Assembly (NCBI GenBank): GCA_002269645.1
Contig: NIVC01002976.1
Location: 62,001-126,000 of the forward strand
Direction: 5' to 3'
Source of the DNA: Macrostomum lignano
Taxonomy: Eukaryota
Length of the DNA: 64,000 bases
Shown: positions 1 through 64,000 of the stretch, in pieces
Layout: each line of letters opens with the position of its first letter
How positions within the stretch are numbered: position 1 is the stretch's first letter
Translations under genes and position numbers: made by a program
Notes under the pieces: model-generated
Seen by the model: the letters and a program-made list of their open reading frames with translations, nothing else
Databases searched by the model: none
What the model was told of the DNA's origin: nothing

Positions 1-127
1 GAGAGAGGATAGAGAAGAGTGAGGAGAGTTGAGAAGAGACACAAACCTTGAGCGGGCCGGGTTGCTATTGTGAAGTTTCAAAGGGTCTTTCAGAAATAAA
101 TCGCGGACCGGAGTCTGCGGACCCCTA
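1..127. mobile_element. Right end of a GA-rich hAT-like MITE (same family as 28419-28985)
   Basis: GA-rich run, then ACACAAACC...GGGCCGG.TTGCTATTGTGAAGTTT and the end GGAGTCTGCGGACCCCT. These motifs are shared with the copies ending at 28985, 34640, 43990 and 45310. Confidence 0.55.
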
Positions 128-150
128 CTACAGCTGGTCAATCCGGCCTG

Positions 151-320
151 TGGGCAATGTACAGTGTCGTGTACAGCCAAGAATCAGGGGAGTGTTGAAC
201 TGTCTATGGCCCCAGCCCTACCCAAACAGTGGATGTCTGGGCAATGTACAGTGTCGTGTACAGCCAAGAATCAGGGGTGTTGAACTGTCTATGGCCCCAG
301 CCCTACCCAAACAGTGGATG
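151..320. repeat. Two tandem copies of an ~87-bp unit
   Basis: TGGGCAATGTACAGTGTCGTGTACAGCCAAGAATCAGGGG...AAACAGTGGATG occurs at 151 and 238. Confidence 0.85.
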
Positions 321-640
321 ACTTTGCCATTAGGGCGTAACTAAACCATTTATTTTTCGCGAGACTTTTAGAAGTTCCTACATTTCAAAGCTTTTCTTGG
401 CATGAATTACTTATGAGTTCGTCTCGAGCTCGTCTCAACAAAGCAGCCGCTGTCAAAACTTGCCCTTGAGAACGTGCCTGAGTGCAAGCATCGGCTTGCT
501 TGCTTAGGGTTGGGGGGCAGAGTTATCGGTGTTCAAATTCGATGCTTTAAACTGCATATCTGCGTTATACATTTATTCAGGAATTCAGAACTTTAAAAGT
601 ACATTAAATTCCCTCGCCATTATTGCTCTGTCCGTCCCAG

Positions 641-6712
<6,072 letters not shown>

Positions 6713-8367
6713 AGAAAGCCGTTGTGAGAGTCGATGCGTGGAACGCTTGAGTTTAATTTGTTATACTTTAAAACAGTGTCTAAGTCTTATAATAACAGCG
6801 TCACAACTTCAAAAAATGCGTCAATAAAAGCCACTAGTAGATCCATTACATAAAGCATGCGTGTATGATCTCGCAATATGTCATTTTCTCTCTCCGGCTA
6901 GCTGCATGATGGATAGTGTATGCGCGCTCAGATCCGTACTGTCTTCCGTCAAAAAAGATTGCTTGCTTTGCAATATATGGTAATTGTTTAATATTTCCCC
7001 CGCGCTATTGAGAACTAACAAAGTCTGATACAATATATAATGCTACAAGTAGTATACACTGCGCATTAGCAAATACCACTAGAAGTTTCTGAACCCTGGA
7101 GAGTATTTATATTTGGTTTAACACTGGCTGCTTTCAAATTATTGAGTGTCGGAGTTGATCAGGTTTCACTACTGGGTTGAGAGCTAAAGTATAAATTTCA
7201 CCATTTTGTTTGCCACAGACAGCCGAATTCGATTTAAGATAATTGCCGGAAGCAGCTGTGCAAATAGGCTCGTACAACTTATACGAGTACATGTATTCTC
7301 TTCGTTCCTTCTTTACTCCCGGCAAAGCTCAGCCAACATTGGAAAAACTCAGAAATTGAGAGCAGAGCTCACTAAACTCAATCTGAGACCTTGTATTATG
7401 AAACCTTTTTATTCTTCTTGTCTAGCTCAAATTAGTTTTTCGTTTCCGTACTGAAAATTGGCTCAGTTGTGGTTGAAATAATTGACTGAATGCGACTTCG
7501 GATTTTAGTGGGCAGAATTCTGCCGTACATGTAAGCTATCAACTCTTTATATTAGCCATATGGCTAGCAGCAGAGTTCCACCAACAACCTCCATCAAAGC
7601 CACAAAATTCAATAGTGTGTTTCGACTTTCGCCGATTTTATTACAGTAAAACAATTTATTACTGAACTTCCCAATTAGAAAATAACACTCAAACAATTAA
7701 TGAAAACTGAAGGATTGGGGAAATAAAACAAAATGTCAACGTCACATGGTGTCGTAAATAAGGGCGAAAAATTAATGTTCATTTGCTATACTATTGTTAA
7801 TAATACCCCGTAAATATTAGCTTTGTCCCCCAACCCTGGATGCACCAAGAAAAATTCCAGTGTTACGCCACCGATGTCACATTAAAGAAAAAGTGGAGCT
7901 CAGCCTCGGTTTTGAAATTATTGATAAAATATAGAATATATTCCGACTTAAATGCTCCGGTAAGTTACTAATTTCTTTAAAAGAATACTTAGCATTCGCT
8001 GAATTCTAAAACAAGCTACTGTTGCTATCAATAAATTGAAAGATCTGAGGTATTTTTACGGCAGATTATAACTGCCTATGTAAATGTACGTTAGATTTCA
8101 AATTCTAAACTGTTCAACAGGCTTCAGACAGAAATATTCGAACTTCCGCGTTAAGCATTTATCGCGTCCATTTTAACAGCATTTACTTTAAAAACACACA
8201 GGCTCGCAATCTTATGTGAGATCCTGATTGATTAATTAGAGTAAATGTAAAAAAATTATATATATAGAGCTCGTTTGAAAAAAACAACTTGATTTTATCA
8301 AAAGTTTTAGTACTTATTTTCAATTTCCACTTCTCGAAATTTTACTTCTATGTTAAAAGTAAGCAAG

Positions 8368-8443
8368 GGTAAGGGGTAAAACACTACACCTGTTACCTGT
8401 TAGCCTGTTACCCCATTTTTCGGGTAGTGTTTTACCCCTTACC
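8368..8443. mobile_element. 76-bp miniature inverted-repeat element with 9-bp TSD (Mutator-like by TSD length)
   Basis: Perfect 20-bp TIR GGTAAGGGGTAAAACACTAC (8368-8387 / 8424-8443), flanked on both sides by GTAAGCAAG (8359-8367, 8444-8452). Confidence 0.75.
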
Positions 8444-9248
8444 GTAAGCAAGCATTATTTTTAAGGCCTATAAAAGGGAACCGCGTCACAAATCTCACGT
8501 CCTGCACAGACTTATATGTGCATTTGAAAATATTAAATGAAAAAAAGATTTTTTTTCTCATTTTCTTATTTATACTCTGTTTCTCTTTATTTTACTGTAT
8601 TTCAACAGCAGGTGCATGTGCATGCTAGTATGCTACCTGTACCAGATTCTTATTCAATGAATAAGTCTTATTCATTGAATAATATACAATGCAATGTAAA
8701 ATATAAAAGTAATTTTATTGGTAAATTTCTAAACTTATAAAAATGCTTTCCATTTTATAATTTTTGTGTTATCATACTACATAATATGAAGTCAAATTAT
8801 GATGCTACAAGACAAATTAAACTATTGGATGGGAATTATTCTTGACTATTTAATCCCTTTGCCTATCAAGCTTTAAATCGCATTGTTTGTTTAAATTAAA
8901 TGGTGTATGTTGAAAAACATCACCCTATGATTTATTAATGTTAGGTCAAGTATATATTTATCAATATTTAAACTTCTATATATTGTATTAACTGTTAGGT
9001 ACAAAAATAAATATAAAATACTGTCCACATGGTTTAATTATTTATGTTGATATTTTAATCAGTGTATAACTAGTAAAATTTAAAAATATGTTTACTTTTA
9101 TACTTTTTACTTTAACTTTAACTTTACTTTATACTAAAAAGTAAAAAAAAGTTTAATTCAAAAAAATTAATCATCAGAAATAGTACTATATTTTAGTCTG
9201 GCCTATTAACTTTCCTGCTTCTACTTCCTCATCAGTGCTGAATTTAAA

Positions 9249-12200
9249 ATGGCATCAAGCAATGATGCCGGCAGCACTGACCAACAAGGTGACGATGTAC
9301 CATTGCTGCGACATCCGCACATAGTTGTTAGCCAGAACACTGTTGATGCTGGCAGTGAGGATGCTGCAGAAAGTGCTGATGCCACACCAGAGTCGGCAGT
9401 CTTCGAGGAACCGTCGTCGCCATCAGCACCAAAACGATGGCGCTACGTGGAGAAGGAGATCCTTGAGACCGAACAAAGCTATCTTGCCGATATGTCCAAA
9501 CTTGCAGAGTCCTTCCTGATGCAGCCACTGGGCAAGGAGTTTCCCACAGAAAAGGTTTGTGAAGATCTACTGAAAATTGTCATTTAAAATCGCTTCAGTA
9601 GTGGTGATTTATCTCAGGATTGCACGGCTCAGACAAAAGTTACAATCGCTTCATTAATATCATGGGGTGATTTTTCCTCAACGTTCTATTAGAGTCTCAC
9701 CTAAATCATCTGAGAGTTGACCAAAAACTATCTAAAAGATGACCCCTAGACTATCCAGGAGCCCCCCCCCCCCTAGACTATCCAAGAGAACCCCCTAGCC
9801 TATCCATGAGAATCGCCCCTAGACTATCCAGGAGCCCCCCCCCCCTAGACTATCCAAGAGAACCCCCTAGCCTATCCATGAGAATCGGTCCTAGACTATA
9901 CATGAGAATCGACCCTACTCTATCCATGAAAATCGCCCCTAGACTAGTCATGAGAATCGCCCCTAGATTATCTATGAGAATCGGCTCTGCCGCTCTATAC
10001 TATCCATTAGAATCGCCCTAGCCTTTCAATGAGAAACGCCCCTAGACTATCCATGAGAATCGCCCCTAGACTACCCATGAGAATCGCCCCTAGACTACCC
10101 GTGAGAATCGCCCCTAGACTACCCATGAGAATCGCCCCTAGACTATCCATTAGAATCGCCCCTAGACTATCCATGAGAATCGCCCCTAGACTACCCATGA
10201 GAATCGCCCCTAGACTACCCATGAGAATCGCCCCTAGACTATCCATGAGAATCAAAAATACCTTCAACAACCCCTGCAAAGGTGCTGCTAAACCTGAACG
10301 AAGTATGCGAAGCGTCCCGCTCTCTGCTCGCCGACTTAGAAGCGGTTGCCAATGACAACACCGACGCATCAGGCAGCAGGGACATTGGCCAGGTGTTCAT
10401 CAAACACGGTGACAGAATCGCCACCGCCTACGTGCCGTTCTGCCGCGGCGTGAAGTCCGCGATCAAGAGGGCGGAGTCGCTGCAATCTCAAAGCTCGCCG
10501 CTGGCTGACAAGATCGCCGAACGGATGAACTCCTTGGCGCCCGACTCTGGGTTTCAATTGGACTCGTTCCTCATCAAACCGCTGCAACGGATCACTCGCT
10601 ACCCCCTGCTGCTCAGGGAGCTGCTCAAACAGGGCTGCCCTTATCCTCAATCTGTCAGTCAGGCTAGCGAGATCATCACCAACACGCTTAGAAGGGTCAA
10701 TGAGGAAGTTCGAGTGCACGAATTGCTGAGTCGGTTAGTTCTGAATATGCCTCTGGTGGGAATCATGTCTCAGTCACTGATGAGAATCATGCCTCAGTCA
10801 CTGATGAGAATCATGCCTCAGTCACGTCACTGATGAGAATCATGCCTCAGTCACACATGAGAATCATGCCTCAGTCACTGATGAGAATCATGCCTCAGTC
10901 ACTGATGAGAATCATGCCTCAGTCACGTCACTGATGAGAATCATGCCTCAGTCACACATGAGAATCATGCCTCAGTCACTGATGAGAATCATGTCTCAGT
11001 CACTGATGAGAATCATGCCTCAGTCACTGATGAGAATCATGCCTCAGTCACTGATGAGAATCATGCCTCAGTCACTGATGAGAATCATGCCTCAGTCACA
11101 CATGAGAATCATGCCTCAGTCACACATGAGAATCATGCTTCAGTCACACATGAGAATCATGCCTCAGTCACACATGAGAATCATGCCTCAGTCACAGATG
11201 AATCATGCCTCAGTCAGACATGAGAATCATGCCTCAGTCACTGATGAGAATCATGCCTCAGTCACACATGAGAATCATGCCTCAGTCACAGATGAGAATC
11301 ATGCCTCAGTCACTGATGAGAATCATGCCTCAGTCACTGATGAGAATCATGCCTCAGTCACACATGAGAATCATGCCTCAGTCACACATGAGAATCATGC
11401 CTCAGTCACACATGAGAATCATGCCTCAGTCACACATGAGAATCATGCTTCAGTCACACATGAGAATCATGCCTCAGTCACACATGAGAATCATGCCTCA
11501 GTCACAGCTGAGAATCATGCGTCAGTCACTGATGAGAATCATGCGTCAGTCACAGATGAGAATCATGCGTCAGTCAATGATGAGAATCATGCGTCAGTCA
11601 CAGATGAGAATCATGCCTCAGTCACAGATGAGAATCATGCCTCAGTCACAGATGAGAATCTTGCCTCAGTCACACATGAGAATTATGTCTCAGTCACATA
11701 TAGGAATCATGTCTCAGTCAATGATGAGAATCATGCCTCAATCACAGATGAGAATCATGCCTCAATCACACATGAGAATCATGCCTCAGTCACACATGAA
11801 AATCATGCCTCAGTCACACATGAGAATCATGCCTCAGTCACACATGAGAATCATGCCTCAGTCACACATGAGAATCATGCCTCAGTCACACATGAGAATC
11901 ATGCCTCAGTCACACATGAGAATCATGCCTCAGTCACACATGAGAATCATGCCTCAGTCACTGATGAGAATCATGCCTCAGTCACGTCACTGATGAGAAT
12001 CATGCCTCAGTCACACATGAGAATCATGCCTCAGTCACTGATGAGAATCATGCCTCAGTCACTGATGAGAATCATGCCTCAGTCACTGATGAGAATCATG
12101 CCTCAGTCACGTCACTGATGAGAATCATGCCTCAGTCACACATGAGAATCATGCCTCAGTCACTGATGAGAATCATGCCTCAGTCACTGATGAGAATCAT

Positions 12201-15200
12201 GCCTCAGTCACTGATGAGAATCATGCCTCAGTCACGTCACTGATGAGAATCATGCCTCAGTCACACATGAGAATCATGCCTCAGTCACTGATGAGAATCA
12301 TGTCTCAGTCACTGATGAGAATCATGCCTCAGTCACTGATGAGAATCATGCCTCAGTCACTGATGAGAATCATGCCTCAGTCACTGATGAGAATCATGCC
12401 TCAGTCACACATGAGAATCATGTCTCAGTCACACATGAGAATCATGCCTCAGTCACACATGAGAATCATGCCTCAGTCAGACATGAGAATCATGCCTCAG
12501 TCACAGATGAATCATGCCTCAGTCACAGATGAATCATGCCTCAGTCACAGATGAATCATGCCTCAGTCACAGATGAGAATCATGCCTCAGTCACATATGA
12601 GAATCATGCCTCACCCGCGGTTGCAGCTACCTGACCCCGGCTGACTGGCAGCAGCAGCAGCCGCAGCGAGCCCGCTGGGACAGCCTCGTCCACACTCTGG
12701 ACAAGAAAGGCGGCCGCTGGGGCACCTTCGTTCAGGAGCGCCTGTCCGGCCATGTTTCGGCCACTGCGGATCCAAAGCTGCGTCATCAGGTTGGCCGGTT
12801 CATCGCCTGCCGCCAGCTAGTCGACACGGTGCTTCAGCAGTGCGGCCGACTTGGCCGCAAGACCCAGCGCTGCGTTCAGTCTCTGGCCGCCCTGCACCGC
12901 CAGTTGGCCAACTTCTCTCCGGCCGTGGCCGCTGAAGCTCCGTGGCCGGAGGCCGCTCTCTTGGACGAAGGTGCCGACGGTCGATGGGGCCGATTCACTT
13001 CAGACGCTGAGAAGCTGGTGTTCGAGCCGTTGCGGAGTCTGCAGGACTGCTTCTCTGGTGAGCTGGGAGTGGCTGGGGGAGCTGAGGCCATGTGCAAGGA
13101 CCTTTGAATGCATGGACTGGAAGAGCAGTGCTGGCGGATCCTTGAAAAGTGTCTTTGAACTCCTGAGGATTGAGTAGATCTCCTGAACTACCTGAGGATT
13201 GAGTAGATCTCCTGAACTACCTGAGGATTGAGTAGATCTCCTGAACTACCTGAGGATTGAGTAGATCTCCTGAACTACCTGAGGATTTAGTAGACGTCTG
13301 AACTACCTGAGGATTGAGTAGATCTCCTGAACTACCTGAGGATTGAGTAGATCTCCTGAACTACCTGAGGATTTAGTAGATGTCCTGAACTACCTGAGGA
13401 TTTAGTAGATGTCCTGAACTACCTGAGGATTTAGTAGATGCCCTGAACTACCTGAGGATTGAGTAGATCTCCTAAACTACCTGAGGATTTAGTAGATGTC
13501 CTGAACTACCTGAGGATTTAGTAGATGTCCTGAACTACCTGAGGATTTAGTAGATGTCTGAACTAACTGAGGATTTAGTAGATGTCCTGAACTACCTGAG
13601 GATTTAGTAGATGTCTGAACTAACTGAGGATTGAGTAGATGTCCTGAACTAACTGAGGATTGAGTAGATGTCCTGAACTAACTGAGGATTTAGTAGATGT
13701 CTGAACTAACTGAGGATTTAGTAGATGTCTGAACTACCTGAGGATTTAGTAGATGTCTGAACTAACTGAGGATTTAGTAGATGTCCTGAACTACCTGAGG
13801 ATTTAGTAGATGTCCTGAACTACCTGAGGATTGAGTAGATGTCCTGAACTAACTGAGGATTTAGTAGATGTCTGAACTACCTGAGGATTTAGTAGATGTT
13901 TTGTAACCCGGGTCGGCTTGGGTGCCCAGTCCCGAGTACAATATATATTATATGTGATATAACAGGCGTTGTGACGCTCTGTCTGTACTTTTATGAATAC
14001 GACGAGCAGGCGTGGCGACGCTCTGCGATAATAATTCGATCCCTCTGGTGTTGTGACACTCAGAGTTCACGCTGCGGCTCGAGGTGTGGTGACACTCTCG
14101 AGTGCTTCTATTCTCTATACCGTAGGGCGTACGCAATATATATGGTAAACGGTACCGTACTACAGAAGCTATATGGTCTCCCGGCGTTATGACGCTCTGG
14201 CAAGAATTCGGCCTAGCAAGCTTCCCGGAAAGAAAGGACTCAAACAGCAGGCGGCTTACCAGTGGCCAGATGACTGTTCACCGTTTATTATTCGCAGGTC
14301 TCAAGCGCAGTTTCCGACTTCTTCTTAATTCTCCAAGACTCTTCTCAATTAGGCTATTGTGTTTCTTTTATCGAAGTAGCTAATGTTGCTGTTTCTTTTA
14401 TCAGGTCTCGCGCTTGCACTCTCTGAGCACACCAAAACACAAAAAGCACGCAGGTGGTGGGCAAGAGCCAGAGTCGCACCATAAATAGCACCCAAACCCT
14501 GGGGCAGACGGCCCCACCGGCTAAGCTCACCAAAACAAACCACGCCGGCCCAGCCAATCAAAACCCCGCCTAAGGGGGGAGGGGCTGCACCCGCGCCAAA
14601 GCTGGCCCGGCCGCAGCCAACCAGCCCTGAGCACGGGGCAGGGGCACGGCTGGGGAGGGGCACGCGCAAAGCCCGGCCGGGGCCAGACCCTGCCACGCCC
14701 GCCAACCCCCCCAACCAGCCCCAAAGTGCAACGCGCCCTGCCAACTGACAAGGGCGCATGCACTACAGATGTCTGAACTACCTGAGGATTTAGTAGATGT
14801 CTGAACTACCTGAGGATTTAGTAGATGCCCTGAACTACCTGAGGATTTAGTAGATGTCCTGAACTACCTGAGGATTGAGTAGATCTCCTGAACTACCTGA
14901 GGATTTAGTAGATGCCCTGAACTACCTGAGGATTTAGTAGATGTCTGAACTAACTGAGGATTTAGTAGATGTCCTGAACTACCTGAGAATTGAGTAGATG
15001 TCCTGAACTAACTGAGGATTTAGTAGATGTCTGAACTACCTGAGGATTTAGTAGATGTCTGAACTACCTGAGGATTTAGTAGATGTCTGAACTACCTGAG
15101 GATTGAGTAGATCTCCTAAACTACCTGAGGATTTAGTAGATGTCCTGAACTACCTGAGGATTGAGTAGATCTCCTGAACTACCTGAGGATTTAGTAGATG

Positions 15201-18200
15201 CCCTGAACTACCTGAGGATTTAGTAGATGTCTGAACTACCTGAGGATTTAGTAGATGTCCTGAACTACCTGAGGATTTAGTAGATGTCCTGAACTACCTG
15301 AGGATTTCCCGTCTAAGGCACTGATGGTTGTTAAAGCTATTCACCTATATTTTTAAAAACTAAATTCATTCAATAAATTTACGCGTAGTTAGAAACTAGA
15401 AAACTAGAAATTCAAGCCTATGAAATTAAAGTCTTGAAAGCTTAGCAAGGTTGCCAGGTACGAGATTGTTTACCTTGGCAAGTGCATCAACCCCCTCTCA
15501 ATGCAACAGTTTTAACTAATGAATTCCATTTGCACACGGAATAGAAATTCTGAAAAGCGAAGTTAGTCAGTACTTTATAATACTGAATCCAGTTAGTTAA
15601 GCAAGGTAAATTATGAATGGGAATCTGCCTTTTTTCTCTTGCAACTTTATTAACTTTACAAGTTCATCAATTCCGCGTGGCAGAGATTTGCAATGTGCTT
15701 TGTAAATTTAGAAACTAAAAAACACAATTTGGAAACTTATAAAATTCCTTAGCTGTGTCTGGGGCTGAAACATTCAGGGAAAGAACGAATGCTGTGACAG
15801 ACTGAAACAGACAGTACGAGATTCCATGGAAGACACTATAAGACACTGAGACAAACACTGAGGCAGACACTGAGACAGACACTGAGACAGACATAAGACA
15901 GACACTGAGACAGACACTAAGACGGACACTGAGACAGGCACTGAGACAGGCACTGAGACAGACACTGAGACAGGCACTGAGACAGACACTGAGACAGGCA
16001 CTCAGACAGAAACTGAGACAGGCACTGAGACAGACACTGAGACAGACACTGAGACAGGCACTGAGACAGACATTGAGACAGACACTGAGACAGACACTGA
16101 GGACAGACACTGAGACAGACACTGAGACAGACACTGAGACAGACACTGAGACAGACACTGAGACAGACACTGAGACAGGCACTGAGACAGACACTGAGAC
16201 AGGCACTCAGACAGAAACTGAGACAGGCACTGAGACAGACACTGAGACAGACACTGAGACAGGCACTGAGACAGACATTGAGACAGACACTGAGACAGAC
16301 ACTGAGGACAGACACTGAGACAGACACTGAGACAGACACTGAGACAGACACTGAGACAGGCACTGAGACAGACACTGAGACAGGCACTGAGACAGAAACT
16401 GTGACAGACACTGAGACAGGCACTGAGACAGACACTGAGACAGACGCTGAGACAGGCACTGAGACAGACACTAAGACAGACACTGAGACAGACACTGAGA
16501 CAGGCACTGAGACAGGCACTGAGACAGACACTGAGACAGACGCTGAGACAGGCACTGAGACAGGCACTGAGACAGGCACTGAGACAGACACTGAGACAGG
16601 CACTGAGACAGAAACTGAGACAGACACTGAGACAGACACTGAGACAGACACTGAGACAGGCACTGAGACAGGCACTGTGACAGGCACTGAGACAGACAGG
16701 CACTGAGACAGGCACTGAGACAGACACTCAGACAGAAACTGTGACAGGCACTGAGACAGACACTCAGACAGAAACTGAGACAGGCACTGAAACAGACACT
16801 GAGACAGGCACTGAGACAGACACTGAGACAGACACTGAGACAGGCACTGAGACAGACTCTGAGACAGACACTGAGACAGACACTAAGGACAGACACTGAG
16901 ACAGGCACTGAAACAGACACAAGACAGGCACTGAGACAGAAACTGAGACAGACACTGAGACAGACACTGAGACAGACACTGAGACAGGCACTGAGACAGG
17001 CACTGTGACAGGCACTGAGACAGACAGGCACTGAGACAGGCACTGAGACAGACACTCAGACAGAAACTGTGACAGGCACTGAGACAGACACTCAGACAGA
17101 AACTGAGACAGGCACTGAAACAGACACTGAGACAGGCACTGAGACAGACACTGAGACAGAAACTGAGACAGGCACTGAGACAGACTCTGAGACAGACACT
17201 GAGACAGACACTAAGGACAGACACTGAGACAGGCACTGAAACAGACACAAGACAGACACTGAGACAGACACTGAGACAGACACTGAGACAGACACTGAGA
17301 CAGGCACTGAGACAGGCACTGAGACAGACACTGAGACAGGCACAAAGAAATACTAAGATAGACCCACCAGTGAACACAGGGTTCCAAGACAGCAGTAAGC
17401 CCCTCATACTTAGCGCAGAGAGATTGGTGCACCAGCCCCCTAAGCAAGGCAAACACGAGCGGGCTGCCTTCAGTGCAGGCCCGCTTCCTAACGCCAGTTA
17501 TTTGCGAAGTTCATCAAGCATTCACCGAAATTCTTTCCAACCCCCCGCCCGGCGCAGGCCCGCAGCGCCTGATCGACGCGTGCGAGCGCAAACGCCTCGA
17601 CTACGAGCGCGTCCTGCGCCGCTCCCAGCCCGACCCCATGGCCGAGGACGCGGCCAGGCAAGATTTCGCCGCCCTGAGCGGCCGACTCAAAGAGGAGCTG
17701 CCAGATTTGATCAGCTTGTCAATCCAGCTGCTGGTCAGGTCTGTTGTCTGCTTCCTGCGCTTGTTGCAGTCGGCCAGTACTCAAGCTCGTCTGCTTCTAA
17801 AAGAAGCTTTCCCAAGCGATAGCTGCGAGCTGACGCCCTTAATAGAGCAGGAACTGGACGCCTGGCTGCAGCGCTTGGCAGCTCTCCCGACTCTTGCCGA
17901 GGCCTCCCTACTGCAGGAAGTCGACGAAGAGTCCGCAGCTGACGGCGGCGGTGGCGACGAGGATGCGGCAGATTCGGCATCGCCCGCCACTCCGGGATTC
18001 CGGCCGGCTTCGGCGATCCGGCAGAGTGATGAGCTGCGGCAGCGGCTGGTCGGCAAGTACAAGATGTCCCAGCTGCGGCGGGTGGTCCGCGAGCATCTCG
18101 GCTGCTCCGCTAAACGAGAAGTGGACGCGTGCCAGGTGAGTGAGACAGGGTGGCTGATGGTGACGATGTCTCAAGTGACAGACCCATGGAGAGGGTAGTG

Positions 18201-19183
18201 AACTCTCAAATGACAATCAAAGACCCATGGAGAGGGTAGTGACCTCTCAAATGACAATCAAAGACCCATGGAGAGGGTAGCGACCTCTCAAATGACAATC
18301 AAAGACCCATGGAGAGGGTAGTGACCTCTCAAATGACAATCAAAGACCCATGGAGAGGGTAGTGAACTCTCAAATGACAATCAAAGACCCATGGAGAGGG
18401 TAGTGAACTCTCAAATGACAATCAAAGACCCATGGAGAGGGTAGTGACCTCTCAAATGACAATCAAAGACCCATGGAGAGGGTAGTGAACTCTCAAATGA
18501 CAATCAAAGACCCATGGAGAGGGTAGTGACCTCTCAAATGACAATCAAAGACCCATGGAGAGGGTAGTGAACTCTCAAATGACAATCAAAGACCCATGGA
18601 GAGGGTAGTGACCTCTCAAATGACAATCAAAGACCCATGGAGAGGGTAGTGACCTCTCAAATGACAATCAAAGACCCATGGAGAGGGTAGTGAACTCTCA
18701 AATGACAATCAAAGACCCATTGAGAGGGTAGTGACCTCTCAAATGACAATCAAAGACCCATGGAGAGGGTAGTGACCTCTCAAATGACAATCAAAGACCC
18801 ATGGAGAGGGTAGTGACCTCTCAAATGACAATCAAAGGCCCATGGAAAAGTTACGGCACCATAAAACGAGAGATTACAGTCATGTCTCCTTGCCCGACCA
18901 GGGAGATCTCGTGGCCGTCCTGATGGCCTCCTACCCGTCCAGAACGAGCCACTCTCTGGTGGACACCGGCTCTGCAAGCGGCCTGCTGCCAGCTGAGCTG
19001 CTTTCCACCCGCGAGCTGGCCTCCGCGCTGCCGAAGCCCGAGAAGCAGCCGGCCACCATCTGGTATGTGGATCCCGAGCAGGTGTTTTCCCACCTGCTGC
19101 ACCTGCCGCCATCCTACGACGATTCCACCAGGACTGCCGCTCCCCGCAAGCCAACCCGCGCCCCAGCCCGCGCACCAACTTGA
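9249..19183 (+). CDS. Tuba/DNMBP- or ARHGEF37/38-like RhoGEF (DH + BAR + degenerate SH3); exons 9249-9554, 10282-10733, 12627-13057, 17558-18135, 18902-19183 (~682 aa)
   Basis: DH motifs EILETEQSYLADM and LDSFLIKPLQRITRYPLLLRELLK. BAR-like segment EKLVFEPLRSLQDCFS|GPQRLIDACERKRLDYER. SH3-like segment GDLVAVL...SLVDTGSASGLLPAELL. All four introns are GT-AG with matching phases (0,2,1,0). The C-terminus is uncertain (see findings). Confidence 0.85.
9744..10253. repeat. 24-bp minisatellite CCCTAGACTATCCATGAGAATCGC (RhoGEF intron 1)
   Basis: Tandem units, more degenerate at the 5' end. Confidence 0.93.
10760..12613. repeat. 24-bp minisatellite ATGAGAATCATGCCTCAGTCAC(TG/AC) (RhoGEF intron 2)
   Basis: Tandem array. 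It generates the spurious MRIMPQS and HASVTHEN ORFs. Confidence 0.97.
13160..15307. repeat. 28-29 bp minisatellite GAACTACCTGAGGATTTAGTAGATGTCCT, interrupted by an insertion at ~13900-14767
   Basis: The same unit is present on both sides of the insert. Confidence 0.95.
13902..14767. mobile_element. Probable solo LTR (~866 bp) inserted in the minisatellite
   Basis: Unique sequence bounded by TGTAA...CTACA (TG..CA). GATGT is present on both sides, the left copy separated from the TG by TT. There is an AATAAA on the minus strand near 14285 and no recognisable coding homology. Confidence 0.5.
15842..17343. repeat. 12-bp minisatellite ACTGAGACAG(A/G)C (RhoGEF intron 3)
   Basis: Tandem array. It is the source of the SVSV and CLSQ ORFs. 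Confidence 0.97.
18178..18846. repeat. 41-bp minisatellite GACCCATGGAGAGGGTAGTGACCTCTCAAATGACAATCAAA (RhoGEF intron 4)
   Basis: About 16 near-identical units. Confidence 0.97.
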
Positions 19184-20483
19184 ATCAGCCAAAACCTCGG
19201 CTGCCGCCTCTTCCTCAGCTACCGGAAGAGGCCCGTCTGCCAGTCCAGCAGCAGCTGATGTCGGAGCTGCAGCAGCGCCTGCGCCAGCAGTTCGATGTCG
19301 AGGCGATGCTGGAAGCCACAATGGACTCTGTCAGTCTGGATTCCATTTTTGAACAGGCAGAGAACTCTCATTGAGCTCCCTTGGGTGTTTTTTAATGGGC
19401 CAGAATGATGATTTTTACAGGTAATGGAAACTTCCAAAGTAGGGTTGATGACGTATTACATTTATGTGCTTATTGAAATTTTGTCTTGTTGGTTTAGCAC
19501 AGATTTTGACATTCTGATGCAGTTTTGCCAGTAGAAGCGGTTACAATCTTTGATTGTACTTATTAGACGATATGTTGAGATTTGTTGGCACAAATTTGAT
19601 GTGTTATCATGTGTAACTTAGGTGCTATTTTGTTTACCCTGAGATTTCTGTACTTCTTGTTGAGTTACACTTTCATTTCTAATTCTATTCAGTGCATTAT
19701 GCTCTTTTAATCAAGTTGACAGAACCCGAGCTTCACAGGTAATTCCTTAAATTCTTCAGTATGTGATCAATCGTGTGATGTTTTAGCCAATTCACATTTT
19801 AGCTGTGTTAACTTCTACCTTAATTCAGTATTATATTGTTAGCTCAGTTGTAGTTTCATCTGTCACTGACCTCTCTTAATCACTAATTGATTAATTGATT
19901 AATTAGTTCAATATTTTTGTTAACTCTGATTCCTCATTGTAAAACCCTATTTTATTTAGCTCTGTTTTGGTGCTATGATGTTTTTTTCCGGCAATAAAAT
20001 AAAAATTATTATCATGATTATAGCATGATACAATTGGACACAATTTATCTGCATTGGTTTGCAAGAACTTTTCCTAAAATTAAATTTTCAATCATAAATA
20101 AATGTTTATAGCTCGTAGGTCGGATATACAAAGACGGCAACAATATCAACGTGCCTAGGAAACCGCTCAGCACTTTACGGCTAGTCCTATTGTAGAGCTG
20201 GCATAGTCAATTTAAATATAGCTCAAATTGAAAATATTTTCATCTCTGTCTGTCCACTTCAAATCAACAGGAATTCATGATGGCTGTCATCGATATATAC
20301 TCTACGTTCCTAAACACACGTGAATTATTATAACTTTACAATCCGTGTTTACACGTGGTAAACATTTTAGACCTTAAATAGCAAGTTTTTCGAGTCAGTA
20401 ATAACTGATCCATTCATCCCAGACCGCGGGAAGGGGCTGCTTCATCACCTATGGAAACTTTTGGAGACTCTTGAGCAATCTTG

Positions 20484-28158
<7,675 letters not shown>

Positions 28159-28418
28159 CACAAAACGAAATTGATTCGAGACTTCATGAAGCTTAAATTG
28201 AAACTGGACATTGTTGATGCCTTCTCGAGGAAAACGCTTGCAATTATTTCGCATATTCTGAATATTTAATAACACTTTTTAAGAGGCTTGTAAACTCAAA
28301 CTGAAGCTTAGTTATCCAGGCTAAATTCTCTTCATTTTTAAACCGCCTCAAACACTTTTACTCATGTCTATCTACTCGTATTACTTTCCTACCTTATTTA
28401 TTCATGTACCAGCTATAT

Positions 28419-28756
28419 CAGAGGTCTGCAAACGTTTTTGTATCAAGAGCCAGATATTAAATCCAGCTCATGGCTTCGGGCCAGACGAGAAAGGAAAGAG
28501 GAGAGAATACAAAATTTGAAATGAGAGAGGAGAGGAAGGGCGAGAGATGGGTTGAGAGAAGAGATACGATAGAAGATAAGAGGAGAAAAGATTGAAGAGA
28601 GGGAAGAGAATAGGAGAATAGAGAGGAGATAAGAGAAGGGGAGATGAGCGAGGAGAGAAGAGAGACGAGAGACGAGAGCGGAGACGAGAGAGGAGAGAAG
28701 AGAGGAGAGAAGAGAGGGGAGAGAGAAGGGAAGAGGAGAGAGGAGAAAAGAGAGGG

Positions 28757-28802
<46 letters not shown>

Positions 28803-28985
28803 GAAGGGAAGAGGAGAGAGGAGAAAATAGAAGGGCAGAGGAGAGAGAGCAGAGAAGAGAGAGGAGAAGAGAGCTGAGAAGAGAGAGAAACAGGATTGCT
28901 ATTGTGAAGTTTCAAAAAACCCCGGGGCCGTATCGAGAAGCTTCGTGGCCAGATGCGGTCCGCGGACGGAGTTTGCAGACCCCTG
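28419..28985. mobile_element. hAT-like non-autonomous element with an internal GA-rich minisatellite
   Basis: TIR CAGAGGTCTGCAAAC / GTTTGCAGACCCCTG. No clean TSD. The duplicate lies at ~43106-43990. Confidence 0.65.
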
Positions 28986-29689
28986 ATTTATACGTATCGC
29001 TCCGAGTCGAAGATACTTCTAGCTGGATTTATGTATTTATGCCATATTTAATTAAATTAATTCCTGTTTCGAATTAAAATATATCCATAAAAGTACATAA
29101 GAAAGTACTTGGAGTTTGACCGACAATATTCGACTTTATTGAAGCGACATTAAGTAAAGCTTTACCTGCTTTGCTATGCATGTTTGAAGAACGTAGGCTA
29201 ATTTGGCTACTTTCAGCAGCGTGTTTAGCGTATTTATTTAAATTATTAAAAAAAGTGTTGCTAGACTGTTGACGGAACCTGGAGTCGATGAACAAATAAA
29301 ATACAGATAGCAAGACTTCGCAAAGATGGAAAATTTTGATTTATAAAATATTAAAAAGGGCCTGTTAGATATGTATATACTTGTGTATTGCTACATCAAT
29401 TTTCTTTTAAATTTCTCTTGACGATACTGATTATTAATAAACTTGAGGATATAAATCTACAAGCTGTTGAAACCCGGGGAATTCCGATTCCTGGAAATAT
29501 TTGTGCATGTGCTCTGAGATCTGAGGCCATACTCAAGCAAAAACTTGTTAATAGTTAGTAGGATAGAGTAAACATAAAATGGAGTACATTCGTGTAAAAT
29601 TAGGATTTGAGGCAAACATTTGATATTGTTGGCTGGGGTACGTGCTGCGCAGAATGTCGGGCAATGTCTGTCTGACTCTAAAACATGTA

Positions 29690-30038
29690 TTGGCAAACTC
29701 TGGCCTCCGCCTCTGACTCTCAACTTGTATCTTGTATCTGACTCTCAACTCAACTTGGATTGCAACTTGTATCTTCTCTTCTGTTTCCTCTCTTCTTTCT
29801 CGTCCCTCGTCTCTCCTTTCTTCTCTTTCTCCTCTCCTCTCTCCCCCTTTTCTCTCGTCTCTTTCCTCTCATCTCTTTTCTTGTTTTATCTCTCCTCTCT
29901 CCCCTCGTCTCTCGTCTCTTCCCTCACCTCTCTTCTCTCTCGTCTGCTCTCTCATCTCTCCTTTCTCTTCTTTTATCTTTTCTCTCTTATCTCTTCTCGT
30001 TTCTCTCTGCTCTGCTCTGCTCTCTCTCTCTCTCTCTC

Positions 30039-30108
<70 letters not shown>

Positions 30109-31058
30109 GCTCTCTTTTATCTCTCCTCTCCCATCTCTCTTCTCCTCTCTACTCTCTCCCCTCTTCATTCTCCTCTTTCCTCTTCTCTCTCCTCATTCAC
30201 TTCTCTCTCCCTGTCTCTCCTCTCTCCTCTAGTCTCTGTAATCTCTTCTCTCTTCTCTCTCCTCTGTTCTCTCTACTCTCTCATCTCTCGTCTTTTTACC
30301 CTCATCTCTGCTCTCTCATCTGTCATTTTTACTCTCTTATCGGTTCTCTCACTTATCTCCTCTGTACTCTTCTCTTTCCCCTCTTCTGACTCCTCTCTTT
30401 TCTTACTCCTCTCTTCTTTTCTCTTCCCTCTTCTATGCTCTCTCTCCTCTATTATCTTCTCTCGTCTCTCTGCACTCCTCTCACCTTTTTCATCTCTCAT
30501 CTTTACTCTCTCATCTCTCCTTTCATCTGTCCCATCTCTACAGTCTCATCTCTTTCCTCTCTCCTCCTCTTCCCTTTACTCTCTCATCTCTCCTTTCTAC
30601 CCTCTTCTTTCACCACTCTCTTGTCTCTATCTTTTCTCTTCTCACTCCTCTCTCCCCCTCTTATCTCCTCTCTTCTCTATCCCTTCTACTCTCTCCTCTC
30701 TATTCTCTCCTCTCCTCTTGACCCTTTGTCATCTTATTTCTGTCTGCTCTCTCATCTCTACTCTCTTCTCAATCTTCTCTACTCTCCTCTCTCATCGATC
30801 CTCTGTCTCATCTCTCCCGTCTTCTCACCTTTACTCTTTCCTCTCCCTCCTTTCTCCCCTCCTCTCACTTCTTCCTCCCTTCTTCTCTGCTCTCTCCTTA
30901 CCACTTGTCTCTCCTCTTATCTTCCATGTTTTCTCTTATCCCCCTCTCGCCTCTCCTCTCTTCTAATAGTCTATTCCTTCTCCTTTCCACTCTCATCTAG
31001 CCCGCACATAAGCTGGATTCTTTATCTGGCTTTTGAAGTAAAAGTCTGCCGATCCCTG
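29690..31058. mobile_element. Reverse-orientation member of the GA-rich hAT-like MITE family (CT-rich interior)
   Basis: The right end read as reverse complement, CAGGGATCGGCAGACTTTTACTTCAAAAGCCAGAT, matches the family left end. The left end is TTGGCAAACTCTGGCC. Confidence 0.55.
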
Positions 31059-31290
31059 CTTCGAAAGCCAGTTTGTGGGACGTACTACTCTCATCGTTAT
31101 TCTCATGCATTGATCATGTCATCTTTCTTGCCAATTTGCAGTCCTGAAAGGAATTTGTGTATCTTCAGCTCCACCGCAGTCTGCATCAGTCTAACAACCA
31201 AGGAAATACGCATTTCTTAGGCCATTTAAATTTCAAAGTACTTTAAGAGAAACTTAAAATTTTCATGGTGTGACTAATTTAGTAGGGACT

Positions 31291-32068
31291 TAGGGATTGC
31301 AATTGCAGGCACTTTTTGGCCTGAAGGAATCCCGGGATTAGGGGCTCGGGATCCCGGGATTGGAAACTTTTTTGATAAAGTGGGTGATATCCAGGAAATA
31401 TCAAAATGTTCGTATTTTAAATACATTACACAAGTAACATTCGAACGCGTCGTGATCGTGACGTGACTCTCGATTCTCGAATCGGGATACAATACAAATT
31501 ATACAATACATACAATACACGCGAGTCTCAAACCTGTGTTGTGTTTGTGTATTTGACTACTTGAGTTACTTGTGTAACTTGTGTTATGTACATAAAAGCA
31601 TTGAAAAATGACTGGGAGATAATTTTGCATGCATGTATATTCATGTTTTATTTATATAGTACTATTTCATAGTAGTATTATACTATACTATACTACTATA
31701 CTACTACTATACAATACAATATATAGTACATGTATACAAGTAGTATATCGTATATACTCGTATCGTACGATATATCGTTTATCGTATTGTATATATATAC
31801 GATATATACGATATACTACTTACATAAATATATTATATATTGTATAGTAGTAGTATAGTATAGTAGTATATCGTATATAGTATAGTAGTAATATAGTAAG
31901 TTGGACCAAGTACAGAATGCATTCTTAATTTGAAGCCGGTTTTCTGGCATTCTATCGGCAAAAACATTTAAAATGTCAATATCGGGATTGGGTCCGGGAT
32001 CTCGGGATTGAGTCATAGCTTCGTCCGGGATCCCGGGATCGTAGAACAGCCGGGATTTGCAATCCCTA
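31291..32068. mobile_element. MITE with TAGGGATTGCAA TIRs and subterminal CCCGGGAT repeats (hAT-like)
   Basis: TAGGGATTGCAA at 31291 and TTGCAATCCCTA ending at 32068, with multiple CGGGAT motifs at both ends and an AT-rich simple-repeat interior. Absent from duplicate copy B. Confidence 0.6.
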
Positions 32069-32089
32069 ATCGGGAAAGAGAGGCAGGCG

Positions 32090-32472
32090 GGCGGAGGTTG
32101 GGGTGGTTGCTACGCTGAAAAAAGCAGCCTAACTTTAAAAGTGCACAGCGCCGTTCAGGATTCACTTTGAGACTTGAAATTTTACATGATTGTGCCAAAA
32201 TAGTTGAAGATTGTCTGTGTCAAATTTGAAGAGAATCGGTAGAAGTGGAGCGGCGCTATGGAGGATTAAGTGAAAAAATCGCGCATTTTGAGGGTAGGAA
32301 GACTTAAGTCTAGGAAATTTAAAGGTAGCCTAAGACATTCTCCGTAGTAAGTTTAGGGTGGGTGTAAAGTTTGGTGTCATTTGGTTGAGCGGTTTGGGAG
32401 TCCATAGCGATCAAAATTGTACACACACACACAGACAGACAGACAGAGTTTTGATTTTTATATGTAGAGATT
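32090..32472 (+). mobile_element. Possible DINE-1/HINE-like (Helentron-associated) non-autonomous element
   Basis: AAATTTGAAGAGAATCGGT and AAGTTTGGTGTCATTTGGTTGAGCGGTT motifs, a (CA)/(CAGA)n microsatellite, then TTTTTATATGTAGAGATT. This is pattern resemblance only. Confidence 0.35.
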
Positions 32473-33084
32473 TTGAAATTCACGTAGTGAATCGAAAGCT
32501 TAGAAGCGTTTATAAAACCGAACTTGTGATTAAATTAGCATAATTAGATTATGCTGACTATTCAAATACATTCAGTTGTCATATTTTGATGCAGATCAGG
32601 ACTGATTTGGCACTGGCATGCGGCAGGAAATAGCAGAACTTCGCAATATTAATCTAACGGAAGACCCAATTTTTATAAACAAAAACTTTCCCACCACAGC
32701 GAATAGTTGTTAGTTGGAAATACAAATGTTAAAATTCCGAGCTGTGGTTGGAAACTCTGTGGTTAAATAGAAACTGCTTTGGATTATAAATAGATCTGCT
32801 AACTTATCTTTAGCTGCCTTCGACGTGTATTGGAATTAACAAATTTATACTCCAAATAATAATTAAATTGTTGATTTTGCGTACATTTTGAATTATATTA
32901 TATTTGTAGTTTACCAATCAAAAAGCATATAGGATTCGCAAGGATCCAACACTTTTTAATACTCGTAGCTCCGCTTATAATAACTAAAGCTATTTAATCA
33001 GTTCATATAATAAATAGACAGTTGCTGCAACACAGTAACTCTGAAAAGTAATGTTTTAATTAATTGGTTTAATGATTTGCATTA

Positions 33085-34640
33085 GCAGTTGACAAACTTT
33101 TTACCTCAAATGCCAAAGGAGAGGAGAGAAGGAGATAAGGGAGAGGAGACAAGGGAGAGGAGAGAAGGGAGAGGAGACAAGGGAGAGGAGAGAAGGGAGA
33201 GGAGACAAGGGAGAGGAGAGAAGGGAGAGGAGAGAAGGGAGAGGAGAGAAGGGAGAGGAGAGAAGGGAGAGCAGAGAAGGGAGAGGAGACAAGGGAGAGG
33301 AGAGAAGGGAGAGGAGAGAAGGGAGAGGAGAGAAGGGAGAGGAGAGAAGGGAGAGGAGAGAAGGGAGAGGAGAGAAGGGAGAGGAGAGAAGGGAGAGGAG
33401 AGAAGGGAGAGGAGAGAAGGGAGAGGAGAGAAGGGAGAGGAGAGAAGGGAGAGGAGAGAAGGGAGAGGAGAGAAGGGAGAGCAGATAAGGGAGAGGAGAC
33501 AAGGGAGAGGAGAGAAGAGAGAGGAGAGAAGGGAGAGGAGAGAAGGGAGAGTAGAGAAGGGAGAGGAGAGAAGGGAGAGCAGATAAGGGAGAGGAGACAA
33601 GGGAGAGGAGAGAAGGGAGAGGAGACAAGGGAGAGGAGAGAAGGGAGAGGAGAGAAGGGAGAGGAGAGAAGGGAGAGGAGAGAAAGGAGAGGAGAGAAGG
33701 GAGAGTAGAGAGGGAGAGGAGAGAAGGGAGAGCAGAGAAGGGAGAGGAAAGAAGGGAGAGGAGACAAGGGAGAGGAGAGAAGAGAGAGGAGAGAAGGGAG
33801 AGGAGAGAAGGGAGAGTAGAGAAGGGAGAGGAGAGAAGGGAGAGCAGATAAGGGAGAGGAGACAAGGGAGAGGAGAGAAGGGAGAGGAGACAAGGGAGAG
33901 GAGAGAAGGGAGAGGAGAGAAGGGAGAGGAGAGAAGGGAGAGGAGAGAAAGGAGAGGAGAGAAGGGAGAGTAGAGAGGGAGAGGAGAGAAGGGAGAGCAG
34001 AGAAGGGAGAGGAAAGAAGGGAGAGGAGAGAAGGGAGAGGAGAGAAGGGAGAGGAGAGAAGGGAGAGGAGACAAGGGAGAGGAGAGAAGGGAGAGGAGAG
34101 AAGGGAGAGGAGAGAAGGGAGAGGAGAGAAGGGAGAGGAGAGAAGGGAGAGGAGAGAAGAGAGAGGAGAGAAGGGAGAGCAGATAAGGGAGAGGAGACAA
34201 GGGAGAGGAGAGAAGAGAGAGGAGAGAAGGGAGAGGAGACAAGGGAGAGGAGACAAGGGAGAGGAGAGAAGGGAGAGTAGAGAAGGGAGAGGAGAGAAGG
34301 GAGAGCAGAGAAGGGAGAGGAAAGAAGGGAGAGTAGAGAAGGGAGAGGAGAGAAGGGAGAGGAGAGAAGGGAGAGGAGAGAAGGGAGAGGAGAGAAGGGA
34401 GAGGAGAGAAGGGAGAGGAGACAAGGGAGAGGAGAGAAGGGAGAGGAGAGAAGGGAGAGCAGAGAAGGGAGAGGAGACAAGGGAGAGGAGAGAAGGAAGA
34501 GGAGAGAAGAGAGAGGAGAGAAGGGAGAGGAGAGAAGAGACACAAACCGTATGCGGGCCGGATTGCTATAGTGAAGTTTTTAAGGACACCTGAGGGCCGG
34601 ATGGAAAGGCTTGACAAGCCGGAGTTTGCCAACCCCTGGT
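33085..34640. mobile_element. GA-rich hAT-like MITE with ~1.4 kb expanded 14-bp GGAGAGAAGGGAGA array
   Basis: Ends GTTGACAAACTTTTTACCTCAAATGCCA and GGAGTTTGCCAACCCCTG. The paralogous copy at ~45090-45310 has only ~95 bp of repeat. Confidence 0.65.
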
Positions 34641-34868
34641 TAATCATATTTTAATGATTTACGTGATTTAATGTTTTTCTTAAAATTCAGATTCAAGTTA
34701 ACATTCAGATGTTAACATTCAAGTTAAAGTTAACATTCAGATTCTGATTAAACAAAAACAATTCTGAAATCACAAGAATAAAATAAATTATAAATATTAA
34801 CATGCTAAAACATAAAACTTCAGTTTAATTGTCAGAGTTCAGACACAGAAGCCAGTTTTTTAAGCCGT

Positions 34869-37800
34869 TCAGTTGTCCGCTTCGTAGTACACAGTCTGGA
34901 AGAAAAACATTTGCTGGATGTACCTTTAACATTAGCGAAATTCCGTGAATGAAGTATTGAAGTTACAAAGAAGCTGCTCAACTCACGCTAGGGTCGTTCG
35001 GTTTCCCAGCGGCCTGCAGCTCGACACCATCTCTTCGACCGCTAGCGGCAGCTCGATTCCTCTTGAGCACAGCAGCAACAGTTGCCACGGCAACTACGGC
35101 AAGTGAGCAGCAGACTACAGCAACTGTCGAAGCCGGCGTGACAGTTAATGACCATCTATATACTGCAGCTTTTGCTGAAAGGAGAAATTGTGTTTTTGGG
35201 ATTTGGGATGGGATCAATCTCAAACCGACCCAGAAACTTACCGAAAGCATCCTGAAATGTTCTTTTTATCGTTAGAGCTGGGAATGGGTTGAGAGCATCT
35301 GAGTAAGGCTGGCTGAGCTGGCACGTGACCTCAACCTCAGACCGATGCTCGGAAAACCAATGAATGAGTCGCACTCTCCGAATCCAGCCCCGGTTGCTGT
35401 CTGTGCGATAGGGCTCAGGAATTACCTGTCAGTCAGAATGAATAAAAGTGAAGAGCATTAGAATCTGTGGGCCATGCAGAGTACGAGCTATCAATAAAAA
35501 ATTCAGAGTTCAAACCGTAAGTCTCTCGCCGTCTGATCTGCCGGAGTTCAGGGTGCACTTCAGAACCGGTTTTGGATTACCTTCGCCCGTTTCCACAGTC
35601 AGGTTGAGGTCGGACCCGTTCACCAACTGGCCTGACCAGCCGATCCAGTTCGATGGGACTGCGGGAGGATCAGACGTTTGAATCGGTAGTGCTTTGAAGT
35701 CTATGGGCATTAGATACTTGTAGATCAACTTCTATTCAAGTTAAGACCGCTCACAGATCACAGAAATATTCTTCCGGAAGACTCGGTCTTGCAGTCCATC
35801 TTGCTTGACTCTGCAGACTACATGGCCGCCGTTCATCCACTTTTCAACCTTCATGCCGAAGCTGGTCTCGAGCTGGTTCGCCTCCTTGGCTTGCTTTACA
35901 AAACTGTCCAAGCTCACTACGGGACCATCGCCTGTCTGCCGCCAGCACCGGTGACTGGGCTTCGGGTTGCCACCCAGGGACTTCACTGAGATCGAGAGGT
36001 GCTCGCCCTCTCTCAGTAGTTGCAGCCGAGTAGCAGTCCATTGAGTTTTTGCTTCATCTGAAAGAAATGAGCAGCCTTAATTGGCAGATGTGCAACCGAC
36101 AGCTCAGCCGCAGCTATTGCGCGGCGCATCTGAAGGCTGCGTACGGCTGCTCAGTCCAAGGACTGGGGGGGGGGGTCCGCCACACACACCCTCAATTACC
36201 CCAGCTAATGCTGGCACCCATTTTACAGCTGGGAGAACTGAAGCAATGCAGAGTTGAGCGTCTTGCTCAAGGACACAAACTGTTCGTCGTGGATCGGGAA
36301 TCGAACCCCCGACCCATCAGTCGTGAGTCCGACGCTCCAACCGCTAGGCTACAATCTCCTTTTTCTATATACTATGTACAAGCCCTAAAGTACTATGTCC
36401 TATTTAAAAGCTGAGCTTAATACAAATTCGGTAAGAGCTTTTAGCTACTCACATAGGACATTGAGCATCTCACTGCTCACTAGTAAATTAAAAACAGTGA
36501 AACCGTTCGGAGCAATTTGGACAATTTGACATTTGATCCGCATTCCATTGTCACTGGCAGCAGGTGTGAATCTCCAAGTCGATGAGTTGTTGTTGGAAGC
36601 TGGGGTCTAAAAGTTTTGATATATTGCATTACTTTTACGATTATCTGCTCCGATCATTCTGGTGCAATTTCTACGTACCGCTTGTTGAAGCGTCCTCTCA
36701 GCCAGGTGACAAAGGTGTCGAGCTGGTGGATTTCCCGAATCCGATGTCTGCAGGGTGAAACTCACAGCAGATCCGCTCAGAATTCGAGCTGAGGACAGTC
36801 TGATCGATGCGTTTCGGATCGCATCTGCGTGTGTTCAAATTTTTTTAACAGCTTATGATAATGTAGGCTTAAAACTTAAGATAAATGTGCAACTTACAGA
36901 ACACATCAAGAGTCGTGTTTATCCATTGCGCCAACTTGTCATCCTGCTCAAATGCACAGCTGAGAGTTTTTCTGTTGTACTTTCGTGTTATCGCATTCAG
37001 CATGAATTGCTTTTCAAACCGGTCCGGTGCTAGAGACGCATTAGATGGTGCAGTTTCCTGTCAATGGAGAAGTTTTCGTGAATAATGAGGTTACAATAAA
37101 CGAAAACATACTTTAATAACATCTGGGTAAAAGCAAACCTGAAGCAGGGTCCCTCCAGCCCAGCAGGTGACATTTCTCACGGGTGGTCTGCCACCAACTG
37201 ACACTGCTGTGATGGTTAAATTGTCGCCTTCAGTAATGAATGCACTGGGACTGAACGTCAGTGAGTTGTTGGCCAAGACTGAAAATTGGAATGAAGGTTT
37301 TAGAATTTTATGCTTAATGTCATCGATTGGTAATTTTTGCGGCCAATCTTTCTGTAGAAATTTTCTTTGTTATAAGGCTGATGAAAGAGGGTCAAATCCG
37401 GATCAATCACTTATCAGTAATCGATTACCAATGTCAATTACGCAAGTAGTTTAGATTACTAATAATAATGCAATATAATAATAAGAAGTGCAACCGACAG
37501 CTCAGCTGCAGCCATTGCGCGGCGCATCTGAAGGCTGCGTACGGCTGTCCAGTCCAAGGACTGGGGGGGGGGGGTCGCCACACACCCCCTAAGTTACCCC
37601 ATCTGGGTGAACTGAAGCAATGTAGAGTTTGCACAAGGACACAAATTGTTCCTAGTCGGTAGAGAATCGAACCCCCGACCTTTAAGTCGTAAGTCCGACG
37701 CTCTAACCACTAGGGTACAACCTCTCAAATTACAAAAGAAAAATTTGCGAAAGGCATATACTATGTATGATACTCATAGATATCGCAGGCTTAGAAATAA

Positions 37801-40800
37801 TACTTACATTAACCATAGCTTTAACATACAAGTAGGTTCGTATTTTGTCAGAATCAAAAAACTTACGAAAAAGTTCGACTCGGCCGCTGCTAAAAGTCTG
37901 ATTGAATAAAGTCGAACCATCTTTGGCAGTTTGAACGATTTTGCAGTAGACTTTCTGTCCAGAGTCATCGGTAGGGAAGTTCCACGTCCAGAGTGATGAC
38001 GCATTCCGACATGTCGAAGGCTGAAACCCGTTTTGGATGCTGAGAGCGAAAATAAGAAAGGTACAGCACTGTTAAAATGGTTTTCCCTACCTTTAAAAGA
38101 TTGAGAATCCTTCCAGAAGCAGAGCAGCTGTGCAGAGCCGGAGGATTTCCGCAGTCAGAGGCGAGCAGCAGAATTTCAGCTGAGGAATTCGCTCGGATCT
38201 GCGGTGCGGCCAGCCTGATGGAGGCGCTCCGCACGGGGTCTGTGGTAATTTAAGTTGCATATACAGTAAGGCTGCATATTGCTATCAATTGTTGCGTCCA
38301 GTATGGCTATGCATCGTTGCCTTGCAGAGATAGGAGACTACACTCTTAGGCGTACCTTACACTCATAATCATGAGTAATTAGCAGGTCAGCTCCGTGGCC
38401 TCTTACTCATACTTGTAGCAACTCTTTACTGTCTACTGCAGCATACCAGCGTATTAATTAGCATTAGATCTCATTGCGTCCTGCACCTCTAACTTTTACT
38501 TCACAAATATCACTATGTATGTACATAAATTAAATTTTAAACTTTAAAATTAAAATAAATCATGCTAATTTTTAATAGTGTAGTTTAAGGCGGTTTACAG
38601 CATCTAATTTGTTTCAAACTTTCTTCTGGCTGTCTTGGTGGTGATGGGTGAGCGTGTGAGCGGGTCTGCTGCTTAGCTTTTTCATGTGATCATTTTTAAA
38701 TCAAGTTTTGCTTTGCTTGAATCAGCGATTCGGCAAGCAAATATTCATGAAGTGACTCACACAGAGCAGCTGGTAGTGGATGCCGGGCCCAGGTCTCGAT
38801 CAGTCCCGACTGATTCACCAGACACGCAACGGATGCCCTGCTGCCCCACCGTCTGCTCACAGTTACTGAGAATGTGCTGCTCAAGTTTGTGCTCTGAAGT
38901 GAGTTCAGCCCATGCTGTTTTCTGCGGGTTTCGCAACTCAGCTGCAAAACTGTAAAATACTCACCGAGACAATCCGCAGTGTCGAGTTCGGGACTCCCTC
39001 TGACTGCAGAAAGCAGCTATGACTGGTTGTCGCCCAGTTCCCTTGAGATGAGTCGGCTGTCAGATTGACAGTCGCTCCGTCTATCCAGTTGGAGTCTGGC
39101 GGAAGCAGAAACCGAGTCCTGCAGGGCTCTGGAAAGGTTCGAGACGTTGGTGGGATGAGAATTGTTGTTGCGTGAATCAGCAGTGAGAGCTGACTCACCC
39201 TTTATTTCAGGTATGCGAGCTGACACTGTTGTTATGGTCTGATTGTTGCACTCGAGGCTGCAAAATAATGTTCCGCCCTGATAGCTCAGCGATACTGGAA
39301 CGCTGAAGTACGAGATGAGATCAAAGCTCGCATTGCTGCTCCTTGTGGTGAGTTTCTGAAATTCAAAATGCCAAATAATTATTCGGTTTAGCTTGTGAAA
39401 GATTGCTCCACGGTAAAGTGAAAGATTTAGTGTGTCTTTAAAAACGAGAACATGAAAGTTTCTTCTCACTTCCGAGATCGGCCTTAGTTCTTTAACATTA
39501 CTCATCGAATTGAATACAGAAATTGCCACCGAACACTTGTGCACAGGCATTGGAAACGAGCCTTGAGTGATGAATGTGAAAACTGCAGTACTGTTGACCA
39601 CCCAGTGCTTAGTGAAGCCAAGGTTCAGCTGAATGGACGATGGGATTTCTGGAATGTTTAGAGCTGTTGCACATACTCTGGAGCCAAGCAGCTAGCTACT
39701 TCCCCAAAAATTCCCCAGAACACAAACAGCTCGCTACTTCCCCAAAATTCCCCAGAACACAAACAGCTCGCTACTTCCCCAAAATAATTCCCCAGAACAC
39801 AAACAGCTCGCTACTTCCCCAAAAAGTCCCCAGAACACAAACAGCTCGCTACTTCCCCAAAATAATTCCCCCAGAACACAAACAGCTCGCTACTTCCCCA
39901 AAATAATTCCCCCAGAACACAAACAGCTCGCTACTTCCCCAAAAAATTCCCCAGAACACAAACAGCTCGCTACTTCCCCAACAAATCCCCAGAATAGAGT
40001 CAACGCCCCACATTCAGAACTCACTGATCGACTTCCAACCGCGGAGTCCCAACGTCTGTGAAGTCACCGCCAGAGTGCCATCAGTGCAGCTGTGCCGGCA
40101 CTGCAGTGACGCACCGTGCATATCCCAAGTCATGGTAATGTCGTTCAGAATCAGGAAGCTGGGTCTATAAGTCTTCTGTAAGATTGAAGGGAAACTTTAA
40201 TGTAATACTGTTTTACATCTTACACTGTAATTTGATTTCGATTCAGTCCTTACGATTCTCAGGGCCGTGACGTCACCGCTACGGGTTCTGATGCTGCAGT
40301 TCACCGAGTCAGGCTTCTCTGTCTTGCATGGCAGCGACTCTTTAACCATCACCTTGTCGTTTAGCGTCAGTTTTGACAATTGTTCAACAGAGCACCTTTG
40401 TCTGCCTTCTGGCTTGCAAAAGTATTCTCTAAAGCAGCCAGACTCCTGTGCTTCATCTTGTTCATCTTCCTCAAGTTCCACCATCACGAAGTTCATGTAC
40501 TTGTCGGCTGCATTGGCAACGAATTTCCTCAGCAACACGAACCTCGGCAGCTGCAATGGGATTCAAAAGTGAGCACAGCGAGTTCGAATATCGAATGGAT
40601 TCAGTAAGCGGGTGCCAAACCTTTGAATAATTCCGAGTTGCGCAGGTCATTTTGTATGAAAAGTTCGAGTTGCCAAAGTTTCCAGTGACTCCGCACAGGT
40701 AAAATTCGATCAGACTGTGGTTGAAACTCGCGATGCAGTCAAGTGGATTCTCAGTCAGACCTGCTGGCATCTGGTGGCCGAGCAGAACCTCGATGCCCTG

Positions 40801-41662
40801 GGCCCTGACTTTTTCTGAAACTTTAGCTATATAATCAGGTATTATGTAAACTGGCTGTTCATTTGAATATTTAGTTTAAACAGCCACTTGAAATTGACAA
40901 CTCACCGACATTCCTTCGGTGGACAATCACAGAGCGCACTGAAACACATCGAGCAAGTTTCACAAGCAGCCACTGGTAGCCAGAAGCATCTGGAGTGTTG
41001 CTGGAGTGAAAATAGTCCCATTGCCATGGTCTGGCTGATGAGTCACGGAAGCAGCCTTGTCTGTTGTATGCGGAAGATTGCCAGGCGTCAGAAATCTCCT
41101 TGGCTGTTATGTTGACGCCAACGCCTGCAGCATTGTTAGGTGAGTTGTGATGACCTTGGATTTCTTGATGGCGAAGTCGTTCTTCCCTATCGCTGCATAA
41201 TGGCCCCGAGAGTCTCTTCGATGTCAGTCTCGCCCTACCATGTCCCCGACTCGCCCTTTCATATCCTCGACTCGCCCTTCCATATCCTGACTCGCCCTTC
41301 CATATCCCCGACTCGCTCTTCCAAATCCCGGACTCGCCCTTCCATATCCCCGACTCGCTCTTCCACATCCCGACTCGCCCTTCCATAACCCTGACTCGCC
41401 CTTCCATATTCCCGACTCGCCCTTCCATATCCCCGACTCGCCCTTCCATATCCCCGACTCGCCCTTCCATATCCCCGACTCGCTCTTCCAAATCCCGGAC
41501 TCGCCCTTCCACATCCCGGCGTCACCCTTAAATATCTGTTGTGCTGGTCAATACGAAATTCTGGTCTCAAGTTAAGCAATCATATGTTGATAAGTACTCA
41601 CAGTATCCAACGCAGCACAAGGTGCATATGAAGAAAATTACCAGGTTCACAGAGAAATCCAT
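34869..41662 (-). CDS. Receptor 2: signal peptide + F-type-lectin/discoidin-like domain + 8 Ig-like domains + TM + tail TVYYEADN
   Basis: Checked exons: 41662-41602 (MDFSVNLVIFFICTLCCVGY), 41124-40906, 40814-40621, 40550-40254, 35174-34987 (TM VAVVCCSLAVVAVATVAAVL) and 34895-34869. The intervening Ig exons carry GGRPPVRNVTCW, GGNPKPSHRCW and GEGNPKPVLKC. Splice phases are consistent where checked. Confidence 0.82.
36084..36356 (-). mobile_element. CORE-like tRNA SINE (intronic)
   Basis: Reverse complement of the 21961-22230 element. Duplicate at 46709-46982. Confidence 0.8.
37488..37723 (-). mobile_element. CORE-like tRNA SINE (intronic)
   Basis: Same family, with a TTA-rich tail. Duplicate at 48121-48355. 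Confidence 0.8.
39692..39992. repeat. ~39-bp intronic minisatellite TTCCCCAGAACACAAACAGCTCGCTACTTCCCCAAAA
   Basis: About 7 tandem units. Confidence 0.9.
41229..41520. repeat. 21-bp minisatellite CCCGACTCGCCCTTCCATATC in intron 1 of receptor 2
   Basis: About 13 units, lying between exons 41602 and 41124. Confidence 0.88.
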
Positions 41663-42079
41663 TCTGACTTCTCGTTGTGTATCGGATTTTTTGCACTGGG
41701 TTTCTGCTATGTGGCTACGCTGTAATCGCTTCAGTCTCAAAAAACTTTTTTCAAAAAAATGGGACTTTGGAATGCTTTGAAAATACGGCAATACACTTTA
41801 CGATGCTGCGACGTAAATCGTTATTTTTCAGACATAGTTGTACGTGCTATTAATTAGTTTTTACAGTTTGGTTGAATTTTACTTGTCATGGAACTCTGCT
41901 TACTCTCACATTTGCGCAGCACTGTACGCTCTCACTTTTCATTGGTTAAACTTGAAAAAGATGTGTAAAATTCTGCCAATTGCTTTTTGCAGCGATGTTC
42001 AAGTATGACAAATTTGCCTCAACAGCTCAGAGACGAAGACAAAGACACCAGCAGATATAAGTTCGCACTCTTTTACTTT

Positions 42080-42372
42080 AATTTGACTCAGCTGCAGGGT
42101 CTCCGTCGGTCCGGATGCAGCAAGGAGGCTTTGGCGTCCATGCCGATAACCCCTGCCAACCACGGACAGCTGGTGCTGCGGTGTCGCGCAGGAAGACCCT
42201 GCATGGTCGGTGTCCCCTCCGGAGAGACCAGGAGGTGGATGGTCGATCGCCCGGTAGCCCTTAGGTAGCGGACGAGCTGGCAGAGATTCTCGGGCCTGAA
42301 AACTTCGGAGAGGTCCGGGTTTGGACCGAGGTAGGTGAGCCTGTCCTTGGAGGGAACAAAACAGACAGTTCA
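42080..42372 (-). mobile_element. Possible 3' fragment of a non-LTR retrotransposon at the duplication breakpoint
   Basis: A minus frame reads [32 protein letters not shown], reminiscent of LINE ORF2 C-termini. Weak evidence. Confidence 0.3.
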
Positions 42373-42587
42373 GCCAATGCCACACTTGTTGTGAGTATTT
42401 ACATATTTATGCTTGTGAAATAAATAGATAACAATATGAAAATGAAACTTCGAATATGTGATGAAAAAAAATGATTTTTACTATCTTAGTTTTAAACGCC
42501 AGTTGTTATAGACCATGTCACTCTTTAATTTTGATGAGTGCCTACTCCTAGTAGTCTATGGCAGCTCTGTCTGCTTTTGAATTCCAG

Positions 42588-42850
42588 CGAGTCCCAGCGC
42601 TGTCCAGTTGGCGGCAGTCGGTGGCGGCTTGGCTACCGTGGCTGCCGCAGTCTGCGCTCTGGTAGCCGCGGCTGTGTGGAGACGAAGGCGCTCCGCCAAC
42701 GAAACAGGCGCTGCCGATGAAAGGGAAGTTACGAAGGTGAGTTTGTCGTTAATACAAGAGTTTCTAAATCTGGTCTGTGGCTTCCATTTTTGTTTAGCGA
42801 TAATCGGTTTTTTATTACAATTGCAGAAGTACAAATATGAGGATGCCTGA
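42588..42850 (+). pseudogene. Orphan duplicated TM and tail exons of receptor 1 (42588-42736, 42827-42850)
   Basis: Near-identical to 27896-28158, but homology stops at ~42374 and no Ig exons are seen upstream. Confidence 0.7.
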
Positions 42851-43105
42851 CACGAAATTGATTCGAGACTTCATGAAGCTTAAATTGAAACTGGACATTG
42901 TTGATGCCTTATCGAGGAAAACGCTTGCAATATGTCGCATATTCTGAATATTTAATAACACTTTTTAAGAGGCTTGTAAACTCAAACTGAAGCTTAGTGA
43001 TCCAGGCTAAATTCTCTTCATTTTTAAACCGCCTCAAACACTTTTACTCATGTCTATCTACTCGTATTACTTTCCTACCTTATTTATTCATGTACCAGCT
43101 ACATC

Positions 43106-43990
43106 AGAGGTCGGCAATTTTTTTTACATCAAGAGCCAGATATTAAATCCAGCTCATGGCTTCGGGCCAGATGAGAGAGGAAAGGGGAGAGAATACAAAA
43201 TTTGAAATGAGAGGGGAGAGGAAGGGCGAGAGATGGGTTGAGAGAAAAGATACGATAGAGGATAAGAGGAGAAAAGATTGAAGAGAGAGAAGAGAATAGG
43301 AGAATAGAGAGGAGATAAGAGAAGGGGAGAAGGAGAGGGCAGAAGGAAGAGGAGAGAAGAGAGGGGAGAAGAGACGGGGGAGAAGAGAGGGGAGAGAAAA
43401 GAGAGGTGAGAAGAGAGGGGAGAAGAGAGGGGAGAAGAGAGGAGAGAGAAGAGAAGGAGAGAAGAGAGAGGAGAAGAGATGGGAGAAGAGAGAGTAGAGA
43501 AGAGAGGAGAGAGAAGAGAAGGAGAGAAGAGAGAGGAGAAGAGATGCGAGAAGAGAGAGTAGAGAAGAGAGAGGAGAAGAGAGGGGAGAGAAGAGAGAGG
43601 AGAGAATAGAGGGGAGGAGAGATGAGAGAGAAGAGAGAGATGCGAAGAGAGGGGAGAGAAGAGAGAGCAGAGAAGAGAGAGGAGAGAAGAGAGAGGAGAG
43701 AAGAGAAGGGAGAAGAGAAAGAGAGCAGAGAAGAGAGGGGAGAGAAGAGAAGGGAAAAGAGAAAGAGAGCTGAGAAGAGAGGGGAGAGAAGAGAAGGGAG
43801 AAGAGAAAGAGAGCAGAGAAGAGAGGGGAGAGAAGAGAAGGGAGAAGAGAAAGAGAGCTGAGAAGAGAGGGGAGAGAAGAGAAGGGAGAAGAGAAAGACA
43901 GCTGAGAAGAGAGAGAAAGAGGATTGCTATTGTGAAGTCCGGGGGCCGGATCGAGAAGCTTCGCCCTCGGGCCGGAGTTTGCAGACCCCT
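43106..43990. mobile_element. GA-rich hAT-like MITE, duplicate of 28419-28985
   Basis: CAGAGGTCGGCAATT...GGAGTTTGCAGACCCCTG with a longer GA array. Confidence 0.65.
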
Positions 43991-45493
43991 GATTCATACG
44001 GATCGCTCCGAGTTGAAGATATTTCTGGCTTTGTGTCTTTTATGCCATATTTAATTAACTGAATTCCTGTTTCGAATTAAAATCTATCCATACTCGTCAA
44101 AGTACTTGGAGTTTGACCGAAAGTATTCGACTGCATTGAAACAACATTTAGTAAGCTGTACCTGCTTTACAATGAATGTTTGTAGAATATAGGCTAAATT
44201 GGCTACTTTCAATGGCGTGTTTAGCGAATTATTGAAATTATTGAAAAAAATTTTGCTAGACTGTCGACAGAACTTGAAGTCGATAAACAAATACTCGAAT
44301 TCGCAAAGTAAAATGCAGATAGCAAGACTTCGCAAAGATGGAAAATTTTGATTTATAAAATATTAAAAAGGGCCTATTAGATATGTATATAGTTATGTAT
44401 TGCTACATCAATTTTCTTTTTAATTTCTCCTGACGATACTGAGTTCCTTATCATCATTGAACGATATGTTAGCTAATTTTATTATTAATAAACTTGAGGA
44501 TATGAAAGTTATTTTGAAAGTCATGTAGCCTATCGAAAGCTTACTTGACGTTTATATAACCGAACTTATCATTAAATTAGCATAATTAGATTATGCTGAC
44601 TATTCAAATACATTCAGTTGTCATATTTTGATGCAGATCAGGACTGATTTGGCAGGAAATAGCAGAACTTCGCAATATTAATCTAACGGAAGACCCAATT
44701 TTTATAAACAAAAACTTTCCCACCACAGCGAATAGTTGTTAGTTGGAAATACAAATGTTAAAATTCCGAGCTGTGGTTGGAAACTCTGTGGTTAAATAGA
44801 TCTGCTAACTTATCTTTAGCTGCCTTCGACGTGTATTGGAATTTACAAATTTATACTCCAAATAATAATTAAATTGTTGATTTTTCGTACATTTTGAATT
44901 ATATTATATTTGTAGTTTACCAATCAAAAAGCATATAGGATTCGCAAGGATCCAACACTTTTTAATACTCGTAGCTTCGCTTATAATAACTAAAGCTATT
45001 TAATCAGTTCATAATAACTAGACAGTTGCTGCAACACAGTAACTCTGAAAAGTAATGTTTTAATTAATTGGTTTAATGATTTACATTAGCAGTTGACAAA
45101 CTTTTTACCTCAAATGCCAAAGGAGAGGAGAGAAAGGAGAGGCGAGAAGGGAGAGGAGAGAAGGGAGAGGAGAGAAAGGAGAGGAGAGAAGAGAGAATAG
45201 AGCAGAGAAGAGACACAAACCTTATGCGGGCCGGATTGCTATTGTGAAGTTTTTAAGGACCCGAGGGCCGGATGGAAAGGCTTGACGAGCCGGAGTTAGC
45301 CAACCTCTGGTTAATCATATTTTAATGATTTACGTGATTTAATGTTTTTGCGTGCTAAACATTCAGATTCTGATTAAACAAAAACAATTCTGAAATCACA
45401 AGAATAAATAAAATATAAATATTAACATGCTAAAACAGAAGAGTTCAGTTTTTATTGTCAGAGTTTAGACACAGAAGCCAGTTTTTAAGCCAT

Positions 45494-48400
45494 TCAGTTG
45501 TCCGCTTCGTAGTACACAGTCTGTAAGAAAAACATTTGCTGGATGTACTTTTAGCATTAGCGAAATTCCGTGAATGAAGTATTGAAGTTACAAAGAAGCT
45601 GTTCAACTCACGCTAGGGTCGTTCGGTTTCCCAGCGGCCTGCAGCTCGACACCTCCTCCTCGACCGCTAGCGGCAGCTCGAGTCCTCTTGAGCACAGCAG
45701 CAACAGTTGCCACGGCAACTACGGCTAGTGAGCAGCAGAGTACAGCAACTGTCGAAGCCGGCGTGACAGTTATTGGCCATCTATATACTGCAGCTTTTGC
45801 TGAAAGGAGAAATTGTGTTTTTGGGATTTGGGATGGGATCAATCTCAAACCGACCCAGAAACTTACCGAAAGCATCCTGAAATGTTCTTTTTATCGTTAG
45901 AGCTGGGAATGGGTTGAGAACATCTGAGTAAGGCTGGCTGAGCTTGCAAGTGACCTCAACCTCAGTTTGCCGCTCGGAAAACCGATGAATGAGTCGCACT
46001 CTCCGAATCCAGCCCCGGTTGCTGTCTGTGCGATAGGGCTCAGGAATTACCTGTCAGTCAGAATGAATAAAAGTGAAGAGCATTAGAATCTGTGGGCCAT
46101 GCAGAGTACGAGCTATCAATAAAAAATGCAGAGTTCAAACCGTAAGTCTCTCGCCGTCTGATCTGCCGGAGTTCAGGGTGCACTTCAGAACAGGTTTTGG
46201 ATTACCTTCGCCCGTTTCCACAGTCAGGTTGAGGTCGGACCCGTTCACCAACTGGCCTGACCAGCTGATCCAGTTCGATGGGACTGCGGGAGGATCAGAC
46301 GTTTGAGTCGGTAGTGCTTAGAAGTCTAATGGCATTAGATACTTGTAGATCAACTTATATTCAAGTGAAGAGCGCTCACAGATCACAGAAATATTCTTCC
46401 GGAAAACTCGATCTTGCAGTCCATCTTGCTTGACTCTGCAGACTACATGGCCGCCGTTCATCCACTTTTCAACCTTCATGCCGAAGCTGGTCTCGAGCTG
46501 GTTCGCCTCTTTGACTTGCTTTACAAAACTGTCCAAGCTCACTACGAGACCATCGGCTGTCTGCCGCCAGCACCGGTGACTGGGCTTCGGGTTGCCACCC
46601 AGGGACTTCACGGAGACTGAGAGGTGCTCACCCTCTCTCAGTAGTTGCAGCCGAGTAGCAGTCCATTGAGTTTTTGCTTCATCTGAAAGAAATGAGCAGC
46701 CTTAATTGGCAGATGTGCAACCGACAGCTCAACCGCAGCTATTGCGCGGCGCATCTGAAGGCTGCGTACGGCTGTTCAGTCCAAGGACTGGGGGGGGGGT
46801 CCGCCACACACACCCTCAATTACCTCAGCTAATGCCGGCACCCATTTTACAGCTGGGTGAACTGAAGCAATGCAGAGTTAAGTGTCTTGCTCAAAGACAA
46901 AAATTTTTTCTAGTGGATCGAGGATCGAACCCCCGACCTTACAGTCGTGAGTCCGACGCTCCAAACGCTAGGCTACAACCCCATTTGACTTTATACTGTG
47001 TACACCCCTAAAGAAGTACTATAGACATGTTCCGTTTAATAGTTAAACTCAATAAAAATTCGGAAAACAAAATTTAAAAACTCACACAGCACATTGAGCG
47101 TCTCACTGCTCACTAGTAAATTAAAAACAGTGAAACCGTTCGGAGCGATTTGGACAATTTGACATTTGATCCGCATTCCATTGTCACTGGCAGCAGGTGT
47201 GAATCTCCAAGTCGATGAGTTGTTGTTGGAAGCTGGGATCTAAAAGTTTTGATTTATTGCATTACTTTTACGATTATCTGCTCCGATCATTCTGTTACAA
47301 TTTCGACGTACCGCTTGTTGAAGCGTCCTCTCAGCCAGGTGACAAAAGTGTCGAGCTGGTGGATTTCCTGAATCCGATGTCTGCAGGGTGAAACTCACAG
47401 CAGATCCGCTCAGAATTCGAGCTGAGGATAAACTGATCGATGCGTTTCGGATCGCATCTGCGAGGGTTCAAAATTATTTTAACAGCTTATGATAATGTAG
47501 GCTTAAAACTTAAGATAAATGTGCAACTTACAGAACACATCAAGAGTCTTGTTTATCCACTGCGCCAACTTGTCATCCTGCTCAAATGCACAGCTGAGAG
47601 TCCTTCTATTGTACTTGCGTGTTATCGCATTCAGCATGAATTGCTTTTCAAACCGGTCCGGTGCTAGAGACGCATTAGATGGTGCAGTTTCCTACCATTG
47701 GAGAAGTTTTCGTGAATAATGAGGTTACAGTAAACCAAAACATACTTTAATAACAGCTGGGTAAAGGCAAACCTGAAGCAGGGTTCCTCCAGCCCAGCAG
47801 GTGACATTTCTCACGGGTGGTTTGCCACCGACTGACACCGCTGTGATGGTTAAATTGTCGCCTTCAGTAATGAATGCACTGGGACTGAGAGTCAGTGAGT
47901 TGTTGGCTAAGACTGAAAATTGGAATGAAGGTCTCAGAATTTTATGCTTAATGTCATCGATTGGTAATTTTTGCGGCCAATATTTCTGTAGAAATTTTCT
48001 TTGTTATAAGGCTGATGAAAGAGGGTCAAATCCGGATCAATCACTTATCAGTAATCGATTACCAATGTCAATTACGCGAGTAGTTTAGATTACTAATAAT
48101 AATGCAATATAATAATAAGAAGTGCAACCGACAGCTCAGCTGCAGCCATTGCGCGGCGCATCTGAAGGCTGCTTACGGCTGTCCAGTCCAAGGACTGGGG
48201 GGGGGGTCGCCACACACACCCTCAGTTACCCCATCTGGGTGAACTGAAGCAATGCAGAGTTTGCACAAGGACACAAATTGTTCCTAGTCGGTAGAGAATC
48301 GAACCCCCAACCTTTCAGTCGTGATTCCGACGCTCTAACCACTAGGATATAACCTCCTCTCAAATTACAAAAGAAAAATTTGCGAAAGGCTTATACTATG

Positions 48401-51400
48401 TATGATACTCATAGATATCGCAGGCTTAGAAATAATACTTACATTAACCATAGATTTAACATACAAGTAGATCGTCTTTTGCCAAAATCAAAAAAACTTA
48501 CGAAAAAGTTCGACTCGGCCGCTGCTAAAAGTCTGATTGAATAAAGTCGAACCATCTTTGGCAGTTTGAACGATTTTGCAGTAGACTTTCTGTCCAGAGT
48601 CATCGGTAGGGAAGTTCCACGTCCAGAGTGATGACGCATTCCGACATGTCGAAGGCTGAAACCCGTTTTGGATGCTGAGAGCGAAAATAAGAAAGGTACA
48701 GCACTGTTAAAATGGTTTTCCCTACCTTTAAAAGATTGAGAATCCTTCCAGAAGCAGAGCAGCTGTGCAGAGCCGGAGGATTACCGCAGTCAGAGACGAG
48801 CAGCAGAATTTCAGCTGGAGAATTCGCTCGGGTCTGCGGTGCGGCCAGCCTGATGGAGGCACTCCGCACTGGGTCTGCAAGGTTTTTAAATATTTTTCAC
48901 TCCAATTCCATTGCCCTGTTTTTGAGACATTTATCCCACTCAACTTCCGCCTGAAGAAACTCATTGCCAATGTACTCGTAGTTTTTACGCGTATATTTTT
49001 ACTACTTGCAATTAGCACTAGAATTCGGCATTCTTCAATTAAATTTTTGATAGTCATTGTGTGAAAAATTCAACTTTATCCTTACAAAAAACGGTGATGT
49101 TTTGCCGAAAATTGCTGCTCAAATTTTCGAGGCCGGTCTGAGAGACGCTGCACGCCACTGAGCCGCCGTCCATCCGCCTTGTGGAGTTCGCGCTGAAGTT
49201 GGTGCTCTTCGCTCTGCTGCCTGTCTGATCCGACTGAGTTCCATCAGTGCTGCTCATGCTTATATTCCCACCCTGAGCTGTCCGCAGCCAGCACCGGTGA
49301 CTGGGCTCAGGGTTGCCACCGACTGACCGAACTGAGACTGACACGGGCTCGCCCTCCTTCATCACCAGAGGCTGAGTTGCATTCCATGAGTTCCTTGACG
49401 CATCTGTTGTACAAATCAATTCATTTGAATAGCGTTCCATTCACTCAGAATCATAACAATGGGAAACAAAAACGACTCAAACTCACAGAGCACATCGAGT
49501 TTGTCACTGACTACTGACTTGCGAAACAAAACTGTGCTGCTTTCAGTCATCTGCAAAAGATCACACTGGATTTGCTGTCCGTTGTCTCCGGCCAGAGCGT
49601 TCAGTGTCCATAGAGATGTAGCATTTGATGCAGATTGAGGCTGGAATCAGTTTAGGGAACGAGGTTATTGTCATGTATCACCTGTCAGTCAAATACTACA
49701 AACTACAGCCTTACCATAATCTGTGTGAGATTCCTTCCGGAAGCAGAGCAGCTGTGCAGAGCCGGAGGATTGCCGCGGTCAGAGGCGAGCAGCAGAATTT
49801 GAGCTGGGGAATTCGCTCGGATCTGCGGTGCGGCCAGCCTGATGGAGGCGCTCCGCACGGGGTCTGCGGTGTTTGCATATGCAGTTGGCTATTATGTACA
49901 AATTGTGTACCAACTGAAAAAACTATATATGTGAAGCCACATGCTGTTGCAAATAATGATAGTCAGCTATCCATCACGTGACTCACACAGAGCAGCTGGC
50001 AGCGGATGCCGGGCCCAGGTCTCGATCAGTCCCGACTGATTCACCAGACACGCAACGGATGCGCTGCTGCCCCACCGTCTGCTCACAGTTACTGAGAATG
50101 TGCTGCTCGAGTTTGTGCTCTGGAATGAGTTCATTTCACACCATGCTTTCTGCAGGTCTCGGCGGCAAAACTGTAAAATACTCACCGAGACAATCCGCAG
50201 TGTCGAGTTCGGGACTCCCTCCGACACCAGAAAGCAGCTATGACTGGTTGTCACCCAGTTTCCTTGAGATGAGTCAGCTGTCAGATTGACAGTCGCTCCA
50301 TCTATCCAGCTGGAGTCTGGGGGAAGCAGAAACCGAGTGCTGCAGGCCTCTGAAACGGTTCGAGTCGGAAGTGCTAAGGCGATTGCTGCGGTGAGAGCCA
50401 GCAGTGAGAACTCACCGAGTAGCTTAGGCAGGCGCAGTGTTACTGGTGCTATATTTGTGCTGTCACTGCATTTTATGCTGCAAGATATGTTTCCATTCTT
50501 ATATTCTGATTGCAGTTTCACCTCAAAGTACGACTTTGCACCGATACTTCTAGTACTGAACTTCTGTGTTTCACTCTAAAAGCATGCATGAAAGTTCACA
50601 AAAAATGTGAATGCGCATGATATTGAGTCGAAAATACAGCGCTTTTATTCTTACACTGAAAGTCGAATTCAGTCTTTTTATTGAGATCGTTTTCGACTTT
50701 TTTCGTCTTGATGTACTGCCATAATTTCTCGGATCATATGTAAGATAGCAGTCGTACTCTGTTGCAGAAACCAAGCCATCCGTGCTGAGAGAGAACACTG
50801 CTGTCCTGTTCACCACCCAGTGCTTGGTGATGCTCAGATCAAGACTTGGAGCTCCTGAAATTCAAGCTGAAAGCTTAGAAAAAGAAAAAAGAAATGGTGA
50901 CTTCAATTTCACGTTAAAGTTGGTGAATGACCAACTGGAAATGAGAAGGATTGATGATACAGTTCTACATAATCGGCAGTTCATTTATTGAAAGATACAG
51001 CGCGAGAAAAACATGAGATACTGAAATTTATTTACTCAATCACAGCTTCACCGAAATTGCCATTAAGTAATGTTACAATGGCGAAGCAGGTGTTTGGAAA
51101 CCGTCTCAAAACTCTTTCAAGCTCACCCTTTGCTACACATTGGTTTATCATCAGTTCTTGCGAAGTCTGCGCGAGACTTCCGTCAGTGCAGCTCTGTCGG
51201 CACTGCAGATTCGCTTCGTGAAATTCCGGTGTCACGTTAATCTCTTTCAAAATGAGGAAACTGGAAGTTTTTGCCTTCTGCAAAATTTATCGGATTCAAG
51301 TTGTAAGTTAGTAGCTAATGAATTTCAGCATTTTGTTTCCAGTTCAGCTCTCACACTGCTCAGAGCCATGACGTCACCGCTTCGCATCCGGATGCTGCAG

Positions 51401-51947
51401 TTGACTGCACCAGGTGCGGATGATGAGCTGCACGGAAGCCATGCCTTAACCATCAGTTTATCATTTTCCTTCAGTGTTAACAATTCTCTCTCAAAACATC
51501 CAACGCTGCTTTGTTTGCAAAAGTACGCTCCGTAGCAGTGAGCATTTTTGGCGTCTCGATCAGAATCATTGCTTCTTTTAATAGCCAAGCTATTTTCCTC
51601 GATCTGCAGCAGCCGGAAGTTCATGTACTTGTCAGCATTGTTGTGCACAAACTTCCTCAGCAGCACAAACTGCGGCAACTGTAATGAGATGTCAATGAGG
51701 ACATTAAAACATGCACGGGAGCTCCAATATTGAAGGACTCAGCAATTGCATACCTTTGAATAGTCTCGAACTGAGCAGGTAACTTTATATGCTAATTCTG
51801 AGTTAGTTGAGTTCTCGGTGATTCCACACAGGTGAAATTCGGTCAGGCTGTGGTTGAAACCCGCTATGCAACCTGGCGGATTCTCAGTCAGACCAGCTGG
51901 CCTCTCGTGGCTGAGCAGCACCTCGATGCCCAGGGCTCTAACTCTTT
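45494..51947 (-). CDS. Receptor 3 (paralogue of receptor 2): second half of the lectin-like domain + 10 Ig-like domains + TM + tail TVYYEADN; 5' exons not found in the window
   Basis: Exon-by-exon homology with 34869-40814. First visible exon starts at 51947 (ERVRALGIEVLL). Last exon is 45520-45494. Extra Ig exons lie at ~49080-49860. Confidence 0.8.
46709..46982 (-). mobile_element. CORE-like tRNA SINE (duplicate of 36084-36356)
   Basis: Same position relative to the flanking exon and same motifs. Confidence 0.8.
48121..48355 (-). mobile_element. CORE-like tRNA SINE (duplicate of 37488-37723)
   Basis: Same position and motifs. Confidence 0.8.
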
Positions 51948-52013
51948 CTGGGACTGGGGCTGGTTTGATAATGTGCAAGGAAAACTGTGAACTGATTATT
52001 ATCAAACATTCTT

Positions 52014-52734
52014 ATGCACAAAAACACAGTGTGCACAAACACACGGTGTGCACAAACACACGGTGTGCACAAACACACGGTGTGCACAAACACACGGTGT
52101 GCACAAACACGCGGTGTGCAAAAACACACGGTGTGCACAAACACACGGTGTGCACAAACACACGGTGTGCACAAACACACGGTGTGCACAAACACACAGT
52201 ATGCACAAACACACGGTATGCACAAACACACAGTATGCACAAACACACAGTATGCACAAACACACGGTGTGCACAAACACACGGTGTGCACAAACACACG
52301 GTGTGCACAAACACACAGTATGCACAAACACACGGTGTGCACAAACACACGGTGTGCACAAACACACGGTGTGCACAAACACACGGTGTGCACAAACACA
52401 CGGTGTGCACAAACACACGGTGTGCACAAACACACGGTGTGCACAAACACACGGTGTGCACAAACACACGGTATGCACAAACACACGGTATGCACAAACA
52501 CACGGTATGCACAAACACACGGTGTGCACAAACACACGGTATGCACAAACACACGGTATGCACAAACACGCGGTGTGCACAAACACACGGTGTGCACAAA
52601 CACACGGTGTGCACAAACACACGGTATGCACAAACACACGGTATGCACAAACACACGGTATGCACAAACACACGGTGTGCACAAACACACGGTATGCACA
52701 AACACACGGTATGCACAAACACGCGGTGTGCACA
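52014..52734. repeat. 17-bp satellite GCACAAACACACGGT(G/A)T, left of the retrotransposon
   Basis: Tandem array, interrupted at 52735. Confidence 0.98.
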
Positions 52735-52924
52735 AATGGCTAGTTTGCGCGGGCTGCGCTAACTGGCGTTTGTGTACGCTGCCCACCCCTGCCCCTCCCC
52801 GCGGCTTCCCCCCACCCCCGGTGTTGGGGGGGGGGGGTTGCGTGGCGGGGGTTTTATACCCCGCGGTTGGCTCTTTGGCCTCGCTGTCGCATTGCAATTG
52901 AAAAAATTTTTATGCTGCTGAGTC

Positions 52925-53956
52925 ATGTCACACGATTCTCTGACGGTACGAGAACTGCGCATGGCCTTGCGTGCTAAAGGCTTGCAAACCGTAGGCAACA
53001 AGCGCACCCTATTGGAGAGACTTCTGCAGTCTCAAGGCTCAGTGGACACGGGACCCATCGATGAATCGGACACCAGCAATCCATCGAGAAGGCGAGGGCC
53101 CGACGACGGGACGGCGGCGGTCGGCGGCGGCGAGGCGGCAGGAGGGACCCACGGGACTGGCGACCTGGACCGGGACCTGCGGGAGGCAGAGAAGCAGCTG
53201 CGCTTGCTGACAATTCGTCGGGACCAAGCGCGCCTGGAAGCCGAGATCCGTCAGCTGGACCGCCGTGCCGATGAGCCGCAGCGGCGACCTGCAAATGCCT
53301 CAGTGCCCGGTGAGTACTCAAGCCTTGAGGATTTAGTGCTGGGACCTACTGTCAGAGTGCCGGATGAGGTGCAGCAGGCGGGGCAGCAGCACCCGAATGC
53401 GTACCGGGTGCCGGAGTTCATCAGCGCTCGCAAGCGGCTGGCGCTGAACAAGTCAAGTCAAGCCAGCAAGCAGGCCGCCCTGGACAGCCTCTCGGTTGGC
53501 GACTGGATCACCGGAAACGCCAACGCGCTGATGCAGATGTTGAAGGACGGCAGACTCCTCGTCCTCCGTGATGGCGCTATCGACATGTCGGAGCTGCTGG
53601 AGTACCTGAAGCACACGGCAAAAATTGGCGACCTCCTTGATCTCGGATTCGACCGCGGCCGCGTTTTGCGCTATGATGATGAGTACAGAGCGCAGCACGC
53701 TGAGGCCGGCGCCTGGGACAGCTCGGTGACCGACCTGGGTCTGGTGGCGGCACACCTGATGGCTCCGAATCTTCAACTGCAGGCCGGCTCAGCGGGCAGG
53801 TCATCAGCAAAGCGACCGGTCTGCTTCGACTTCAACAAGGTGTCCGGCTGCCAGCGCAACCCGTGTCGTTTCGCACACAGTTGTAGGCGCTGCGGCCAGG
53901 CGCACTCGGAGGCCTCCTTCCACAGAGCGGAGGGCGGCCAGGCGGCAAAAAACTGA
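52925..53956 (+). CDS. ORF1 Gag-like protein: N-terminal SAP-like domain, coiled coil, C-terminal Cys/His knuckle
   Basis: LTVRELRMALRAKGLQTVGNKRTLLERL is SAP-like. CFDFNKVSGCQRNPCRFAHSCRRCGQAH is the Cys/His cluster. Confidence 0.88.
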   Translation: MSHDSLTVRELRMALRAKGLQTVGNKRTLLERLLQSQGSVDTGPIDESDTSNPSRRRGPDDGTAAVGGGEAAGGTHGTGDLDRDLREAEKQLRLLTIRRDQARLEAEIRQLDRRADEPQRRPANASVPGEYSSLEDLVLGPTVRVPDEVQQAGQQHPNAYRVPEFISARKRLALNKSSQASKQAALDSLSVGDWITGNANALMQMLKDGRLLVLRDGAIDMSELLEYLKHTAKIGDLLDLGFDRGRVLRYDDEYRAQHAEAGAWDSSVTDLGLVAAHLMAPNLQLQAGSAGRSSAKRPVCFDFNKVSGCQRNPCRFAHSCRRCGQAHSEASFHRAEGGQAAKN

Positions 53957-54044
53957 TGGACGGGGTTCAGCGGCAGGGGTCTCTTAACATCGAGTCGCCC
54001 GCCCCTGCCGCTGCTTCTGTCGAACCCCAAAAGGAGGGCGACTC
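53947..54044 (+). promoter_or_regulatory. Putative -1 programmed ribosomal frameshift signal (A AAA AAC + 8-nt spacer + pseudoknot)
   Basis: Heptamer at 53947-53953 is in the gag frame just before TGA. Complementary segments: 53962-67/54023-28, 53968-79/54002-13 and 53992-54000/54036-44. Confidence 0.72.
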
Positions 54045-55929
54045 AAGCGGGACCCTCTCCACCGACTTGCGCCTTGAAGCCTGGCGCCTCGAGCTGGCCG
54101 ACACGGAGATGCCAACGAAGCTCGCGCAGTTCGTTTTGAGCGGTGTGAAGGACGGTTTCCGCATCAGGAACGTCAGCAGTCCGGTGGACTCTGTCGAGCA
54201 GGAGAACTACGGCTCCATCGGTCAGCATCGAGTCGAGGTTCAGGCCCAAGTCCGCCGGGAACTGCAAGCTGGAAGATATCGCGTTAGCGCCAAGCCGACT
54301 ATTGTGAGCGCGCTGGGCGCCATTCCGAAGTCCGGGGGCGGCATCCGGCTCATCCATGACTGCAGTCAGCCCCAGGGTCGGGCCGTCAATGATTTGTTTG
54401 CTTGTCAGCAGAAGCTTCGGTTTTCTTCGGCGGCTGCCTTTGCTAGGAAGCTGCGCCAGGACATGTACATGTGTAAAGTTGACCTAAGCCAGGCCTACCG
54501 GTCTTGCGGCATTCACCCGGACGACCACTGCCTCACCGGTCTGAAGTTCACGTTCGAGGGCGAGGCGGAGCCGACCTACATGGTGGACACCCGGCTGCCG
54601 TTCGGAGCGGCAGCATCCGTGAGCAGCTTTTTCCAGATCAGCAACGCCATTCGGTTTATGATGCTCAAGCGCAGGTTCTTCAACTTCGAGGTCTACATGG
54701 ACGACTTCGGCTTCGCGGGTTCGCTGACTGAGTGCTGGCGCTTTTACAACAAGCTGACGCAGCTGCTGCAGAGCCTGGGCCTGACTGTCAACTGGAAGAA
54801 GTGCGTGCAGCCGACGCAGGAGATGTGCTTCCTGGGCATTCAGTTCAACACGCAGTCGGGGCTGATGAGTCTGCCAGAGACGAAGGTCGAGGAGCTGCAG
54901 GCCTGCCTTGACCTCTGCTGCACAAAGCGGCGGATCTCCAAGCACGAGTTGCAGAAGCTAGTGGGCAGGCTCAACTGGGCCTGTCAGGTGGTCTGCAACG
55001 GCCGGCCGTTTCTGCGAGACCTGATCGACCGCGTCAACGACTTGTCGAGCCCGAAGGATCGGCTGTTGGTGGATGGCCAGTTCAAGAGCGTCCTGAGCTG
55101 GTGGAAAGTTGCTCTGCGGCAGCAGCCAGGTCGCGAGCTCTGGCCTGCTGCCAGGAGGCCGGTTGCCATGGAGACGGACGCCTGTCTGGTGGGGGCAGCG
55201 GCTGTTCTGAGAGATCCGGCTGGTTCTGACTGGTGCTATCTGCAGTGGGAAGTCGACGCTGGGAGCGAGTTCAGCGATTGCTGCATCAACTACAAGGAGG
55301 CTGCCGCGGTGCTGCTGGCGTTGCTGCACTGGCGCCGTCAACTGCACAACTGCCGGATCGCTGTCTACTGCGACAATGCTGCAGCCTGCGCGATTATCAA
55401 CAAGGGGTCATCCAGGGAGCCCCGGCTGTTGCGGCTGCTGCAGACTGTTGCTCTGCTGTGCCTAAAGCAGAACATTGTGGTCACCGCCCACCATGTGCCC
55501 GGCCGGTTTCAGCTGTTTGCCGACGCCGCCTCCCGCCTGCATTGCCGGCAGGAGTTGCTGAATTTTCTGTTGCGAGCCTATGCAACCGCCTCTGTTTGCC
55601 CGCATGAATTTGCGGGACATGCGCTTAGCCCTGCCTCCGCCGCCTTTCTTTTTTTACAGGTCGCCTCCCTGGGTCTCTCGACGCTGCCGCCGCCAAACTG
55701 CTCCAGCAGGCCTATGCATCATCGTCCAAGAGGTCGCTGTCATCTGCTGTCCGCACCTGGCAACGCTTCTGCCGAGAGCGGCGGCTCGACCCACTCGGCT
55801 GTCGGGCGGAGGATCTCGCAAACTACGTCGGCCAGCTCGTGGACGGCCGGCTCAGCTCCTTCGGCAGCGTCCGCGTGCATATCAGCGCTCTGTCCGCCAG
55901 TTTCCGACTGGCGGGAGTGCCGGACCTGA
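53956..55929 (+). CDS. ORF2 reverse transcriptase + RNase H
   Basis: RT motifs KVDLSQAYR, RLPFG, YMDDF and FLGIQF. RNase H acidic residues in ETDAC, NYKEAAAV, YCDNAAA and FADAASR. The 3' ~270 nt overlap the YR frame. Confidence 0.95.
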   Translation: MDGVQRQGSLNIESPAPAAASVEPQKEGDSSGTLSTDLRLEAWRLELADTEMPTKLAQFVLSGVKDGFRIRNVSSPVDSVEQENYGSIGQHRVEVQAQVRRELQAGRYRVSAKPTIVSALGAIPKSGGGIRLIHDCSQPQGRAVNDLFACQQKLRFSSAAAFARKLRQDMYMCKVDLSQAYRSCGIHPDDHCLTGLKFTFEGEAEPTYMVDTRLPFGAAASVSSFFQISNAIRFMMLKRRFFNFEVYMDDFGFAGSLTECWRFYNKLTQLLQSLGLTVNWKKCVQPTQEMCFLGIQFNTQSGLMSLPETKVEELQACLDLCCTKRRISKHELQKLVGRLNWACQVVCNGRPFLRDLIDRVNDLSSPKDRLLVDGQFKSVLSWWKVALRQQPGRELWPAARRPVAMETDACLVGAAAVLRDPAGSDWCYLQWEVDAGSEFSDCCINYKEAAAVLLALLHWRRQLHNCRIAVYCDNAAACAIINKGSSREPRLLRLLQTVALLCLKQNIVVTAHHVPGRFQLFADAASRLHCRQELLNFLLRAYATASVCPHEFAGHALSPASAAFLFLQVASLGLSTLPPPNCSSRPMHHRPRGRCHLLSAPGNASAESGGSTHSAVGRRISQTTSASSWTAGSAPSAASACISALCPPVSDWRECRT

Positions 55930-56636
55930 CCAGGCACCCGCTGCTGCACCTGGTTCTGCGGGGAGCCAAGCGCGAGCTGGGGTCGGAGCCGAGTCGCAAG
56001 CTGCCGGTGTCGCCAGACCTTTTGTCGAGACTGCGGCTGCAAGTCGACAGCTCGAATCCTGTGCAGGCGGCCTGCTGGGCTGCGGTCATGTGCGCTTGGT
56101 GGGGGATGTTCAGGAAGTCCAGCCTGCTGCCGCGAGGGCGCGCCGATCCGCCAGTGCTGCGACTGAGCTCGCTGGCAAGATGCCCCGAAGGCCTGCTTCT
56201 GACGTCCAGCTTCGGGAAGACCAACCAGTACGGCCGGACGCATCGCGTGCTGCTGCCAGAGTTGACTTCGGGCCACCCGCTCTGTCCAGTGGCGGCACTG
56301 CGAGGCCACCTGCGCTGCAACCGGCTGAAGCGGCGGCAGCAGGGCCTGTTTTCATTCAGCAGTGGATCGTCCGGTCACGCATCTCTGACGTCCCGGAGGC
56401 TCGATGTACAGTTCAGGTCGTGGCTCGGCAAGGCGGGAGTTCCGGCGGCCGGGTTTTCTGTGCATAGCCTGCGGCGAGGCGCCGCCACCTGGGCGGCCCG
56501 GTGCGGCCTGTCAGTGCGGGAGATCCAGTGCGTGGGTGACTGGCGCAGCGATGCAGTGAGCGTCTACCTGTCCCGCGATGACACGGCTCTGCGTGCGGCG
56601 CGCAAGCTTGCTGTTGCGGCGCTTGACCAAACCTGA
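55660..56636 (+). CDS. ORF3 tyrosine recombinase (frame open from 55629; no upstream ATG; probably entered by splicing at 55660)
   Basis: Catalytic set present: FRKS (R), GKTNQ (K), HSLRR (HxxR), GDW (W) and VYL (Y). An N-terminal core-binding region YASSSKRSLSSAVRTWQRFC lies upstream of the listed GTG start. Confidence 0.92.
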
Positions 56637-57240
56637 CGTGTTTCGCGGTTTTTTTTTGAAGAAAGGTTTTGGGCTCCTTTTTTGTTTGCTTGTCCGCTTT
56701 TGCTTGCCTCTGCTTGGTCTGCTTTTGCTCTAGTCTGTTTTCTTGCTGCTTTTGGTGTTGGGGGGAGTGCATGGCAGCCTTCCCTGACCTCCTCGCTGTT
56801 CCTGCGCCATTTGCTGCTCTTGAGCTTGCTGCGTTCGTCTTCTGGGGTGGGCAGTGGGCACTAATGGCTAGTTTGCGCGGGATGCGCTAACTGGCGTTTG
56901 TGTACGCTGCCCACCCCTGCCCCTCCCCCGCGGCTTCCCCCACCCCCGGTGTTGGGGGGGGGGTTGCGTGGCGGGGGGTTTTATACCCCGCGGTTGGCTC
57001 TTTGGCCTCGCTGTCGCATTGCAATTGAAAAAAATTTTTTTTCGTATCCTGTCACTCTTTTAATCCTGCTTTGATCCGTTCTAACTGTTGTCAATAATGC
57101 TTGAATATTTTCTCGTAATCGGTCTGAAATATACGGGGGGGAGTGCATGGCAGCCTTCCCTGACCTCCTCGCTGTTCCTGCGCCATTTGCTGCTCTTGAG
57201 CTTGCTGCGTTCGTCTTCTGGGGTGGGCAGTGGGCACTAA

Positions 57241-60200
57241 CAAACGGTATGCACAAACACACGGTATGCACAAACACACGGTGTGCTCAAACACACGGTA
57301 TGCACAAACAAACGGTGTGCACAAACACACGGTATGCACAAACACACGGTGTGCACAAACACACGGTGTGCACAAACACATGGTGTGCACAAACACACGG
57401 TGTGCACAAACACACGGTATGCACAAACACACGGTGTGCACAAACACACGGTGTGCACAAACACACGGTATGCACAAACACACGGTGTGCACAAACACGC
57501 GGTGTGCACAAACACACGGTATGCACAAACACACGGTGTGCTCAAACACACGGTGTGCTCAAACACACGGTTTGCACAAACACACGGTATGCACAAACAC
57601 ACGGTGTGCTCAAATACACGGTGTGCACAAACACACGGTATGCACAAACACACGGTGTGCTCAAACACACGGTGTGCACAAACACACGGTGTGCACAAAC
57701 ACGCGGTGTGCACAAACACACGGTATGCACAAACACACGGTGTGCTCAAACACACGGTATGCACAAACACACGGTATGCACAAACACACGGTGTGCACAA
57801 ACACATGGTGTGCACAAACACACGGTGTGCACAAACACACGGTATGCACAAACACACGGTGTGCACAAACACACGGTGTGCACAAACACACGGTATGCAC
57901 AAACACACGGTGTGCACAAACACGCGGTGTGCACAAACACACGGTATGCACAAACACACGGTGTGCTCAAACACACGGTGTGCTCAAACACACGGTTTGC
58001 ACAAACACACGGTATGCACAAACACACGGTGTGCTCAAATACACGGTGTGCACAAACACACGGTGTGCACAAACACGCGGTATGCACAAACACACGGTGT
58101 GCACAAACACACGGTATGCACAAACACACGGTGTGCACAAACACACGGTGTGCACAAACAAACGGTATGCACAAACACATGGTGTGCACAAACACACGGT
58201 GTGCACAAACACGCGGTGTGCACAAACACACGGTGTGCACAAACAAACGGTATGCACAAACACACGGTGTGTACAAACACACGGTATGCACAAACACACG
58301 GTGTGCACAAACACACGGTGTGCACAAACACACGGTATGCACGAACACACGGTGTGCTCAAACACACGGTTTGCACAAACACACGGTGTGCACAAACACA
58401 CGGTGTGCACAAACACACGGTATGCACAAACACACGGTGTGCACAAACACACGGTGTGCACAAACACGCGGTGTGCACAAACACACGGTGTGCACAAACA
58501 AACGGTATGCACAAACACACGGTGTGTACAAACACACGGTATGCACAAACACACGGTGTGCACAAACACACGGTGTGTACAAACACACGGTGTGCACAAA
58601 CACACGGTGTGCACAAACACACGGTGTGCACAAACACGCGGTGTGCACAAACACACGGTGTGCACAAACACACGGTGTGCACAAACACACGGTGTGCACA
58701 AACAAACGGTATGCACAAACACATGGTGTGTACAAACACACAGTGTGCACAAAAACACGGTGTGCACAAACACACGGTGTGCACAAACACACGGTATGCA
58801 CGAACACACGGTGTGCTCAAACACACGGTTTGCACAAACACACGGTATGCACAAACACACGGTGTGCTCAAACACACGGTGTGCACAAACACACGGTGTG
58901 CACAAACACGCGGTATGCACAAACACGCGGTGTGCACAAACACACGGTATGCACAAACACACGGTGTGCACAAACACACGGTGTGCACAAACACACGGTA
59001 TGGACAAACACATGGTGTGCACAAACACACGGTGTGCACAAACACGCGGTGTGCACAAACACATGGTGTGCACAAACACACGGTGTGCTCAAACACACGG
59101 TGTGCTCAAACACACGGTGTGCACAAACACGCGGTGTGCACAAACACACGGTGTGCACAAACAAACGGTATGCACAAACACACGGTGTGTACAAACACAC
59201 GGTATGCACAAACACACGGTGTGCACAAACACACGGTGTGCACAAACACACGGTATGCACGAACACACGGTGTGCTCAAACACACGGTTTGCACAAACAC
59301 ACGGTGTGCACAAACACACGGTGTGCACAAACACACGGTATGCACAAACACACGGTGTGCACAAACACACGGTGTGCACAAACACGCGGTGTGCACAAAC
59401 ACACGGTGTGCACAAACAAACGGTATGCACAAACACACGGTGTGTACAAACACACGGTATGCACAAACACACGGTGTGCACAAACACACGGTGTGTACAA
59501 ACACACGGTGTGCACAAACACACGGTGTGCACAAACACACGGTGTGCACAAACACGCGGTGTGCACAAACACACGGTGTGCACAAACACACGGTGTGCAC
59601 AAACACACGGTGTGCACAAACAAACGGTATGCACAAACACATGGTGTGTACAAACACACGTGTGCACAAAAACACGGTGTGCACAAACACACGGTGTGCA
59701 CAAACACACGGTATGCACAACACACGGTGTGCTCAAACACACGGTTTGCACAAACACACGGTATGCACAAACACACGGTGTGCTCAAACACACGGTGTGC
59801 ACAAACACACGGTGTGCACAAACACGCGGTATGCACAAACACGCGGTGTGCACAAACACACGGTATGCACAAACACACGGTGTGCACAAACACACGGTGT
59901 GCACAAACACACGGTATGGACAAACACATGGTGTGCACAAACACACGGTGTGCACAAACACGCGGTGTGCACAAACACATGGTGTGCACAAACACACGGT
60001 GTGCACAAACACGCGGTGTGCACAAACACACGGTGTGCACAAACAAACGGTATGCAAAAACACACGGTGTGTACAAACGCACGGTATGCACAAACACACG
60101 GTATGCACAAACAAACGGTATGCACAAACACACGGTATGCACAAACACACGGTATGCACAAACACACGGTATGCACAAACACACGGTGTGCACAAACACA

Positions 60201-63200
60201 CGGTATGCACAAACACACGGTGTGCACAAACACATGGTGTGCACAAACACACGGTGTGCACAAACACACGGTATGCACAAACACACGGTGTGCACAAACA
60301 CACGGTGTGCACAAACACACGGTATGCACAAACACACGGTGTGCACAAACACACGGTGTGCTCAAACACACGGTATGCACAAACACACGGTGTGCACAAA
60401 CACACGGTATGCACAAACACACGGTATGCACAAACACACGGTGTGCACAAACACATGGTGTGCACAAACACACGGTGTGCACAAACACACGGTATGCACA
60501 AACACACGGTGTGCACAAACACACGGTGTGCACAAACACACGGTATGCACAAACACACGGTGTGCACAAACACGCGGTGTGCACAAACACACGGTATGCA
60601 CAAACACACGGTGTGCACAAACACACGGTGTGCTCAAACACACGGTTTGCACAAACACACGGTATGCACAAACACACGGTGTGCTCAAACACACGGTGTG
60701 CACAAACACACGGTGTGCACAAACACGCGGTATGCACAAACACGCGGTGTGCACAAACACACGGTATGCACAAACACACGGTGTGCACAAACACACGGTG
60801 TGCACAAACAAACGGTATGCACAAACACATGGTGTGCACAAACACACGGTGTGCACAAACACGCGGTGTGCACAAACACACGGTGTGCACAAACAAACGG
60901 TATGCACAAACACACGGTGTGTACAAACACACGGTATGCACAAACACATGGTGTGCACAAACACACGGTGTGCACAAACACACGGTATGCACAAACACAC
61001 GGTGTGCACAAACACACGGTGTGCACAAACACACGGTATGCACAAACACACGGTGTGCACAAACACGCGGTGTGCACAAACACACGGTATGCACAAACAC
61101 ACGGTGTGCTCAAACACACGGTGTGCTCAAACACACGGTTTGCACAAACACACGGTATGCACAAACACACGGTGTGCTCAAATACACGGTGTGCACAAAC
61201 ACACGGTGTGCACAAACACGCGGTATGCACAAACACGCGGTGTGCACAAACACACGGTATGCACAAACACACGGTGTGCACAAACACACGGTGTGCACAA
61301 ACAAACGGTATGCACAAACACATGGTGTGCACAAACACACGGTGTGCACAAACACGCGTGTGCACAAACACACGGTGTGCACAAACAAACGGTATGCACA
61401 AACACACGGTGTGTACAAACACACGGTATGCACAAACACACGGTGTGCACAAACACACGGTGTGCACAAACACACGGTATGCACAAACACACGGTGTGCT
61501 CAAACACACGGTATGCACAAACACACGGTGTGCACAAACACACGGTGTGCACAAACACACGGTATGCACAAACACACGGTGTGCACAAACACACGGTGTG
61601 CACAAACACGCGGTGTGCACAAACACACGGTGTGCACAAACAAACGGTATGCACAAACACACGGTGTGTACAAACACACGGTATGCACAAACACACGGTG
61701 TGCACAAACACACGGTGTGTACAAACACACGGTGTGCACAAACACACGGTGTGCACAAACACACGGTGTGCACAAACACGCGGTGTGCACAAACACACGG
61801 TATGCACAAACACACGGTGTGCACAAACACACGGTGTGCACAAACAAACGGTATGCACTAACACATGGTGTGTACAAACACACGGTGTGCACAAAACACG
61901 GTGTGCACAAACACACGGTGTGCACAAACACACGGTATGCACAACACACGGTGTGCTCAAACACACGGTTGCACAAACACACGGTATGCACAAACACACG
62001 GTGTGCACAAACACACGGTGTGCACAAACACACGGTGTGCACAAACACGCGGTATGCACAAACACGCGGTGTGCACAAACACACGGTATGCACAAACACA
62101 CGGTGTGCACAAACACACGGTGTGCACAAACACACGGTATGGACAAACACATGGTGTGCACAAACACACGGTGTGCACAAACACGCGGTGTGCACAAACA
62201 CATGGTGTGCACAAACACACGGTGTGCACAAACACGCGGTGTGCACAAACACACGGTGTGCACAAACAAACGGTATGCACAAACACACGGTGTGTACAAA
62301 CGCACGGTATGCACAAACACACGGTATGCACAAACAAACGGTATGCACAAACACACGGTATGCACAAACACACGGTATGCACAAACACACGGTATGCACA
62401 AACACACGGTGTGCACAAACACACGGTATGCACAAACACACGGTGTGCACAAACACATGGTGTGCACAAACACACGGTGTGCACAAACACACGGTATGCA
62501 CAAACACACGGTGTGCACAAACACACGGTGTGCACAAACACACGGTATGCACAAACACATGGTGTGCTCAAACACACGGTGTGCTCAAACACACGGTATG
62601 CACAAACACACGGTGTGCTCAAACACACGGTATGCACAAACACACGGTATGCACAAACACACGGTGTGCACAAACACATGGTGTGCACAAACACACGGTG
62701 TGCACAAACACACGGTATGCACAAACACACGGTGTGCACAAACACACGGTGTGCACAAACACACGGTATGCACAAACACACGGTGTGCACAAACACGCGG
62801 TGTGCACAAACACACGGTATGCACAAACACACGGTGTGCTCAAACACACGGTGTGCTCAAACACACGGTTTGCACAAACACACGGTATGCACAAACACAC
62901 GGTGTGCTCAAACACACGGTGTGCACAAACACACGGTGTGCACAAACACGCGGTATGCACAAACACGCGGTGTGCACAAACACACGGTATGCACAAACAC
63001 ACGGTGTGCACAAACACACGGTGTGCACAAACAAACGGTATGCACAAACACATGGTGTGCACAAACACACGGTGTGCACAAACACGCGGTGTGCACAAAC
63101 ACACGGTGTGCACAAACAAACGGTATGCACAAACACACGGTGTGTACAAACACACGGTATGCACAAACACACGGTGTGCACAAACACACGGTTTGCACAA

Positions 63201-64000
63201 ACACACGGTGTGCACAAACACACGGTATGCACAAACACACGGTATGCACAAACACACGGTGTGCACAAACACACGGTGTGCACAAACACACGGTGTGCAC
63301 AAACACACGGTGTGCACAAACAAACGGTATGCACAAACACACGGTGTGTACAAACACACGGTATGCACAAACAAACGGTATGCACAAACACACGGTATGC
63401 ACAAACACACGGTATGCACAAACACACGGTATGCACAAACACACGGTGTGCACAAACACACGGTATGCACAAACACACGGTATGCACAAACAAACGGTGT
63501 GCACAAACACACGGTGTGCTCAAACACACGGTGTGCACAAACACACGGTGTGCACAAACACACGGTGTGCACAAACACACGGTGTGCACAAACACACGGT
63601 GTGCACAAACACACGGTGTGCACAAACACGCGGTATGCACAAACACGCGGTGTGCACAAACACACGGTATGCACAAACACACGGTATGCACAAACAAACG
63701 GTGTGCACAAACACACGGTGTGCACAAACACACGGTGTGCACAAACACACGGTGTGCACAAACACACGGTGTGCACAAACACACGGTGTGCACAAACACG
63801 CGGTATGCACAAACACGCGGTGTGCACAAACACACGGTATGCACAAACACACGGTATGCACAAACACACGGTATGCACAAAAACACGGTATGCTCAAACA
63901 CACGGTGTGCACAAACACACGGTGTGCACAAACACGCGGTGTGCACAAACACACGGTATGCACAAACACACGGTGTGCTCAAACACACGGTATGCACAAA
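57241..64000. repeat. 17-bp satellite array (>6.7 kb, runs off the window) with higher-order structure
   Basis: Same unit as 52014-52734. It is the source of all the HTVCTNTR and VFVHTVCLC ORFs. Confidence 0.99.

What the first reader, a model, noticed from the sequence alone, without database searches (positions are those of the whole stretch)
34869..41662. Clustered receptor family with unusual architecture: F-type-lectin-like head on an 8-10 Ig stalk and a tiny Tyr tail
Seen after splicing: signal peptide, then ...AWQSSAY...FHSS...YQWLLVKLARCVSVRSVIVHRRNVEKVRAQGIEV..., then Ig-like domains, TM and ...TVYYEADN*. Established: F-type lectins carry an A-x-QSS motif, W-W-x-V-D-L and H-x26-R-x-D-x4-R. 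Here the spliced sequence gives H-x29-R-x-N-x4-R, and the final R appears only across the exon junction. Three paralogues plus a fragment lie within ~32 kb. Inference: an expanded glycan-recognition, immune or allorecognition-type receptor family in an invertebrate.
Basis: partly seen in the sequence, partly recalled or inferred. Interest (0 to 1): 0.72.

Follow-up and report, generated by a model that had tools for sequence, protein, structure and literature searches.

The report
Flatworm receptor with cryptic lectin-like head
The region encodes an intact 1130-residue cell-surface protein of the flatworm Macrostomum lignano. Its tip is a very diverged relative of the fucose-binding F-type lectin domain, carried on eight immunoglobulin-like domains, and the family is found only in this genus and has so far been labelled only as hypothetical Ig-like proteins.

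Summary
A 20-exon, all-GT-AG gene on the minus strand (41662..34869) encodes signal peptide, head of about 165 aa, eight Ig-like domains, TM segment and a 34-aa tail ending TVYYEADN. A UniProt prediction from M. lignano (A0A1I8HXW3) is 100% identical over 452 aligned residues, so the window is M. lignano.

The F-type-lectin reading is largely supported. A profile of the family heads finds only F-type lectins as credible matches among PDB sequences (FBP32 E 3.5e-8, eel agglutinin 0.035, Sm-hPAF lectin domain 0.05). An AlphaFold model (pLDDT 73, pTM 0.76) matches only galactose-binding-type jelly rolls.

It is not a canonical fucose lectin:
- The two Arg of the triad align, and the second is invariant.
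- Asp is Asn, and the Cys-Cys pair and the calcium motif are missing.

The cluster claim needs correcting. Only this gene has a whole head. Paralogue B lacks the first half within the window and carries a nonsense codon. Paralogue C has no detectable head. No separate fragment was found.

A search of 1.84 billion proteins found 14 hits; two look like repeat artefacts, and the other 12 are M. lignano entries or near-identical to them. One paralogue has ITIM- and ITSM-like tail motifs.

The parts
41602..41662 (-). Gene A exon 1: ATG and signal-peptide-like segment MDFSVNLVIFFICTLCCVGY(C), GT donor, phase 1
   Evidence: Paralogues P0006, P0008 and P0022 also have a hydrophobic N-terminus directly before the WQSS motif.
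40906..41124 (-). Gene A exon 2: first half of the head. It holds AWQSS, YFHSSNTPDASGYQWLLVKL and VIVHRRNV, including the first Arg of the pair.
   Evidence: Head-profile hit E 1e-30. It aligns with ATQSS...PWWRVDL...NR of F-type lectins.
40621..40814 (-). Gene A exon 3: middle of the head. It holds EKV-R-A (the family-invariant Arg), GIEVLLG, PAGL and conserved Cys residues.
   Evidence: The intron position is shared with P0008.
40254..40550 (-). Gene A exon 4: the last two head strands (LPRFVLLRKFV ... YMNFVMVELEE), an acidic and Cys-rich linker, and the first half of atypical domain D1
   Evidence: The AlphaFold model has strands at head residues 141-147 and 158-165.
40025..40175 (-). Gene A exon 5: second half of D1. 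Its Ig-like nature was not tested.
   Evidence: The junction is confirmed by P0001 and P0015.
38761..39648 (-). Gene A exons 6-9 (39648-39470, 39355-39199, 39128-38965, 38941-38761): Ig-like domains D2 and D3, two exons each
   Evidence: The profile of stalk repeats hits only Ig-fold chains in PDB.
36453..38239 (-). Gene A exons 10-15 (38239-38091, 38020-37867, 37278-37139, 37057-36898, 36824-36679, 36606-36453): Ig-like domains D4, D5 and D6, two exons each
   Evidence: Pfam C2-set_2 matches residues 778-813 at 23.5 bits against a cutoff of 21.
35242..36057 (-). Gene A exons 16-18 (36057-35755, 35700-35516, 35425-35242): Ig-like domain D7 in a single exon and D8 in two exons
34869..35174 (-). 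Gene A exons 19-20 (35174-34987, 34895-34869): TM segment STVAVVCCSLAVVAVATVAAVL and the 34-aa tail KRNR...PSTVYYEADN with the stop codon
   Evidence: The TVYY motif is shared with paralogue P0010 (TVYYYEENP).
45494..51947 (-). Paralogue B. Exons 3-20 have the same layout as gene A, with two extra Ig domains at 49888-49057. Exons 1-2 are absent from the window and there is a TAA nonsense codon at 46320-46318. It is a probable pseudogene or truncated copy.
21321..28030 (+). Paralogue C. It has about 9 Ig-like domains and a TM exon (27889-28030), is about 40% identical to A, and has no detectable head. Its 5' and 3' ends are unresolved.

Best explanation
Gene A is an intact gene of Macrostomum lignano for a type I membrane glycoprotein.

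**Shown: architecture**
- A cleavable-looking signal peptide.
- A membrane-distal jelly-roll head of about 165 aa that descends from the F-type lectin domain.
- Eight Ig-like domains, with 26 N-glycosylation sequons across the ectodomain.
- One TM helix.
- A 34-residue cytoplasmic tail ending TVYYEADN.

**Shown: state of the sugar site**
- The head keeps the F-lectin core strands and both arginines of the sugar-binding triad.
- It has lost the canonical His position, the Asp, the Cys-Cys pair and the calcium loop.
- In their place it has its own conserved features (W-x-Y-F-H, T-P-D-x-S-G-Y-Q-W, LLRKxV, DKxMNF).

**Inferred: how it works**
- It is a cell-surface recognition or adhesion receptor.
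- The Ig stalk holds the head far from the membrane.
- The head binds a ligand in trans, through the remodelled former sugar site. The ligand may be a glycan other than canonical fucose, or a protein.
- The signal is passed on through phosphorylation of the conserved tail tyrosines.

The family is confined to Macrostomum, and its members differ in tail type. One has ITIM-like plus ITSM-like motifs.
For: **Gene model**
- 20 exons, all GT-AG, one ORF.
- 100% identity to UniProt A0A1I8HXW3 over 452 residues.
- A paralogue from NCBI's annotation of the Mlig assembly, PAA49974.1 (P0008), shows the same signal-head-Ig-TM-tail layout and the same head intron position.

**Head**
- The family profile A5 against 177,635 PDB sequences gives FBP32 at E 3.5e-8, with both of its F-lectin domains aligned. 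The eel agglutinin 1k12 scores 0.035 and the Sm-hPAF F-lectin domain 0.05-0.08. The only other hits are a coiled-coil protein (the earlier profile gave 1.1e-5).
- WQSS, QWLLVKL, the Arg pair and GIEV align in register with ATQSS, PWWRVDL, R-G-D-C-C-x-E-R and GAEI.
- The AlphaFold model has pLDDT 73.3 and pTM 0.76.
- All 50 listed Foldseek PDB hits are galactose-binding-type jelly rolls. They include 1k12 (E 4.2e-4, TM 0.50) and 3cqo.
- Two family members give sub-threshold Pfam hits to F5_F8_type_C_2 and F5_F8_type_C.

**Stalk**
- Pfam C2-set_2 matches in 5 of 11 members.
- The repeat profile hits only Ig-fold chains: lambda constant domains, nectin-4, CD276, CD4 and SYG-2.

**Tail**
- TVYY is shared between gene A and P0010, which are about 36% identical overall.
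- P0008 carries VVYAQV and TEYTEI 27 residues apart.

**Distribution**
- 14 hits among 1.84 billion representative proteins. Twelve look genuine: the nine whose source was looked up are M. lignano entries, and the other three are near-identical to those.
Against:
- Single-sequence Pfam and PDB searches of the head find nothing. Homology rests on an 8-10 sequence profile from one species.
- Foldseek alone does not separate F-lectins from CBM32, APC10, muskelin or SUN domains, and TM scores are only 0.4-0.5.
- The canonical fucose and calcium motifs are not kept. The family His is Leu or Gln in some members. Lectin activity therefore cannot be assumed.
- The gene A tail matches neither the ITIM nor the ITSM consensus.
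- D1 was not shown to be Ig-like.
Confidence: 0.7

Rival explanations
1. It is a true fucose- or glycan-binding pattern-recognition receptor. The head would still be a working lectin that uses the retained Arg pair plus the family His or Asp. The family would serve innate immunity or allorecognition, with short-tail and ITIM/ITSM-tail members acting as paired receptors.
For: - Both Arg of the triad align, and the second is invariant in all members.
- The head is the most diverged part between A and B: 70-78% nucleotide identity against about 95% in the 3' half.
- P0008 has ITIM- and ITSM-like motifs with typical spacing.
- The FTL reviews tie F-lectins to self/non-self recognition (PMC5712786).
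Against: - The His52 position is Pro, Asp81 is Asn or absent, and the calcium motif and Cys-Cys pair are absent.
- The review notes that such deviations, as in Drosophila CG9095/furrowed, may mean altered specificity or loss of sugar binding.
- The A-to-B identity gradient can equally come from gene conversion of the 3' half.
- Two of the three local copies are defective or headless.
- There are no expression or polymorphism data.
Confidence: 0.2
2. It is a cell-adhesion molecule in which the former lectin domain is a protein-protein module. It would act homophilically or heterophilically, as proposed for Drosophila Furrowed or seen in Ig-CAMs. It might work in tissue organisation, in the nervous system, or in gamete or mating recognition in this hermaphrodite.
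For: - A long Ig stalk with nectin/SYG-2-type C2-set domains.
- A non-canonical sugar site.
- Furrowed is a TM protein with a non-canonical F-lectin domain and a role in cell adhesion.
- F-lectin repeats act in gamete recognition in oyster bindin (PMC5712786).
Against: - Nothing here tests adhesion.
- Restriction to one genus and variable tails are less typical of core adhesion molecules.
Confidence: 0.3
3. The locus is a decaying, non-functional duplicate in a repeat-rich polyploid genome, and the apparent architecture has no current function.
For: - Neighbour B has a nonsense codon and lacks its 5' exons in the window. C is headless.
- The region is full of satellites, SINE-like repeats and a retroelement.
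Against: - Gene A keeps an uninterrupted 3393-nt ORF across 20 exons with all splice sites canonical.
- dN/dS between A and B over exons 10-20 is about 0.3.
- Head motifs and intron positions are conserved with paralogues only 38% identical.
Confidence: 0.07

Closest known systems
F-type lectin domain (fucolectins: eel agglutinin AAA 1k12, striped bass FBP32 3cqo, Streptococcus mitis Sm-hPAF lectin domain)
   Same: - These are the only credible sequence-profile matches in PDB (E 3.5e-8, 0.035 and 0.05).
- The jelly-roll fold is the same.
- The A/T-Q-S-S start, the W-W/L-x-V-x-L strand, the R...R segment followed by G-x-E-V and the closing hydrophobic strands align in register.
   Different: - The fucose-binding His position is Pro.
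- Asp is Asn or absent.
- There is no vicinal Cys-Cys and no h2DGx calcium motif.
- The head falls below the Pfam thresholds.
- It occurs as a single domain at the tip of an Ig stalk on a membrane protein, not as a soluble single or tandem lectin.
Drosophila Furrowed / CG9095 (F-lectin domain with C-type lectin domain, CCP repeats and TM)
   Same: It is a type I membrane protein with a non-canonical F-lectin domain held on a long stalk of repeated small domains. [quoted passage not shown]
   Different: - The stalk here is made of Ig-like domains, not CCP repeats.
- There is no C-type lectin domain.
- No sequence relationship outside the head was found.
Lectin-Ig chimeric recognition proteins of invertebrates (snail FREPs: IgSF plus fibrinogen domain; amphioxus VCBPs: V-Ig plus chitin-binding domain). 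Comparison from my own knowledge, not tested here.
   Same: They combine Ig-superfamily domains with a carbohydrate-recognition-type domain in lineage-specific, multi-copy families.
   Different: - Those proteins are secreted and use other lectin folds.
- This one is membrane-anchored, with a tyrosine-motif tail and an F-lectin-derived head.
Nectin / nephrin (SYG-2) / B7-type C2-set Ig receptors
   Same: - The stalk repeats match Pfam C2-set_2.
- In PDB they match nectin-4 D2, CD276, SYG-2 and CD4.
- They have the G-G-N-P-x-P motif.
   Different: - The usual B-strand Cys is missing.
- The invariant Cys pair sits after the GNPxP segment and in the V-x-C-x-V-x-Q strand. Assigning these to the C and F strands, a CD4-D2-like arrangement, is my reading and is not verified structurally.
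- E-values are marginal (2e-3 to 0.02).

Membership tests
F-type lectin (FTL) family | F-type jelly-roll fold | tested here: met
   The AlphaFold model (pLDDT 73, pTM 0.76) matches only galactose-binding-type jelly rolls. These include AAA 1k12 (E 4.2e-4, TM 0.50) and FBP32. The fold search alone does not single out the F-type.
F-type lectin (FTL) family | Significant sequence similarity to known F-lectin domains | tested here: met
   The family profile against PDB sequences gives FBP32 at E 3.5e-8 with both domains aligned, AAA at 0.035 and Sm-hPAF at 0.05. Single sequences find nothing. Pfam F5_F8_type_C_2 reaches only E 0.009 in 2 of 11 members, below the cutoff.
F-type lectin (FTL) family | Fucose-binding motif H-x24-R-x-D-x4-(R/K), as written in PMC5712786.
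   R-x-N-x4-R is present in gene A, and the last Arg is invariant in the family. In all three profile alignments the lectin His falls on Pro or Asp of T-P-D. The family His lies 4-5 residues upstream and is Leu or Gln in some members. Asp is replaced by Asn.
F-type lectin (FTL) family | Calcium-binding motif h2DGx | tested here: not met
   AIDGN of the lectins aligns with 'ARPWQ' in gene A and with unconserved residues in the family.
F-type lectin (FTL) family | Binding of L-fucose or fucosylated glycans | not testable with these tools
   This needs recombinant protein and a glycan array.
Immunoglobulin superfamily, C2-set (CD80-like C2-set_2) | Repeated domains of about 100 aa that match Ig profiles | tested here: met
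   PF08205 scores 23.5 bits against a cutoff of 21 in gene A and matches 5 of 11 members. All of the top 60 PDB hits of the repeat profile are Ig-fold chains, at E 2e-3 to 0.2. No structure prediction was run for the stalk.
Immunoglobulin superfamily, C2-set (CD80-like C2-set_2) | Canonical B-strand to F-strand disulfide | tested here: not met
   The aligned repeats have two invariant Cys, one after GNPxP..H and one in V-x-C-x-V-x-Q. There is no Cys in the B-strand position.
ITIM/ITSM-bearing inhibitory receptors | Cytoplasmic (S/I/V/L)xYxx(I/V/L) and TxYxx(V/I) motifs | tested here: not met
   The gene A tail (…PSTVYYEADN) matches neither pattern. Paralogue P0008 matches both, with VVYAQV and TEYTEI.

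The most novel reading that the evidence does not exclude
The family may be a flatworm-specific immune-type or self/non-self receptor system. It would consist of membrane receptors with a diversifying F-lectin-derived head on an Ig stalk. Some members would have ITIM/ITSM inhibitory tails and others short TVYY tails. That would be an independent invention of paired lectin-Ig receptors outside deuterostomes and molluscs.
Probability: 0.18. Interest if true: 0.75.

Novelty: new variant of a known kind. Interest (0 to 1): 0.45.

Why it matters
- **Unlisted architecture.** The two F-lectin reviews read here list C-type lectin, pentraxin, CCP, FA58C and TM partners for animal F-type lectin domains. 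They do not list an Ig-stalk membrane receptor (PMC5712786, PMC12221842).
- **A hidden head.** Standard annotation misses this one. Pfam finds nothing above its cutoffs, and UniProt calls the proteins 'Ig-like domain-containing' or hypothetical. This shows how far the domain can drift while keeping its core and its Arg pair.
- **A testable model.** If the head still binds a ligand, the family gives Macrostomum lignano, an RNAi-tractable flatworm, a testable candidate for cell-surface recognition. The candidate roles are immunity, adhesion or reproduction.
- **A signalling hook.** The ITIM/ITSM-like tail in one paralogue links the family to phosphotyrosine signalling.
- **Scale.** The find is modest: one lineage-specific family with no functional data.

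Tried and rejected
- Pfam on unspliced ORF pieces and on the spliced head gave no relevant hit.
- phmmer of the single head sequence against PDB gave no hit.
- The first AlphaFold run, with a 5-sequence alignment, was poor (pLDDT 60.6). I replaced it with a 10-sequence run.
- I looked for a fourth 'fragment', for exon 2 of paralogue B and for any head in paralogue C, using profile and phmmer searches of all six frames. None was found.
- P0012 (an NLR-type leucine-rich repeat protein) and P0014 (a bacterial protein with repeated carbohydrate-binding modules) appeared in the exhaustive search. I set them aside as multi-repeat artefacts.
- The CDK5RAP2 coiled-coil hits in PDB were rejected as compositional.
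- Literature searches for an F-type lectin in Macrostomum, and for the gene identifiers Mlig012130 and Mlig034318, found nothing.
- Rfam found no RNA family in the window.
Full report
**1. What is in the sequence**

The window is eukaryotic and repeat-rich.

Reading the DNA at each boundary, I joined 20 exons. All have AG acceptors and GT donors with consistent phases.

The protein reads, in order:
- a signal-like MDFSVNLVIFFICTLCCVGYC;
- a head of about 165 residues;
- an acidic, Cys-rich linker;
- eight domains of about 100 residues, most of them split over two exons;
- a hydrophobic segment STVAVVCCSLAVVAVATVAAVL followed by KRNR;
- a 34-residue tail ending TVYYEADN.

The ectodomain has 26 N-x-S/T sequons.

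**2. Organism and independent support for the splicing**

The head finds only Macrostomum lignano proteins among 5.8 billion. A cluster mate, UniProt A0A1I8HXW3 (P0015, 'Ig-like domain-containing protein', 490 aa, a fragment), is 100% identical to my model over all 452 aligned residues. It differs only by reading through the in-frame 114-nt intron 6.

So the window is M. lignano, and this locus already carries an automatic, partial prediction. Junctions 2/3, 3/4, 4/5, 5/6 and 7/8 are confirmed by that entry. The 6/7 splice is supported by paralogue P0002.

The paralogue P0008 (NCBI PAA49974.1, BOX15_Mlig012130g1) has the same signal-head-Ig-TM-tail plan. In its genomic locus L001, its intron between '…ARPGEL' and 'KRRAVGTEV…' lies at the same place as the gene A exon 2/3 junction.

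**3. The head**

Single-sequence searches find nothing, either in Pfam or in PDB sequences.

An exhaustive HMMER profile search of 1.84 billion representative proteins returned 14 hits. Twelve look genuine. Nine of these are named as M. lignano entries by their sources, and the other three are near-identical to them. The remaining two are repeat artefacts.

With a profile of 8-10 heads the picture becomes specific. Against the 177,635 distinct PDB sequences:
- the best hit is the striped-bass F-type lectin FBP32, at E 1.1e-5 and then 3.5e-8 with a cleaner alignment, with both of its lectin domains aligned;
- next are the eel agglutinin 1k12 (0.035) and the F-lectin domain of Sm-hPAF (0.05-0.08);
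- the only other hits are a coiled-coil protein.

The alignments are in register:

| Family | F-type lectin |
|---|---|
| WQSS | ATQSS |
| Q-W-L-L-V-K-L | P-W-W-R-V-D-L |
| R…R-A-x-G-I-E-V | R-G-D-C-C-x-E-R-L-x-G-A-E-I |

Two members also give sub-threshold Pfam hits to F5_F8_type_C_2 and F5_F8_type_C.

AlphaFold with the 10-sequence alignment gives pLDDT 73.3 and pTM 0.76, with about nine strands. The earlier 5-sequence run gave 60.6. In both Foldseek searches of PDB every listed hit is a galactose-binding-type jelly roll. The hits include a Bacteroides CBM, CBM32, APC10, the muskelin discoidin domain, SUN, XRCC1-N, the GnT-IVa lectin domain, 1k12 at rank 11-12 and 3cqo. TM scores are only 0.4-0.58.

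Fold evidence therefore gives the superfamily, and sequence-profile evidence gives the F-type family.

**4. The sugar site**

The review of the family defines the fucose motif as His, then R-x-D-x4-(R/K), plus a calcium motif h2DGx (PMC5712786). Gene A compares as follows:
- It has R-R-N-V-E-K-V-R, the same length as R-G-D-C-C-G-E-R. The last Arg is invariant in every family member and the first is present in most.
- In all three profile alignments the lectin His (C-T-H-S/T) falls on Pro or Asp of the family's conserved T-P-D.
- The family's own His (W-x-Y-F-H) lies 4-5 residues upstream, opposite 'F-Y-H-G' of the eel lectin. It is Leu or Gln in some paralogues.
- Asp is Asn, the vicinal Cys pair is gone, and AIDGN aligns with ARPWQ.

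This is a remodelled, non-canonical F-lectin domain, comparable in that respect to Drosophila CG9095/furrowed. I could not inspect model coordinates, so I cannot say whether the family His or Asp reaches the Arg pair in space.

**5. The stalk and tail**

Pfam C2-set_2 passes its cutoff in gene A (23.5 against 21 bits) and matches 5 of 11 members. A profile of 11 individual repeats hits only Ig-fold chains in PDB, at marginal E-values: lambda constant domains, nectin-4 D2, CD276, CD4 and SYG-2.

The repeats share G-(G)-N-P-x-P…H-x-C and V-x-C-x-V-x-Q. These two Cys are the only invariant ones, and the usual B-strand Cys is absent. This looks like a C-to-F strand disulfide of the kind known in CD4 domain 2. 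That comparison is my own knowledge and is not verified here. D1 is atypical and was not tested.

The tail motif TVYY recurs in the distant paralogue P0010 (TVYYYEENP…). P0008 has a long tail with VVYAQV (ITIM pattern) and TEYTEI (ITSM pattern) 27 residues apart. The gene A tail fits neither pattern.

**6. The cluster**

Three related genes lie between 21.3 and 52.0 kb.

*Paralogue B (minus strand, 45494-51947)*
- It is about 95% identical to A in nucleotides through exons 10-20, introns included. Identity is 92-93% in exons 8-9 and only 70-78% in exons 3-5.
- It has head exons 3 and 4 with an intact acceptor. About 60 bp upstream a 17-bp satellite begins. The satellite is interrupted by a retroelement and resumes to the end of the window. 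Exons 1-2 are not in the window.
- It also has AAA changed to TAA at 46320-46318 in exon 17.
- dN/dS against A over exons 10-20 is about 0.31.

*Paralogue C (plus strand, about 21321-28030)*
- It is about 40% identical to A.
- Its first recognisable exon starts exactly at the head/D1 boundary.
- No head sequence is detectable anywhere upstream.

No additional fragment was found. The 'expanded cluster' is therefore one intact head-bearing gene, one probably dead copy and one headless copy.

**7. What it most likely does**

Shown:
- an intact gene for a heavily glycosylated type I membrane protein;
- an F-lectin-derived head at the tip of an Ig stalk;
- a conserved Tyr motif in a short tail;
- a family confined to Macrostomum.

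Inferred:
- it is a recognition or adhesion receptor whose head binds a ligand in trans;
- the tail tyrosines couple that binding to signalling.

Whether the ligand is a glycan is open, since the site is remodelled. An immune or allorecognition role, a homophilic adhesion role like Furrowed and a reproductive role are all compatible with the data. None is tested.

**8. Comparison and novelty**

The closest relatives by sequence are the F-type lectins. The closest by architecture is Furrowed (F-lectin domain plus stalk plus TM). The closest by concept are invertebrate lectin-Ig chimeras such as FREPs and VCBPs.

The two F-lectin reviews read here list CTLD, pentraxin, CCP, FA58C and TM partners but no Ig stalk. 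I did not read the primary survey by Bishnoi et al. 2015. I found no paper on this family.

I rate it a new variant of a known kind, of moderate interest.

Noticed in passing
window 46318-46320 (minus strand, paralogue B exon 17): An in-frame TAA sits where gene A has AAA (Lys). The exon is otherwise 98% identical. Together with the missing 5' exons, this makes B a likely pseudogene or a truncated, possibly secreted, form.
   Followed up: yes
window 34800-41800 versus 45425-52000: Nucleotide identity between paralogues A and B falls from about 95% (exons 10-20 and their introns) to 92-93% (exons 8-9) and then 70-78% (exons 3-5). This suggests recent gene conversion of the 3' half, or faster divergence of the head end.
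   Followed up: partly
window 52925-56636 (+): Three ORFs of a retrotransposon of the tyrosine-recombinase (DIRS-like) type: a SAP-domain protein, reverse transcriptase with RNase H, and a phage-integrase-type recombinase. The element is inserted in a 17-bp satellite just upstream of paralogue B.
   Followed up: partly
window 52015-52736 and 57230-64000: The same 17-bp satellite (TGCACAAACACACGGTG) is present on both sides of the retroelement. It runs for at least 6.8 kb to the end of the window, and it hides or replaces the 5' end of paralogue B.
   Followed up: partly
window 21771-21843 (+), with repeat copies at 21965-22230, 36085-36354, 37484-37724, 46711-46980 and 48118-48358: ARAGORN calls a tRNA-Arg(ACG) here. 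It lies beside and within a SINE-like repeat of about 270 bp whose copies sit in introns 11 and 15 of gene A and in paralogues B and C. It is probably the tRNA-derived head of the SINE rather than a working tRNA gene.
   Followed up: no
window 26380-26818, 2802-4666, 33117-34537, 41229-41517 and 39685-39994: Large simple repeats and minisatellites: (TAC)146 in an intron of paralogue C, (ATCT)467, a 14-bp array of 102 copies between the genes, and 21-bp and 41-bp arrays in introns 1 and 5 of gene A. Several create long spurious ORFs.
   Followed up: no
gene A protein domains D2-D8 (window 35242-39648): The Ig-like repeats lack the usual B-strand cysteine. They have an invariant Cys pair placed after G-N-P-x-P..H and in V-x-C-x-V-x-Q, which suggests a same-sheet C-to-F disulfide.
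   Followed up: partly
L001 4223-15969 (M. lignano NIVC01003746.1), protein P0008: This distant paralogue has a cytoplasmic tail of about 120 residues with VVYAQV (ITIM pattern) and TEYTEI (ITSM pattern) 27 residues apart. Its neighbouring gene is a poly(A)-binding-protein-like gene, so this copy is not in a cluster.
   Followed up: partly

Follow-up and report, generated by a model that had tools for sequence, protein, structure and literature searches.

A predicted -1 frameshift signal at the gag/pol junction of a Ngaro-type tyrosine-recombinase retrotransposon

The gag/pol junction of a Ngaro-type tyrosine-recombinase (YR) retrotransposon was found to carry a slippery heptamer followed by a long predicted hairpin and a predicted helix between the hairpin loop and downstream sequence. 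This cassette is likely a programmed -1 ribosomal frameshift signal, which would produce a minority Gag-Pol fusion beside plain Gag. The frameshift reading had been proposed in an earlier note on the window (the whole 64-kb stretch of DNA analysed) and was supported here by the recurrence of the heptamer in related elements and by the hairpin and loop-downstream helix in the close clade. Because relatives retain the slippery site and the RNA pairings, the Ngaro element class probably makes a Gag-Pol fusion in the manner of retroviruses.

The element is an intact Ngaro-type YR retrotransposon of the order DIRS, inserted in a 17-bp satellite array which stops at 52736 and restarts at about 57241. 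It is present in a single copy in the 64-kb window, where self-BLAST returned only the element itself and its own internal repeats. The element and its parts are as follows.

52737..57240, + strand: complete Ngaro-type YR retrotransposon, 4,504 nt (termini read; satellite flanks)
52737..52911, + strand: split direct repeat A1 (partner A2)
52925..53956, + strand: gag (ORF1), 343 aa (Pfam SAP, E = 5.7e-7; aligned to the Gag of relatives)
53887..55929, + strand: pol frame with RT and RNase H, -1 relative to gag (RVT_1, E = 9.7e-14; RT_RNaseH, E = 1.9e-5)
55629..56636, + strand: tyrosine recombinase frame, -1 relative to pol (translation conserved compared to L087)
56760..56864, + strand: split direct repeat B1 (partner B2)
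56865..57038, + strand: split direct repeat A2 (partner A1)
57136..57240, + strand: split direct repeat B2, right end of the element (partner B1)

The Ngaro-type YR assignment was made because the ORFs encode Gag, RT-RNase H and YR without a methyltransferase and the repeats are split direct repeats. The repeat layout was A1-[ORFs]-B1-A2-B2, with neither inverted terminal repeats nor LTRs. A1 and A2 showed 96% identity over 177 aligned positions with mismatches within or close to homopolymer C and G runs, B1 and B2 showed 100% identity over 105 nt, and a 97-nt unique segment was present between A2 and B2. In Gag, a SAP domain lies at the N-terminal end and a Cys/His knuckle at the C-terminal end. 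The pol frame, with an ATG at 53956 and a stop at 55927-55929, showed 66% identity with P0001 across 100% of the pol length. The recombinase frame (ORF3) had a weak Pfam Phage_integrase match that was below the cutoff (E = 1.8e-4), overlapped the tail of pol by 301 nt and had no ATG ahead of its conserved N-terminal domain. A conserved polypyrimidine-YAG|R acceptor-like motif, with its AG at 55658-55659, was observed precisely where the YR coding region begins. No internal stops were found in the gag, pol and recombinase frames. The Pfam search of the ORFs returned only SAP, RVT_1, RT_RNaseH and Phage_integrase, with no methyltransferase, protease or DDE integrase in the element. Overall, the identity as a YR retrotransposon given in the earlier note agreed with the SAP-bearing Gag, the RVT_1 and RT_RNaseH domains, the Phage_integrase-like ORF3 and the split direct repeats. 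A Rfam search of the whole window gave no match at the gathering threshold, and the window Gag was absent from the protein collection in an exact-sequence look-up.

The features of the cassette at the gag/pol junction are as follows.

53947..53953, + strand: slippery heptamer A_AAA_AAC in gag phase (AAA and AAC are gag codons)
53962..54028, + strand: stem 1, with an outer helix of 6 bp and an inner helix of 12 bp (MFE -38.3 kcal/mol)
53992-54000 with 54036-54044, + strand: stem 2, putative pseudoknot helix of 9 bp (exact complement; helix recovered by layered folding)

The 3' end of gag reads GCA AAA AAC TGA, so that the gag stop (TGA, 53954-53956) directly follows the heptamer, and an ATG is present at 53956-53958. 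The pol frame opens at 53887, 60 nt upstream of the heptamer, lies at -1 to gag and is open across the heptamer. The outer helix of stem 1 pairs GGGGTT (53962-67) with AACCCC (54023-28) after a spacer of 8 nt, which is within the usual 5-9 nt, and the inner helix pairs CAGCGGCAGGGG (53968-79) with CCCCTGCCGCTG (54002-13) in 12 perfect pairs. Stem 1 also contains a 9-nt bulge (54014-22) and a 22-nt loop (53980-54001). Within this loop, GAGTCGCCC (53992-54000) can pair without a mismatch with its reverse complement GGGCGACTC (54036-44); one nt (54001) separates stem 2 from the 3' arm of stem 1, and 7 nt (54029-35) separate the end of stem 1 from the 3' arm of stem 2. The junction therefore combines the features of a tandem-slip -1 cassette, namely an in-frame X_XXY_YYZ, an open gene at -1 and a stable structure at 5-9 nt. 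All coordinates and bases in the earlier description of the cassette were correct; the gag end, the in-phase heptamer, the -1 frame of ORF2, both stems, the spacer and the 9-nt complement between loop and downstream sequence were each confirmed in the sequence.

Folding of the hairpin (53960-54030) gave -38.3 kcal/mol compared to -22.4 ± 2.9 for dinucleotide shuffles (z = -5.4), with 0/200 shuffles as good. The 75 nt after the heptamer produced a z of -4.45, compared with at least -0.76 in all ten control segments within the element. A perfect complement of at least 9 nt between loop and downstream sequence was found in 0.3% of shuffles, and the duplex energy of stem 2 (-20.3) was matched by 1% of shuffles, with p = 0.005 on re-testing. 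These pairings point to a putative H-type pseudoknot, in which the loop-downstream pairing is present and covarying. Once the outer helix has closed, 7 nt would have to bridge the 18-bp composite stem and stem 2, a link whose length may be sterically insufficient; were the inner stem alone to form, the spacer would be 14 nt, which is above the usual 5-9. In addition, the nested MFE fold, in which pseudoknots are impossible, placed the downstream arm of stem 2 into a local hairpin, so the pseudoknot helix is one of two competing options in the window sequence.

Covariation in homologous elements, a check asked for in the earlier note, was examined in a close clade of four independent sequences carrying the hairpin and the pseudoknot helix: the window, the L001 family, L005 and L089. 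L001, L087 and L088 share one junction sequence and were counted as one. Single-sequence and profile Gag searches found five relatives altogether and no more, so the close clade stays at four independent sequences. Stem 1 was set by explicit arm definitions because the automatic MFE-fold definition blurred the loop boundaries, and pairs were tested per sequence since in the MAFFT four-sequence alignment the 3' arms of L005 and L089 are out of register. In the close clade, the inner stem starts 14-16 nt after the heptamer, and the 3' part of the loop pairs with a segment starting 7-13 nt past the hairpin end. Covariation was counted on a 3-sequence alignment (window, L001 and L005), in which six pairs changed on both sides compared to 2.3 ± 1.1 in shuffled (0/500) and 0-2 in slid controls, and paired cells reached 86% compared to 30-52% in controls. 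The both-side changes included three outer-helix pairs and one inner-helix pair; in the outer helix, the change from U-A to C-G between the window and L001 could be read directly.

It is unlikely, although conceivable, that the long hairpin is the sole stimulator of the frameshift and that the loop-downstream pairing is absent or serves RNA packaging or dimerisation. The preference of the nested MFE fold for the local downstream hairpin and the connector, which by the predicted geometry looks short once the outer helix is formed, would fit such a hairpin, as would stem 2 of L005, which by itself was marginally above chance (shuffle p = 0.07). However, a loop-downstream helix was found at the same topological position in 4/4 clade members with sequences that were all different, at duplex energies of -16.5 to -20.7 kcal/mol and shuffle p-values of 0.005, 0.005, 0.07 and 0.007 (Fisher combined 1.4e-5). 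A comparison of the window with L001 showed two stem 2 pairs in which both partners were substituted, one compensation being nonsynonymous with nonsynonymous and the other synonymous with synonymous, which indicates that the pairing is retained while the peptide drifts. The loop lengths were also near constant in the window, L001 and L089, with L1 of 11-12 nt and a junction of 1-3 nt. Among more distant relatives that share the heptamer, nested folds were not unusually stable (z > -1 in 8/15), so the stimulator is either non-uniform or missed by nested folding.

The heptamer was surveyed in 19 loci with pol at -1 to gag, the window included, and the others showed 30-66% Pol identity. The closest relatives were located in the Logan runs SRR31628392, SRR31628403 and SRR31628425 and in JGI metagenome 3300040801. 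An in-phase A_AAA_AAC was located within the gag/pol overlap in 12 of the 19 loci (the window and 11 more), which amounts to 12 per 487 overlap codons compared to 1 per 5,794 gag codons elsewhere (Fisher p = 5e-13). The conservation of the heptamer among related elements, which the earlier note had also put forward as a check, was therefore observed. Beyond these 12 loci, L004 and L089 have A_AAA_AAC as well, L044 has G_GGA_AAC and L073 has A_AAA_AAG, the last two being legal tandem-slip sites. The distance from heptamer to gag stop ranged from 0 to 36 nt across the -1 elements, and a slippery heptamer was kept down to about 30-40% Pol identity. A separate DNA-pattern search for heptamer, TGA and stem matched 240 loci (viral_contigs and genome_contigs), and tblastn identified no gag/pol relative among them; these were rejected as chance matches because the pattern was too loose and none encodes a gag or pol relative. 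A protein-pattern scan of the bacterial and archaeal genome collection with ORF2 also found no relative.

The earlier note had named termination-reinitiation at TGATG as an alternative. Separate synthesis of Pol, by this route or by initiation at ATG 53956 with the heptamer and structure being incidental, is very improbable. The stop/start overlap that favours it was confined to the window and the L001 family, and the sequence at the gag stop was TGACGG in L005, TGACCG in L089 and TAGATT in L004, none with an ATG. No pol-frame ATG was found before the first conserved Pol motif in 10/15 of the -1-class elements. As an ATG from which pol could start is missing in most relatives, the TGATG overlap appears incidental, and the conserved feature is the heptamer, which lies as far as 36 nt ahead of the stop, and not the stop/start layout. 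In the window and L001, where the ATG is right at the stop, some independent or re-initiated Pol synthesis may take place. A frame change at the RNA level, in which polymerase stuttering on A6 adds one A to some transcripts and brings pol in frame, has hardly any likelihood: a six-A run does occur in the window and most -1-class relatives, but stuttering is blind to phase and next base whereas the run lies in gag phase and is followed by C in 12/12 overlap cases, the L044 site has three A's only, stuttering needs no conserved and covarying downstream structure at frameshift-typical spacing, and six A's are a short run for slippage by a cellular polymerase.

With programmed -1 frameshifting as the preferred reading, a ribosome holding the AAA codon in its P site and the AAC codon in its A site would run into the foot of a long, GC-rich helix located 8 nt further downstream. 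The helix would resist unwinding, probably locked as a pseudoknot by the loop-to-downstream helix, both tRNAs would slip back by one base to pair with AAA and AAA, and translation would proceed beyond the gag stop in the -1 frame. Some of the ribosomes translating gag would thereby enter the RT/RNase H frame and produce Gag-Pol, and the majority product would be plain Gag. The ribosomal shift, its efficiency and the stimulating action of the helices are predicted from the features, their statistical excess, the conservation and the covariation that were read from the sequences.

Another 23 loci (L002, L003, L006 and 20 more) were of the readthrough type, with one in-frame stop exactly at the gag/pol boundary, and in the tree they were intermingled with the -1 loci. 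These loci support recoding because sister elements gain the same end by another recoding route. Retroviruses are able to read through an in-frame gag/pol stop aided by a downstream pseudoknot (PMC3835772), and the 23 sister loci resemble the gammaretroviral Mo-MuLV type in having this single stop. Unlike the Mo-MuLV type, the window element has its pol in the -1 frame, hence stop-codon readthrough cannot serve it.

On eukaryotic ribosomes, few heptamers shift as readily as A_AAA_AAC (PMC5009743), which is the gag-pro/gag-pol site of MMTV, IAPs, BLV, HTLVs, BIV, JDV and EIAV, where the spacers measure 6-9 nt (PMC3835772, Table 1). The window cassette has the same heptamer in the same phase with pol at -1, and its candidate stimulator is 8 nt downstream compared to 6-9 nt in the viruses. 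The H-type topology, in which hairpin-loop bases pair 3' of the hairpin, would also be shared, here as predicted from sequence alone, as would the purpose of setting the Gag to Gag-Pol ratio (PMC3835772, PMC5009743). However, the window element belongs to the tyrosine-recombinase retrotransposons and lacks both a protease and a DDE integrase, and its gag stop directly follows the heptamer, unlike in retroviral cassettes. The likeness to the MMTV pseudoknot drawn in the earlier note was valid for the heptamer and, as predicted, for the H-type pairing but not for compactness: stem 1 of MMTV has 5 bp, whereas the window combines a stem 1 of 12 bp plus a 6-bp outer helix across a 9-nt bulge with a putative second helix of 9 bp. 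The predicted stem 1 of BIV and JDV (11-12 bp) is nearer to the length in the window. L1 is 12 nt in the window compared to 1-2 nt in most retroviral examples.

A 2003 survey, as summarised in PMC5009743, inferred -1 gag/pol frameshift sites bioinformatically in LTR retrotransposons. The present elements are similar in having pol at -1 to gag and a classical tandem-slip heptamer in the overlap, likewise inferred bioinformatically, but belong to the YR (DIRS) order. The available text of this 2016 review (PMC5009743) does not mention DIRS, Ngaro or tyrosine recombinase. For Ngaro, Poulter and Butler 2015, as quoted in PMC13003380, conjectured a programmed frameshift at the -1 overlap from RT/RH to YR. 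That conjecture concerns the same superfamily and also a programmed ribosomal frameshift in a -1 overlap; however, the quoted text refers to RT/RH-YR and names no heptamer or structure, whereas the signal in the window is at gag/pol. The statement in the earlier note that such a fusion had not been shown in this element class is therefore fair for experiments, but a frameshift had already been conjectured at the Ngaro RT/YR overlap (PMC13003380). This conjecture alone was found in the literature on Ngaro frameshifting that was accessible, and the full text of Poulter and Butler 2015 may say more on gag/pol.

The pol/YR overlap of these elements served as an internal control and showed no heptamer enrichment (3/26), so the conjectured RT/YR junction has no conserved slippery site in the survey, whereas the gag/pol junction has one. 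An in-phase U_UUU_UUA at 55650-55656 was considered as a second shift site for the recombinase. It was rejected because it is not conserved, being missing in the 66%-identical L001/L087 family, and because heptamers are rare at the pol/YR junction clade-wide.

The mechanism is canonical and not new; the new part is the element class. To our knowledge, YR retrotransposons (DIRS, Ngaro, PAT and VIPER) are the least understood retroelement order, and we know of essentially nothing beyond conjecture on the expression of their overlapping ORFs. A wider and tentative reading, to which we give somewhat less than even weight, is that a Ngaro clade, mostly of marine-metagenome origin, has a retrovirus-like expression programme that combines a switching Gag-Pol recoding with a spliced recombinase RNA. 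Under this programme, recoding may have switched repeatedly between A_AAA_AAC frameshifting and readthrough, one subclade having a third, '+1' arrangement, and the recombinase may be expressed from a spliced subgenomic RNA and not by the frameshifting conjectured in the literature. Overall, the sequence-level evidence suggests that the Ngaro gag/pol junction bears the same recoding signals as retroviruses. Annotators would gain a rule for Gag-Pol calls in Ngaro elements, recoding research would gain new and diverse natural stimulator structures, as predicted here, and YR elements could be compared with LTR elements and retroviruses on one more shared trait.

The gag/pol junction of the element, where the earlier note had proposed a -1 frameshift cassette with an H-type pseudoknot, was read again from the sequence. 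The heptamer A_AAA_AAC at the end of gag with its -1 slip into the ORF2 frame, the 8-nt spacer, both helices of the stem and the complement between loop and downstream segment agreed with that proposal in every base and coordinate:

52925..53956, + strand: gag (ORF1), 343 aa, 3' end GCA AAA AAC TGA
53947-53953, + strand: slippery heptamer AAAAAAC; AAA and AAC are gag codons, which makes it an in-phase X_XXY_YYZ site
53956 (ATG) to stop 55927-29, + strand: ORF2, in the frame reached by a -1 slip from gag
53962-67 with 54023-28, + strand: outer helix, GGGGTT/AACCCC, beginning 8 nt 3' of the heptamer
53968-79 with 54002-13, + strand: inner helix, CAGCGGCAGGGG paired with CCCCTGCCGCTG
53992-54000 with 54036-54044, + strand: stem 2, the loop bases being the exact reverse complement of the downstream segment

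The ORF2 frame was open in the window from 60 nt 5' of the heptamer. The hairpin had a minimum free energy (MFE) of -38.3 kcal/mol compared to -22.4 ± 2.9 in dinucleotide shuffles (z = -5.4), and the 75-nt window 3' of the heptamer had a z of -4.45 against values of at least -0.76 in all ten control windows of the same element. A perfect loop/downstream complement of at least 9 nt occurred in 0.3% of shuffles. Both the stability of the hairpin and the loop/downstream complement are above chance. When the entire region was folded as a nested MFE structure, the downstream arm of stem 2 paired locally instead, so the pseudoknot helix is only one option in a single sequence.

Searches of metagenomes and read-archive assemblies produced hundreds of ORF2 homologues, and only five Gag homologues were found in the same collections with single-sequence and profile searches. 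A total of 89 related loci were retrieved, L001-L006 and L087-L089 by exact-protein look-up and L007-L086 from a single metagenome scan. The nearest relative was the L001 family (66% Pol and 59% Gag identity), three retrieved contigs with identical junction sequence, followed by L005, L089, L002 and L003 with approximately 45-53% identity. The gag/pol junction was classified in 52 loci including the window: pol lay in the -1 frame in 19, in the same frame as gag with exactly one stop between them in 23, and in the +1 frame in 10, nine of which had long overlaps.

Conservation of the heptamer among related elements was borne out, with AAAAAAC in phase inside the overlap in 12 of the 19 -1 loci; L044 had GGGAAAC and L073 had AAAAAAG. 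These 12 occurrences fell within 487 overlap codons, compared to one in 5,794 gag codons outside (Fisher p = 5e-13). L004 and L089 were two further AAAAAAC cases, in both of which the heptamer runs straight into the stop as it does in the window, and the distance from heptamer to gag stop was 0-36 nt. As an internal control, the pol/YR (tyrosine recombinase) junction of the same elements had any in-phase heptamer in only 3 of 26 -1 overlaps.

Termination-reinitiation at the TGATG stop/start overlap was the earlier note's alternative route to Pol. Only the window and the L001 family had this overlap: L005 had TGACGG, L089 TGACCG and L004 TAGATT. In addition, 10 of 15 -1-class elements lacked any ATG in the pol frame from the point where it opens up to the first conserved Pol motif, so Pol of the clade generally cannot start on its own, and the alternative is not supported. 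It is also unlikely that transcripts change frame by stuttering on the A run, because the run kept to the gag phase in every overlap AAAAAAC case of the -1 class, each time with C as the following base, and because one relative (L044) used GGGAAAC.

The -1 frameshift reading was examined further through covariation of the proposed structure. Between the window and L001, the outer helix changed from GGGGTT/AACCCC to GGGGCT/AGCCCC and stem 2 from GAGTCGCCC/GGGCGACTC to AGCCACC/GGTGGCT, with two pairs changed on both sides and two end pairs lost. Nonsynonymous compensations were paired with nonsynonymous ones and synonymous with synonymous; pairing is kept while the peptide drifts. A formal pair count on the window/L001/L005 alignment, with slid positions and shuffles as controls, showed 86% paired cells versus 30-52% in slid controls, and six pairs changed on both sides versus 2.3 ± 1.1 in shuffles (0/500) and 0-2 in slid controls.

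A fourth independent sequence, L089, had a stem of 9 + 4 bp, a loop of 21 nt and a junction of 1 nt, and the last eight loop bases but one (AGTTGCCA) are complementary to TGGCAACT, which lies 8 nt 3' of the stem. Its topology was the same as in the window and its loop lengths nearly the same, with an unrelated stem 2 sequence. When stem 2 was tested per sequence with explicitly defined arms in the window, L001, L005 and L089, it was found in all four, with loop/downstream duplex energies of -20.3, -20.7, -20.7 and -16.5 kcal/mol and shuffle p values of 0.005, 0.005, 0.07 and 0.007 (Fisher combined 1.4e-5). The inner stem started 14-16 nt 3' of the heptamer in all four, and two-layer folding recovered the loop-downstream helix in the three tested (window, L001 and L005). 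Part of the distant relatives with the same heptamer showed no stable nested structure (z > -1 in 8 of 15), and L004 had a different, very long stem.

With the outer helix, stem 1 amounts to 18 bp across a 9-nt bulge and leaves a connector to stem 2 of only 7 nt (54029-35), which looks short; with the inner 12 bp only, the connector is 22 nt and the heptamer spacer 14 nt. Both helices covary, so they would form either in alternation or together, with the structure bent at the bulge. The AAAAAAC sites of retroviruses are listed with 6-9 nt spacers, a stem 1 of 5-12 bp and a stem 2 of 5-7 bp (PMC3835772, Table 1). The stem 1 length in the window is nearer to the long-stem BIV and JDV predictions than to MMTV.

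The loci with other junction types were as follows:

In-frame stop: L002, L003, L006, L009, L011, L018, L021, L022, L026, L028, L029, L032, L034, L038, L051-L053, L057, L062, L064, L071, L074, L083
pol in the +1 frame: L023, L024, L025, L030, L035, L040, L047; also L067, L075, L079

In the 23 in-frame-stop loci the single stop was located exactly at the gag/pol boundary, an arrangement that would be expected for stop-codon readthrough. Of the 14 TGA stops, 10 were followed by C, and all 9 TAG stops were followed by G; TGA then C and TAG then G are leaky contexts. A rough neighbour-joining tree of Pol segments showed -1 and in-frame-stop elements interleaved throughout, with L002 and L003 (stop) as sisters of L005, L001 and the window (frameshift). 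A single cluster held seven of the ten +1 elements, which suggests that the +1 junction is a third arrangement passed on by descent and not a product of decay.

The identification of the element as a YR retrotransposon stood, on both its domains and its split direct repeats, which are of Ngaro architecture:

52737-57240, + strand: Ngaro-type element, interrupting a 17-bp satellite
52015-52736 and 57230-64000: flanks of 17-bp satellite
52737-52911 and 56865-57038, + strand: split direct repeats A1 and A2, 96% identical
56760-56864 and 57136-57240, + strand: split direct repeats B1 and B2, 100% identical

Pfam domains were SAP (N-terminal) in ORF1, RVT_1 and RT_RNaseH in ORF2 and a weak Phage_integrase match in ORF3, and the domain search found no methyltransferase, protease or DDE integrase in the element. 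No gene of the element is broken: none of the three frames, gag, pol (taken from the heptamer on) and YR (from its opening at 55629), had an internal stop, and comparison with the 66%-identical relative showed no stops, disruptive frameshifts, insertions or deletions. Both frame changes between genes are common to the relatives and, judging from this comparison, are part of the element's design.

The SAP domain, a DNA/chromatin-binding motif, was located at 52937-53029 (Pfam E = 5.7e-7) and was also found in the L001 family and L002. ORF1 of Cafeteria Ngaros has been linked to integration-site preference (PMC8547959), and by analogy the Gag SAP domain may bear on target choice. An extra ATG in another frame was present at 52912, 13 nt 5' of the gag ATG (52925), and was absent at the equivalent position in L087. 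A third-frame ORF of 295 aa (55580-56467), without Pfam match, extends across the pol tail and into the YR gene; the corresponding frame in L087 was interrupted by stops, and the ORF is most likely a by-product of high G+C content.

The pol/YR overlap in the window was 55629-55929, with the YR frame open and conserved from 55629 and no ATG before the N-terminal domain. A polypyrimidine tract with YAG|R exactly at the YR homology start was found in 28 of 40 loci versus 12% of control segments (acceptor-like AG at 55658-55659 in the window), in the same codon phase in 27 of the 28 whatever the pol/YR frame relation. The motif resembles a conserved 3' splice acceptor, and a spliced RNA, in place of a frameshift, may be the source of YR. 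In the window and L087 the surroundings of the gag start were briefly checked for a phase-compatible donor, with no convincing candidate. An in-phase U_UUU_UUA at 55650-55656 was rejected as a conserved pol/YR frameshift site, being absent in the L001/L087 family; across the elements surveyed, any heptamer occurred in only 3 of 26 -1 overlaps at this junction.

Inspection of the junctions (52725-52745 and 57230-57250) showed no target-site duplication in the 17-bp satellite. The internal B1/A2 junction, GGGCACTAA followed by TGGCTAG (56855-56870), is similar to the satellite sequence where the element is inserted, GTGCACAAA followed by CA..., with GCAC.AA common to both. The junction likeness and the lack of a target-site duplication would fit a circular intermediate integrated by the recombinase at a short homology. 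Positions 1-52000 of the window are packed unusually densely with micro- and minisatellite arrays unrelated to one another, about 20 distinct with periods of 2 to ~94 nt, including ATCT x467 (2802-4666) and a 24-mer x76 (10760-12613); no Rfam matches or obvious genes were found there.

In the DIRS, Ngaro and VIPER literature searched, ORFs are described as overlapping or frameshifted, and neither a slippery site nor a pseudoknot is mentioned. Programmed frameshifts were conjectured for the Ngaro YR ORF by Poulter and Butler (2015), according to the passage quoted in PMC13003380. In the accessible text of the 2016 frameshifting survey of Atkins et al. (PMC5009743), A_AAA_AAC is among the shiftiest eukaryotic heptamers, and DIRS, Ngaro and tyrosine recombinase do not occur. 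The mechanism is canonical. Heptamer enrichment and helix covariation in the relatives provide comparative support for the proposed slip at the end of gag into pol. Recoding at such a junction is what retroelement specialists would expect; what appears to be new is a well-supported instance together with a clade-wide pattern in YR retrotransposons.

What the first reader, a model, noticed from the sequence alone, without database searches (positions are those of the whole stretch)
53309..55660. Retrotransposon appears to splice its Gag SAP domain onto the ATG-less tyrosine recombinase
Seen: the YR frame is bounded by TAG at 55626-28, and its N-terminal core-binding region has no ATG. Just upstream is a strong acceptor, CTTTCTTTTTTTACAG|G (AG 55658-59), embedded in the post-RNaseH tail of ORF2. 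Inside gag is a consensus donor CCG|GTGAGT (exon end 53309). Both sites are phase 1, so removing 53310-55659 (2350 nt) joins ...ANASVP-G-RLPGSLDAAAAKLLQQAY... in frame, giving ~453 aa: SAP domain + coiled coil + complete recombinase. Established: SAP domains bind DNA/chromatin. Inference: the integrase is a spliced chimera carrying a DNA-tethering module, a way to express the third ORF that I do not know to be described for Ngaro elements.
Basis: partly seen in the sequence, partly recalled or inferred. Interest (0 to 1): 0.88.

Follow-up and report, generated by a model that had tools for sequence, protein, structure and literature searches.

The report
Spliced Gag–recombinase fusion in Ngaro retrotransposon
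A tyrosine-recombinase (Ngaro-type) retrotransposon carries a conserved splice donor in gag and a conserved acceptor at the start of its start-codon-less recombinase gene, so the recombinase is probably made from a spliced mRNA as a fusion to the DNA-binding front end of Gag, much as retroviruses make their third gene.

Summary
In one copy this is not beyond chance, since about one GTGAG is expected per gag ORF.

The support comes from relatives:
- The donor sits at the homologous gag codon, phase 1, in all four related families that include gag. It lies in a variable, indel-rich linker and uses a minority xGT codon.
- A pyrimidine tract plus CAG|G/A marks the first recombinase codon, phase 1, in all seven families. 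In each it is the top-ranked acceptor of its contig.

The same T-run is a canonical, correctly phased -1 frameshift heptamer (T TTT TTA). It is absent from all relatives and has no downstream structure. The gag/pol junction, by contrast, has a conserved A AAA AAC heptamer and a conserved stem-loop.

No RNA evidence could be obtained. No about-450-aa SAP–recombinase protein exists in the protein collections searched.

This would be a new variant of retrovirus-like subgenomic splicing. I found no description of it for DIRS/Ngaro elements.

The parts
52737..57240 (+). Complete Ngaro-type element inserted in a 17-bp satellite, with no target-site duplication
   Evidence: Self-BLAST of repeats. The satellite is continuous across the flanks. 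Domains.
52737..52911 (+). A1 split direct repeat (copy A2 at 56865-57038, 96% identical)
56760..56864 (+). B1 split direct repeat (copy B2 at 57136-57240, 100% identical)
52925..53956 (+). ORF1, Gag-like, 343 aa. It has an N-terminal SAP domain (aa 5-35), a disordered linker, a long helix/coiled coil (aa ~78-116), the gag core and a C-terminal Cys/His motif
   Evidence: Helix prediction (low-confidence model).
52925..53309 (+). Proposed exon 1 coding part: Gag aa 1-128 plus the first base of codon 129 (SAP + coiled coil)
53307..53315 (+). 5' splice site CCG|GTGAGT, phase 1. It is the best-scoring GT in the element and is conserved in 4 of 4 families
53310..55659 (+). Proposed 2350-nt intron (rest of gag, gag/pol frameshift site, RT, RNase H)
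   Evidence: Inferred from the conserved sites.
53947..53953 (+). A AAA AAC -1 slippery heptamer, in gag phase, directly before the gag TGA. This is the gag-pol frameshift site
   Evidence: Conserved in L001 and L004.
53962..54028 (+). Stem-loop downstream of the gag/pol heptamer (dG -38.3 kcal/mol, z = -3.46), conserved with compensatory changes
53956..55929 (+). ORF2, RT + RNase H. It is -1 relative to gag. Protein-level constraint ends at about 55659; the last 90 codons are an unconstrained read-through of the YR gene
55626..55628 (+). TAG closing the YR frame upstream. It is also the nearest AG upstream of the acceptor (30-nt AG-free zone) and a possible branch-point region, CTTAGC
55630..55659 (+). 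Pyrimidine tract (85% C/T in -20..-1) plus CAG: the 3' splice site, phase 1 in the YR frame. Rank 1 of 268 AGs
55650..55656 (+). T TTT TTA: canonical -1 slippery heptamer in ORF2 phase leading into the YR frame (rival or additional route). Not conserved in relatives
55660..56636 (+). Proposed exon 2 coding part: a complete Cre-like tyrosine recombinase (N-terminal core-binding-type domain and catalytic domain with HSLRRG, GDWRS and a Tyr in VSVYL), stop TGA at 56634-56636

Best explanation
The element expresses its three genes in a retrovirus-like way.

1. The unspliced RNA is the genome and the mRNA for Gag.
2. Pol (RT-RNase H) is made as Gag-Pol by -1 ribosomal frameshifting at A AAA AAC plus a stem-loop. 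This is shown by sequence and conservation.
3. The recombinase has no start codon of its own. It is translated from a singly spliced subgenomic mRNA of about 2.1 kb. The spliceosome would join the gag donor (53309|53310) to the acceptor at the first recombinase codon (55659|55660). Translation starts at the gag AUG and gives a protein of 453 aa (about 50 kDa). That protein consists of the SAP domain, a disordered linker, the coiled-coil helix, a short linker and a complete Cre-like recombinase.

The sites, their phases and their conservation are shown. Their use by the spliceosome is inferred.

What the Gag N-terminus does for the recombinase is speculative. It may supply the AUG, bind DNA or chromatin through SAP, and drive oligomerisation or co-assembly with Gag through the shared coiled coil.
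For: (1) The join is in frame, both sites phase 1.

(2) The donor xGT|GAG is invariant at the homologous codon in 4 of 4 families sharing 41-72% amino-acid identity.
- Window: CCC G|GT GAG TAC.
- L001: CCC T|GT GAG TAC.
- L008: CCC G|GT GAG TTG.
- L007: CAC G|GT GAG CTT.
- The encoded residue changes (Gly to Cys in L001) while the GT is kept.
- The flanking linker is variable and full of indels.
- GGT makes up only 14-25% of Gly codons, and L001's TGT 30% of Cys codons. The joint probability of these codon choices is 6e-4 if the families are treated as independent.

(3) The acceptor (pyrimidine tract + CAG|G/A) is phase 1 in the YR frame in 7 of 7 families. In every contig it is the rank-1 AG by pyrimidine content (0.80-0.90). 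The AG-free zone upstream is 30-155 nt in the six contigs where it was measured.

(4) The donor is the rank-1 GT in three of four families and rank 6 of 251 in the fourth.

(5) The YR frame lacks ATG before the catalytic domain in the window and in L001.

(6) Window-versus-L001 substitutions switch codon periodicity at the acceptor. Upstream, ORF2 third positions vary most (18 versus 8 and 6 at positions 1 and 2). Downstream, YR third positions vary most (38 versus 21 and 14).

(7) Exon 2 starts where a Cre-like protein starts: query residue 16 aligns with Cre residue 34. The junction falls in a predicted unstructured linker (low confidence).

(8) The rival frameshift signal is not conserved, and the element's genuine frameshift site looks quite different.

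(9) A Macrostomum lignano gene model (UniRef A0A1I8G0Z6) joins upstream sequence to the recombinase exactly at G|RLP.
Against: - No RNA evidence. No protein of about 450 aa with SAP followed by YR was found in 5.8 billion clustered or 1.84 billion representative proteins. The two transcript-or-DNA contigs of the sibling family are unspliced.
- The pyrimidine tract overlaps a pol-tail peptide motif (S..[AS]FL..Q) that also occurs in distant relatives. Part of its conservation could therefore be protein-level.
- One distant relative (P0050/L009) encodes RT-RH-YR as one ORF, collinear with a -1 fusion here. A Pol-YR fusion is therefore a viable design.
- This copy does carry an in-phase T TTT TTA.
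- Both sites look strong, which raises the question of how enough unspliced genomic RNA would survive.
- The families are related, so their agreement is not fully independent.
- The host and its splicing preferences are unknown.
Confidence: 0.6

Rival explanations
1. The recombinase is made by -1 programmed ribosomal frameshifting at T TTT TTA (55650-55656). This would give a Pol-YR fusion (894 aa from the ORF2 start) or Gag-Pol-YR. The splice-like motifs would then be by-products of coding constraints.
For: - The heptamer is canonical, it is the only in-phase one in ORF2, and it lies 21 nt after the YR-frame stop.
- YR is -1 to ORF2 in all SAP-clade families examined.
- The resulting fusion is collinear with the single-ORF RT-RH-YR protein P0050, with spacing from FL to RFC of 43 versus 46 aa.
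- The element already uses -1 frameshifting at gag/pol.
- The literature notes that Ngaro YR ORFs can be in frame with, or frameshifted relative to, RT-RH (PMC3783388).
Against: - No usable in-phase XXXYYYZ heptamer exists near the junction in the six related families (L001, L005, L003, L007, L008, L012). L007's two lie about 100 nt upstream, inside the conserved LLNFLLR pol motif. All of these families keep the same ORF arrangement.
- The 64-104 nt downstream fold less stably than shuffled sequence (z = +1.15 and +1.53). The gag/pol site, by contrast, has a conserved -38 kcal/mol stem-loop.
- This model does not explain the conserved gag GTGAG or the matching phases.
Confidence: 0.15
2. The conserved acceptor is used, but not with the gag donor. 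It could serve spliced-leader trans-splicing (if the host is a flatworm) or pair with another donor. Alternatively the recombinase is translated without splicing, by non-AUG initiation, reinitiation or internal entry.
For: - The closest named relatives are from the flatworm Macrostomum lignano, a group with SL trans-splicing (own knowledge).
- M. lignano gene models join different upstream sequences to the YR.
- Acceptor conservation (7 of 7 families) is broader than what could be tested for the donor (4 of 4).
Against: - Flatworm spliced leaders end in AUG (own knowledge). AUG|GUC GCC would read the ORF2 frame, not the YR frame (frames).
- Trans-splicing does not explain a conserved, top-ranked, phase-matched donor in gag.
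- No conserved in-frame near-cognate start codon was noted in the 10 codons between the TAG and the acceptor.
Confidence: 0.1
3. Nothing functional is here. The GTGAG and the pyrimidine-rich CAG are conserved only because they encode Gly/Cys-Glu in Gag and FLxxQ in the Pol tail. The recombinase would then be supplied in trans or poorly expressed.
For: - About one GTGAG per gag ORF is expected by chance.
- P-G-E is also seen at the protein level in P0127.
- The FLxx[QR] tail motif extends to distant relatives.
Against: - The Gly-to-Cys change in L001 keeps the GT, a minority codon (GGT or TGT) is used in all four families, and the linker around it is variable.
- The residues before Q interchange among F, L, S, H and P. 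These are pyrimidine-rich codons rather than conservative amino-acid replacements.
- The sites are rank 1 in their contigs.
- All ORFs are intact in several diverged families, which implies that the recombinase is expressed somehow.
Confidence: 0.1

Closest known systems
Murine leukemia virus SD' RNA / P50 protein (PMC10496198)
   Same: An alternative splice donor inside gag is joined to an acceptor in pol. Translation from the gag AUG gives the N-terminal part of Gag fused in frame to integrase sequence.
   Different: P50 carries only the last 116 aa of a DDE integrase and is an accessory protein; the functional integrase comes from Gag-Pol. Here the whole tyrosine recombinase would be made this way, apparently as its main or only route, in a non-LTR-type YR retrotransposon.
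Retroviral singly spliced subgenomic mRNA for the third gene (env). In avian sarcoma/leukosis viruses the gag AUG and first codons are spliced onto env (own knowledge).
   Same: Unspliced RNA gives Gag and Gag-Pol by recoding. One splice from a donor at or inside gag gives the third protein, using the gag start codon.
   Different: The third gene here is the integration enzyme, not an envelope protein. The exon 1 contribution is 128 aa with folded domains (SAP, coiled coil), not a few codons.
Foamy virus Pol expressed separately from Gag (PMC3196705; from a spliced mRNA, own knowledge)
   Same: The enzyme is not made as a Gag fusion by recoding. It comes from its own mRNA and so needs its own way into particles.
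   Different: Foamy virus Pol uses its own AUG and carries no Gag sequence.
-1 programmed ribosomal frameshifting at gag-pol (for example U UUU UUA in HIV-1; own knowledge)
   Same: An identical heptamer, correctly phased, lies at the pol/YR junction of this copy. The element's gag/pol junction is a textbook case (A AAA AAC + stem-loop).
   Different: At pol/YR there is no stimulatory structure and no conservation of the heptamer.
Described Ngaro elements (Goodwin & Poulter 2004, as cited in PMC8547959, PMC3783388 and PMC9210276)
   Same: A1-[gag, RT/RH, YR]-B1A2B2 structure, overlapping ORFs, and a YR either in frame with or frameshifted from RT-RH.
   Different: The held papers I searched with the terms intron, splic* or frameshift and two full-text searches describe no splicing route for the YR and no SAP-Gag/YR fusion. 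The original Ngaro paper is not held in the library.
Spliced subgenomic RNAs of plant LTR retrotransposons (BARE, PMC3735527; Ty1/Copia, PMC5580714)
   Same: Retrotransposons use host splicing to partition expression of their proteins.
   Different: In those elements splicing adjusts the Gag to Pol ratio. It does not create a Gag-integrase chimera.

Membership tests
Ngaro-type YR retrotransposon (order DIRS) | Encodes RT + RNase H and a tyrosine recombinase, with no protease, DDE integrase or methyltransferase | tested here: met
   Pfam finds RVT_1 and RT_RNaseH in ORF2 and Phage_integrase in ORF3, with no other domains. Cre matches at E = 1e-5.
Ngaro-type YR retrotransposon (order DIRS) | Split direct repeats A1-[ORFs]-B1-A2-B2 | tested here: met
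   A1 52737-52911 matches A2 56865-57038 (96%). B1 56760-56864 equals B2 57136-57240 (100%). A 97-bp spacer lies between A2 and B2.
Ngaro-type YR retrotransposon (order DIRS) | Integration without target-site duplication | tested here: met
   The 17-bp satellite unit continues across the insertion with one mismatch and no duplicated bases.
Ngaro-type YR retrotransposon (order DIRS) | RT/RH groups phylogenetically with named Ngaro elements | not tested
   Homologues found carry no family names and no tree was built.
Spliceosomal intron / spliced subgenomic mRNA | Consensus 5' splice site GTRAGT | tested here: met
   CCG|GTGAGT, rank 1 of 242 GTs by a generic position weight matrix.
Spliceosomal intron / spliced subgenomic mRNA | Pyrimidine tract + YAG 3' splice site with an AG-free zone | tested here: met
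   85% pyrimidine in -20..-1, CAG|G, 30 nt without AG, rank 1 of 268 AGs.
Spliceosomal intron / spliced subgenomic mRNA | Sites and reading-frame compatibility conserved in diverged relatives | tested here: met
   Donor in 4 of 4 families and acceptor in 7 of 7, all phase 1.
Spliceosomal intron / spliced subgenomic mRNA | Recognisable branch point | tested here: inconclusive
   CTTAGC lies 32 nt upstream in the window and L001. Visual inspection of the seven upstream sequences showed no motif shared by all.
Spliceosomal intron / spliced subgenomic mRNA | Junction present in RNA, cDNA or protein | not testable with these tools
   No read data available. No SAP-YR chimera of about 450 aa in the protein collections. 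The contigs of the sibling family are unspliced.
-1 programmed ribosomal frameshift site (at pol/YR) | X XXY YYZ heptamer in the zero-frame phase, with the -1 frame open | tested here: met
   T TTT TTA at 55650-55656, with ORF2 codons TTT TTA.
-1 programmed ribosomal frameshift site (at pol/YR) | Stimulatory stem-loop or pseudoknot 5-9 nt downstream | tested here: not met
   MFE z = +1.15 (64 nt) and +1.53 (104 nt). Pseudoknots were not assessed.
-1 programmed ribosomal frameshift site (at pol/YR) | Signal conserved in relatives with the same ORF arrangement | tested here: not met
   No usable in-phase heptamer in the six other families. L007's two lie about 100 nt upstream, inside a conserved pol motif.
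-1 programmed ribosomal frameshift site (at gag/pol, for comparison) | Heptamer + spacer + conserved structure | tested here: met
   A AAA AAC at 53947-53953. Stem-loop of -38.3 kcal/mol, z = -3.46, with compensatory pairs.
SAP domain (PF02037) | Pfam score above the gathering threshold | tested here: met
   29.4 bits against a 23.9 cutoff, Gag residues 5-35. Also SAP in L001's gag and P0127.
Cre-like tyrosine recombinase | Two-domain architecture and catalytic R..HxxR..[H/W]..Y | tested here: inconclusive
   Pfam gives 21.3 bits, below the 27.1 cutoff. Cre matches both the N-terminal domain (residues 16-107) and the HxxR/W region (263-306) at E = 1e-5. The motifs FRKSS, HSLRRG, GDWRS and VYL were read directly.

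The most novel reading that the evidence does not exclude
A whole clade of animal Ngaro retrotransposons may express the tyrosine recombinase only from a retrovirus-like spliced subgenomic mRNA, as a fusion to the SAP/coiled-coil head of Gag. The clade has at least seven families, including flatworm elements, and could be much wider. On this reading the conserved 'pol-tail motif' (FLxxQ / LLPQ) seen across many metazoan Ngaro pol proteins is really a 3' splice site. YR retrotransposons would then have arrived, independently of retroviruses, at the same three-gene expression logic: unspliced RNA plus recoding plus one splice.
Probability: 0.45. Interest if true: 0.75.

Novelty: new variant of a known kind. 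Interest (0 to 1): 0.66.

Why it matters
How DIRS/Ngaro elements express overlapping or start-less recombinase ORFs has been left open in the literature I could search. Those papers say only that the ORFs "overlap" or are "frameshifted".

A conserved gag-to-YR splice would matter in four ways.
- It would give a concrete mechanism that can be tested directly.
- It would show convergence with retroviral subgenomic splicing and with the MLV Gag-IN chimera P50.
- It would predict a recombinase carrying a DNA/chromatin-binding SAP domain and the Gag coiled coil. That bears on how the enzyme reaches particles or target chromatin.
- It would change how such elements should be annotated. Current ORF callers truncate the recombinase at internal GTG or ATG codons, as seen in P0001-P0004.

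Tried and rejected
- Other copies in the window: none. Only the element's own repeats matched.
- Exact-protein look-up of Gag to identify the source genome: not on record.
- Metagenome scan with an ORF2 alignment: one distant locus at 21% identity, not useful.
- IMG/VR scan: nothing.
- Search for a spliced SAP-YR product. I tried the YR query, an exhaustive HMMER search of 1.84 billion representatives and a profile of three predicted chimeras. None returned a chimera of about 450 aa. The only protein with both SAP and YR is P0127, which also contains the gag core and about 90 aa of RT.
- P0127 could not be traced to DNA. I cannot tell whether its junction at the acceptor is a predicted intron, a transcript-supported intron or a genomic deletion.
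- L002 looked as if it might be a spliced transcript, but it is identical to the unspliced L001.
- L004 is an internally deleted copy whose breakpoints are not the splice sites.
- Stimulatory structure downstream of T TTT TTA: none.
- Rfam scan of the element: only sub-threshold miRNA noise in the satellite.
- AlphaFold on the single chimeric sequence: poor model (mean pLDDT 43). I used it only for secondary-structure hints.
- Literature: the original Ngaro description is not held in the library. I found no paper linking Ngaro or DIRS with splicing of the YR.
- Spliced-leader trans-splicing was considered and set aside, because an SL-terminal AUG would be in the wrong frame.
- Extension to cnidarian-type relatives (L009, L010) is only suggestive. 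Donor ranks are 3 and 1, acceptor ranks 3 and 8. The sites are in phase in L010 only, and the GE there lies in a conserved peptide.


Full report
**What is there.** Window 52737-57240 (+) is one intact Ngaro-type tyrosine-recombinase retrotransposon.
- Its split direct repeats are A1 52737-52911, B1 56760-56864, A2 56865-57038 and B2 57136-57240.
- It sits inside a 17-bp satellite that continues on both sides without a target-site duplication.
- ORF1 (52925-53956) is a Gag-like protein with an N-terminal SAP domain (Pfam 29.4 bits against a 23.9 cutoff).
- ORF2 (53956-55929) carries RVT_1 and RT_RNaseH.
- The third frame (open 55629-56636) carries a Phage_integrase match. It aligns with Cre recombinase over both the N-terminal domain and the HxxR/W/Y region (E = 1e-5).

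**Check of the observation.**
- TAG at 55626-55628 closes the recombinase frame upstream.
- That frame has no ATG, GTG or TTG before 55839.
- The donor is CCG|GTGAGT, with the exon ending at 53309.
- The acceptor is CTTTCTTTTTTTACAG|G, with AG at 55658-55659.
- Both sites are phase 1. Deleting 53310-55659 gives a 453-aa ORF with the junction ...SVP-G-RLPGSL....

On its own the donor is not surprising. Synonymous shuffles of gag contain 0.92 GTGAG on average, 0.51 of them in phase 1. Within the element, however, these two sites are the best-scoring GT (rank 1 of 242) and the best-scoring AG (rank 1 of 268).

The recombinase frame is -1 relative to ORF2. TTTTTTA at 55650-55656 is a canonical X XXY YYZ slippery heptamer in the correct ORF2 phase (codons TTT TTA), 21 nt after the YR-frame stop. 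Slippage there would give an 894-aa RT-RH-YR fusion.

This matters because the element clearly uses -1 frameshifting at gag/pol.
- A AAA AAC (53947-53953) lies in gag phase directly before the gag TGA.
- ORF2 is -1 to gag.
- A stem-loop follows at 53962-54028 (-38.3 kcal/mol, z = -3.46).
- That stem-loop is conserved, with compensatory changes, in two other families.

**Relatives.** Protein searches and contig look-ups gave six further families with the same plan. All have the YR -1 to pol.

| Locus | Source | YR identity to window | Content |
|---|---|---|---|
| L001 / L002 | Logan | 72% | About 70% nt identity; full gag, pol and YR |
| L005 | JGI | 52% | Pol tail and YR |
| L003 | JGI | 41% | Part of pol, and YR |
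| L007 | JGI | not measured | Gag, pol and part of YR |
| L008 | Logan | not measured | Gag and pol |
| L012 | Logan | not measured | Pol and YR |

The nearest named relatives are Macrostomum lignano (flatworm) proteins. The host is therefore probably an invertebrate of that kind. It was not identified.

**Test of the donor.** In all four families with gag sequence, the homologous codon pair is xGT GAG in phase 1.

| Family | Sequence |
|---|---|
| Window | CCC G\|GT GAG TAC |
| L001 | CCC T\|GT GAG TAC |
| L008 | CCC G\|GT GAG TTG |
| L007 | CAC G\|GT GAG CTT |

- The site lies in the linker between the coiled coil and the gag core. That linker is poorly conserved and full of indels.
- In L001 the amino acid changes (Gly to Cys) while the GT is kept.
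- GGT is a minority Gly codon in these GC-rich elements (14-25%), and L001's TGT is 30% of Cys codons. Given the amino acids, the codon choices have a joint probability of about 6e-4 if the families are independent. They are related, so the real figure is less extreme.
- The donor is the rank-1 GT in the window, L007 and L008, and rank 6 of 251 in L001.

**Test of the acceptor.**
- In all seven families a pyrimidine tract (80-90% C/T over -20..-1) ends in CAG|G, or CAG|A in L012. It falls exactly at the first conserved recombinase codon, in phase 1 of the YR frame.
- The AG-free stretch upstream is 30-155 nt in the six contigs where it was measured.
- It is the rank-1 AG in every contig.
- Donor and acceptor are therefore phase-compatible in all four families where both are available.

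**Test of the frameshift rival.**
- None of the six other families has an in-phase XXXYYYZ heptamer near the junction.
- L007 has two, about 100 nt upstream. They lie inside the conserved LLNFLLR pol motif, and slippage there would discard the conserved pol tail.
- The 64 or 104 nt after the window's heptamer fold less stably than shuffled sequence (z = +1.15 and +1.53).
- The pol/YR heptamer thus fails two of the three features that the gag/pol site meets.
- Low-level slippage on T TTT TTA in this particular copy cannot be excluded.

**Where the coding frames swap.**
- Between the window and L001, differences upstream of the acceptor fall mostly on ORF2 third positions (18, against 8 and 6 at positions 1 and 2).
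- Downstream they fall mostly on YR third positions (38, against 21 and 14).
- The ORF2-frame tail is 50% identical, against 73% for the YR frame.
- ORF2's extension beyond the acceptor varies from 8 to 90 or more codons among families.
- Pol function therefore ends, and recombinase function begins, at the acceptor. This fits splicing or frameshifting at that point.
- Exon 2 begins about 18 residues before the position aligned to Cre residue 34, which is at the natural N-terminus of a Cre-like enzyme.
- A low-confidence single-sequence model (mean pLDDT 43) predicts two short SAP helices, a disordered stretch and a long helix at 78-116. It places the junction in an unstructured linker before the first recombinase helix at 134.

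**Evidence that cuts the other way.**
1. No transcript evidence was found. No SAP-YR protein of about 450 aa appears in the searches, and the sibling-family contigs are unspliced.
2. The pyrimidine tract also encodes a pol-tail motif (S..[AS]FL..Q). Counterparts such as FLLSR and LLPQ occur in distant cnidarian- and hemichordate-type relatives. However, the residues that vary there interchange among F, L, S, P, H and C. All of these use pyrimidine-rich codons. That pattern is what a nucleotide-level constraint would give, rather than a protein-level one.
3. One distant relative (P0050/L009) has gag-TGA-pol-YR in a single frame, collinear with the -1 fusion here. A Pol-YR fusion is therefore a workable design.
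4. In a neighbouring distant family (L010) the YR is +1 to pol. An acceptor-like TTCCAG|AT (phase 1) and a gag G|GTGAG (phase 1) are again compatible. There, however, the GE lies in a conserved peptide and the acceptor ranks only 8 of 278.
5. Both sites look strong, so how enough unspliced genomic RNA would be preserved is unexplained.

**The M. lignano gene models.**
- The best YR relative overall is P0127 (UniRef A0A1I8G0Z6, 'SAP domain-containing protein', 758 aa). It consists of Gag, about 90 residues of the RT N-terminus and then the recombinase. The last join is exactly at ...SALG|RLPATP..., which is the acceptor position.
- P0011 (A0A1I8HAA6) joins the Gag coiled coil to RT-RH and then to the YR.
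- Their DNA was not retrievable. I cannot say whether these joins are predicted introns, transcript-supported introns or genomic deletions.
- They show that the acceptor is recognisable in a further family. They do not show that it is used.

**Most likely mechanism.**
- The unspliced RNA serves as genome and as mRNA for Gag and, by -1 frameshifting, Gag-Pol. This is shown by signals and conservation.
- A single splice from 53309 to 55660 gives a subgenomic mRNA of about 2.1 kb. Translation of it starts at the gag AUG and yields SAP - linker - coiled coil - recombinase (453 aa). This is inferred from conserved, top-ranked, phase-matched sites.
- The functional rationale is speculation: provision of the start codon, DNA or chromatin binding by SAP, and oligomerisation or co-assembly with Gag through the shared coiled coil.
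- I put this at about 0.6. Frameshifting as the main route gets 0.15, another route to the acceptor or to translation 0.1, and no function 0.1.

**Comparison with what is known.**
- The logic is that of simple retroviruses: unspliced RNA plus recoding for Gag and Gag-Pol, and one splice for the third gene.
- The nearest specific precedent is MLV P50. There a donor inside gag is spliced to an acceptor in pol, giving N-terminal Gag fused in frame to the last 116 residues of integrase (PMC10496198). P50 is an accessory protein; here the whole integration enzyme would be made this way.
- For Ngaro/DIRS elements, the papers I could search say only that ORFs overlap, or that the YR is in frame or frameshifted (PMC3783388, PMC3266345, PMC9210276). 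No paper found mentions splicing of the YR.
- The original Ngaro paper is not held in the library, so prior description cannot be fully excluded.
- I rate this a new variant of a known kind.

**Verdict.** Interest is about 0.66.

Noticed in passing
window 53947-54028: The gag/pol junction is a textbook -1 frameshift site. A AAA AAC lies in gag phase directly before the gag TGA, and ORF2 is -1. A stem-loop follows (-38.3 kcal/mol, z = -3.46). Both are conserved in L001 and L004, with compensatory pairs.
   Followed up: yes
L007 1533-1545; L008 1107-1119: In two sister families gag and pol share one frame, separated by a single TGA followed by CTA or CTC. This is a stop-codon read-through arrangement rather than frameshifting. 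The clade has therefore switched recoding mechanism at gag/pol while keeping the splice-like sites.
   Followed up: partly
window 52723-52740 and 57225-57250: The element is inserted in the 17-bp satellite without a target-site duplication. The end of the B repeat (GTGGGCACTAA) resembles the satellite sequence at the insertion point (GTGTGCACAAA). A recombinase needing short homology between the B/A junction of a circular intermediate and its target would produce this.
   Followed up: partly
L004 1-1429: An internally deleted relative. The gag end and about 100 codons of ORF2 are joined to the recombinase about 24 codons after the acceptor. The breakpoints are not the splice sites, and the YR is left without a start codon or acceptor. 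It is probably a dead or non-autonomous copy.
   Followed up: partly
P0127 (UniRef A0A1I8G0Z6) and P0011 (A0A1I8HAA6), Macrostomum lignano: These flatworm gene models fuse Gag parts to RT and YR parts. One junction falls exactly at the acceptor position (G|RLP). The underlying DNA and RNA support could not be retrieved.
   Followed up: partly
pol C-termini of P0012-P0101; L009 5456-5473; L010 3508-3525: Many metazoan Ngaro-like pol proteins end with HMS...(F/L)L(L/S/P)(Q/R), built from pyrimidine-rich codons followed by CAG or C-AGA. Two related YR proteins that I fetched (P0131, P0133) begin without Met. The splice design may reach far beyond this clade.
   Followed up: partly
window 1-52000 and 57230-64000: Much of the rest of the window is tandem arrays: 30 TRF rows, some overlapping. 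Examples are (ATCT)n at 2802-4666, 24-mers at 5392-6155 and 10760-12613, a 12-mer at 15841-17343, a 16-mer at 22783-23745, a 14-mer at 33117-34537 and the 17-mer at 57230-64000. Long 'ORFs' there are repeat artefacts with no credible Pfam match. This looks like a heterochromatic or satellite-rich region.
   Followed up: no
window 57039-57135: A unique AT-rich spacer of about 97 bp separates A2 from B2. The canonical description is B1-A2-B2 without a spacer. A1 and A2 are 96% identical with indels, while B1 and B2 are 100% identical.
   Followed up: no
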